A program made the translations under genes and the position numbers. Below the pieces are notes generated by a model that was given only the letters and a program-made list of their open reading frames with translations, searched no databases and had not been told where the DNA came from. From Bradymonadia bacterium (GTDB taxonomy: Bacteria > Myxococcota_A > Bradymonadia > UBA7976 > UBA1532), in NCBI GenBank assembly GCA_046290225.1, contig JBKAGE010000064.1, forward strand, positions 1 through 44,665: a stretch of DNA of 44,665 nucleotides. The letters are read 5' to 3'. Every line of letters begins with the position of its first letter. Position 1 is the first letter of the stretch. Of this stretch, positions 1-44,665 are shown piece by piece.

Positions 1-257
1 AAAAAATCCTCATGTTCGAGCTGGGCTGGCTCGCCGCTAACCAATCCACCACTACACCAAAAGATGTGTAGGACGATCAGAGCCAGCGGCTACGGCGACC
101 GGTTTTTCGCGGCGTCTGTGCGGAGGATCGTGGGCCTCACGGCGGCTGACGCCGCCGTAGCGGCGGAGCAAACAAAAGGTGGCCTGCGACCGACGCAATG
201 ATCGGGCAGGGGGGGCGGGGCGGGCAGACCACCACGCCGGCCGCAGACCGAAATCGG

Positions 258-1109
258 TCAGCGGGCGTCGACCACCACAGCGGTGAGGTTGTCCTTGCCG
301 CCAGCGTCCATCGCCTGAAGGGCCAGCGAGCGGACCGCACCAGCCGGCGTATCGTATGCATCGAGGGTACGGGCGATGTCGTCGTCCGAGATGAGATCAG
401 AGATGCCGTCGCTGCAGATGAGGAACCGGTCACCGGGCTGAACAGGTACCTCGGCCACCTCGACGCTCACCGTGTCTCGCGTGCCCAGCGCCTGAGTCAG
501 CACATTGCAGGGCCCCAGCATCTCCGCCTCTTCCCGGGTGAGCTGCCCGTGTCGGATGGCCGCACCCACGAGGGAGTGATCGAGGGTGAGCGGATCAAGC
601 CGGCCCCCGCGTATGCGGTACACCCTGCTGTCGCCCACGTGAGCGATGACCGCCCAGCCTTCGTGCAGCCAGAGCGCCGCCACCGTCGTACCCATGCCGC
701 TCAGGTGAATCTGCGCCTCGGCGCGGGCCCGGATGCGGGTGTTCGCTGCTTCGATGGCTCGGGGCAACAGCAGACGGGGATCTTCATCGATTGGGCCCGA
801 GACCGCCATGGAGAGCGCCTCGACGCAGAGGGCACTCGCCACGTGGCCCGCAGCGTGACCGCCCATACCATCAGCCACCGCAAAGAGGCCTACATCTGGT
901 CGGAGGAGATAGCTGTCTTCGTTGCGCGCCCTCACACAACCAGTGTCGGTGAGGGCGGCGCCTTCCACGGGCTGACCAAAGGCCGCCGGCCGTGCGAAAG
1001 ACACCGGCGCCAATGTCGCCGGCATACCCGCATCGGTGTGGCGGGAGAAGGCATCATCAAGGGTCTTGGTGAAGTCATTGTCCGTGGGCACAGAGGCAGA
1101 GGCGTTCAT
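258..1109 (-). CDS. PP2C/Stp1-family Ser/Thr protein phosphatase
   Basis: Motifs RARNEDS, VADGMGGHAAG, GMGTT, HVGDSRVY, ICSDGI and GGKDNLT. Confidence 0.95.
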   Translation of the reverse strand: MNASASVPTDNDFTKTLDDAFSRHTDAGMPATLAPVSFARPAAFGQPVEGAALTDTGCVRARNEDSYLLRPDVGLFAVADGMGGHAAGHVASALCVEALSMAVSGPIDEDPRLLLPRAIEAANTRIRARAEAQIHLSGMGTTVAALWLHEGWAVIAHVGDSRVYRIRGGRLDPLTLDHSLVGAAIRHGQLTREEAEMLGPCNVLTQALGTRDTVSVEVAEVPVQPGDRFLICSDGISDLISDDDIARTLDAYDTPAGAVRSLALQAMDAGGKDNLTAVVVDAR

Positions 1110-1237
1110 GGCAAATCTCCATTAATCGTGATTCGCCAACAGAGACCGAGAGTCGAGGTGAAAAGTCACACAGCTTTCGGACCAGCCCCCAGATAGAACT
1201 ACCCCAACGCCACCCAATCAACTGAATTTGCTGAGTT

Positions 1238-2224
1238 TTATTTTTCGACTTTTTCTGTGACCGGCGCAGGCTGGGGCAAATCTTCGTCATCCCAGACAGG
1301 TTTTGCCTCGACGGGCTGTTTCGCGGGCAGCGGTGACGCCTCCACCGTATGAGCCGCCACAGGTGCCTGCGCCGAATCCACAGGGCGCGCCTCACCTTCA
1401 GGCGTGGGTGATTCGAGGTCCCGCTGACTCGGGCTGGGCGGCTCAACCTCATGTGTGGTCTGTACATCGAGCAGTGCCGCCAGCAATGGATCCCGTACAC
1501 GATCCATGATGATGCGTGTGCCCTTCCGCGTGGCATGGCTGCCATCAGCCGTACGCAGCGCATTCCGCTTCTTGTCGCCCTTGCGGATGGCGTCGATGTC
1601 ACCGTCAGTGGCGATGGCGACTCCACACGTCGTCTGCGCCATCGCCTCTGCTTGCGCTGTGCGGATCGACTCCAGGCGGTGCTGTCGGAAATTGTCCACC
1701 ACGTCCATGGGCGTGAGGAGGGCCACCTTGCTCGCCCCCATGTCGCAGACTTTTTGCACCAGCGAGGCCACTCGATCCCGATAGACCTCGGGCCAGCGCG
1801 CGTCGCTGGCACTCACCCACTTCGGCCCCTTCCGACCACCCTCGCGCTCGTCAGGGCGCAGCCAGACCGTGAAGACGTCGTTCACCCCCATGTAGAAGAC
1901 CACCCCACGGGCCGTGCCGAGGCCAGGCATGCGATCCACCTCGGCCCACCAGTCGAAGAAGTCCGGACGGGCAAACCCCGTAGAGCGTCGCGCGAAGCGA
2001 TATACGCTGTGACCCCGCTCGGAGAATAGCTTCGCCACGTCACGGCCCAGGCGTCCACCGATCGAAGAAGAGCCCAGCACATAAATCTCGGCTGATTTGC
2101 GCGTCCCCTTCCGCGGTCGTTTGGCCTTGGGGGCATCTTCGGCGCTCGCCGGGGCGCCACCCCTGGCCATGGCCTCGGGGGTCAGGAGCGCACAGGTGAT
2201 GAGCAGGCCCATGATGCGGATCAT
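1238..2224 (-). CDS. Secreted SGNH-hydrolase-like protein (DUF459-like) with Pro/Glu-rich C-terminal tail
   Basis: Signal peptide; GSSS, STGFARPDFFDW, GVND and DGSH blocks. Start placed at ATG 2224, downstream of GAGGAG. Confidence 0.7.
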   Translation of the reverse strand: MIRIMGLLITCALLTPEAMARGGAPASAEDAPKAKRPRKGTRKSAEIYVLGSSSIGGRLGRDVAKLFSERGHSVYRFARRSTGFARPDFFDWWAEVDRMPGLGTARGVVFYMGVNDVFTVWLRPDEREGGRKGPKWVSASDARWPEVYRDRVASLVQKVCDMGASKVALLTPMDVVDNFRQHRLESIRTAQAEAMAQTTCGVAIATDGDIDAIRKGDKKRNALRTADGSHATRKGTRIIMDRVRDPLLAALLDVQTTHEVEPPSPSQRDLESPTPEGEARPVDSAQAPVAAHTVEASPLPAKQPVEAKPVWDDEDLPQPAPVTEKVEK

Positions 2225-2377
2225 GGATGACTCCTCGGTCAGATCAGATCGCCAGAGACTGCGGATCATGACGTGTCAGGTCAAGGCATTGCTCTTGCAC
2301 ACCCACCCTCTGCTCACGCACATTGTGTGACTGGCGAGACACACGCTCTCCCGACGCCCGTGATCAAGGAGGCATTC

Positions 2378-3640
2378 GTGCACCCCGTTTTTAATGGCTT
2401 CGTGCCATCCATCACATGGGTCCTGGCCCTCTCAGCCACGCTCGCCGCCTGTGGCGACGAGAGCACACCGGCAGTAGACACCCGACCCGACGCAGGCCGT
2501 GAGCGTCGGGTCGAGTCCGACGCAGATTTCTTCATGCCGCCCGAGCCCGATATGGGCATGGATGCTCCAGATGCTCTGCCGGAGCCGGAGCCGGAGCCAG
2601 ATCCCGAACCAGAACCCGAGCCGGAACCAGAACCCGAGCCTGAACCCGAACCCGAACCGGAGCCAGAGCCCGAACCGGAGCCAGATCCCGAACCTGAGCC
2701 CGAGCCAGAGCCAGGGCCCGAGCCTGATCGGCCCATGGGTGGCCCTGCGCCCTTCCCCGATGACTACAACCCCGTCCGTGAGCCGCCCCCAGCGCCGATG
2801 TACTCCATGGGTGAGTGCCCCATGCTCGTACACAGCCCCGTGGAAGACGGCTCGATGAACGAAGGCTTCGTCTCCATGGGTACCGAGCGGCGTTTCCGGC
2901 TGCTCGTACCCGAGGACTATGATCCCAATCAGTCATGGCCCGTGGTCTTTGCCTGGCACTGGCTCAACGGCAGCAGCAGCTCCTTCATCGAAGACGGGGA
3001 GCTGGAGTCGGCCATCGATCAGACCGGCTTCATCACCGTGTTGCCCGAAGCTCAGCGCAACGAAGACGGTGACAAAGTCTACCTGCTGACCTGGCCCTAC
3101 GCGGAAGAGTGGGGTGTGGAGTCGGAGCTGACTTTCTCCGACGACATCCTGGGCTGCGTCTCGGAGCAGTTCAACGTCGACCTGCGCCGTGTTTATGGCA
3201 TTGGTGTGAGCGCCGGCGGTTTGTGGGTGAGCTATGTCGGCAGCACCGATCGGGCTGATCACTTCGCCGCCCTGGAGTCCCTCTCCGGCGGCCTCGGAGA
3301 GGTGCTCGGCGCGTGGGAGATGCAGTTCACGCCTCAGGAGAACGTCTACCCTGCCCTGGTCTTGTGGGGTGGCCCCCTCGACTGGCTGGCTCTCAGCTTC
3401 GAAGAAGCTTCGCTCCGGCTCATCAACGCCCTGAGAGATCACAACCATTTCGTGGTGCAGTGCACCCATGACGCCGGCCACGGGATCCCGCCGGTGGATG
3501 TCCCTGAAGGGGTGAGCCGATTCCGCATGCTGTGGCGCTTCATGATGGATCACCCTTACGGCACCGAGCCCGGCTGGTCCCCCTACCTGGAGACGGGGCT
3601 GCCCGATGTCTTCCCGGAGTGGTGCTCCATTTCGGAATAA
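2378..3640 (+). CDS. Lipoprotein alpha/beta hydrolase (PHB depolymerase/LpqC-like esterase) with Pro-Glu linker
   Basis: Lipobox LAAC; GVSAGG nucleophile elbow; HDAGH. GTG start follows AAGGAGG. Confidence 0.75.
2579..2728 (+). repeat. Degenerate 6-bp coding tandem repeat (CCN GAR) encoding a (PE)n linker
   Basis: About 25 Pro-Glu/Asp dipeptides with varied synonymous codons. Confidence 0.95.
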
Positions 3641-3715
3641 GTCATGTTGAAGGTGTAAAGGGGCACCCCTCGCTTGTGAAAGACTCCACAAGCTGAGATC
3701 CTCTCGGCGTTTCAG

Positions 3716-6700
3716 ATGCCGAAGGCTTTCGCCATGCTCCACCCCACTCCACGCCCTCAGCGCAGGCCCCGTCGCCTCGCGCCGGCCATCTTCTTCGCTC
3801 TGCTCATCGGCGCCAGCTGTGGTGACGGCGGCATCGACTTCGGCCTCGGTGGCTGTGCTGGTGGGCCTGCAGAGCCCTTCGTGACCACTGAAGAGAACAC
3901 CGTGGAGCGCGGTGTACTCGGCCGGATGACTCGGGCAGGCGTCGACTTCCTCGTCGCTCAACGTGAGGCCATCGCCGGCTTGCTGCTCGACGTCGACCCC
4001 CTCGGCCGGGTCAGCTTCGCGCTCCCAGTGACCGAGCTCGGCAACCCGGACGGCCGGCTGGGCATCGGCGTGCGCGACGTCATCGCCGGTTTCAATCTGC
4101 GTGCCGCCGAAGTGGAGATGGCGATCCTGCCTGATCCAGATCGCCTGCGAATCTTCATCAAGAACGCTCGGGTGAGCTTGTCTCAGGGTGTGGTGTGGGT
4201 GGTCCTTGGCGGCAACGCCGCCTGTGAGATCAGCAACGGCATCGCCCCGGGCACTGCAGACGAGGCCGTGCTCGTGGCCGACTTCTCCGCCGACGTGGCC
4301 TTCGAGGTGGACGAAGAAGGCAGGTTGGAGACTCGGGTGGAGTTCCTGCCCTTCACCGTGCACGACATCGATTTGACCTTGAGCTTCAACCCCGAGCTCG
4401 AAGAGTGCGCCGATGACGACAACGCCCGAGAGTGCGAGATCGTGTGCGGCGCCACCGAGCGGGGCCTCGAGATCGTGGGCCAGCTGCTCGACACCCTGCA
4501 ATCAGATCTCAACGCCCTCGTAGAGCCCGTGGTCAGCCAGACCATCGACGAGACCCTGCAGATGTTCAACGGGCAGCCCCTCTTCATGGAGGGCACCCTC
4601 GACCCGAGCGATGTGCTGGGCACCCTGGTCCCCAACCTCGCCGGGGTCATCGAAGACGCTCAGCCCATCGCCTTCCGCGGTGGCATCCCCGCCCAGGGGC
4701 TCTTTGTGGAGCCCCCTGCTGGCGGCGCCGAAGGTGCCGAGGGCGTGCGCTTCGATCTCGACGTGGGCCTCGAAGCCGCTGATCACCCGTGTGTGCCCCC
4801 AGTCGACGAGGTGCCCCCGTTCTTCACAGGGCCAATCCCTACCCTCGACGGCCTCGACAACAACGGGCAGCCCTACCACATGGGGCTCGCCCTCTCCTCG
4901 GCCGTGATCAACCGCTTGCTCTGGGCAGCCTACCGAGGCGGCCTGCTCTGCCTGGCCGTCGACACCGATCGCATCGGGGCGCTGCTCAATCAGCAGGTCT
5001 CTTCTGATCTGCTGGGCATCATCCTGCCGGGCCTCAAGACCCTCACCGGCACCCCACAGCCCATCTTGATCACTCTCGATCCAGCCTTCGGGTTCCGGGA
5101 CTTCCCTCTCGTCGACTTCGAAGATCGAGGGGCCCCGGGGGAGATGCCCAGAGCAGGCATGCGCATGCGCCTGCCCCAAGTCGGGCTCTCGTTCTACACC
5201 CGCATCGAAGAGCGCTGGGCGCGGCTGTTCCAAGCCCGGGTCACCCTCGATCTGGGCGTCGAGGTGTACCCCACCCCGGCGAACACTCTGGCCCTGGCCA
5301 TCGATCCGCCGGTGATCACCGATCTGAGCCAGACCTACAACGAGCTGCTCGACGACGCGAAGATCCCCGAGCTGCTCGATCTGATCAGCAACCTGGCCAC
5401 CTCGGCCCTGGCCACTGATCCCATCGAGCTTGAGGTGGGCCTCGACGGCCTGGTGAGCATGCTCACGGGGCTGCCCTTTGATCCCCGCATCACAGGCCTC
5501 AACGTCGACGGCGCTTCCCGGGACTTCCTGAGCCTGCTCATGCGCCTTGAGCTCAGTCGCCCGGGTGCCCAGAGCGCCGTGGAGACCTCGGCGGCCTACG
5601 CCGAAGGCCACGGCGCAGAGGGTGAGATCACGCTTCAGGTCTCTGCGGCACACGGCACCACCAACGATCGCCCTGCCCTCTACCAATGGCGGGTGAACGG
5701 CGGTCCCTGGCGCCCGTGGCGTGCAGCGGATGATGGCCGCTTGACGGTACGAGACTCGCTGCTGCGCACCGTCGGCGATCACACGATCTCGGTTCGGGCG
5801 GTGGCCGCCGACGACTACCGCACCCTCGATCAAACCCCAGCGACGGTGCAGATCACGACGACCCCTCTCACCGCCGAGGCTCCTGCTGCAGAGCCCCGGC
5901 CTGAGGCCCCTGCGCCGACTCAAGCCTCGGGCTGCAGCGCCACTGCGGCCCCTGGTGCCGCCGGCTGGTTGCTCGCATTGCTGCCTGTGCTCGGACTCTG
6001 CCGACGTCGTAAAGGCCTGCTCGCGGCCGTGCTCGCAGCGCTGTCGCTCACGGGCTGTGGTGACGAGCGCAAGGCCCCTGAAGTGTCCTGCGACGTCTCT
6101 GGTGACTGCCCCAGCGGCTTTGTCTGCGAGGTGGGGCTGTGTGTGGCCGCTGATCAGTGTGGCACCAGCGAAGACTGCTGCGCCGGCTCGGTCTGCGAAG
6201 GCGGGCAGTGCCGCCCCGACGTCAACCGCTGCGAGGCGGGCGCCAACGACGACTGTGGCTCAGTCCGCACCTGCGACGGCGGCCGCTGTGTGCACGACGC
6301 CTGCGCCGATGGCTCTCAGTGCGCCGACGGCGGTGTGTGCCTCGCGGGCCACTGCCACCTGAACCCGCCCTGCACCACATGCCCCTCGGACCGAGCCTGC
6401 TACGCCCACCTCGGGGAGTGCCGCCGAGCGCCGCCTCAATGCGACATGAGCTGCGCCCCCGGCGAGCTGCGCGTCGTCAACAACCCCTCGGCCTACACCG
6501 GCGCAGCGTGTGATCTGTCCCAGGCCACCTGCAGCTGTGTGCCAGCGCCCCCGCTGCGGCCCACCGACGTGGGGCGCTACGCCAGCATGGCACTGGTGAA
6601 CGGAGATCCGGTCTTCGCGGCCTACGACAACGAATACGGCGATCTGGTCTTCATCGAGGGCCTGGACGACGGCGCGAGCCGCCCAGTCTACACCTACGTC

Positions 6701-7768
6701 GACGGCGTGCCCGCGGGTGCACCTGTGGCTGATCCGCTGGGCCCCCGCGCCGGTGTGGTGGAGCCGGGCCCCGAGGTAGGCCGCTACGCCAGCATGGCCA
6801 TCTCCGCTGATGGTCAGGTGCACATCGCCTACTACCACAGCGACGCCCGCCGCCTGATGTACGCCCGCCGCACGGCTGACGGTCAATGGGCGGCCCCCAT
6901 GGTGGTGGACGCTGATGGTGATGTGGGCCGCTACGCCGACCTGGCGGTGGACGCCGACGGCCGCCCCCACATCGCCTACTACCTCGCCGCCAGCGCCGAC
7001 GCCCTCAACGTGGGCGACGTCTCCGGCGTGCGCTACGCCGTGGGTGACAGCAACACGCCCAATGGCTTCTCGGTGGTCGACGTGTCCCTCCGCCTCACGC
7101 CCGAGGGTGTGGCACCCCCGACGCCCGGTGACACCCCAGTGGCCCACGGGATCATGCCATGCCTGGCCCTCTCGGCGAGCGGACGGCCCTTCATCGGCTT
7201 TCGAGACGCGCTGATGGGTGAGGCCTGGCTGGCCACCATCGGCGCCGACGGCTTCAACGCTGCCCCCATCACGGGCACGCCGGGCATCGGCCTTGAGGGC
7301 GACGCCCGCTTCGCCGACGTTGCGGAACATGATCTGGGTGGGCACTGCGATCTGATGCCCCTCGGCGATGGTCAAGTGGGCATGGTGCTGGTGGACGAGA
7401 CCACCGAGGCCCTCTTGTTCTACCGCGGCGATGGTGCTGAGGGGGTCTTCGAGGGGGTGGATCTGGGTACGGGCGGTCTGCGCCGCTTCGTGGGCGCCGA
7501 CGCCGCCCTGGGCATGGACGACGAGGGTGATCTGGTGGTGGTCTACCAGGACGCCTCGGATCTCGACCTGCTGATGAAGGTCCGCAGCCGCGACGGCTGG
7601 GGGGCTCTGCCGGTGCAGGTGGACACGACAGGGGCTCAGGGCTTCTACATCACCGCGGCGGTGGATGGTCAGACGATCGTGATCGGGGCGTTGGAGATGA
7701 ACGTGGACGCTGGGGGCCGGAGCGAGAACCGGCTGCGGGTGTACCGTCGGGATGTGCCTGCTTTTTAA
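3716..7768 (+). CDS. Large surface (poly)protein: BPI/LBP-like N-half, Ig-like domain, internal MYXO-CTERM-like signal, second lipobox, Cys-rich repeats, beta-propeller-like C-half
   Basis: 1350-aa ORF with host-like codon usage; SGCSAT...WLLALLPVLGLCRRRK followed by LAALSLTGC; repeated VGRYASMA/VGRYADLA blades. Confidence 0.7.
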   Translation: MPKAFAMLHPTPRPQRRPRRLAPAIFFALLIGASCGDGGIDFGLGGCAGGPAEPFVTTEENTVERGVLGRMTRAGVDFLVAQREAIAGLLLDVDPLGRVSFALPVTELGNPDGRLGIGVRDVIAGFNLRAAEVEMAILPDPDRLRIFIKNARVSLSQGVVWVVLGGNAACEISNGIAPGTADEAVLVADFSADVAFEVDEEGRLETRVEFLPFTVHDIDLTLSFNPELEECADDDNARECEIVCGATERGLEIVGQLLDTLQSDLNALVEPVVSQTIDETLQMFNGQPLFMEGTLDPSDVLGTLVPNLAGVIEDAQPIAFRGGIPAQGLFVEPPAGGAEGAEGVRFDLDVGLEAADHPCVPPVDEVPPFFTGPIPTLDGLDNNGQPYHMGLALSSAVINRLLWAAYRGGLLCLAVDTDRIGALLNQQVSSDLLGIILPGLKTLTGTPQPILITLDPAFGFRDFPLVDFEDRGAPGEMPRAGMRMRLPQVGLSFYTRIEERWARLFQARVTLDLGVEVYPTPANTLALAIDPPVITDLSQTYNELLDDAKIPELLDLISNLATSALATDPIELEVGLDGLVSMLTGLPFDPRITGLNVDGASRDFLSLLMRLELSRPGAQSAVETSAAYAEGHGAEGEITLQVSAAHGTTNDRPALYQWRVNGGPWRPWRAADDGRLTVRDSLLRTVGDHTISVRAVAADDYRTLDQTPATVQITTTPLTAEAPAAEPRPEAPAPTQASGCSATAAPGAAGWLLALLPVLGLCRRRKGLLAAVLAALSLTGCGDERKAPEVSCDVSGDCPSGFVCEVGLCVAADQCGTSEDCCAGSVCEGGQCRPDVNRCEAGANDDCGSVRTCDGGRCVHDACADGSQCADGGVCLAGHCHLNPPCTTCPSDRACYAHLGECRRAPPQCDMSCAPGELRVVNNPSAYTGAACDLSQATCSCVPAPPLRPTDVGRYASMALVNGDPVFAAYDNEYGDLVFIEGLDDGASRPVYTYVDGVPAGAPVADPLGPRAGVVEPGPEVGRYASMAISADGQVHIAYYHSDARRLMYARRTADGQWAAPMVVDADGDVGRYADLAVDADGRPHIAYYLAASADALNVGDVSGVRYAVGDSNTPNGFSVVDVSLRLTPEGVAPPTPGDTPVAHGIMPCLALSASGRPFIGFRDALMGEAWLATIGADGFNAAPITGTPGIGLEGDARFADVAEHDLGGHCDLMPLGDGQVGMVLVDETTEALLFYRGDGAEGVFEGVDLGTGGLRRFVGADAALGMDDEGDLVVVYQDASDLDLLMKVRSRDGWGALPVQVDTTGAQGFYITAAVDGQTIVIGALEMNVDAGGRSENRLRVYRRDVPAF

Positions 7769-7999
7769 ACACGCTAACCTCTTCAAATATCCCTTACCAA
7801 CGGTCTCCAGCCGCCCCCCTAGAGAAACGTGTGCGCATTCCCACCCCAAAAAGGATGCAGCCCACCCCCACCCACAACACCACAAAAAACAAACACTTAA
7901 CGCCAACCATCGAGCATTCACCTCAACAGCAAAAAAATGCGCACACAAAACTCTCAAACATAAAACTTGCACAAACCAAGAAATCCATGAGAGAAACCA

Positions 8000-9241
8000 A
8001 TGGCGCAATCAATGCGTGAACCTGAAATAAACTGGAGGCAGGCAGTGAGCTCATTGGGATTGTTGGCCAAAGTTAATATGGATGGCTCGTTTAGCGCTTC
8101 ATTCGAAGCAGGAGCCCTTGTAAAACATGGCTTCGTTGATTTTTATGAAGAAGATGGAGGCTCTGGCTACCAGCGAAAGGAAACCTCAAGAAATCGACGC
8201 GGGAGAGAAATTGCAAAATACATTGGCAGGTGCCTAAAGGAACAAGTTAAGCCACATCTATTTGAGCTAACCGCGAACGCAAGAAATCAGCCAGATCAAC
8301 ACTTTGAACCTATTGATGAAAAAAAAAGACTTGGTTTTCTAAACCTCTTAGGCTCAGGCAAATGGCTATCAATCATTGATGGTGGGACGAGAATGCTTGG
8401 CATAGAAATGGCGCTTGCAGAAGGCTACATTTCACCTAGCGATACATTTGATGTACGTGTTTATGTAAATCAGGCACCAGCACAAGAAATTGCACATTTT
8501 TTGCTTATAAATGACAAGCAAAAGAGAGTAAGAACAGACTTAAGCCTGAGAGTAGTCCAAAATGCTATGGACGATGATCAGCTATCTGATGATGACAAGC
8601 GCATTCTTCAGACAGTTGTACCTGACACTGATTCCTGGCGCTTTGAAGCAAGCAGGCTTGTGGGAATGCTGAACAGTAATCTTGATAGCCCCTGGCATGG
8701 TCTAATTCAGATGCCCAATGAAGCCGTTACAAAACCCATAAAACACGGTGCGTTCTTCTCAAGCCTGAGGCCTATTCTTTGCAACGAAGACCTTTCAGCA
8801 CTAATTGAAGCAAAGTTCGGCGACTCTGGAAGCAGTACTGAGTTTTTCTATCGTGTTCTAGTTCGTTTCTGGGGAGCCGTAAAAAGTGTCAACAAGCAGG
8901 CTTGGAATGAGCCAAGGACAAATGTTCTCTGGCAAGCGATAGGCGTTAGTTCATGTCATATTGCTCTAAGCCCAATATTGGTCAGCATCCTTAACGCCGA
9001 CAGAGTACTGTTAGGTCAGGACAATTTCGAGTCCATGATAAGAGACTCAACTGTTTCAGACTATGCATACTGGTATAGCAAACCGGGAAAAAAACAACCC
9101 TTAGAATCTTACCCTGGTCAGAAGGGTGATGCTCCGAAGCTCACAGGAGCAGCAAACTATGTTCGCCTAGGCCGAGAGCTTGAAAAACTATGGCGGTCAG
9201 CTCTCCATGCAAAGCCCGCAGAGCAAACCATAACATGGTAG
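8000..9241 (+). CDS. DGQHR-domain (DndB/ParB-like) protein, low GC
   Basis: GYQR, IIDGGTR (variant of DGQHR) and FLLINDKQKRV motifs; AT-rich codons unlike the flanking genes. Confidence 0.75.
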   Translation: MAQSMREPEINWRQAVSSLGLLAKVNMDGSFSASFEAGALVKHGFVDFYEEDGGSGYQRKETSRNRRGREIAKYIGRCLKEQVKPHLFELTANARNQPDQHFEPIDEKKRLGFLNLLGSGKWLSIIDGGTRMLGIEMALAEGYISPSDTFDVRVYVNQAPAQEIAHFLLINDKQKRVRTDLSLRVVQNAMDDDQLSDDDKRILQTVVPDTDSWRFEASRLVGMLNSNLDSPWHGLIQMPNEAVTKPIKHGAFFSSLRPILCNEDLSALIEAKFGDSGSSTEFFYRVLVRFWGAVKSVNKQAWNEPRTNVLWQAIGVSSCHIALSPILVSILNADRVLLGQDNFESMIRDSTVSDYAYWYSKPGKKQPLESYPGQKGDAPKLTGAANYVRLGRELEKLWRSALHAKPAEQTITW

Positions 9242-9338
9242 CATATGCATTCCCCCTAGATAGTCATTCAAGACATCTGGCTCAGAGACAACCGAAGAAC
9301 ATCCATTACTGTTTTACCACATGCAATAATTTGCCCGT

Positions 9339-10628
9339 TCAACGCAACACGAGACGCCAGAGCCCACCGCCCTGATTATCAGCGTTGGTTACGCATTCCC
9401 CGTACGTCGTCGCGTACAAGAACCCGTCAGGCCCCTGACTGATCTGGCTGATGCCCTGCATGTGGCCCACGTGGCGATCAGACGTGATGGCGTCGCCCTC
9501 ACTGACAGTGAGCGCCCGCACAAAGCCCATACACATGTCACCGAAGAGCACTGTGTCGTCCATCAGCCCGTCGTACCGATCCGGCGCGCCGAGGCGATCA
9601 GGCCCACCGACCCAAACCACGCGCACGCGGCGGGGCGGCGCGTCGGGATCATCGAACACATAGGGGTGCTCGAAGTCGCGATCCCAGTGGGCCACAGGGT
9701 TGGTCAAACCCGCTTCGTCGCAGGGGCCTTCACAGACCCCCCAGCCGAAGTTCTGGCCGCCACCGGGAGGCACGAGGTTCACCTCTTCGAAGTCCTCGGC
9801 GCCCACGTCGCCCACCCAGAGGCGCCCTGCGGCGTCGAGCAGGCCCCGCCAGGGTGAGCGCAGACCGTAGGCGTAGATCGCCGGATCGAAGCCCATCTGA
9901 TCGAGGAAGGGGTTGTCCGAGGCCGGCGTGTAGCCCCCATCAGCGTCGGGCACGATGCGCACCACCGCGCCCAGCTGGTTTTCTGGGTTCTGGGAGTTGT
10001 CCGGGAACGTCTTCTCCCCAGAGAGCACCCACATCACGCCCTGGGGATCGAAGCCGATGTCGCCCACGCTGTGCCACGAGCGCTCCGCCCGGGGATCATC
10101 GAACTCGATGACCGTGCCCTGGCGGGTGCCGACCCCGTCGTACGTGGTGCCGTCGAAGGTGTGGCGGTAGACCCCGCTGCCCTGCGCGTTGATGCAGTGG
10201 GCGAAGTAGATCGACTGGTTGTTGGCCCAGTCCGGATCGAAGGCCGCGGCGATGAGGCCGCAGTCCGAGTCGGCGTGCACACCTTCGACGGTGAACTCGC
10301 CCAGGGCCGTCGCCGAGTCGCCTTCGAGGCGGTAATGCACCACTCGACCGAACTTCTCGAGCAACAGGAACTCGTTGCTGTCCCCCGGCAGGAACACGAA
10401 CTCGCTCACGGCCTCGTGCTGCTCGGGCAGCGTGATGGGCTGGAAGCCCACCGCCAGGTTCGCGCCCCCGCCACCACCGGCTCCTCCAGCGCCACCACCT
10501 GCAGCACCTCCACCGCCACTGTCGCTGTCGCCATCGTCGTCACAGGCCACCAGGGGCATGCTCGCCGCGGAGACGAGGGTGAGGGCGGAGAGCCAGCGGC
10601 CCACCGTTCGAGAAGGGGTGAAAGACAT
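9339..10628 (-). CDS. PQQ-dependent sugar dehydrogenase family (GSDH/Asd-like) lipoprotein
   Basis: Lipobox LVAC; IYAYGLRSPWR, VGDVG, EEVN, NFGW and GPDGFLY motifs. Confidence 0.85.
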   Translation of the reverse strand: MSFTPSRTVGRWLSALTLVSAASMPLVACDDDGDSDSGGGGAAGGGAGGAGGGGGANLAVGFQPITLPEQHEAVSEFVFLPGDSNEFLLLEKFGRVVHYRLEGDSATALGEFTVEGVHADSDCGLIAAAFDPDWANNQSIYFAHCINAQGSGVYRHTFDGTTYDGVGTRQGTVIEFDDPRAERSWHSVGDIGFDPQGVMWVLSGEKTFPDNSQNPENQLGAVVRIVPDADGGYTPASDNPFLDQMGFDPAIYAYGLRSPWRGLLDAAGRLWVGDVGAEDFEEVNLVPPGGGQNFGWGVCEGPCDEAGLTNPVAHWDRDFEHPYVFDDPDAPPRRVRVVWVGGPDRLGAPDRYDGLMDDTVLFGDMCMGFVRALTVSEGDAITSDRHVGHMQGISQISQGPDGFLYATTYGECVTNADNQGGGLWRLVLR

Positions 10629-10629
10629 G

Positions 10630-11628
10630 TCAGGGCTCCAGCGAGTTGATCCAGCGTCGCAGCATCTCGATGCCTTCGACGTCTCTCAGTTGCACGAGAT
10701 CGTCCGGAGGCATCAACTTCAGCTCCGGATCGTCACTTTCTCCGCTCACCGCCTGAAACAAGACGCTCTCTTCAGGGCTGCCGGGCACGACACGGAGACC
10801 CACGGTGCTGCCGCTGCCTTCGGTGGGGGTGTTGATGACGTTCTCCAGCAACACTTCGGGACGCATGTCGAAGGCATTCGAAGCCCCGCTGCCGCCGTTG
10901 TGACAGAACGTGCAGTTGGCCACGAAGTAGGCGGCAATCTCACCATCGAGGCCCTCGAGGGGCAAGGTGTAGGGCTCAGGAGACACGTCGAGCACGCCCT
11001 GACCAGCCAGAGCGCTCAAGTCATCGGCGGCGAGCTGACGCGGACCAAAGCCCAGGACCTCGCCGGGCTCCGAGACGTGGCAGCTCTCGCAGTCGAGCTT
11101 GTTGGGGATCCGATGCTCGAAGGGCTCGCCAGCGTCGTCGTACACCTGCACCAGAGCCGAGCGGCGCACATCGCGCAGAGTCGCCGTGGCGCCATCCTCC
11201 GACCACTGGTAGCCATCGTAGATCCAACCCTCGTCGGTCCGGCGCATCACCCGGGTCTCCACAGGGATGGGCTCACCGTCGGGGGTGCGCTTGAAGGCGA
11301 AGGTCTTGAAGAGCATCGAGCCCACGGGGAAATCCCACGGGCTCTCTGTGGTGGCGTTCACCGACATGCCCTCGGGCAGCACGACGTATCGTGTCTTCAG
11401 GCCACCGTTGGTCCACAGGGGCCAGCGGGGGGTGTAGAGAGTGGCCCGTGGGTGCACCACCGAGACATCCCCGAGATCGGGGTAGAGGCCCAGCTCTGCA
11501 ATGTCGGCGGGCAGCTCGTCGGTGGGGGCGTCGATCCAGGCGGCGGAGGTCGAGTCCTCGCCGCTGTCGTCGCAGGCCCCGAGGGCCAGCGGGCACGCGA
11601 TCAACAATGTGGTGAGCAAACGTTTCAT
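10630..11628 (-). CDS. Diheme c-type cytochrome lipoprotein (SO2930-like)
   Basis: Signal MKRLL...LGAC; CESCH and CTFCH heme motifs; PLWTNGGLKTRY, FPVGSMLFKTF and VETRVM motifs. Confidence 0.8.
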   Translation of the reverse strand: MKRLLTTLLIACPLALGACDDSGEDSTSAAWIDAPTDELPADIAELGLYPDLGDVSVVHPRATLYTPRWPLWTNGGLKTRYVVLPEGMSVNATTESPWDFPVGSMLFKTFAFKRTPDGEPIPVETRVMRRTDEGWIYDGYQWSEDGATATLRDVRRSALVQVYDDAGEPFEHRIPNKLDCESCHVSEPGEVLGFGPRQLAADDLSALAGQGVLDVSPEPYTLPLEGLDGEIAAYFVANCTFCHNGGSGASNAFDMRPEVLLENVINTPTEGSGSTVGLRVVPGSPEESVLFQAVSGESDDPELKLMPPDDLVQLRDVEGIEMLRRWINSLEP

Positions 11629-12956
11629 CAGTGGCGCGGGAGGCCCCGGCTTGAAAGCCGGGGAGGGAGAGGGCCGCTCCAAGTTGGCGGAGGGCACAGT
11701 GTATACAGAGAACGAATGAGCAGGTAAGTTGGGCGCATGGACATCAAGCGTGCATACCGTTTCAGGTTTTACCCAAGCAAAGAACAGGCAAAGCAGCTTG
11801 CCCAGACGTTCGGGTGTGTACGCTTCGTCTACAACTGGGCGCTGAAGATGCGCAGTGACGCCTGGAAACATCACCAAGAGAGCATCAGCTACGGCCAGTC
11901 CTCCGCAGCCCTCACGGCCCTCAAGAAGACCCCAGAGCATGCGTGGCTCAAAGACGTAAGCAGCGTACCCTTACAGCAGACGTTGCGCCACCTCACCATA
12001 GCCTTTGGCAACTTCTTCGCCAAGCGGGGGCGCTACCCGAGGTTCAAGCGCAAGCACGGGCCACAGTCAGCGGAGTACACCCCCAGCGCCTTCAAGTGGG
12101 ATGGCCAAACCCTCAAGCTGGCTAAGATGAGGCGCCCCCTCGATGTCCGGTGGTCGCGTCAGGTGCCCAAGGGTGCTCGGGTGACCACGGTGACGGTCTC
12201 CAGAGACTCAGCGGGGCGCTATTTTGTGTCCATGCTCGTCGATGATGTTGTATCGCCCCTGCATAGGGTGAAGGGCCAAGTGGGCATCGACCTGGGGCTA
12301 ACGCACTTCGCCACGTTGTCCACCGGAGAGAAGGTGGACCCCGCAAACGTATTGAGAAAACACGAGAGGAAGCTGGCCCGCTTACAGCGACAGCTGGCCA
12401 GAAAGAAGAAGGGCTCACGCAACAGAGCGAAAGCCCGCACTGAGGTTGCTCGCTTACATGCTCGAATCGCAGACATTCGCAAAGATTTCCTGCATCAACT
12501 CTCCACTCGGCTCGTGCGCGAGAACCAAGTGATTGCCGTGGAGAGCTTGTCCGTGAGCAACATGCTACGTAACCACTGCCTCGCCAAATCTATCGCCGAC
12601 GCCAGCTGGTCGGAGTTCTTGAGGCAGCTTCATTACAAGTGCCTGTGGTACGGGCGCACTCTCGTTGCCATCGACCGCTGGTTTCCCTCCAGCAAGCGAT
12701 GCTCAGAGTGTGGCTACACCCACAAGAAAATGCTGCTCAGTGTCCGGTCTTGGCAGTGCCCCGAATGTGGCGTTACCCACGACCGCGACATCAACGCGTC
12801 CCGCAACGTTTTGGCCGCCGGGCTGGCGGTTTCAGCCTGTGAAGAGCCTGTAAGACCCACCTGCGCTTCGGCGTAACAAGGCACGGCTTGTTGAAACAGG
12901 AAGCGCCCCGAGGTGACTCGGGGAATCCCTGCCCTTCACGGTGGGGAGGATGTCAA
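11629..12956 (+). mobile_element. IS200/IS605-family element, tnpB only (IS1341-like, non-autonomous)
   Basis: Left hairpin CCCCGGCT-TGAA-AGCCGGGG at 11644-11663; right end GAAT-hairpin-GGATGTCAA ending in TCAA at 12956; no tnpA; left junction probably follows TCAT. Confidence 0.85.
11737..12876 (+). CDS. tnpB: RNA-guided endonuclease TnpB
   Basis: AYRFRFYP...FGCVRFVYN N-terminus; RuvC residues in GIDLG, AVESL and DRDINA; CSECG/CPECG zinc finger. Confidence 0.97.
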   Translation: MDIKRAYRFRFYPSKEQAKQLAQTFGCVRFVYNWALKMRSDAWKHHQESISYGQSSAALTALKKTPEHAWLKDVSSVPLQQTLRHLTIAFGNFFAKRGRYPRFKRKHGPQSAEYTPSAFKWDGQTLKLAKMRRPLDVRWSRQVPKGARVTTVTVSRDSAGRYFVSMLVDDVVSPLHRVKGQVGIDLGLTHFATLSTGEKVDPANVLRKHERKLARLQRQLARKKKGSRNRAKARTEVARLHARIADIRKDFLHQLSTRLVRENQVIAVESLSVSNMLRNHCLAKSIADASWSEFLRQLHYKCLWYGRTLVAIDRWFPSSKRCSECGYTHKKMLLSVRSWQCPECGVTHDRDINASRNVLAAGLAVSACEEPVRPTCASA

Positions 12957-12976
12957 GAGGCGGGAGATATAGCGAA
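12800..12976 (+). ncRNA. Predicted TnpB omegaRNA (reRNA): scaffold to 12956, guide from 12957
   Basis: Inferred from the known architecture of IS605 right ends; the 5' boundary is approximate. Confidence 0.6.
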
Positions 12977-13135
12977 CGCCCAGGCTGGATCAACGCCATG
13001 GGCTCACGCAGCCCCCTGACATGGCCGTACATTTGTATTATGACCGGGTTTTGGCCTCTTTCTCCGTGAGACGAGGCCCCTATGACCGCGCATCGGGGAG
13101 ACGCCCGCGAGGGCCCCGCAAAGGCGTACTGATTC

Positions 13136-13939
13136 ATGCTCGACCATTCTACTCGGATCGCCATCCGACTCGCCTGTGACGCTGCCGCCGAGGTGAAGCG
13201 CATCTACGCCGGTCAGTTCGGCGTCGAGACCAAAGCCGACGGCTCCCCCGTCACCGACGCCGACAAGGCCGCCAACGACATCATCCTCGCTGGCCTCGAA
13301 GAGCACTTTCCTGAAGACAACGTGCTCAGCGAAGAGACCCCCTTCGACGCCAACCGGGCCCTCGGCCGCCGCATCTGGTTCATCGATCCCCTCGACGGCA
13401 CCAAGGACTTCGTCAACCGCACCGGCGACTTCGCCGTGATGATCGGCCTGTGCGTCGCCGGCCGGCCCCTCATCGGCGTGGTGGCCGCCCCCGCCCTCGA
13501 CACGTTGTGGGTGGGCGTCGTCGGCCAGGGTGCATTCGAAGAGCGCGACGGCGTGCAGCGGCCGCTGACGATCAGCGACACCCGCGAGGGCCCGCTGCGC
13601 ATGCTGTGCAGCCGCAGCCACCGACCGCCGCAGATCGAGACCCTCGCCGAGCGCCTCGGCCCCGCTGAGCTGCACCCACGGGGCAGCGTCGGGGTGAAGA
13701 TCAGCCTGCTCGCTGCCGGTGAGGCCGACTTGTATCTGCACCCCACCGCCGGCACCTCGCTCTGGGATTGCTGCGCCCCCGAGGCCATCCTGCGGGCCGC
13801 CGGTGGTGAGTTCACCAAGCCGGACGGCAGCCTCATCACCTACGATCCGATGATCACCGCCAACCCCGACGGGATCCTCGCCGCGGGCCCGACAGATCAC
13901 GCTCGAGCGGTGTCTCTGCTCGCTGAAAGTCCTGCTTGA
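13136..13939 (+). CDS. cysQ: 3'(2'),5'-bisphosphate nucleotidase CysQ (inositol monophosphatase family)
   Basis: KADGSPVTDAD, LSEE, WFIDPLDGTKDF, SRSH, GSVGVK and WDCCAP motifs. Confidence 0.9.
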   Translation: MLDHSTRIAIRLACDAAAEVKRIYAGQFGVETKADGSPVTDADKAANDIILAGLEEHFPEDNVLSEETPFDANRALGRRIWFIDPLDGTKDFVNRTGDFAVMIGLCVAGRPLIGVVAAPALDTLWVGVVGQGAFEERDGVQRPLTISDTREGPLRMLCSRSHRPPQIETLAERLGPAELHPRGSVGVKISLLAAGEADLYLHPTAGTSLWDCCAPEAILRAAGGEFTKPDGSLITYDPMITANPDGILAAGPTDHARAVSLLAESPA

Positions 13940-14039
13940 TCTCACTCTGATCCGCTACTTGGAAGAACTCTGGGCATCTCAACCCGTTAGAGTCTCTGGA
14001 ACCAGACGACCCAATGAGAACGACACAGTGAGAGGGCCT

Positions 14040-14828
14040 GTGGACCGACGCCAGTTCATCAACACCACCGCCCTCGGCGCCCTCGGTGCCGGGCTGGTCG
14101 CGCCAGGTGACGCCTTCGCCCTCGGCAAAAGCTCGAAGCTGGGCATCGGCCTGCTCAAGCACGGCGGGGGCTACCGCGAGCGCCCACGATCCGTAGAACA
14201 GCTCATGTGGGAGGTCACCAAGCAGACCAGCATCGACGTGCGGGAGCGCCCGCTCATCGTCGACGCCAGCAGCGCCAAGCTCTACAAGAGCCCCCTGCTC
14301 GTCTGGATCGGCACCGGAGCCACGGCGCCGATTCCCGAAGCCGACCGGCAGCGCCTGAGTCGCTTTTTACGCGCGGGCGGTACGCTGTTCATCGACGACG
14401 CCACGGTGCCCGGGGACGACAGCTTCGACGCCAGCGCCCGCCGTGAGATCGAAGCCCTGATGCCCGACGTGCCCCTCACGCCCATCAGCAACGATCACAC
14501 GATCTATCGCAGCTTTTTCTTGCTGCAGGAACCCTACGGCCGCGTGCGCCGCAAGGCCTTCTTGCAGGGCACGCCCTTCGACGATCGATGCCCCATCATC
14601 TACAACCGGAACGATCTTTTCGGGGCTCTGGGCAGAGATTCCTTCGGACAATGGTTGATGCCTGTGGTCCCTGGTGGGGCGGCGCAGCGTGAGCGGGCCT
14701 TCCGGCTCGGCATCAACCTGCTCATGTACGCCACCTGCCTCAACTACAAACGCGATCAGGTCCACGTGACCGCGATCCTGCGTCGTCGCCGCTGGCGGGT
14801 GGACCGCCCCAACGGGCCCACCCGGTGA
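14040..14828 (+). CDS. DUF4159-like protein with Tat signal
   Basis: DRRQFI twin-arginine signal; FLRAGGTLFIDD, HTIYRSFF and AFRLGINLLMYA motifs; start codon uncertain (14028 or 14040). Confidence 0.8.
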   Translation: MDRRQFINTTALGALGAGLVAPGDAFALGKSSKLGIGLLKHGGGYRERPRSVEQLMWEVTKQTSIDVRERPLIVDASSAKLYKSPLLVWIGTGATAPIPEADRQRLSRFLRAGGTLFIDDATVPGDDSFDASARREIEALMPDVPLTPISNDHTIYRSFFLLQEPYGRVRRKAFLQGTPFDDRCPIIYNRNDLFGALGRDSFGQWLMPVVPGGAAQRERAFRLGINLLMYATCLNYKRDQVHVTAILRRRRWRVDRPNGPTR

Positions 14829-14861
14829 CGCACACAGTGATCGAATCAAAGAGAAGCATGC

Positions 14862-17183
14862 ATGTGGCGTGAGCTGTTCGATCCAGAGGGCGAATTCAAC
14901 GCCGCCCGATTTGTCTGGCTCTCCGACTGGAGCCCCTGGCTGCTGGTGGCCATCGCCGCCCTGGCCATCGGAGTGGTGGTCCTCGGCTGGCTCAACACCG
15001 CCCCCCTGAGCAAGGGCCGACGGCGGCTGTTGTTGAGCCTGCGGCTGGGCACCCTTGTGGTGCTGGGCATCTTGTTCCTGCAGCCCGGGGTGCGCCTCGA
15101 GAACCTCAGCCGGGTGCGCAACCACGTGGTGTTCCTCGTCGACGCGTCGCGCAGCATGGCCCTGCCCGGTGAAGGGGGCATGACCCGCCTCGCCTCGGTG
15201 AAGGCCTTCATGCAACGCCACAAGGGCACCCTCGACACCTGGAGCGCTGATCACCAGATCGATCTCTTCGCTGTCGACGATCGCGCCCAGCCCGTGAGCG
15301 AGATCGAGCAGCTCGAGGCCACCGGTGACGTCACCCGACTACTCAGCGGTCTCGAAGACATCGGCAGCCGCCTGAAGCCCGAAGATCTCGCCGCGGTGGT
15401 GGTGGTGAGCGACGGCGCCGACAACGGCGCCCTCGGCGACGGGGTGGACGAGAACGGCGAGGTCGGTGGCAACGTCGTCGAAGCGGTACAGCGCCTCGGC
15501 GCGCCGGTGCACACGATCTTCACCGGGCCAGAGGAGCCGCCCAAGGACGTCGCTGTCGCCGAGGTGAAGTACGACGACTTCGCCTTCGTGCGAAACGTCG
15601 TGAGCATCGAGGGCAAGATCACCGTCACCGGCTACGACAACCTCGTCCTCCCTGTGACCTTGCGTCGGGGCGAGACCGTGCTCGGCGTGCGCAGCCTGCG
15701 GGTAGAGCGCGGTGTCTCGGAGTACCCCTTCGAGTTCGAGTTCGTGCCCGACAAGACCGGCAAGGCGGTCTTCACCCTGTCGGTCGACATCGCCCCCGGC
15801 GAAGAGATCACCGTCAACAACCAGCAGCAGTTCGTCATCCGCATCATCCGCGACAAGATCCGGGTGTTGCAGGTGGTGGGGCGCCCCAGCTGGGATCAAC
15901 GGTTCCTGCGCAAGCTGCTCAAGAACAACCCCAACGTCGATCTGATCAGCTTCTTCATCTTGCGCACGGGCACCAACCTGATGCTCACCCCCACGAGCGA
16001 GATGTCCCTGATCCCGTTCCCCACCCGGGAGCTCTTCGAGACCCAGCTGGGCAGCTTCGATCTCATCATCTTCCAGAACTTCACCTACCGCGGGTACCAC
16101 ATGCGGCAGTACCTGCCCTTCATCAGAGACTTTGTGGCCAACGGCGGCGGGTTCGTGATGATCGGCGGTGATCAGAGCTTCGCCAGTGGTGGTTATGCCG
16201 GTACACCCATCGCCGAATTCTTGCCCGTGAGCCTGCCCGGCGGTGGCAAGCAGGTGCACACCGACGAGTTCACCGCAGCCCTCACCGAGGCCGGCCGCAC
16301 GCACCCCATCACCGCCCTGAGCCTCGTGCCGGAAGACAACGAAGCACTCTGGTCGAAGATGCCACCGCTCGAGGGGGCCAACCATGTGAGCGGGGTTCGA
16401 GAAGACGCCACGGTGCTCCTGCAGCACCCGAGCCGCACCACCGGTGGGCAGCCGTTCCCCGTGGCGGTGGTCCGCGAGTTCGGCGAAGGCCGGGTGCTGG
16501 CGGTGACCACGGACACCACATGGCAGTGGGCGTTCCAGGCCACGGCAGATGGCGGCGACAACCGCCACTACTACAAATTCTGGGGCAACACGATCCGCTG
16601 GCTGATCAAAGATCCAGCCCTCAACGCTGTACGGGTCGAGGCAGATCGAGACCGCTACCCGCTGGGGGCCGAGGCCTCTCTCGTGACCCGAGTCGTCGAC
16701 CAGGATTTCAGCCCCGCCGCCGACGTCGATGTGACAGTCGAGATCGAACGCACCTCTATGGGAGCAGACGGGCGATTGCTCACCGAGGTGGTTCACCGCC
16801 ACGAAGGCGTGACCACGAAGTTCGGTGAGGTGGTGGTGCAGTTCAAACCCACCGCCGACGGCGCCTACAGCGTGCGCTCGACGGCCACCCTCTCCGGGGG
16901 CGAGGCCTTCGACACCGACGTCTTCGTCGTCGCTGCTGATCCCGTCGAGCTGCGGCGCACCGACGCTCGCCGGGAGACGATGGCCGCCCTGGCGAGCGCT
17001 GGCGGTGGTCAGGGCCTCGACCTCGATGACGATCTCGCAGATCTGAACCGGGTCGAACCCCGCATCATCAAGGTGAACCGCCGCCGTGACGTGCCCCTGT
17101 GGTCCAGCGCCTGGTGGCTGGTCCTCGGGGTGCTGCTGCCCAGCCTGGAGTGGTTCTACCGCCGACGGTGGGGCTTGATGTAG
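14862..17183 (+). CDS. Membrane protein with vWA and class I glutamine amidotransferase-like domains
   Basis: N-terminal TM helices; [32 protein letters not shown]-terminal [10 protein letters not shown]. Confidence 0.85.
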
Positions 17184-17214
17184 CGTAGGCGGTGAATCCG
17201 CCTGGGGAGCCCTG

Positions 17215-18090
17215 ATGACCGAGGAAGAACTCACCGCCGCCGTCGACGCCCTGGTGGCCACTTACGAGCAGCCCATCGAGCGTCGTCTGCCGCCCAAAGA
17301 TGCCATCGTAGCCACGATGGAGCAGATTCGGCGCCTGCTGTTCCCCGGATATTACGCAGAAGAGACGCTGCCGGCCTCGAGCTGCCGGTATCGAGTGGGC
17401 ACCTGGGTGTGCCAGCTGCTCGGTGATCTCAGCCGCATCATCTTCAAGGCCATGACCCATGACGCGCCGACGAAGCCCAAGGCGCCGCTTCAGGTCGAGG
17501 CCAAGGGTCACGCCGAGGCCTTGGTGCGGGCGCTGCCTACGCTGCGGCAGGCCCTGCTCCTGGACGCTCAGGCAGCCCTCGATGGTGATCCCGCCGCTCG
17601 GGATCTCGACGAGGTGATCCTGACCTATCCGGGGTTTGCGGCGATCACGGTGTATCGCGTGGCCCACCACCTGTACGACGCCGGGGTGCCCTACATCCCC
17701 AGGGCCATGGCCGAGTATGCCCACAACGTCACGGGCATCGACATTCACCCCGGGGCCCGCATCGGACGCTCGTTCTTCATCGATCACGGCACGGGGGTGG
17801 TCATCGGCGAGACCACCGACATCGGCGATCACGTGAAGATCTATCAGGGGGTCACCCTCGGGGCCCTCTCGGTGGAGCGCAAGCTCGCGGGCTCGAAGCG
17901 CCACCCCACCCTGGAAGATCGTGTGGTCATCTACGCAGGGGCCACGGTGCTCGGCGGCCAGACGGTCATCGGCGAGGGCGCCGTCGTCGGCGGCAACGTG
18001 TGGCTGACCTCTTCGGTTGACCCCCGCGTGACGGTCATCGAGAGCCCCCCCACCCTCAACATCAAAGCGCAACGGACAGGCAGCTCGTGA
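17215..18090 (+). CDS. cysE: Serine O-acetyltransferase
   Basis: [35 protein letters not shown] and KRHPT motifs. Confidence 0.93.
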
Positions 18091-18701
18091 GCCCTCGTAT
18101 TCAGCTCGCGGCCCTCATGGCAGTGGCCGGCGCCGGGGTTTTGTTGTGGGCCTTCTTCAGGCCCGAGGCCCGCAAGGCCACGGCACCCGCCCCCACAGAG
18201 ATCTCAGCCCCCAGCCAGCCTTCGAAGACTGCGGCGAGGCCGGTGACTCGCCCTCGCCCCACGCCAGAGGCGCAGCCTTCAGATGCATTGCCGACGGCGA
18301 TGCCGAAAATCAACGCCCCCTCAGTCCAGGTGGCGGAAGAGGCCCCTGATGCAGAGGTGGAGCAAGGCCCGTTCGAGGTCTCGTACGGGCAACACATCCT
18401 GTTCTTCAACGATCCGGAGGAGAACCGGGTGGCCCGAGCCCACGTAAAGCTCACCGTGCCCGACGCCGCGACTCGGGCCGAGGTGGTTCAACGCCGTAAG
18501 CAGCTTTTGCGCATGCTCTACTTCCTCGCCACCCGCCGTAAAGCCGAGCCGGCCCAAGGCCCTGGCGGTCGCCGCCGCTTCGAGGTGGACTACCTCGATC
18601 GCATCAACAACGTCATTCGGGGTGAGCCGGTGCTCGACGTGCGCTTCGAAGACTATTCGGTGGGCCCCAAGCCCGACAAGGACCGGCTCAGCGACCAGTG
18701 A
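18087..18701 (+). CDS. Single-TM protein with FliL-like C-terminal domain
   Basis: N-terminal TM and Pro-rich linker; C-terminal pattern (VKLTV...QLLRML...GRRRF...RINNVI...VLDVRFEDY) resembles FliL. Confidence 0.5.
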
Positions 18702-18708
18702 GCCCACC

Positions 18709-18780
18709 ACTCAGTCACTCCAACACTCAGTGAAGACAAGACTCGGTGAAGGCAGGACTCAATGAGTACACGACTCACTG
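18709..18780. repeat. Degenerate 16-bp tandem repeat, about 4.5 units
   Basis: ACTC recurs at 18709, 18725, 18741, 18757 and 18773, between convergent genes. Confidence 0.75.
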
Positions 18781-20817
18781 CGTGCAGAGCATCTCCACCA
18801 CAGTGAGCAGGCGACGGGCCGACACAGGTTTGGAGAGGTACTCGTCGGCACCAGCGGCGAGGGCCCGCTCTCGATCACCGGGCATGGCCAGGGCCGTGAG
18901 GGCGATGATGCGCAGTTTCGCGGTCTCGGGGTTGGCCCTCAACCGACGCATGGCCTCGAAGCCGTCCATCCCAGGCATCTGGATGTCCATGAGCACCAGA
19001 TCGGGGCTGTGTTTCTCGCAGGCGTCGATGGCCTCCTGGCCGTTCTGAGCGATGACGATCTCCATGCCCAGGGCCGTGAAGTGGGTCTTCAGATGCAACA
19101 CGTTGTTGATGTTGTCGTCGGCGATGACCACCTTGCGCACGTGACTCAGAGATGCACGCTGGTTGAGCACGACGGGGGTCGGTGAGGCCGGCAACACCAC
19201 CACCCGCTCCGGGGTGCTGCCCAGCGGCAGAAACACCGTGAACCGGCTGCCCCGATTCGGCTCGCTCTCCAGCTCCACCCGACCGCCGTGCAGCGCCGTG
19301 AGCTTGCTCACCAGCGCCAGGCCGAGGCCGGTGCCGTCGTGTCGCCGGTTCAGGCCACCGTCGCTCTGGATGAAGGGCTCGAAGAGCCGAGCGCGGCGCT
19401 CTTCGGGGATGCCCACGCCTGTGTCCCATACAGTGAAGGTCAACGCGTCACCATCAGCAGAGATCGCCACTTCGAGGCCCAGCCGCCCACCACTGGGGGT
19501 GAACTTCTTGGCGTTGCTCAGCAGGTTCACCAGGATCTGCTTCAAGCGGCGACGATCAGCAGGCACCCGCTCGACGGCGCCGTCCTTGGCATAGAACACG
19601 TCGATGTCTTTGCGGCGGGCCTGCTCCCGCACCAGCCTCAAGCTCTCCTCGCACACCTCGTCCACGTGCACCGAGGTGCGGTACAGCTCGAGGTGCCCGG
19701 CGTTGATCTTGGCCACGTCGAGGATGTCGGTGATGAGCGAGAGCAAGTGCAACCCGCTCTCCTCCACCGTCTTGAGGGCCTGCATCTGCTCGCTGTTCAC
19801 AGGGCCGAACAGGCCCTCGCTCACCGCCTCGCTCTGGCCGAGGATGGCGTTGAGGGGGGTGCGCAGCTCGTGGCTCATGTTGGCCAGGAACTCGTCTTTG
19901 AGGCGGGCGGCCCGGGCCAGCTGCTCGTTCGACTCCTCGAGGTGCTCACGCTGCATGCGCTGCTCGTGGATGTCGACGTGATAGCCCACGACGCGATCTG
20001 CTTCGCCGTGTTGATCTCGAATCACCAGCCCGTAGCTGGCGATCCACCGCCACGTACCCGACCGATCTCGCAAACGAAACTGGATGGCGAAACGAGAGTC
20101 TGCCCTCGGGTCCTCAACATGCTGCATGACCACACCCACGGTCTGATCGAGATCGTCGGGGTGCATGAGGCTGGTCCAGGTGTCGAAGCTGTTCACGAGC
20201 TCGGCGTCGCTGTAGCCCAGCTGAGACTTCCAGGTGGGTGACAGATAGACCTTGGTGGTCTTGACCTGCCAGTCCCACAGCCCGAGGTGACCGGCGCTCA
20301 CCGCCATCTCGAGGCGTCGGTTGGCTTCGAAGAGGGCGGCCTCTGCCCCACGGCGGGCGGTGATGTCCACGCTGATGCCCAGCACGTAGGTCTCGCCATT
20401 GGGGGCCTTCAGCGGGCGCTTGCGGGTGTCGAACCAGCACACCTGACCATTGGCGAGGGTGAAGCTCTCCTCAATGCGGATCTCTTCACCGGTCCGGAGC
20501 ACCTCCTGGTCCACCTTGTCGTAGACCTCGAGCTCGGCCTCGTTCTCGTGCACCGCGTCGTTGGCCTGACGCACGACGTCTTCAGGCTCGGCGCCGAAGA
20601 GACGCGCCACAGCCTGATTCACGAAGATGAACCGCCCATAGCGGTCTTTCACGAAGATGAGGTTCGGATCAGCGTCGAGGATCGACAGCATGAACAGTCG
20701 CTGCTCTTCGACGATGTCACCGCTCTCCGAGGTGAGCCTCTGGGCAAACCGACGGGACCACGCCGTAGGCACCTCTGGCGGCGGTACATTTTGAGGATCT
20801 TGCGTCTTGGACATCAC
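18775..20817 (-). CDS. Hybrid sensor kinase: PAS-PAS-HisKA-HATPase-REC
   Basis: FLANMSHELRTPLN, NLLSNA, DTGVG, GTGLGL, DIQMP and KPV motifs. Confidence 0.95.
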   Translation of the reverse strand: MMSKTQDPQNVPPPEVPTAWSRRFAQRLTSESGDIVEEQRLFMLSILDADPNLIFVKDRYGRFIFVNQAVARLFGAEPEDVVRQANDAVHENEAELEVYDKVDQEVLRTGEEIRIEESFTLANGQVCWFDTRKRPLKAPNGETYVLGISVDITARRGAEAALFEANRRLEMAVSAGHLGLWDWQVKTTKVYLSPTWKSQLGYSDAELVNSFDTWTSLMHPDDLDQTVGVVMQHVEDPRADSRFAIQFRLRDRSGTWRWIASYGLVIRDQHGEADRVVGYHVDIHEQRMQREHLEESNEQLARAARLKDEFLANMSHELRTPLNAILGQSEAVSEGLFGPVNSEQMQALKTVEESGLHLLSLITDILDVAKINAGHLELYRTSVHVDEVCEESLRLVREQARRKDIDVFYAKDGAVERVPADRRRLKQILVNLLSNAKKFTPSGGRLGLEVAISADGDALTFTVWDTGVGIPEERRARLFEPFIQSDGGLNRRHDGTGLGLALVSKLTALHGGRVELESEPNRGSRFTVFLPLGSTPERVVVLPASPTPVVLNQRASLSHVRKVVIADDNINNVLHLKTHFTALGMEIVIAQNGQEAIDACEKHSPDLVLMDIQMPGMDGFEAMRRLRANPETAKLRIIALTALAMPGDRERALAAGADEYLSKPVSARRLLTVVEMLCTQ

Positions 20818-21953
20818 GCCACCTCCGGGAAAGTGACCCGTACCTGGGTGCCCTGCCCAGGCTCGCTCTCGAACACGATGCTGCCCCCCCAGCCTTCTAC
20901 GAGTTGACGCACCACGGGCAAGCCCAGCCCAGTGCCCTTGCCCGGCGGCTTGGTGGTGAAGAACGGCTCGAAGATACGGGCGAGCACATCCGGACTCATG
21001 CCTGGGCCATTGTCGCTCACGGTGACCTGAGGGGGGCCACCCTCTTCGAGGATCACAGACACCTCGATGAGGCCCGCCCCATCATCCTTGAGGGCGTCAG
21101 CGGCGTTTCCAATCAAGTTCAAGAACACCTGCTCGATGTGAATGGGCACAGCCTCGACCAGGACCACCTGCTCGGGTCCGGTAAGCGTACAGCGCACATA
21201 ACGCGTCTTGCCCGTGAGGTTGAGCATCTCGGTGACGTCGCCCAGACGATGCATGAGATCGACCTCTTCGGTCTGCACCCCGGCAGGGCGGGCGAACCTC
21301 AGAATCGAGCTGGCGTGGCGCGTCACGTGCTCGGTGACGCGCCCGAGACTGCGAGTGAGCTCTTCGGGGATGGACGCCTGAAAATCGGGATCGTTCTTCA
21401 AGGCATAGTGCACCCCGGTGAGCACGGTGCTGATGTTGTTCAGCTCATGGCCGACACCGGCTGCGAAGGTGCCGATGGTGGCGAGGCGATCGGCGTGGAG
21501 CAGCTGCGCCCTGAGGCCTTCCACCTCTTTGCGGGCGGCGTCGCGTTGGGTGCGCACCAGCTGGTCATAGGCTCTGAGCTTGAGCTGGTTGGCCACCCTC
21601 GCCCTCAGCTCGGCACCGTGCACGGGCTTGCTCAGGAAGTCGTCGGCCCCCACCTTGAGGCCCTGGACCACCTCGCGCTTGCTGTCGAGGGCGGTGAGCA
21701 GCATGACCGGGGTGTGGGCGCGGCCGCTGAGCGCCTTCATGCGCCGACACACCTCGAAGCCATCGAGGCCCGGCATCATCACGTCGAGGAGCACGAGATC
21801 GGGTTTGACCTTCTCGAAGAGCTCCAGCCCGATGATGCCGTCCTCTGCCTGATGGATTGCGTATCCCTCGGTCGAGAGGAGATCACACGTGGTCTTCCGG
21901 CTCCAGCTGTCGTCGTCGACCACCAGCACCGAATACTGCCGAGGGGTCGGCAT
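20814..21953 (-). CDS. REC-HisKA-HATPase hybrid kinase (NtrB-like)
   Basis: VVDDD, DVMMP, HELNN, NAADA and [14 protein letters not shown] motifs; start uncertain, open frame extends to 22199. Confidence 0.9.
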
Positions 21954-22164
21954 CGGGGTCTCGCTCGCCGCCAGGACCTCGGCCTGTGCACCGTCATTCT
22001 CGAACTGCTTCACGTATGGCTCCTGGACATCGACACCTTCTTCACTGAGTCGGCACGGGCCACTCCGGGTTTGAGCAAGCCATGAGGCTGGCCATCGAAG
22101 CGCGAACTCTTTATGACATGACGCCGTTCGGTCACACCAACAACCATCACGGGGAAGACAGAGC

Positions 22165-22566
22165 ATGCAGCGCCCGTTCTCGCACACAGCCGCCGTCACC
22201 CTCCTGCTGTTCGGTCAGATGGGCTGCGGGGCGACGCTGCGATATCCACACGACACTCCGGAGCGCATGGTGCAGTCCTGGCAAGACGCCTTCAATCGCG
22301 ATGAGCAGCAACAGCTCAGGCTGATGGTACACCCCGATCAGCGCGAGACCTTCGACCAGTACGCCAAAGACGTCGAAGCCCAGCTCGATCGCTACACGAT
22401 GGTGAAGTTCGCCGTGGGTGATCCCGTGGCCCTTGATGGTGGCCGCGTAGGTCGCTCGGTGACCTTCTATCTCGCCGACGAGCGCGCAGAAGCCGGGGCA
22501 GAGCCCGTCGACAATGACTCGGTCATCCTCAAATCGGACGGGCGGTGGTGGCTGTGGACATATTGA
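22165..22566 (+). CDS. Small hypothetical lipoprotein (possibly NTF2-like)
   Basis: Signal peptide ending MGC; C-terminal DGRWWL; directly upstream of the MltD-like gene. Confidence 0.6.
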   Translation: MQRPFSHTAAVTLLLFGQMGCGATLRYPHDTPERMVQSWQDAFNRDEQQQLRLMVHPDQRETFDQYAKDVEAQLDRYTMVKFAVGDPVALDGGRVGRSVTFYLADERAEAGAEPVDNDSVILKSDGRWWLWTY

Positions 22567-22568
22567 GC

Positions 22569-24476
22569 ATGCCATGGCGCGTCGGCCTGACCAGCACCTT
22601 GGGCGTGTTGCTCGCGATGGCCGCAGGGGCCAGCCCGCCCACGCCCCCTGTGGTCGATCTGGAGCGCGCTCTCACAGGGCCTGCCCCCGCATCTCGCTGT
22701 GCCCTGGCCGAAGGCTGTGAGCTCGACTGGTTTGCTGCAGAAGACGCCCTCGCTGGCCGCCTGACATCTACCGGTGGGCTCACGGGAGCACTCACCGCAC
22801 CCCCATGGCGGGGCAAGCCCCTGCCCGACTTGAGCCACGACGCCCTCGGCGTCACCCTCAACCCCTATGTCGAGCAGTTCATCGACTTCTTCACCGGCAG
22901 GGGCAAATCCACCTTCGCCCACTGGTACGCCAGAATGGGCCGTGAGCATGGCCTGATCACGGGCCTCCTCACCGAGGCAGGGCTGCCCGCGGACCTGATC
23001 TACGTCTGCATGATCGAGAGCGGCTTCTCCCCTGACGCCGTGAGCCCTGCAGGGGCCGTCGGGCTCTGGCAATTCACCGAGAACACGGGTGGTGCTTTTC
23101 AGCTCAAAGTCGATGACTGGATCGACGAGCGCCGCGATCGAGTCAAGGCCACTCGGGCGGCAGCGCGCTATCTCAAATCACTCCATCAGCGCTTCGGCAG
23201 CTGGCCTTTGGCCCTCGCGGCCTACAACGCCGGCCAGGGCACGGTGCAAAAGGCCATCAACCGCCACAACACCAATGATTATTGGGTGCTCGTCGATCGC
23301 GGCGCTCTGCCTCGGGAGGCCTCGCGCTATGTGCCCAAGATCATGGCAGCGCAGATCATCGGTCGCAGCCCGCACCTCTTCGGCTTCGAGGATGTGAAGC
23401 CAAAGGCGCCCCGGAGAGCGCAGACAGTGTCCACCCCTGGTGGGATCGATCTCGAGAAGCTCGCCCGCAGGGTGAAGGGGCTGACGTTCGACGAGCTCTC
23501 CGTCCTCAACCCCGAGCTGCGGCGAGGGTTTACGCCCCCCTACGGGGACGACTACCCCCTGCAGGTGCCCACCGCCAGTGCCAAGGCTGTGCGGGCGGTG
23601 GTGAGCGGTGGCGGCAAGGCCCTCACCGAATACACCGTGCGCTTTGGAGAGCGCGCCCGCGACATCGCACGTGATCACGCCATGGGCGTGAGCGCCTTCA
23701 GGCGGCTCAATGATCTGGGTGTACGCGGTGAGCCCTCGCCGGGGCAGACGGTGTTTGTGGCCGGGCAACGTTCGAAGTCGCCGCGGGCCGAAGAGGCGCT
23801 GGCGGTCTTGTCTTACGTGGCCCCGGACCTGGAGTTCGAGATCGGCGACCGGCAGACGGTGTATCTCCCGATCCGCTGGACGATGCCTGCTGAAGATGTG
23901 GCCCGCTTCTTCGGCGTCACTGTCGCCGACATCGCCATGTGGAACGGCCTCGACCCTCAGGTGCCATTGCTCCGGGGCATGGTGGTGCGCCTGTTCCTCG
24001 ATCAGCGATTCGATTTGAGCACCGCCGCGGTGGCCACCGCGAAGTCGGTACAGACAGTGAAGGCTGGCACGCCTGCGGCGAGCATCGTCAAAGCCGAGGC
24101 TGCGAAGGTGCAGCCTGCTGGGACCCGCTACATCGAGCACACCCTGGTGAAGGGGGATCGCCTCTGGAACCTCGCCCGCGCCCACGACACCACTGTGGAC
24201 GCCATCCGGGCAGCGAACGGCCTCGGACCCAAAGACCGCGTCAAGATCGGCACCGCGCTCAAGATACCCACCCGCAGCGCCCCCGCGCCCAAAGGCAAGG
24301 CCCGCCGCCGCGCCGCGAAGCCCGCCAGCGCCCGCCGCCGCACGCACACAGTGGGCAAGGGCGACTCGCTGTGGAAGATCGCGCGCAAGTACGGGGTCGA
24401 TGTCAAAGATCTCAAGCGACGCAACAAGCTCAAATCCGATGCGGTACGCCGAGGGCAGACGCTGGTGATCCCATGA
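22569..24476 (+). CDS. mltD: MltD-like lytic murein transglycosylase with LysM domains
   Basis: IESGF, AVGLWQF, AAYNAG, YVPKI and LNPEL motifs; C-terminal LysM repeats (GDRLWNLA, GDSLWKIA). Confidence 0.9.
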   Translation: MPWRVGLTSTLGVLLAMAAGASPPTPPVVDLERALTGPAPASRCALAEGCELDWFAAEDALAGRLTSTGGLTGALTAPPWRGKPLPDLSHDALGVTLNPYVEQFIDFFTGRGKSTFAHWYARMGREHGLITGLLTEAGLPADLIYVCMIESGFSPDAVSPAGAVGLWQFTENTGGAFQLKVDDWIDERRDRVKATRAAARYLKSLHQRFGSWPLALAAYNAGQGTVQKAINRHNTNDYWVLVDRGALPREASRYVPKIMAAQIIGRSPHLFGFEDVKPKAPRRAQTVSTPGGIDLEKLARRVKGLTFDELSVLNPELRRGFTPPYGDDYPLQVPTASAKAVRAVVSGGGKALTEYTVRFGERARDIARDHAMGVSAFRRLNDLGVRGEPSPGQTVFVAGQRSKSPRAEEALAVLSYVAPDLEFEIGDRQTVYLPIRWTMPAEDVARFFGVTVADIAMWNGLDPQVPLLRGMVVRLFLDQRFDLSTAAVATAKSVQTVKAGTPAASIVKAEAAKVQPAGTRYIEHTLVKGDRLWNLARAHDTTVDAIRAANGLGPKDRVKIGTALKIPTRSAPAPKGKARRRAAKPASARRRTHTVGKGDSLWKIARKYGVDVKDLKRRNKLKSDAVRRGQTLVIP

Positions 24477-24495
24477 CGACACACGTGAGGCATGC

Positions 24496-25704
24496 ATGCT
24501 CAAGGTAGAAGAGGCCCGACACCAGATCCTCGCAGCTGTACAGCCGCTGTCCTCCATCCGCGTCGACCTGATCTCCGCAGTGGGCCACGTGCTCGCGGCC
24601 CCCATCGTGGCGCGGCGAGCGCTGCCTCCGTGGGACAACTCCGCCATGGATGGTTATGCCGTCCGGGCTGGAGAGATCGAGGCCGGGGCCACACTGCCTG
24701 TGAGCCAGCAGATCCCCGCAGGCACGGCGCCTGCTCCCCTCGTCGAAGGCACCGTGGCGCGCATCTTCACCGGCGCCCCCATGCCCCCTGGGGCAGACTC
24801 GGTGGTGATGCAGGAGAACACCACGGCCCCATCCGCAGATCTGGGCACACCTCACATCACGTTCACCGAGGCAGCGCTCCTCGGCCGCCACGTGCGGCGG
24901 CGGGGCGAAGACGTCACTGAGGGTGCTGAGGTGCTCTCAGCAGGCCGAGTGCTCGCCCCCGGTGACATCGCCCTCGCAGCATCACAGGGTCGCAGCCAGC
25001 TGAGCGTCGTCCGCCCTCCTCAAGTGGCCATCGTCTCCAGCGGTGACGAGCTGGTGGATGTGGACGCAGGCCCTCCAGGGCCAGGGCAAATCGTGAACAG
25101 CAACGTGCTGGCCATCGCTGCGGCAGTGAGCGCCCTCGGGGCCCACCCCAGGGTGCTGCCCATCATCCCCGATGATCGTCAGGCCACCTTCAAGGCCCTC
25201 GCCGAGGCCGCCTCGGCGGATGTCTTGATCACCAGCGGCGGCGTGAGCGTCGGCGAGCATGATCACGTGGGTCATGTCATCAAAGCCCTCGCTGGAGAGA
25301 GCTTTGCCTTCTGGAAGGTGGCCATCAAGCCCGGCAAGCCTTTGATTTTCGGTCACATCGGCCGCTGTGCCACATTCGGCCTGCCCGGGAACCCGGTGAG
25401 CGCGCTGGTGACCTTCGAGCTCTTCGTCAAACCCGCTTTGCTGCGCATGATGGGGCACACCGATGTGCAGCCCCGGTTCCAATGGGCGGTCCTCGATGCA
25501 CCGCTGCGCGGTGGGGGCAGTCGGGAGCAATACATCCGCGTGGGCAGCCATCATGATGCCGAAGGCAGACTCCACGTGACGCCTCGAAAGCAGCAGTCCA
25601 GTGGTGCCCTGAGCAGCATCGGCGGTGCCGACGCTCTGGTGCGGGTGCCCATCGACAGCCCGCCCTTTGCTGCCGGCGATCGCATCGAGGCCCTGCCTCT
25701 GTAA
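24496..25704 (+). CDS. moeA: Molybdopterin molybdotransferase
   Basis: NSAMDGYA, IFTGAP, SGDEL, SGGVSVG, KPGKP and LPGNPVS motifs. Confidence 0.95.
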   Translation: MLKVEEARHQILAAVQPLSSIRVDLISAVGHVLAAPIVARRALPPWDNSAMDGYAVRAGEIEAGATLPVSQQIPAGTAPAPLVEGTVARIFTGAPMPPGADSVVMQENTTAPSADLGTPHITFTEAALLGRHVRRRGEDVTEGAEVLSAGRVLAPGDIALAASQGRSQLSVVRPPQVAIVSSGDELVDVDAGPPGPGQIVNSNVLAIAAAVSALGAHPRVLPIIPDDRQATFKALAEAASADVLITSGGVSVGEHDHVGHVIKALAGESFAFWKVAIKPGKPLIFGHIGRCATFGLPGNPVSALVTFELFVKPALLRMMGHTDVQPRFQWAVLDAPLRGGGSREQYIRVGSHHDAEGRLHVTPRKQQSSGALSSIGGADALVRVPIDSPPFAAGDRIEALPL

Positions 25705-25773
25705 CGTGCAACTGTAACGTCAACGCGCCAGAGCCCCCCGGTCTGGATTGACCCACCCCGCTTGACCCGTCGT

Positions 25774-25802
25774 TCAAGCGCCCTCCCCCCCTTGCACGAT
25801 AA
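25774..25802 (+). promoter_or_regulatory. Possible sigma28 (FliA)-type promoter for the flagellin gene
   Basis: TCAAG...CACGATAA resembles TAAA/TCAAG-GCCGATAA, but the spacer is about 2 nt longer than consensus. Confidence 0.3.
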
Positions 25803-25855
25803 TCCCAACGATAAACCAGAGCGCGTGCTTTATCGGGTGCGCGGAGGTCATTTCG

Positions 25856-27241
25856 ATGAAGATCAAAGGGATACAGGGTCAAACCCCGCTCCGAACCCAA
25901 CAGAAGAGCCAGGCGCGCCTCGAGAAGCTCCTGGCGCAGATGGCGTCGGGTAAACGGATCTCGAGCGCCAGTGACGATCCGGCAGGTATGGCCATCGCGA
26001 GCCGGATGACCGGGGAAATGCGGGGCCTCAACCAGGGCATGCGCAATCTCAGCGATGGCATCTCATATACGCAGACCGCAGAGGCGGGCCTCGGCAGCAT
26101 GAGTGATGCCCTCGGGCGTATGCGCGAGCTGGCGGTCCAGGCAGGGAATGGCACACTCAACGCCGCAGATCGAAAAATCATCCAGCAAGAGATGGATCAG
26201 CTCGCCCAGGGCATCAGCGACACTGCGCGGAGCACGGTCTTCAACGGCAAACGCCCTCTCATGGGCGACGGCCTGCAGATCGGTACGGGCCAGGGCAGCC
26301 CCATCGACATCCCGGGCTTCAACGGTGAAGCTGACCAGCTCGGACAAGGGGCAACCGTGGAGGGTGGTGCCATCGATGCCTCGGGTCTTCAAGCCGGTGA
26401 GCTCTCCATCAACGGCGTCGACATCCGCGCCACCCAAGCAGGAGACGATGCGCTGTCTACCGCCCATCCTGAGGGCAGCGCCATCGCCGTGGCTGCGGCG
26501 ATCAACGAGGCCACGGCACACACCGGCGTCACCGCGGAAGCGCAGGCCGCTGAGGTCGAAGGCGGCGACGTGCAGGGTGGCAGCCTTGGTGATGCCGATA
26601 CCCTCGAGATCAATGGAGTGAGCATCGCTGCCGAGGTGGAGGCGGACGACGCCGGAGGTGCTCTGACAGATGCCATCAATGCCGCAAGTGACGAGACCGG
26701 TGTCACCGCCAGCCTGAATGCAAACGGTGTGTTGCTGCTGAGATCGGCAGATGGGCGCAACATCGACCTTCAACTCGGTGGCAATGCCGGCACCATCACT
26801 GGCCTCTCTGCAGGGACCACCACCGGCACGGTGACGCTCTCCAGCGCCGACGCCATCGAGATAGATGGTGCAGACCCGGGAGACGCAGGTCTGAGCGCGG
26901 GCATCACAGGCCGGTCAAAGGCCACCTCTGTGGGTCGCATCGACGTCACCACGCCTCAGGGGGCCAATGACGCTCTGGCGAGCATCGATCGCGCCCTGGA
27001 AGAGGTGCTCGGGCAACGCTCACGGCTCGGAGCGGTACACAACCGCATGTCGGCGGGCATCGATCAGATGAGCCGCGCCTATGTACACCAGGCGGAAGCT
27101 CGCAGCCGCATCGAGGATGCGGACTACGCGCGGTTGTCCACGGAGAAAGCGAAGCAGCTGATTTTGGGTCAGGCAGGTGTGTCGATGCAGGCTCAAGCAA
27201 ACGTCAGCGCACACATCGCGGCCCAGCTGCTCACCGTGTGA
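25856..27241 (+). CDS. fliC: Flagellin
   Basis: SGKRISSASDDPAGMAI, RMRELAVQAGNGT, RSRLGAVHNR, SRIEDADYA and QAN motifs; ING-type hook-IN repeats in the variable region. Confidence 0.93.
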   Translation: MKIKGIQGQTPLRTQQKSQARLEKLLAQMASGKRISSASDDPAGMAIASRMTGEMRGLNQGMRNLSDGISYTQTAEAGLGSMSDALGRMRELAVQAGNGTLNAADRKIIQQEMDQLAQGISDTARSTVFNGKRPLMGDGLQIGTGQGSPIDIPGFNGEADQLGQGATVEGGAIDASGLQAGELSINGVDIRATQAGDDALSTAHPEGSAIAVAAAINEATAHTGVTAEAQAAEVEGGDVQGGSLGDADTLEINGVSIAAEVEADDAGGALTDAINAASDETGVTASLNANGVLLLRSADGRNIDLQLGGNAGTITGLSAGTTTGTVTLSSADAIEIDGADPGDAGLSAGITGRSKATSVGRIDVTTPQGANDALASIDRALEEVLGQRSRLGAVHNRMSAGIDQMSRAYVHQAEARSRIEDADYARLSTEKAKQLILGQAGVSMQAQANVSAHIAAQLLTV

Positions 27242-27261
27242 TCATGCTGTGCACACGATGT

Positions 27262-27636
27262 TCAATGGGCGAACTTCACCTCGAGGGTCGCGATGAGCTC
27301 GCCTCGATATCGCACGTGCACCTCGCGGGCCATGGTCTCTTCGTAGGGCTCACTGAACCGTACGGGCGTCCACTCAGAGGTGTCTCCAGGGCTGTCGAGG
27401 GCGCGGACGACGAGATCGAGGATCAGATGTGACTCGCTGGTGCCCTGGGGCGAAGCCCGCACCAGCGCCGCCTCTGCGGGTGATCCGCGCAGCTGCACTT
27501 CCCCCATGACGATGAGTGGTTTGGGCACAGAGGGCGGTACGATGGGCATCATGTCGACCCACGCCGACCAGCGGCGATGGCTCAACGGGCCACATGTGAT
27601 GGTGTCACCGTCGATGATTGCCTTTGCAGTGGTCAT
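27262..27636 (-). CDS. Hypothetical protein
   Basis: 124-aa ORF with upstream AAAGG; WSAWVDMMP...PQG...LILDL pattern; function unknown. Confidence 0.6.
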   Translation of the reverse strand: MTTAKAIIDGDTITCGPLSHRRWSAWVDMMPIVPPSVPKPLIVMGEVQLRGSPAEAALVRASPQGTSESHLILDLVVRALDSPGDTSEWTPVRFSEPYEETMAREVHVRYRGELIATLEVKFAH

Positions 27637-27837
27637 GTGAACGCCTTTCGTCGAGTTGCAGGTGTTGAGACACCGCTGAGCCAACGCATGTGCCGTGCCA
27701 GCCCTGCTTCACTTGCCTGCAATGGCGAAAAACGGTCATCAACCATGCGCATCTGGCACGCAGCGCTGTGCCGATGTGCCGACACGGTGCCAGAGTCAGA
27801 GCCCCACTTTCAGAGCCCCACTGTCAGGGCCCCAGAG

Positions 27838-29289
27838 TCAGCCCTCCACGCCAAAGCCCACACAGCTGCGTACGGCGGGCCCCATGCGCATCAGCGCGGT
27901 GAGCATGTGGGGTGATCGCATGACTTTCTGGGCCACCACGACGCCATCGTTCACATCCTGGCCATAGACGACCACCCGCCCCACCTGCCACGCCCGAACC
28001 ACCGCGATGGCCCAGCTCAACTCTACAGTGAGTGCTAGGCGCCCCAGCCCCCAGGCGACGTCTCGACGAAGCAGGTGCTGATGCCCGTACACCTCTGCCA
28101 GCATGGCAGTGCGCAACAGCCGTGGGCCGTCTTCATCCCCAGGCCGCACTCGCCCTGTCGGGACCAGGCCCAACAACCAGAGCATCCCCTTTCGGGCCAT
28201 CTCCAGCATCTCCGCTTGCAAATCCTCATCCTCGCCGGCGGCCATCAAGGCCTCGTCACAGGTCCCGATGAGCACCTTGAGCAATCCCTTGCGTTGCAAC
28301 GCTCGCCCGGCGACGCCGCGTACAGCCTCAGGCCAGGCATCTGAATCGCGCCACGCGAAGGCACCCACCGGCACCTTCGTCTTCACCAACGCCTCCAGCG
28401 TGTCACCGAGGGTGTCGAGCTCGGCGCCTTCTTCGAGGTGCGCGATCGCGTCGCTCCACCAGCGACGGTAATCTGCCCAGGTGGCGAACACCCCTGGGGC
28501 GAGCGGTACGGGCGTAGGGATGCGTAGATGTTGCACATCCGGGAGTGCATCGAGCTGCTCCACCTGAGCGCGTCGGGTCTCGGCATCGACGGCAGCGCCG
28601 GCCGTTGCTGAGGCGATGAAGCTTCGACACTCCATCTGCAAGCCCACGTACACCCCATCAGGGGTGGCAGTCAGGGTGTAGGGGAACTGGTTGCAGATCC
28701 CTGGCTTGGCCTCCGGGCCCGCGGCGGCGTGCACACGGCATCGCCCTTCGCCGTCGAGCATCACACACCCGCCTTCCTGACGGGCCATCAGCTTGAGCTG
28801 ACGATCCGAGGCCTCCACGGTCTCCACACAATCATCCCCAGATCGCCGCCCGGACACCTGCTGCCACAAAGAGAACGCGTCGATGGCCTGGATCGTACGC
28901 TCAGGCACCGGGCCCACCGTGACCCCACTGCACGAGGATCCGCAGCCCACGCACTGGTGGGCCAGAGATGCATGAAGTCTCAGCCCGGCTGCCGATCCCT
29001 TTGTGGCCTCACGTGCCTCGAAGAGCTCCTGTTGAATGCGCCAGAGCGGGCCGTCGAGCATCAGGCCTTCCTCCAGGGCCTTCACCGCCCGAAACACTCG
29101 ACCGGGATCAGCCTCGGGCAAAGCTTTGAGAAGCGCCTCGGGGGTTGTATGCCCCTCACCGAGGGCCTCGAAGATCGCAATCTGGAAAGCGTTGAGGGTG
29201 GCCGTCTGCGCGGTGATCGGATCACGCAGGTGCCAACGGTCAGCGCCCCGCTCTATTTCCAGGCCTGCGCGAGGCTTCGGGATGTACAT
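27838..29289 (-). CDS. YkgJ/FliB-like Cys-cluster protein with N-terminal winged-helix-like domain
   Basis: CVGCGSSC, GCVML...CRVH...KPGICNQFPY and a further Cys; ATG 29289 follows GAGGTGG. Confidence 0.75.
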   Translation of the reverse strand: MYIPKPRAGLEIERGADRWHLRDPITAQTATLNAFQIAIFEALGEGHTTPEALLKALPEADPGRVFRAVKALEEGLMLDGPLWRIQQELFEAREATKGSAAGLRLHASLAHQCVGCGSSCSGVTVGPVPERTIQAIDAFSLWQQVSGRRSGDDCVETVEASDRQLKLMARQEGGCVMLDGEGRCRVHAAAGPEAKPGICNQFPYTLTATPDGVYVGLQMECRSFIASATAGAAVDAETRRAQVEQLDALPDVQHLRIPTPVPLAPGVFATWADYRRWWSDAIAHLEEGAELDTLGDTLEALVKTKVPVGAFAWRDSDAWPEAVRGVAGRALQRKGLLKVLIGTCDEALMAAGEDEDLQAEMLEMARKGMLWLLGLVPTGRVRPGDEDGPRLLRTAMLAEVYGHQHLLRRDVAWGLGRLALTVELSWAIAVVRAWQVGRVVVYGQDVNDGVVVAQKVMRSPHMLTALMRMGPAVRSCVGFGVEG

Positions 29290-29397
29290 ATCCACCTCGA
29301 TGGAGCAGCGATGAATCACACCCTCGATGAGGTGTGTGCTCACCGGGTTCACACGACTTCACACAGCGTCGTGCTCGAAGTCGCTACTCTACATCCC

Positions 29398-30105
29398 ATG
29401 GAAGAGACCCTGATTCACGTATTGCTTGTCGAAGACGACGCCCGCCTCGCCGCGCTCACCCGGACCTATCTCGAGCGCAACGGGGTGGTGGTCACCTGGG
29501 TGGACAACGGCGGCGACGGCGTCAGCGAGGTCTTCAACCACCGCTTCGACGCCGTATTGCTCGACCTGATGCTCCCCGGCATGGACGGCCTCGAGGTCTG
29601 CCAGCGCATCCGAGGGCGCTCTGACGTACCCATCATCATGCTCACCGCCCGAGGCGAAGAGGCAGATCGGGTCATGGGCCTGGAGATCGGCGCCGACGAC
29701 TACATGCCCAAGCCCTACAGCCCTCGAGAGCTGCTGGCTCGACTGCGGGCCACGGTGCGCCGGGCCCGAGGCCGCGTGGGCCCCAGAGACACGCCGGTAC
29801 AGGTGGGTGATTTACACCTCGACCCCGGCCGTCTTGAGGCCCGCCTCGACGGGCGCCCCCTCGATCTCACATCGTACGAGTTCAGTCTGCTCAAGGTGCT
29901 CGCAGAAGCCGCCGGCCGGGTGCTCAGTCGGGAGCAAATCATGGAGCGCGCTCGGGGCAATGCCGACGAGGCCTTCGATCGATCCATCGACGTGCACATC
30001 TCCCGGTTGCGACACAAGCTCGGCGACGATCCCCGCAAGCCGACCCGCATTCGTACGGTCCGCGGGGTGGGCTATCAGTTTATGTCCTCTGACGAGCGTC
30101 GGTGA
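29398..30105 (+). CDS. OmpR-family response regulator
   Basis: VEDD, DLMLP, GADDY.PKP, DRSIDVHISRLR and TVRGVGY motifs. Confidence 0.95.
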   Translation: MEETLIHVLLVEDDARLAALTRTYLERNGVVVTWVDNGGDGVSEVFNHRFDAVLLDLMLPGMDGLEVCQRIRGRSDVPIIMLTARGEEADRVMGLEIGADDYMPKPYSPRELLARLRATVRRARGRVGPRDTPVQVGDLHLDPGRLEARLDGRPLDLTSYEFSLLKVLAEAAGRVLSREQIMERARGNADEAFDRSIDVHISRLRHKLGDDPRKPTRIRTVRGVGYQFMSSDERR

Positions 30106-31424
30106 TGCTCGGGCCCTCCCTCAGCGGCCGTCGGCGCATGTTCTGGTCGGTGTATCTGCACGGTGTGCTGATGCTCGTGGTGGTGGCGCTCGTGGTGGGC
30201 GTGCTCGCGTGGAGCGCTGGGGGCCGGCCCTTCTGGCAGCAGCTAGAGCGCGGTGCGCAGGCCTCGCTGAGCACCGCCTCCGATCTCTCCGATCTCCAGC
30301 GCCGTATGGATCATCTCAACGTGCTGCTCGGTGCCAGCGGCGCGGTCTTCGGTCCTGATGGCACAGTCATCGCAGCTGCAGGCGACGCGCCACCAGCAGC
30401 GATCCCTGCCGACGAATACGCAGATCTGAACCACGATGAGCACACACACTACCGTCACGACGGACGCGTGCATCTTGCCTTGTTGTTGAACGAAGGACCC
30501 ATGGTCCCCCGTGGGGCCTATCTGGCGGTGAGCTGGCGAGACACCAAGAGCCCCCTGAAGTTCATCGGCGCCCTGATCTCCATCCTTGGCGTGCTGGCCC
30601 TGGCATCGATCCCCCTCGCCCGACACATCGCCCGGCCCATCGAGCGCCTCACGGCGACGGCGCAGGCCCTCGGCGCCGGTGACCTCTCTGCTCGAACGGG
30701 CCTGGAGCGCAAAGACGAGGTGGGGGCCCTGGCACGGGCCATGGACGAGATGGCCTCGCGCATCGATCACATGCTGAGCGCCGAGCGGGAGATGCTGGCC
30801 AACATCAGCCACGAGCTGCGCACGCCACTGGCCCGCATCCGCGTGGCCCTCGAGCTGTCCCAGCAAGATCCGAGCTTCCTCGCCGACATCGAGCAGGATC
30901 TCGGCGAGCTGGAGATGCTCGTGGCCGACGTACTCGCGAGCGCCCGCCTGGGGCAGGAGGGCCTGCCTCTGCACCTCGCCCCCCTCGATCCGGAGGCTGT
31001 GGTGCACGCTGCAGCCGAACGCTTGAGAGCCCGGCATCGCGATGTGGACTTGTCAGTGCACACCCACCTCGACGACATCCCCAACGTGCACGCTGACCCA
31101 GCACTGATCAGGCGCGTGCTCGACAACCTGCTCGAAAACGCGATGAAGCATGGCGCACCACCCATCTCGCTCTCGGTCCGCGGTGACGCAGCTCGGCTCA
31201 CCTTCGAAGTGGCTGATCAGGGCCCTGGCATCACCGAGGCCGATCGTGCCCAGGTCTTCGAGCCATTCTATCGCGCCGATCGGAGTCGCACACGAGGCAC
31301 GGGGGGCGTGGGTTTGGGCCTGTCGCTGTGTAAACGCATCGTCGAAGCCCACGGGGGCACGATCGAGGTGCGCCCTGGCACCGAGAACGGCTCGGTGTTC
31401 AGCTTCACGCTGATGACCGCCTGA
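30102..31424 (+). CDS. HAMP-domain sensor histidine kinase
   Basis: Two TM helices, HAMP, SHELRTPL, NLLENA and GVGLGL; start overlaps the regulator stop. Confidence 0.95.
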   Translation: MMLGPSLSGRRRMFWSVYLHGVLMLVVVALVVGVLAWSAGGRPFWQQLERGAQASLSTASDLSDLQRRMDHLNVLLGASGAVFGPDGTVIAAAGDAPPAAIPADEYADLNHDEHTHYRHDGRVHLALLLNEGPMVPRGAYLAVSWRDTKSPLKFIGALISILGVLALASIPLARHIARPIERLTATAQALGAGDLSARTGLERKDEVGALARAMDEMASRIDHMLSAEREMLANISHELRTPLARIRVALELSQQDPSFLADIEQDLGELEMLVADVLASARLGQEGLPLHLAPLDPEAVVHAAAERLRARHRDVDLSVHTHLDDIPNVHADPALIRRVLDNLLENAMKHGAPPISLSVRGDAARLTFEVADQGPGITEADRAQVFEPFYRADRSRTRGTGGVGLGLSLCKRIVEAHGGTIEVRPGTENGSVFSFTLMTA

Positions 31425-31441
31425 GACCGACAGCCATCGGC

Positions 31442-32785
31442 TCAGGGTACAGAGACGGCGATGCGAAAGCCGATGTCTTTCTCCTGACGCTCCGGATAGG
31501 TACCGCTCCGAAACGAGGCCCGCTGCGCTTCGGCGGAGTTGCCCCAACCTCCACCGCGGAACACCCTACTGTCGCCTGCGCCTTTGCCTCTCGCACTGCC
31601 GTCTACAGGGGCGTCTTCGTAACCGCCATGGATATCTTGCACCCACTCCCACACGTTTCCGGTCAGGTCACACACCCCCTGTGCGGAGTGCCCATCGGGC
31701 TTGCTGCACACCGGCTGTGTGTTGGGCATGCCACAGCCATCTTCGCCTGTATCCCGCATCACCGCTTGCCGGCACGTCGCCGGTGCATCACCCCAGGGGA
31801 AAGCCTGCGCTCGGCCTCCGCTTCGGGCGGCATACTCCCACTCTGCCTCGCTTGGCAAGCGCCCACCGGCCCACTTGGCGAAGGCCGCAGCCTGCTTCCA
31901 ATGCACGCAGTTGATCGGATGTGATGCCCGCTCGGGCTTGCCCCAGTTGCACCGGCTGTCGCTGGTCAGCCCCTTGGTGCTGCAAGCCCTGGCATCAACA
32001 CACGCCTTGTATTGCGCCACGGTGATCTCAGTCCTGGAGATCGCGAAGGCCTTCACGCTGACCTCGTGCACAGGCGCTTCGTCCACGGCGCCATCAGTGG
32101 ATCCCATCATGAAGCGCCCTTCAGGGAGCAGGATCATCTCGACACCCGCCTTCGCGGCTTTGGGCCGCAGCACGGTGGCTACTGTATCCGGCTGTGTGTA
32201 TGCGCGGTGTCTCGATAACCTCTGCGCGATACGTCCCTGCTTCTCTTTGCCCTTCGGCGCTTTGCCGTGCAGCTTGATGGCCGCTTCCCCCTTGCGCATC
32301 AAGGGTTTCAGCAGCCGCCTCGCCACCTGTCGCGCCGCCGCCTTCATATCGCTTTTCTTCTTCTTCGCGACCCCGACCTCGGCAGCGAGCAGCTCACCAG
32401 AGCCTACGGACTGGAGCCGCATGGACACCTTCACGCCGCTACGGGTTCTGGTGACTGCGCCACTCACCACATAGTCAGCCCGGAGCAGCCGCCCGGTCGC
32501 CACGTCACAGTTGCCGTCACAGGCCATGAGCGACGTGGTCAGCGCCCGCTGAAGCACCTTGCTTCCAGCCATGACGGCATAGACCTCTTCAGGCAACCTA
32601 GTCGCCTCATCCTGAGCCACCTGAGCCAGACCGTACAGTCTCTCGAACTTCACGCCCGAGTCGTTCGTGAACATCAACACGGCGACCGAATCGCGACCCT
32701 CGGCGACTCCAGCACAGCAAAACACGAGGACCGCAACCCACATCATGTGTCTCGCGTGTCGCAGCATCGACATCAGGGGAATCAT
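31442..32785 (-). CDS. FGE-sulfatase (SUMF1) domain protein with N-terminal TolB-N/CsgG-like domain
   Basis: FMMGS, TEIT, RLPSEAEWEYAAR, GNVWEW, RGGGW and GFR motifs; start uncertain. Confidence 0.88.
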   Translation of the reverse strand: MIPLMSMLRHARHMMWVAVLVFCCAGVAEGRDSVAVLMFTNDSGVKFERLYGLAQVAQDEATRLPEEVYAVMAGSKVLQRALTTSLMACDGNCDVATGRLLRADYVVSGAVTRTRSGVKVSMRLQSVGSGELLAAEVGVAKKKKSDMKAAARQVARRLLKPLMRKGEAAIKLHGKAPKGKEKQGRIAQRLSRHRAYTQPDTVATVLRPKAAKAGVEMILLPEGRFMMGSTDGAVDEAPVHEVSVKAFAISRTEITVAQYKACVDARACSTKGLTSDSRCNWGKPERASHPINCVHWKQAAAFAKWAGGRLPSEAEWEYAARSGGRAQAFPWGDAPATCRQAVMRDTGEDGCGMPNTQPVCSKPDGHSAQGVCDLTGNVWEWVQDIHGGYEDAPVDGSARGKGAGDSRVFRGGGWGNSAEAQRASFRSGTYPERQEKDIGFRIAVSVP

Positions 32786-32835
32786 CGAGCGCCCTTGTGT
32801 GTAAGCGGTGGTAGAGGAACCCATTCGGAGATGAG

Positions 32836-33810
32836 ATACCCAGTGTATTGCACGAAGCCATCGTGTCGATGTTCACGTCCGACCCGCAACTCACGATAGA
32901 GCTGTGGCAGAGCGCGGGATTGGGGCAGCTGCCCGACTACGACACGCTTCAAGGCGACAAAATCAACCTGTCTCAAGAGACGACGGCGGCATATGACGCC
33001 GACGGTGTGGCCCTGCTCAACTCAGCAGGCACACCACAGCTTGCACTCATCGTGGAGGTGCAGCTCGAGGTCAAAGAGGCCAAGCTCTACAGCTGGCCTG
33101 GCTATGTCGCCTCGGCCCGCTTCAAGAAACGCTGCGACGCCGAAGTACTGGTTGTCACACCATACGCTCGAGTGGCCCGTTGGGCGCGACAGCCCATCCG
33201 CCTCGGGCGAAACAGCTGGGTCACCCCCATCGTCTTCGGCCCTGAAGAGATTCCCGTCACCTCAGACCCGGAGTTCGCGAAAGCCCGACCCGAGATGATG
33301 CTTCTCTCGGCCATCACCCATGGCAAAGGACCCAGCGCAAACGACATCGCCGTGGCTGCGGCGGCCATGGTGTCGTCCCTCGACGAAGACAAACACGACC
33401 TCTACAATGATTTGGTGTTCGCGCACCTCTCACGACGTGCCAAGGAGGCCTTCCAAGACATGTTCAAGCACCCCAAAATCACCGAGCCCTTCTCCGACGA
33501 ATACAAAGCCGTCGTTGCCGAGGCTGCAGCCAGGGCCGCTGACAAGGCCAGAGCAGAGGCCAGAGCAGAGGCCAGAGCAGAGGCCAGAGCAGAGGCCAGA
33601 GCAGAGGCCGAAGCAGCCGCAAAGGCTGCGGCCAGGCACAGCCGCATCGAGATGCAGCGTGAAACCCTGAAGAAACAGATGCGATTCAAGTTCCGAGCCC
33701 TCAGCGAGGACCATGTACGCTTCATCGACGCAGCTGATGCTGACACCCTTGATGGCGCCCTCGAGCGCATCCTCAGCGCTGACACCCCAGAGGGCGTGCT
33801 CCACAGCTGA
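32836..33810 (+). CDS. Rpn-like PD-(D/E)XK nuclease-family protein with C-terminal DUF4351-like domain
   Basis: ADGV...IVEVQL...KLYSWPGY; helical (EARA)n tract; C-terminal KF...LERIL. Start is ATA 32836 or TTG 32848. Confidence 0.75.
   Translation: MPSVLHEAIVSMFTSDPQLTIELWQSAGLGQLPDYDTLQGDKINLSQETTAAYDADGVALLNSAGTPQLALIVEVQLEVKEAKLYSWPGYVASARFKKRCDAEVLVVTPYARVARWARQPIRLGRNSWVTPIVFGPEEIPVTSDPEFAKARPEMMLLSAITHGKGPSANDIAVAAAAMVSSLDEDKHDLYNDLVFAHLSRRAKEAFQDMFKHPKITEPFSDEYKAVVAEAAARAADKARAEARAEARAEARAEARAEAEAAAKAAARHSRIEMQRETLKKQMRFKFRALSEDHVRFIDAADADTLDGALERILSADTPEGVLHS
33545..33609 (+). repeat. Perfect 12-bp tandem repeat AGGCCAGAGCAG x5.4 encoding (EARA)n
   Basis: Directly visible in the sequence. 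Confidence 0.95.
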
Positions 33811-33976
33811 TCGCAGCGCCCCCTGTATATACTGACACAGCCGCGAGATGGCCCTGACGCGCCGACCTCATCGACTCTCCCAATCAATCCAAGCACCTAG
33901 CGATATCGGCCTTGCACCATAAGAGTGGATCGGGGAGGCTTGCCCGAACCCGTATGCCGCTGAGGGACCAGACTGC

Positions 33977-34612
33977 ATGAGCGAGAGCCCCATCGCCCCC
34001 GCCCCGCCCACCGACGTCACCGAGCGTGACGCGCTGACCGCACCGCAGGTGCTCGCCGAGTTGGAGCTGCTCCGTCGCAAGACCGCGCTCTTCGAGCGGA
34101 GGCTCGCCAGCTGGGAAGATGGCCTCGCAGAAGTGCGCAAGCGGCTGCACGTTCTGGAGACCGAACGCAACCCTCAGACCCCTGAGTGGCAGGAGGAGCT
34201 CCGCGATGTACAGCATCGGGTGGGGCGCCTCGAAGCGCGACGGCTCAAAGCCCAGGCCCTCGGTGGTCCTTCCACCACCGCCGAAGCGCCGAGTAGGCGC
34301 TTCGGCGATCGGCCCGAGATCGAAGACACCATCGCCATCACCCGGGCGCGGTGGTCTCCCGAGAACGCCAAGGCCGGTGTCGAGGTCACGTTGAGTGCCA
34401 TCACCGACGGCATCGAAGCCGGTACGGAGATGCTCTTGAAGGTGCACAGCCTCGCCGCTGGCGAAGCCATCGCCGAGGTCAAGGGCAGCAGCAACGGCGA
34501 TCAGCTCACCGCCACCTGGAAGATCCCCAAATCGGTCAAGTCGACCGAGTTGTTCTTCACCGTGGAGCACAAAGGGGCCCGGGCCAAATCTTCGACCCTC
34601 GTCGTCGAGTGA
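33977..34612 (+). CDS. Hypothetical protein: coiled coil plus beta-sandwich; first gene of the spike operon
   Basis: Heptad-rich N-half and beta-rich C-half; 11-bp gap to the next gene. Confidence 0.7.
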   Translation: MSESPIAPAPPTDVTERDALTAPQVLAELELLRRKTALFERRLASWEDGLAEVRKRLHVLETERNPQTPEWQEELRDVQHRVGRLEARRLKAQALGGPSTTAEAPSRRFGDRPEIEDTIAITRARWSPENAKAGVEVTLSAITDGIEAGTEMLLKVHSLAAGEAIAEVKGSSNGDQLTATWKIPKSVKSTELFFTVEHKGARAKSSTLVVE

Positions 34613-34623
34613 AGGGGTAACCA

Positions 34624-35655
34624 GTGGCCAACAGGCTCGTCCGTCGAAATGTGCGCCAGGCCCCTCGGGACCACCGGAACCGCCCCATGGGCGCGGTCAT
34701 CGGCATCGTCACCGACAACAACGATCCTGAGGGCCAGGGCCGGGTGAAGGTCAGGTTCCCGTGGCTCAGCGACGAGACCAGCAGCCACTGGGCCCGCATC
34801 GCCCAGCCCTACGCCGGTGACGATCGCGGCTCGTTCTGGCTGCCGGAGATCGACGACGAGGTCTGTGTCATCTTCGAACGCGGTGACATCAACCACCCCT
34901 ACGTGCTCGGCGGTGTCTGGAACGGCAACGACAAGGTGCCGCCTCCGGGCAACGAGGCCGGGCCCAACGACTTCAAGATCTGGCGCACGCGCAACGCCCA
35001 CCAGATCATCTTCGAAGACACCGAGGGCGCCGAGCGGATCACCATCACCGACGGCCCCAACGAGCGCCACCTCGTGATCGACGTCGCAGCCGACACCATC
35101 ACCCTCACGGCTGATCCCGGCGACATCACCTTCGAAGCCCCTCAAAAGTCGGTGAGCGTCAACTGCGTCACCCTTGAGATCAACGCCACCAACAACAGCA
35201 CGTGGCAGGCCGACACCACCTTCACCGACACCAGCACTGATCGCAGCGAGACCATCGGTGGGCCCGACTCGGTGAGCGTGAAGCAGACCTGGGAGATGTC
35301 GACGAAGCAGGCGAGCATCAGCGCTGGCAGCAGCAGCCTCAGCTTCAAGCGTATGTCGGCCTCGGTGAGCGGCGATCTGCAAATGACCGGCACCGACAAG
35401 ACCATCAAGGGCACCCAGATCGCCCGGAAGTCGGCCCCTGAGACCGCTGACTTCGGCGCCCTTCAGGTCGAAGGCAGCGAGCGGGCGGCCTTCGCCAGCA
35501 ACGGTGACATCAAGATTCAGGCAGGCAACGTGCTCCTGGCCACCAAGGATGGCAGCATCTCTGGTGGCGCCGCCCTCACCCTCAACGGGGGCATGATCAC
35601 CCTCTCGGCCCAGACCGCCTTCTCGGCGAAGGGCGAACTCGTGAAGATCAACTGA
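34624..35655 (+). CDS. gp5/gpV-type spike protein 1 (OB fold plus beta-helix, no gp27 part)
   Basis: GIVTDNNDPEGQGRVKVRFPWL, PEIDDEV and GGVWNG motifs; ends GELVKIN. Confidence 0.88.
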   Translation: MANRLVRRNVRQAPRDHRNRPMGAVIGIVTDNNDPEGQGRVKVRFPWLSDETSSHWARIAQPYAGDDRGSFWLPEIDDEVCVIFERGDINHPYVLGGVWNGNDKVPPPGNEAGPNDFKIWRTRNAHQIIFEDTEGAERITITDGPNERHLVIDVAADTITLTADPGDITFEAPQKSVSVNCVTLEINATNNSTWQADTTFTDTSTDRSETIGGPDSVSVKQTWEMSTKQASISAGSSSLSFKRMSASVSGDLQMTGTDKTIKGTQIARKSAPETADFGALQVEGSERAAFASNGDIKIQAGNVLLATKDGSISGGAALTLNGGMITLSAQTAFSAKGELVKIN

Positions 35656-35665
35656 GGCGCACCGA

Positions 35666-36754
35666 ATGGCTCACGCACAAGGACTCCTCGACGGCATCTA
35701 CACCGGCATCGTCTCGAACAACCACGATCCGTTGAACATGGGGCGGCTCAAGGTCACCTTCCCCTGGACTTCAGATCAGATGGAGTCTCACTGGTGTCGC
35801 CTGGTGCAGCCCTATGCCGGCAACGAGCGAGGCATGTTCTTCATGCCCGAGGTGGGCGACGAAGTGCTGGTGGTCTTCGAGATGGGGGACTTCAACCAGC
35901 CCCTCGTCGTGGGTGGCACTTGGAACGGTGAAGATCCACCGCCCGAGCCCGGTGACCCGGACGGTTCGAACCACCACAAGATCATCGAGACCCGCTCAGG
36001 GCACACCCTGGTCTTCGGCGACGAGCCCGGCGAGGAGTTCATCCAGCTCAAGGACTCGTCGCTGCAGAACATCGTGCGCTGGGACTCGAAGACCGATCAC
36101 ATCAGCATCACCGCCCAGACCGGCGACATCATCATCCGGGCGCCCCAGGGCAGCATCAACTTGCTGGCCAAAGACGTGCGCTTCTCTGCCACCGACTCTT
36201 CGACCCGCACCGTGGGCGGCAACGAGACCATCACCGTGGAGCAGAGCGCCACGGAGATTCAGAGCAACAGCCGTACTCTGAGCGCCAACACCTCGCTCAC
36301 CGGCAGCGCCAAGACCTTCACGTTCGAAGCGAGCAGCAGCATCTCCGCCAGCGGCGGATCAGCCGAGGTGAAGGTGGACGGTCAGACCGGTAACGACCGG
36401 TTCAGCATCAGCGGCAGCACCACCGACACCGCCACCAGCCTCAACATCGAGGCCGAAGTCTTCAGTGAGCAGGTGGAGTCGCGCACCTGGAACGTCGCTG
36501 GCACCGCCAACTTCATCGCCGGCGCCCTGAGCTTCGACGCCAGCGGCAACTTCAGCCTGAATGGTGGCAACCTCACCATCAATTCGAGCGGTTACTTCGC
36601 CCTGCTCGGTGACAAGCTCGCCATGAAGGGCAGCATGATCACCTTCGCCGAGTGCGGGATGATCAACCTCAACCCCACGTCAGAGACGCCACCGCAGCCC
36701 GCCGTGAGCGGTCAATTCATCGCCCAGACCGCCGCTGGCGCCATCCCCAAGTGA
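35666..36754 (+). CDS. gp5/gpV-type spike protein 2
   Basis: GIVSNNHDPLNMGRLKVTFPW, PEVGDEVLV and TRSGH motifs; GMINLNP followed by a short tail. Confidence 0.88.
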   Translation: MAHAQGLLDGIYTGIVSNNHDPLNMGRLKVTFPWTSDQMESHWCRLVQPYAGNERGMFFMPEVGDEVLVVFEMGDFNQPLVVGGTWNGEDPPPEPGDPDGSNHHKIIETRSGHTLVFGDEPGEEFIQLKDSSLQNIVRWDSKTDHISITAQTGDIIIRAPQGSINLLAKDVRFSATDSSTRTVGGNETITVEQSATEIQSNSRTLSANTSLTGSAKTFTFEASSSISASGGSAEVKVDGQTGNDRFSISGSTTDTATSLNIEAEVFSEQVESRTWNVAGTANFIAGALSFDASGNFSLNGGNLTINSSGYFALLGDKLAMKGSMITFAECGMINLNPTSETPPQPAVSGQFIAQTAAGAIPK

Positions 36755-36760
36755 GGCCTG

Positions 36761-37987
36761 ATGCAGCTCCCCGGACCCAACCCGGAGTTCCCCCGGCATT
36801 TCGTCAACCATGACGGCTATCAGGCCCAGTACCTGCCCCAGAATGGTGAAGAGGGGAAGCTCGAGGCCTTCTACTTCGTGGTCAAGCGCAGCTACGACCT
36901 GACCCCGGGCAAGGCCACGCCGGCGATCATGCAGCGCCCGCTGTACACCTCCGACAGGTACTACGACACCGGCCTCGATCCATTGCGCACGCCCATGCGG
37001 TACGAGACCGATCTCATGCCTCCGAAGGTCGCCTGCGACGTCATCGTCAACGGCCACTGCTACGCCCCCGGGGGTGAGGCGGTGCAGGCGATTTGCAGCG
37101 TGCAGGTGGGCGACAACGCCCCCAAGCGGGTGCGGGTCATCGGCGATCGCTCGGTCTGGCAGCCCCGGGGCACTCGACGGGCGGCCATCACCGCAGCCCG
37201 GCCTTTCTCGGTCATGCCCCTGCGTTGGGATTACGCCTACGGCGGCGTCGATCAGCAGTGCGACACCGGCCTGGGCATCTACCCTGCCAACCCTTCTGGG
37301 GTGGGGTTCTGGGCCCAGGCCACCCCCGACGAAGAGGGCAACATCGGGCCGTCGCCTGATCATTACGGGGCCATGCCCAACCTCGAGCACCCCGACATAC
37401 CCATCGAGCTCGACCACATGTTTCATGACCCAGCCTCGTGGAAGAAGGCGCCGCCGCCGTGGTCCATGGGCTGGGTGCCCAAGCACTGGGAGCCACGTGC
37501 GAGCCGCGCCGGCATCGATCCCAAGGTGCGGCCCATGTGGGATCTCTTCTCCAAGTCGCCGCTGCTCAAGAAGTTCAACGTCGATCTGCCAGTGCGGGAG
37601 ATGGATCCGCGGTTCTTCAACGGCGCCCCCCATGGCCAGGTGATCCCGTTCCCTGTGGGCGGCGAGCTCGTGGTGCTCGAGAACATGCACCCCACGGAAC
37701 ACCAGCTGCGGTTTCGGCTGCCGGCAGAGCACCCCCGCATGCGGTGGAGCCTCGGCGGCGACGCGCCTCTGACTCCGGTGAGCCTGAAGATCGACACCAT
37801 CACCATCGAGCCTGATCTCATGGCGATGGATGTCTGCTGGCGGGGCAGACTGCCGGTGCCCACGGGCATGTCCATCGCCAAGATGAAGCACGCCCCCATC
37901 ATCGAGATCGACGGTGAGCTCACCGCGCCGGCCCAGCTGCTCGACTCGGGCTTCCCCATGGAGCTGATCACCGAAGGCAAGCCATGA
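36761..37987 (+). CDS. DUF2169-family effector adaptor/chaperone
   Basis: VVKRSY, DLMPPKVACDVIVNGHCYAP, PLRWDYAYGG, NPSGVG, FFNGAP and DTITIEPD motifs. Confidence 0.88.
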   Translation: MQLPGPNPEFPRHFVNHDGYQAQYLPQNGEEGKLEAFYFVVKRSYDLTPGKATPAIMQRPLYTSDRYYDTGLDPLRTPMRYETDLMPPKVACDVIVNGHCYAPGGEAVQAICSVQVGDNAPKRVRVIGDRSVWQPRGTRRAAITAARPFSVMPLRWDYAYGGVDQQCDTGLGIYPANPSGVGFWAQATPDEEGNIGPSPDHYGAMPNLEHPDIPIELDHMFHDPASWKKAPPPWSMGWVPKHWEPRASRAGIDPKVRPMWDLFSKSPLLKKFNVDLPVREMDPRFFNGAPHGQVIPFPVGGELVVLENMHPTEHQLRFRLPAEHPRMRWSLGGDAPLTPVSLKIDTITIEPDLMAMDVCWRGRLPVPTGMSIAKMKHAPIIEIDGELTAPAQLLDSGFPMELITEGKP

Positions 37988-40900
37988 GCAACGACAGGTT
38001 CAGCACAGGGGCCGGCATCGGCATCGTCACCAACCTCAACGATCCTGAGCAGCAGGGCCGTATTCTGGTGGAGTTCCCCTGGCTCGGCGACTCGGTCTCG
38101 AGCCACTGGTGTCGCTTGAGCACACAGCAGGGCGGCTTCAGCCGTGGCAACTTCATCCGCCCCGAGGTGGGCGACGAAGTGCTGGTGATGTTCGAGATGG
38201 GCGACATCACCCAACCGTGGGTGGTGGGCTGCTTGTGGAACGGCAGCGACGCGCCCCCGGGGCCAGGGAACGGCGACGGCAAGAACGACTTCAAGTTCTT
38301 CGAGAGCCGCTCTGATCACCAGATGATCTTCAACGACGGTGACGACGGCGGCTACATCGAGTTCCACGACTGCAAGAAGAAGCTGCACACCAAGATCGAC
38401 GTGCCAGGGCAGCACATCCACAGCCTCGCCGACACCGGTGAGATCAGCATCAACGCCCCCAACGGTCTGGTGCGGTTCGAGTGCGTGGACTTCAACGTGC
38501 ACAGCACCGAGACCACCACGGTGAACGTAGCCAACAGCCATGGCATCAACGTCACCGGCTCCCGCTCCACGACCGTCAAGAAGCAGAACCTGTCTCAGAA
38601 AGCCGGCAAGAGCCTCTCGGTCACCACGCCCAATATGAGCATGAGCGCCTCGAGCGCCGTGGAGACGAGCACCGGGGGCACCAACATCGAGATCGGCTCC
38701 ACCAACGCCGAGATCAAGCCCACACTCGCCGTAGAGCAGAGCGGCCCGGTGACCCGGAAGATCGGCAGCGCCACCTTCAAGATCACCGACGTGGGCACCG
38801 ATCTCGCGGGCGGTGATCTCGGCGCCGGCCGCTCGGGCCCGCTGACGCTGAACGCCGGCAGCCTGGGCATGCAGCTCAAAGAAGCCTTCGTCACCAAGGT
38901 GGGCGGCAGCAGCGACATCAAGTTCGGCAACATCACCATGAAGGGTGGCACCGTCGCCATGGCCAAAGATGGCGGCGATGGTCAGCAAATCGGCAAGGCC
39001 CAGATGGTCCAGTTCGAAGGCGGACTGGTGAACCTGAACCCCGCGATGTTCACGGGGCCAGTGACCAAGATGGCCGACCTGATGCTGGGCTTCGACGTGC
39101 ACAGCGCCCCGCCCATGCCCTTCGCCTTCGTGTTGCCCATCATCCTGGACACGAAGGAGACGGTGCTCGTCAATGGCTTCACCATGGCGGGTGCAGGGAC
39201 CGCCGCAGTGGGCGTGCACATCCCTGTGGTGTGGCCGCCGCCGCCTTCGCCGCCCTTCTTCGTGCCTGTGCCCATGCCCACCCGGCAGATCCTCGCCGCG
39301 GCGGTGATGGCCATGTTCATGCCCATGGTCATGAGCGTGGGCATGATGGGCGTGAGCATGATCCAACAGGCCGCTCAGGGCGGGAACCCCACCGGCATCT
39401 TGACGGGCATGGACGCCCAGCAATGGCGCGTGCGCCTGATGCCCTACACCGAATCGGTGGGGGCCTTCCTGGCCACCCTCGTGGGTTTGCTGCCCTTCCC
39501 GGCAGCCTCGGGCTCGATCACCCTGGCGGCGCCCTCGGTGCTGGGCCAGGACATGCCCATGGGCTTCACCATGCCCATGCCCTTTGCCAACACCTGCTCC
39601 GAGATCCCCATCATCCCCAACGCCACGGTCATCTCGGTGAGCACGGTGATGGCTGGGGCCTCGATGAAGCAGGTCGCTGCTCAGATGGCCATGCAGGTGG
39701 CGGCCTACGGCCTCACCCGAGCCATGGCGCGGACCCGCATCATGCGCCGCATCGCCGACCCCGTCGACGTGATGAGCGGCGCTCGGGTGGACGAAGACGT
39801 CGACGTCGAGTTGCCCGGGCCCATGCCCCTGAAGCTGGTCCGCAACCACCTGTCGACGGGTGTGAGCATCAAGGACGGTGGGGTGCTCGGCTACGGCAAC
39901 CGCCTCACCTTCGAGCGTCGCCTCACCCTCGACACCCCCGATGGTGCACCCCGGACCTGGACCTACCACACCGACGAGCTGCGCAGCATCCCGCTGCCCT
40001 GCCCCATGGACTTCGGTGAGTGGCACTTCATCAAGGCCGAGCAGCTCGAGATCTGCCGCGCCGATGATCGCCTCTGGGATGTCCGCGACGAGCACGGCAT
40101 CACCTGGCGCTTCCATCGTTGGGATGATCGGGCCTGTCGTCTGGAGTCGTGGTTCGATCGTCACGGCAACACCTGCACGGTGCACTACGACGATCCTGAT
40201 CCGACCCGGGCCACGGCCCTCACCGACAGCACCGGCCGCCGCCTGCGCCTCGATTACGCACGCTTTGGCAAAGGCGCGTCGCAAACACACCGCCTCACCG
40301 ACATCTGGTTCGAGGATCAGAGCGGCGACTGGAAGCCCCACCGCCTGCGCATGTACCGCTATGACGACGCTGGGCAGCTGGTGGCCACCGCTGGCGCCGA
40401 CGATCACCTGACGCGGTACGTGTACGACGAGCACGGTCGGGTGACGCGGCGCCACGAGCCCAACGGCTACATCTGGCACTGGGCCTACGATCGCATGGAT
40501 CGAGTCACCCACGCCTACGGCGAAGACCTTCGTTATTACTACGAGTTCGATTATCAGCCCGGTGCAAGCATGACCATCGTCAAAGACCACACGGGGCGAA
40601 AGACCCTGTACGGCTATGACGAGAACAGCGTGATCAACCGGGTCATCGACGGCGAGGGCGTGCTCCGAGACGCCAAGTACGAAGACAACTGCCTCGTCGA
40701 AGAGAAGACCGGTGAGGAACTGGTCACCACCCACAGCTATGACGATCGCGGTCGCCGAGTGGAGACCATCAAGCCCAACGGCGGCAAGACCACCCGAGTG
40801 TACGACGACACTCATGGTCAGGTGATCCTCGAGGTGAGCCCCATGGGGGCCGAGACCCGCACCACCCTCGATCGTCAAGGCAACCCGATCCGGGTGAAGC

Positions 40901-43497
40901 ACCCTGACGGCGGAGAGACGATGCGCCGCTTCGACGCCCAGGGTCGCGTCGTCGCCGAGTTGCGTCCGGATCAGAGCGAGCACCTCTTCACCTACGACGA
41001 CGCTGGTAACCTCGTAGAGGAGAGCCACGACGGGGTGGTGCAGAAGCACATCTATGATCCGCTGGGCCGGCGTCGCATGACCGACGCCGGCGGTGGGCAA
41101 ATCACCCGCTTCGAGTACGATCGGGCCGGGCGTCAGACCGCTGTGCACTACCCCGACGGTACCTCGGAGTCGAAGGTGTACGACGCCGAGGGGCGCTGCA
41201 TCGAGCACACGGCCTACACCGGAGAGACCTGGCGCTACACCTACGACGGCGCTGGCCGCAAGGTGAAGACCGTGACCCCCGAGGGCCAGGTGCACACACA
41301 CGCCTTCGGCATGAACGACATGTTCAGCGGGCACTCTGATGGAGCCAACCAGGGGTTCCGCTACCGGTACGATGCTGCCGATCGTCTGAGCACACACGAG
41401 ACCACCGACGGTGTGAGCGAGCGCTACAGCTACGATCGCCATGGGCAGCTGGTGCGCATCGATCACAGCGACGGCAGCTTCGTCCGCATCACGCCTGCCC
41501 CTCACGGCGGCCCTTCGGAGCTCACCGCTCGAGACGGCACGCGACAGACGCGCGTCTACAACGAAGACGAGTTCATCGTCGAGGCCCTGGAGTACGCCCC
41601 GGGGGCCAGCCGCCGGCACATTTTCCACCCCGACAAGCCGGTCTCCGGCGAGACGCGGGTGGTCTTCAAGCGGCACCCCGACGGCACCGTGCTCGAAGAG
41701 ATCGGGCCCCATGGCCGTATGCGGTACACCCGCGGCGCCCAGCACAAGATCACGCGGTACAACGTCGACGGCGTGTCGCTGAAGATTCAGCGTGATCCCA
41801 AGGGTCGAGCCGTCTCGGTTCAGGCCCCCGACGGCACCACGTACGACATCGAGTACAAGGGCACCGCTCGGGTCATCAAGCACAGCACCGGCGTCACCAC
41901 GTGGCGCAGCCCCAACAGTTGGGTGTTGCGCAACGAGAAGCAGCGCACCCTGGCCTCGTGCATCGGCGCCGCCGACGACTTCGGCCGCGTGAGCAAGGAG
42001 ACGTTCCGCTACCCCGGCCACATGGGGTACGTGCACAGCCACCGCTACAACAAGGACTCGCGCCTCGACGAGCGATACGACGAGGGCGGGAACCGGCTGC
42101 TGGCGGGCTTCCGGTATGGCGCCGGCCATCAGCTCGTGGCCACCCCCGACGGCGCAGTGCGTCACGATCGCCGTGGCCGCATCGTCAGCCGTCTGAGCCA
42201 CGACGGCGAGCACCGTTACCGCTGGGACGACTTCGGTCGCCTCATCGAGGCCGAGACCCCCGACGGCACGGTGGTGCACTACCGCTACGACGCCATGCAC
42301 CGGCTCGTGGAGCGCATCGAAGATCCCATCGAGGGCTACCCTTCGACGTGGCGCTTCATGTGGTCCGGCGACTTCATGGCCGGTGAGATCCGGCCTGATG
42401 GCACCACGATCCGCTATCTGCGCCTCGATCCCGACGAGCTGGTGCCCTGGGCGGCCTGGGTGAGCGGTGAAGATCCTGCAAAGGGCGAGCTGCACCTTCT
42501 GCAGGCAGACAGCCGCGGCGCCGCCCAGGCGGCCATGCGCCCCGACGGCACGCTCACGTGGTGGGCGGAGTACACCCCTTACGGCGAGGCTCAGGTTCAA
42601 GATCGAGGCCTCGATCTGCGGCTGCGCCTCGCGGGCATGTGGTCCGACCCGCTCACGGGCATCGACTTCAACCGTCACCGCTGGTACGTCCCCGAGTGGG
42701 GCCGCTACCTCTCCCCTGACCCCGCAGGCAGCAAGGGTGGCATCAACCGCTACGCCTACGCCGGCGGTGATCCCATCGGGCGCATCGACCCTCTGGGGCT
42801 GAGCCACACGCCGAACCGGGCGGGCACAGAAGACAGCAACAACAACGTCCAGAGCCGGAACAACGGCGCTGACGCCGACGCACCACCGACGCGCCAGCCC
42901 ACTGCGGGCGACGCCGACGCGCCACCGACGCGCCCCGTCAATGCAGGCGACGACGGCGCCCCGTCGAACCGCGACAACGCGGTGAACGCCCTCGACGGTA
43001 TGCAACAGCGGATGGACGCCGATCCGGCCAACCAGCGCGACTACGGCCCGGCACACAACGATCTCAACAACCGCCTCAACGAAGCAGACGCCGCGGCGAC
43101 TGACCCGGAGTTGCGCCCGCTCGTGGAGGATGACTATCAGCAGATCGCCAGCGAGGCCAACGATCATAACAGCGCCATGGATCGCCGGGCGCCTCAGAAC
43201 AACGACGCCGCGCCGCCCGTCGAGCAGCCGCCTTATGTCAGGGAGAACCGTGTACCCAAGGACAACGAGACGGTCCTCGGGGACAACAGCACCTATCAAC
43301 GCACCAACCTGCGCAACAAGGGCGCCACGGTGTATCGAGACAACGATGGCAACTACTACCATCGCGACACCCTCCACACCGGCAATGGCGCAGAGATCGA
43401 GACCTACAACAGCCAGGGTCAGCACACCGGCACCATCAACCCCGACGGCACCCCGAAGGACGGCCCGATCAAGGGTCGCACCCTCCCTGGGGTGTAA
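37984..43497 (+). CDS. Spike protein 3 fused to PAAR-like domain, DUF6531-like domain, Rhs core and C-terminal toxin
   Basis: gp5 OB motifs at the N-terminus; LVNLNP then GFDVH...VLVNG...HIP...TCS; DPVDVMSG; YD repeats; RYLSPDP...DPIGRIDPLGL. Confidence 0.92.
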   Translation: MSNDRFSTGAGIGIVTNLNDPEQQGRILVEFPWLGDSVSSHWCRLSTQQGGFSRGNFIRPEVGDEVLVMFEMGDITQPWVVGCLWNGSDAPPGPGNGDGKNDFKFFESRSDHQMIFNDGDDGGYIEFHDCKKKLHTKIDVPGQHIHSLADTGEISINAPNGLVRFECVDFNVHSTETTTVNVANSHGINVTGSRSTTVKKQNLSQKAGKSLSVTTPNMSMSASSAVETSTGGTNIEIGSTNAEIKPTLAVEQSGPVTRKIGSATFKITDVGTDLAGGDLGAGRSGPLTLNAGSLGMQLKEAFVTKVGGSSDIKFGNITMKGGTVAMAKDGGDGQQIGKAQMVQFEGGLVNLNPAMFTGPVTKMADLMLGFDVHSAPPMPFAFVLPIILDTKETVLVNGFTMAGAGTAAVGVHIPVVWPPPPSPPFFVPVPMPTRQILAAAVMAMFMPMVMSVGMMGVSMIQQAAQGGNPTGILTGMDAQQWRVRLMPYTESVGAFLATLVGLLPFPAASGSITLAAPSVLGQDMPMGFTMPMPFANTCSEIPIIPNATVISVSTVMAGASMKQVAAQMAMQVAAYGLTRAMARTRIMRRIADPVDVMSGARVDEDVDVELPGPMPLKLVRNHLSTGVSIKDGGVLGYGNRLTFERRLTLDTPDGAPRTWTYHTDELRSIPLPCPMDFGEWHFIKAEQLEICRADDRLWDVRDEHGITWRFHRWDDRACRLESWFDRHGNTCTVHYDDPDPTRATALTDSTGRRLRLDYARFGKGASQTHRLTDIWFEDQSGDWKPHRLRMYRYDDAGQLVATAGADDHLTRYVYDEHGRVTRRHEPNGYIWHWAYDRMDRVTHAYGEDLRYYYEFDYQPGASMTIVKDHTGRKTLYGYDENSVINRVIDGEGVLRDAKYEDNCLVEEKTGEELVTTHSYDDRGRRVETIKPNGGKTTRVYDDTHGQVILEVSPMGAETRTTLDRQGNPIRVKHPDGGETMRRFDAQGRVVAELRPDQSEHLFTYDDAGNLVEESHDGVVQKHIYDPLGRRRMTDAGGGQITRFEYDRAGRQTAVHYPDGTSESKVYDAEGRCIEHTAYTGETWRYTYDGAGRKVKTVTPEGQVHTHAFGMNDMFSGHSDGANQGFRYRYDAADRLSTHETTDGVSERYSYDRHGQLVRIDHSDGSFVRITPAPHGGPSELTARDGTRQTRVYNEDEFIVEALEYAPGASRRHIFHPDKPVSGETRVVFKRHPDGTVLEEIGPHGRMRYTRGAQHKITRYNVDGVSLKIQRDPKGRAVSVQAPDGTTYDIEYKGTARVIKHSTGVTTWRSPNSWVLRNEKQRTLASCIGAADDFGRVSKETFRYPGHMGYVHSHRYNKDSRLDERYDEGGNRLLAGFRYGAGHQLVATPDGAVRHDRRGRIVSRLSHDGEHRYRWDDFGRLIEAETPDGTVVHYRYDAMHRLVERIEDPIEGYPSTWRFMWSGDFMAGEIRPDGTTIRYLRLDPDELVPWAAWVSGEDPAKGELHLLQADSRGAAQAAMRPDGTLTWWAEYTPYGEAQVQDRGLDLRLRLAGMWSDPLTGIDFNRHRWYVPEWGRYLSPDPAGSKGGINRYAYAGGDPIGRIDPLGLSHTPNRAGTEDSNNNVQSRNNGADADAPPTRQPTAGDADAPPTRPVNAGDDGAPSNRDNAVNALDGMQQRMDADPANQRDYGPAHNDLNNRLNEADAAATDPELRPLVEDDYQQIASEANDHNSAMDRRAPQNNDAAPPVEQPPYVRENRVPKDNETVLGDNSTYQRTNLRNKGATVYRDNDGNYYHRDTLHTGNGAEIETYNSQGQHTGTINPDGTPKDGPIKGRTLPGV
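42802..43494 (+). other. Rhs C-terminal toxin region ending in a colicin E3-like (Cytotoxic/BECR) RNase-like domain
   Basis: Follows the DPLGL cleavage motif (42787-42801); YYHRDTLH...EIETYNSQGQHTGTINPDG resembles the colicin E3 D-x-x-H...E-x-Y...G-x-H-x-G pattern. Confidence 0.6.
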
Positions 43498-43500
43498 GAC

Positions 43501-44379
43501 ATGAAGAAATACACTCTCCCTGCTGATCAATACTTCCTGCGTCGTGTGCCTTCTGCAGATGGCACCCCATCGCTGATGCTCAACGGCGAGCCCGGCACCC
43601 TGGCCCGCTTCGACGTGGCGCAGGGCAACCAGATCGAGCGGCTGAAGCACCCGCCAGAGCTGCGCCGTGATGGCGGCCTGGTCACCAACCTGATGTTCAA
43701 CGTCGCCGGTGACTGCATCGTCACCGACGACGAGGGTGAGCGCTGCTGGATGCACCACGACAGCCGCTGGAGCGCTCCGAGCCCGCTGCCCAACGCCAAC
43801 ACGCTCACCGATCTCTGTTATCTGTGGACCGAAGACACGCTGTATCTGCGCAAGAACTTCGGGGTGACCTATTTCATCTGGCGCGACGACGCGGGCCGCC
43901 TACAGCCAAGCTTCGACCGCTATGCGGCGATCCGGGTGCGCAAAGATGCCCCGAGCTGGCTCAAGGCCGTGGAGAGCTTCCCCAGCATGGGGTGTCAGGT
44001 GCACCGCACGTATCAAGACACATCCGACCTGGTTTACTGTGTCTATGACGCATCAAAGCCACGGGTGGGCTATGCGTCCTGGGGCGACGCCGCGCTTGAT
44101 TGGTCGGTGGCCCACCCCCGTAAATGCCTTCGCCTCGCCGGGTGCTCTGACTGGCTCTTCAGCATCGTCGACGCCGGCTCGGGCACGACGGAGATCTTGG
44201 CGCACCATCGAGACGGCGCTCAGATCACCCTCACCTCACCCACTGGCAAGCGTTTCTTCGACCTCGAGACCATCATCACGGAGAGCTGGTCCGGCCTCGC
44301 CGCCCTCGCGGTGCCAGAGGCCAGCAGCGTCGACGTGCTCGTGCTCTGGACCCTCGACGACTTGAACGCCATGCGCTGA
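43501..44379 (+). CDS. Putative immunity protein, family unrecognised
   Basis: Separated from the Rhs stop by a 3-bp gap and is the last gene before a terminator; positional inference only. Confidence 0.55.
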   Translation: MKKYTLPADQYFLRRVPSADGTPSLMLNGEPGTLARFDVAQGNQIERLKHPPELRRDGGLVTNLMFNVAGDCIVTDDEGERCWMHHDSRWSAPSPLPNANTLTDLCYLWTEDTLYLRKNFGVTYFIWRDDAGRLQPSFDRYAAIRVRKDAPSWLKAVESFPSMGCQVHRTYQDTSDLVYCVYDASKPRVGYASWGDAALDWSVAHPRKCLRLAGCSDWLFSIVDAGSGTTEILAHHRDGAQITLTSPTGKRFFDLETIITESWSGLAALAVPEASSVDVLVLWTLDDLNAMR

Positions 44380-44415
44380 TCTCCCTTCTACCTCTACAAT
44401 GAGACTTCGAAACAC

Positions 44416-44443
44416 AAAAGCCCCCTCGAAATGAGGGGGCTTT
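44416..44443. terminator. Intrinsic terminator, probably bidirectional
   Basis: AAAAGCCCCCTC-GAAAT-GAGGGGGCTTT between convergent genes. Confidence 0.85.
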
Positions 44444-44478
44444 CAGGTGTCGAGCCTTCAGCGACTCAGGCGTTCAAC

Positions 44479-44664
44479 TCAGAGGCCGCCGACGGGGATG
44501 CCACTGCAGACGTTGGCCTGGTGGGAGGTCTGGGTGGGGTTCTGAGAAACGAACTGGCAGGCACCGACGATGGTGTCGTTCATGCTCTGGACGCCGGCGG
44601 CGAAGGTGGCGTCACGGCCGACGGTGTTGTCCTTGCCGAGGGTGACGTCGGCCTGGAGGGTGAC
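44479..44664 (-). CDS. 3' end of a gene running off the window; hexapeptide (LbH)-like periodicity
   Basis: Reads VTLQADVTLGKDNTVGRDATFAAGV...GIPVGGL* with high GC3. Confidence 0.55.
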   Translation of the reverse strand, partial: VTLQADVTLGKDNTVGRDATFAAGVQSMNDTIVGACQFVSQNPTQTSHQANVCSGIPVGGL

Positions 44665-44665
44665 G

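Follow-up and report, generated by a model that had tools for sequence, protein, structure and literature searches.

The window, a stretch of 44,665 nucleotides, carries on its forward strand one tight operon of six genes (positions 33977-44379), whose intergenic gaps are, in order, 11, 10, 6, -4 and 3 bp. The first gene, up211 (33977..34612), encodes a protein of 211 aa, in which an N-terminal coiled coil is combined with a beta-rich C-terminal domain, and has an orthologue directly upstream of the same neighbour, the gene for chain A, in most related loci. No family match was found for this protein in Pfam, PHROG or NCBIfam, and an Atlas structure search gave leads only, with TM scores of 0.40-0.51, to Ig-like domains on hub, spike or PAAR proteins. 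Starting 11 bp after up211 are the genes for chain A (34624..35655, 343 aa) and chain B (35666..36754, 362 aa), followed by those for a 408-aa DUF2169 protein (36761..37987; PF09937, 7.1e-63, 213 bits) and for chain C (37984..43497, 1837 aa), the start of which is overlapped by the DUF2169 stop by 4 bp. The last gene is a 292-aa open reading frame (43501..44379) located 3 bp after C. An earlier note on this DNA had missed up211 and the 292-aa gene.

Chains A, B and C each begin with a gpV-like OB fold (residues 26-99, 12-86 and 12-85, respectively) that is followed by a beta-helix. In agreement with the earlier note, all three OB domains score above the Pfam cut-off for Phage_base_V (A, 1.8e-31, 108.8 bits; B, 9.7e-29, 100 bits; C, 6.2e-22, 78.2 bits) and, according to Pfam and our own HMMs, they are the only three domains of this type in the 8.58-Mb genome. 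Pairwise identity between the chains is 32-36%. A and B also match TIGR01644 (phage_P2_V) weakly (E 6e-4). The chains align to positions 367-538 (A), 374-529 (B) and 376-530 (C) of the NCBIfam model VgrG_rel, and a Pfam scan did not find the gp27-like half of VgrG in any of them.

The stretch between the G-I-V motif and the terminal strand had been given as about 320-340 aa, which fits our counts of 317 aa in A (G27-N343), 323 aa in B (G14-N336) and 340 aa in C (G13-N352). The three chain ends were also as described: A terminates at the last helix strand (...ELVKIN, then the stop), B has a 26-aa tail after ...GMINLN, and C, whose gpV-like part (residues 1-352, 37984..39039) ends in ...GLVNLN-PAM, continues beyond. 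In 17 of 21 A orthologues the final residue at that position is a Cys. In alignments A5-A7 (orthologue rows: 20 for A, 22 for B, 18 for C), the last strand lies 217-222 aa from the invariant OB-fold His in A, 219-225 aa in B and 230-235 aa in C, with 241 aa in C of this genome. Helix lengths are tightly conserved, and all three chains finish on a homologous strand. A and B are therefore matched in length, and the helix of C is ~12 aa longer across orthologues and 23 aa longer in this genome.

Chain C is a covalent spike-PAAR-Rhs fusion, as had been proposed. The PAAR module (residues 354-560, 39043..39663) gave no Pfam match at E 0.01 or better; profile A3 of this region reaches bona fide PAAR proteins. 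An AF2 model based on 42 rows has a pLDDT of 77.8, and when it was searched against 48,161 chains the top six matches were all PAAR proteins, the best being 4jiw_D (E. coli PAAR c1882; Z 11.4, rmsd 2.4, 93/93 aligned); the comparison with Pvc10 gave Z 6.9. Profile homology and the predicted fold together confirm that the module is a real PAAR fold, divided into two halves (~355-411 and ~507-560) by a helical hydrophobic insert of ~95 aa (~412-506), in which residues 436-454 form the most hydrophobic 19-mer (Kyte-Doolittle mean 2.08). His373, His412 and Cys538 are invariant in 18 fused orthologues; when canonical PAARs are included (43 rows), His412 remains invariant, and conservation of His373 and Cys538 is still at least 90%. 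The first residues of canonical PAARs align to residue 356 of C, straight after ...NLNP, which places the start of the PAAR ~3 residues past the helix end.

The next module of C consists of a DUF6531 plug and an Rhs/YD-repeat cage (residues 592-1602, 39757..42789; DUF6531, 6.8e-12; RHS_repeat, 1.6e-52, 175 bits; Rhs_assc_core TIGR03696, 56.7 bits against a cut-off of 32.5). It matches PDB Rhs cores at E 1.5e-7 and ends at a DPLGL autocleavage motif at residue 1602. Residues 1607-1837 (42802..43497) comprise a low-complexity linker and an ~100-aa end domain, a predicted polymorphic C-terminal toxin. This region is unrelated between C orthologues, and also among the four C copies of one relative, G016. 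It matches the Pfam family Cytotoxic (PF09000) with E 0.0027 and 18.5 bits, under the cut-off of 22, and the end domain is possibly a colicin-E3-like rRNase. For the 292-aa open reading frame, neither a family match in Pfam or NCBIfam nor a second copy in the genome was found; its position makes it a candidate immunity gene. The DUF2169 protein, in turn, may serve the split PAAR of C as a chaperone or adaptor, and its gene follows B in most related loci, also where C sits elsewhere.

The host, characterised as a soil- or sea-dwelling myxobacterium-like bacterium, has a single Afp/PVC-type contractile injection cluster, located on a contig (C82) apart from the A/B/C operon. This cluster encodes a Pvc16-like cap, two sheaths, gp19-type tubes, a LysM tube initiator and a hub, together with gp25, J and P2-I homologues. 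The hub is the only Phage_GPD hub in the genome, and the only two sheath genes both lie in its cluster. It is 364 aa long, matches VgrG_rel positions 5-349 and has neither a spike domain nor a PAAR; the hub and A/B/C cover complementary halves of one NCBIfam VgrG-related model. The usual place of the spike in the hub cluster is occupied by a double zinc-ribbon protein. No Pfam PAAR or Tox-PAAR-like domain scored above cut-off in the genome, and our own HMMs detected one PAAR-like domain genome-wide, the one inside C. TssC, Hcp and TssF were not found in this genome, which is 99.4% complete. Together with the Afp/PVC-type cluster and its spike-less hub, this led us to reject a T6SS setting here: in this genome the operon belongs to an Afp/PVC-type contractile injection system.

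Among 28 genomes of the family, A/B/C-like genes are present in 20, hub orthologues in the same 20 and in none of the remaining 8, and TssC above cut-off in 13 of the 20 (absent from 7) and in 2 of the 8, all of these being counts over related genomes that could stem from one or two events of gain or loss. Use of the triad by a T6SS is possible in those 13 genomes. A and B are kept 1:1 in all 20 triad genomes, and a fused gene without two gpV partners was not found in the family: each of the 18 genomes with C, whether as a gene or as a fragment, holds both. In a tree of 66 rows (3 partial rows dropped) A, B and C fell into three separate clades with support values of 89, 100 and 88, and in each clade the genomes divided into the same two subclades. 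A synteny search, likewise suggested by the earlier note, showed that the order up211-A-B-DUF2169 is kept, with C next in 14 loci of 12 genomes. Relatives G006, G011 and G012 each have two module sets and no extra single chains, with one strong hub match in G012 and one strong plus two remote ones in G011. In G016 a single A/B pair is accompanied by four C genes, which show 100% identity in the first 600 columns of the alignment. The three chains of G007 are encoded at three different sites.

The unfused form of C's PAAR also occurs in relatives (G276; Rhs proteins of 1380-1460 aa). G276 has exactly two adjacent gpV paralogs beside a DUF2169 gene and an unfused split-PAAR-Rhs gene, which indicates that the paired paralogs predate the PAAR fusion. 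Other families of the phylum, too, have tandem gpV pairs within contractile injection clusters. The existence of paired paralogs can thus be explained without a PAAR fusion, and the proposal that PAAR-less paralogs arose as the answer to three PAARs competing for one tip does not hold.

In Afp and PVC, a single protein comprises hub and spike, and a small gene of its own within the cluster encodes the PAAR; in phage P2, hub gpD and spike gpV are separate proteins, and the single gpV forms a homotrimer with its own apex. The C82 cluster shares with Afp/PVC (spike Afp8/Pvc8, PAAR Pvc10, PDB 6P22) the set of cap, sheaths, tubes, initiator, hub and gp25, J and P2-I homologues, but here the hub stands alone, the spike is divided among three paralogs encoded elsewhere, and an Rhs protein fused to it serves as payload, whereas Afp/PVC payloads are loaded via N-terminal signals (PMC9054023). 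The P2 system likewise has hub and OB-fold spike on separate polypeptides, but no PAAR fusion and no toxin. T6SS PAAR-Rhs effectors (PDB 7Q97, 7PQ5, 8QJB-D) resemble C in having, in the same order, PAAR, DUF6531 plug, Rhs cage, DPxGL motif, polymorphic toxin and immunity gene, with hydrophobic segments beside the PAAR and an adjoining dedicated chaperone gene (Eag or DUF); their PAAR, however, is a free-standing N-terminus that docks on a separate VgrG trimer, whereas that of C is fused to one spike chain and split by the insert. A DUF2169 gene directly upstream of a divergent-PAAR effector and beside spike genes is also known from the A. tumefaciens Tde2 system (DUF2169 adaptor with a DUF4150 PAAR-like effector; PMC7324665) and the PAAR_E subtype (DUF2169 neighbour in over 75% of cases; passages of PMC8651086). 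Those systems are all T6SS, whereas here DUF2169 stays with A-B though C may be elsewhere, in genomes without T6SS.

The earlier note knew of no described system with this architecture; related ideas are already in print: VgrG-Rhs fusions as homotrimers and, in passages of PMC8668125, heterotrimeric VgrG spikes. The VgrG-Rhs 'megaspike' (Advenella mimigardefordensis AHG65567, PDB 8QJA), as presented in passages of bioRxiv 10.1101/2024.02.26.582050, is like C in having a spike subunit covalently joined to an Rhs cage, a plug region ahead of the cage and a C-terminal toxin. Those proteins are complete VgrGs (gp27 and gp5 halves) of T6SSs that are read as three-Rhs homotrimers, whereas C fuses the gp5/gpV half only; the same passages describe no PAAR between spike and cage, where C has one. 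C also differs in having two PAAR-less paralogs alongside and an Afp/PVC-type host machine.

A complex of A95-343, B82-340 and C81-565 was predicted in three runs along with three controls. The median ipSAE was 0.43 (0.71, 0.23 and 0.43 in the individual runs) against 0.14 for the best control, in a range (ipSAE up to 0.60) in which the test mark was reached by 18 of 157 solved complexes as well as by both passing mismatches; over the whole range it was reached by 116 of the 157 complexes and by 2 mismatched pairs out of 215. Partner pLDDT was at least 61, and contacts agreed between runs in at least 55%. The prediction, one arm of a check advised by the earlier note, weakly supports an A:B:C complex, and its passing the mark may reflect likeness to solved spike-PAAR complexes. 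We consider a 1:1:1 heterotrimer the most economical reading, yet an unproven one, with about an even chance of being correct. In its favour are the complementary matches of hub and chains to VgrG_rel, the lack of other spike and PAAR candidates in the genome, the co-occurrence of the triad with the hub, the conservation of the three clades as a set, the helix geometry and the position of the PAAR. The longer helix of C, the scattered genes of G007 and the paired paralogs that occur without a PAAR fusion speak against it.

According to one alternative, A and B form a basic spike (e.g. 2:1) and C swaps in for toxin loading, so that A2B, AB2, ABC, A2C and other forms coexist; a similar proposal has been made for some T6SSs that have multiple VgrGs. 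Heterotrimeric spikes are discussed for V. cholerae VgrG1/2/3 and for A. dhakensis in passages of PMC8668125; by contrast, VgrG1 and VgrG2 of Serratia do not mix (passages of PMC4924876). Like A/B/C, the T6SS proteins are paralogous chains, some C-terminally extended, proposed to mix in a trimer; in these passages they are full-length, with a separate PAAR and facultative, debated mixing, whereas A, B and C are three ancient orthologous groups co-inherited as a set, one of which bears the only PAAR. Such exchange, which overlaps with the 1:1:1 explanation, would fit the widespread two-paralog state that is older than the fusion, and C genes that may sit away from A-B in one to four copies. Nothing was found directly against it, but within the family C equals A and B in age and conservation, and the three chains are present together in each of the 18 genomes for which the data are adequate; we regard it as rather unlikely.

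Spikes of the gp5, gpV and VgrG type are homotrimeric by default, and tandem gpV pairs occur without any fused PAAR. Three separate homotrimers could accordingly be envisaged, with C forming a C3 'megaspike' with three Rhs cages and at most one PAAR on the tip, and with homotrimers of A and of B as alternative spikes, cargo-free or loading other cargo. The 691-kDa Advenella fusion, read by its authors as a homotrimer with three Rhs cages (passages of bioRxiv 10.1101/2024.02.26.582050), indicates that such an arrangement is physically possible. However, a PAAR directly after ...NLNP would leave three PAARs on one homotrimer tip almost without slack, with two undocked PAARs and their cages crowding it. 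Homotrimers of A and of B would be without any PAAR, since the only one in the genome is in C, and against separate homotrimers in general stand the 1:1 retention of A and B in 20 genomes, duplications that comprise whole A-B-C sets, and the homologous strand on which all three chains finish. We regard this alternative, too, as rather unlikely. That the operon is an orphan vgrG-like island serving a T6SS is highly improbable: DUF2169 and PAAR-Rhs have been described mainly at T6SS loci (passages of PMC8651086) and TssC accompanies most triads, but this genome contradicts it, TssC is missing from seven triad genomes and occurs in two genomes without the triad, the chains have no gp27-like half, and several T6SS-bearing relatives have their own separate VgrG-like frame of about 500-1000 aa (673 and 659 aa where read through in G022 and G023).

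Under the 1:1:1 reading, A, B and C would co-assemble, and the operon would encode, detached from the main cluster, the central spike of the single contractile injection system in this genome, an interpretation that we hold with even confidence. The OB folds of the three chains would seat in the trimeric hub, and their beta-helices would intertwine into one pseudo-threefold spike with a flush end, the tip of which would be capped by the PAAR, whose fusion point lies ~3 residues beyond the final strand of C. As only C bears a PAAR, each particle would then carry one PAAR and one Rhs cage with one polymorphic toxin, presumably active. The DUF2169 protein, and perhaps the 211-aa protein too, would assist assembly as chaperones by shielding the hydrophobic PAAR insert, and the 292-aa gene product would protect the producer.

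Six + strand genes, with intergenic distances of 11, 10, 6, -4 and 3 bp, lie at 33977-44379 of the window. The first encodes a 211-aa coiled-coil protein, up211 (33977-34612), which has a beta-rich C-terminal domain, is in no family, and in a structure-atlas search gave TM scores of 0.40-0.51 that are leads only. It is followed by spike chains A (343 aa, 34624-35655) and B (362 aa, 35666-36754), a 408-aa DUF2169 protein (PF09937, 213.2 bits; cut-off 25), chain C (1837 aa, 37984-43497) and a 292-aa ORF in no family (43501-44379), the candidate immunity gene. Chains A, B and C each have an N-terminal Phage_base_V OB fold, with Pfam scores of 108.8, 100 and 78.2 bits, respectively, all above the cut-off of 23.8 bits. 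Their mutual identity is 32-36%, and the region of B that follows the OB fold is matched by PHROG baseplate hub/spike families. The alignment of the distal helices of the three chains is ambiguous, the terminal strand being misplaced by MAFFT. The protein sequences themselves bear out the earlier note's account of the chain ends, according to which A stops at the terminal strand, B adds a short tail and C continues into further modules. A scan of 33600-44665 found no sigma-70-like promoter sites, and 8 terminator-like sites against 4.8 expected, none of them informative.

Several other genes in the window were recorded. Directly upstream of the operon lies a 320-aa ORF (32848-33810, +) without Pfam or NCBIfam family, the C-terminal part of which contains an (AEAR)n-like repeat. 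Because at least 10 paralogous copies (27-67% identity) are present on other contigs of the same genome, this ORF family may be mobile or recombination-related. A 1-kb stretch of low G+C content (0.44 versus ~0.65) at 8000-9241 (+) carries a 413-aa ORF with a DndB match of 27.2 bits, below the cut-off of 29.1, and may be an acquired defence-type island. The window also contains an IS605 OrfB/TnpB-like gene at 11737-12876 (+), with HTH_OrfB_IS605, OrfB_IS605 and Cas12f1-like TNB domains, and a 1350-aa ORF without Pfam family at 3716-7768 (+).

The possibility that A, B and C are T6SS VgrG (TssI) proteins is contradicted for this genome, since none of them contains Phage_GPD, the gp27-like half, and no TssC, Hcp or TssF was found in the 8.58-Mb genome (99.38% complete); the three chains match only the last third of VgrG models, below cut-offs. 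The genome encodes one Phage_GPD hub and two sheath genes, all in a single cluster of a contractile injection system (CIS) on contig C82 (~193.6-213 kb). The gene order in this cluster is Pvc16-like cap, sheath, tube, sheath, tube, a 1549-aa gene, LysM tube initiator, hub (364 aa, Phage_GPD only), a double zinc-ribbon protein, gp25, J, P2-I and further genes. The Afp/PVC-type gene set (sheath, tube, cap, tube initiator, hub, gp25/J/I) is thus present together in what we call an Afp/PVC-type system; it could equally act as free particles, in the cytoplasm or bound to the membrane. No OB fold or PAAR is present in the C82 cluster. When custom HMMs were run on all six-frame ORFs of the genome, gpV-like sequence was found in A, B and C only, and a PAAR-like domain in C only. 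Moreover, the hub aligns with positions 5-349 of the 547-position NCBIfam VgrG-related model, and A, B and C with positions 367-538, 374-529 and 376-530, respectively, each of the four proteins scoring under the whole-protein cut-off, as expected of halves. The hub and the three chains cover complementary parts of this model, and the operon therefore appears to supply the missing spike half of the VgrG-related protein of this CIS. Within the wider C82 region (L002 and L003, ~193.6-221 kb), the 1549-aa gene between tube and tube initiator has no family, the double zinc-ribbon protein that separates hub from gp25 is 218 aa long, the P2-I homologue has a PASTA domain, and downstream are genes for two FHA proteins, one of which also has VWA. 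No AAA+ ATPase was seen within ~7.6 kb upstream of the cluster.

Identification of the tip domain of C required more than Pfam models. PAAR_motif (PF05488) gave no match to C at E 0.01 or better, no Pfam PAAR match above cut-off (27 bits for PAAR_motif) was obtained in the whole genome, and 2 of 17 C orthologues have a PAAR_motif match at E 0.0048, below the 27-bit cut-off. A profile built from C 344-576 and 16 orthologues was run against 1.84 billion representative proteins and retrieved 58 proteins of three kinds: the fused spike-PAAR family itself; unfused Rhs proteins of 1380-1460 aa together with short proteins of 250-330 aa, in which the domain begins at residue 3; and small proteins of ~100-135 aa (E 1e-6 to 1e-3). 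A Pfam scan of 30 of these 58 matches placed PAAR_motif above cut-off in 10 and below it in 6. The canonical PAARs align with both halves of the domain and do not contain the ~95-aa middle piece present in C. AF2 modelling of C 331-700 with 17 alignment rows gave a pLDDT of 36.6; for C 354-590 with 42 rows it gave a pLDDT of 77.8 and a pTM of 0.67, and the latter model has a helical insert between two beta halves. This insert includes the most hydrophobic 19-mer of C (436-454, Kyte-Doolittle 2.08).

Foldseek against the PDB returned no match to the predicted model at E 0.001 or better. An exhaustive VIA-align comparison of the same model with 48,161 chains ranked PAAR proteins in all of the first six positions: E. 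coli c1882 (4jiw_D; Z 11.4, rmsd 2.4, 93 of 93 residues aligned), chain ZA of the T4 baseplate entry 5iv5 (Z 9.7), phage P1 (Z 9.1), phiKZ gp163.1 (Z 8.5), Pvc10 (Z 6.9) and 9jg9_B (Z 6.0). A profile search of PDB sequences with another alignment (A2) found Rhs cores only and no PAAR entry, and a structure-atlas feature search with C 356-600 gave scores of 0.86 or less, which are leads only. PAAR structures have a His/Cys metal site near the tip. His373, His412 and Cys538 are invariant across 18 fused C orthologues, and when canonical PAARs are included (43 rows) His412 stays invariant, with His373 and Cys538 at least 90% conserved. Because the best matches of the model are PAARs, canonical PAARs align with its two halves, and the piece between them is helical and hydrophobic, C 354-560 is, as modelled, a split PAAR fold. 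The module that had been called PAAR-like from the sequence is hence confirmed by profile homology to bona fide PAARs and by the fold of the predicted model. It begins ~3 residues past the last helix strand (...NLN-PAM-F356).

Beyond the split PAAR, C contains DUF6531 (Pfam, residues 592-669), RHS_repeat (175.4 bits) and an Rhs-associated core (TIGR03696, 56.7 bits versus a cut-off of 32.5), with a DPLGL motif at residue 1602 followed by a 231-aa tail. A match to the colicin-E3-type Cytotoxic family (PF09000) over the last 105 aa reaches 18.5 bits (E 0.0027), under the 22-bit cut-off, and is a lead only. The toxin regions are unrelated from one C orthologue to another. With its YD repeats, a core with DPxGL and a variable C-terminus, C is, judged by sequence, an Rhs/YD polymorphic toxin.

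The architecture of C is shared by 18 other proteins in a large protein collection, one of them labelled Myxococcota. A pattern search of genome contigs with C 1-600 as a single protein gave 30 pattern matches, none of which was confirmed. Among 28 genomes of the family, which are kin so that co-occurrence counts are not independent, C 1-600 was matched in 22, strongly in 20; the hub orthologue is present in exactly these 20 and in none of the 8 others. TssC occurs in 15 of the 28, being absent from 7 of the 20 with the three chains and present in 2 of the 8 without them. We compared 33 loci from relatives, one of which (G014:C409) is the same as L023. The order up211-A-B-DUF2169 is kept, and C follows immediately in 14 loci (12 genomes). 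It lies away from A-B in G007, G016 (four copies), G017 and G018 and in one extra copy of G006; in four genomes contigs end too early to place it, and the contigs of G009 and G014 stop before any C. A and B are present in all 18 genomes that have C or a piece of it. Two module sets each are present in G006, G011 and G012.

A tree built from 66 OB-helix modules, after 3 partial rows had been removed and with two VgrG-like proteins of 660-673 aa as outgroup, places A, B and C in separate clades with SH-aLRT supports of 89, 100 and 88, respectively, and each clade divides into the same two genome sets. The A and B labels were taken from best BLAST hits, with which gene order agrees in every locus. 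The four C copies of G016 are 100% identical in the first 600 alignment columns, 79% in the next 100 and 18-50% in the cage, and their toxin regions are unrelated. This pattern suggests that recombination or homogenisation among these copies (L050, L051, L052) was confined to the spike-PAAR module. Measured from the invariant His of the OB fold, the terminal strand lies 217-222 aa away in A, 219-225 in B and 230-235 in C (241 in the source genome). In 17 of 21 A orthologues the last residue, on the terminal strand, is a Cys, and this Cys, at the tip beside the PAAR, might contribute to a metal site or a disulfide. Chain A of the window and its nearest relative end in Asn instead.

Beyond the family, the order's 3 other genomes gave no match. 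A gpV-like match was obtained in 139 of 401 sampled genomes of the phylum, with coverage through the PAAR in this family only. Two adjacent short gpV genes are present in many other families of the phylum; 5 of 12 distant loci were annotated with Pfam. In G305 the order hub-gpV(239)-gpV(255)-gp25-J-I is found within a CIS cluster. In G262 and G169 the hub and a gpV of ~240 aa are followed by a second gpV gene (L075, 7400-9679, -; L077, 9838-11406, +) with a C-terminal extension of 500 to >700 aa; these extensions have no Pfam family. We considered whether the extended second gpV of G262 (760 aa) and G169 (at least 523 aa) is the same fusion and rejected this, as the split-PAAR profile found no PAAR in them; the extension in these two families may be a different spike-borne cargo. 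The G276 locus (L070, G276:C773, 625-17170) has the order gpV(352)-gpV(352)-DUF2169(805)-Rhs(1459), and its Rhs protein starts with the same split PAAR in unfused form (E 1.7e-51). The G276 genome has exactly two Phage_base_V domains. The DUF2169 protein of the locus is twice the usual length, and a divergently transcribed 1719-aa protein with an eCIS_core domain (PF13699) is encoded nearby. The paired gpV paralogs of these loci and the DUF2169/split-PAAR-Rhs combination of G276 therefore predate the fusion.

As to how the chains assemble, a 1:1:1 A:B:C heterotrimer is the arrangement to which we give even or slightly lower chances. In favour of co-assembly, the genome has a single hub, no spike genes other than these three, and its only PAAR in C; the three groups are strictly co-inherited, duplications comprising whole sets; in G016 a single A/B pair serves several C genes whose docking modules are identical; all three chains finish flush on a homologous strand; and in C there is almost no linker ahead of the PAAR. 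Complex prediction with A95-343, B82-340 and C81-565 (own alignments, three runs, three controls) supported this weakly, with ipSAE values of 0.71, 0.23 and 0.43 (median 0.43) versus 0.14 for the best control, on a test whose mark is passed by 116 of 157 solved complexes and 2 of 215 mismatched pairs and, at ipSAE of 0.60 or less, by only 18 of the 157 and both passing mismatches. Partner pLDDT was at least 61, and at least 55% of contacts were common to the runs. This score does not distinguish heterotrimer from homotrimer and may echo solved spike-PAAR complexes. Against the 1:1:1 reading stand an Advenella VgrG-Rhs fusion, which is read as a homotrimer with three cages, the gpV pairs that occur without any fused PAAR, and the helix of C, which exceeds those of A and B in length. 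Facultative mixing of the three chains and separate homotrimers are each unlikely, and equally so. We retain the heterotrimer in its fuller form as a tentative proposal, somewhat short of an even bet: three ancient paralogs would build the spike as an obligate heterotrimer, one of them covalently carrying the only PAAR and an Rhs-caged toxin, giving one interchangeable warhead per shot, and the tandem gpV pairs of other families would be the ancestral two-paralog (2:1) form.

In phage tails, pyocins, T6SS and eCIS the spike is regarded as a homotrimer with one PAAR cap, and the handover from this threefold spike to one asymmetric cap with its cargo usually goes through a separate PAAR protein. 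The individual elements described here, namely gpV/gp5 spikes, PAAR-Rhs effectors, VgrG-Rhs fusions, DUF2169 adaptors, mixed VgrG spikes and Afp/PVC systems, are already known. The titles, abstracts and some passages of the literature searched contain no earlier description of their combination, that is, a gpV::split-PAAR::Rhs triple fusion with two dedicated PAAR-less paralogs, encoded in trans to a spike-less Afp/PVC-type hub in a T6SS-free genome. By title and abstract, the papers found that join DUF2169 and contractile injection are T6SS-centred. If the proposal is true, a spike made of three dedicated chains, with cap and toxin on one of them, would solve the handover in another way, with cargo stoichiometry fixed genetically, and this would be the first CIS in which spike symmetry is broken by design and the first Afp/PVC-type system armed with Rhs via a spike fusion. 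The cargo range of such systems would then extend, beside lumen-loaded payloads, to a ~200-kDa spike-borne Rhs fusion, which would be of interest for re-engineering them as protein-delivery devices, and DUF2169 would gain a role outside T6SS. Whatever the stoichiometry, the division of the eCIS 'VgrG-related' protein between a hub gene and spike genes encoded in trans gives this clade an annotation rule that is clear and can be tested.
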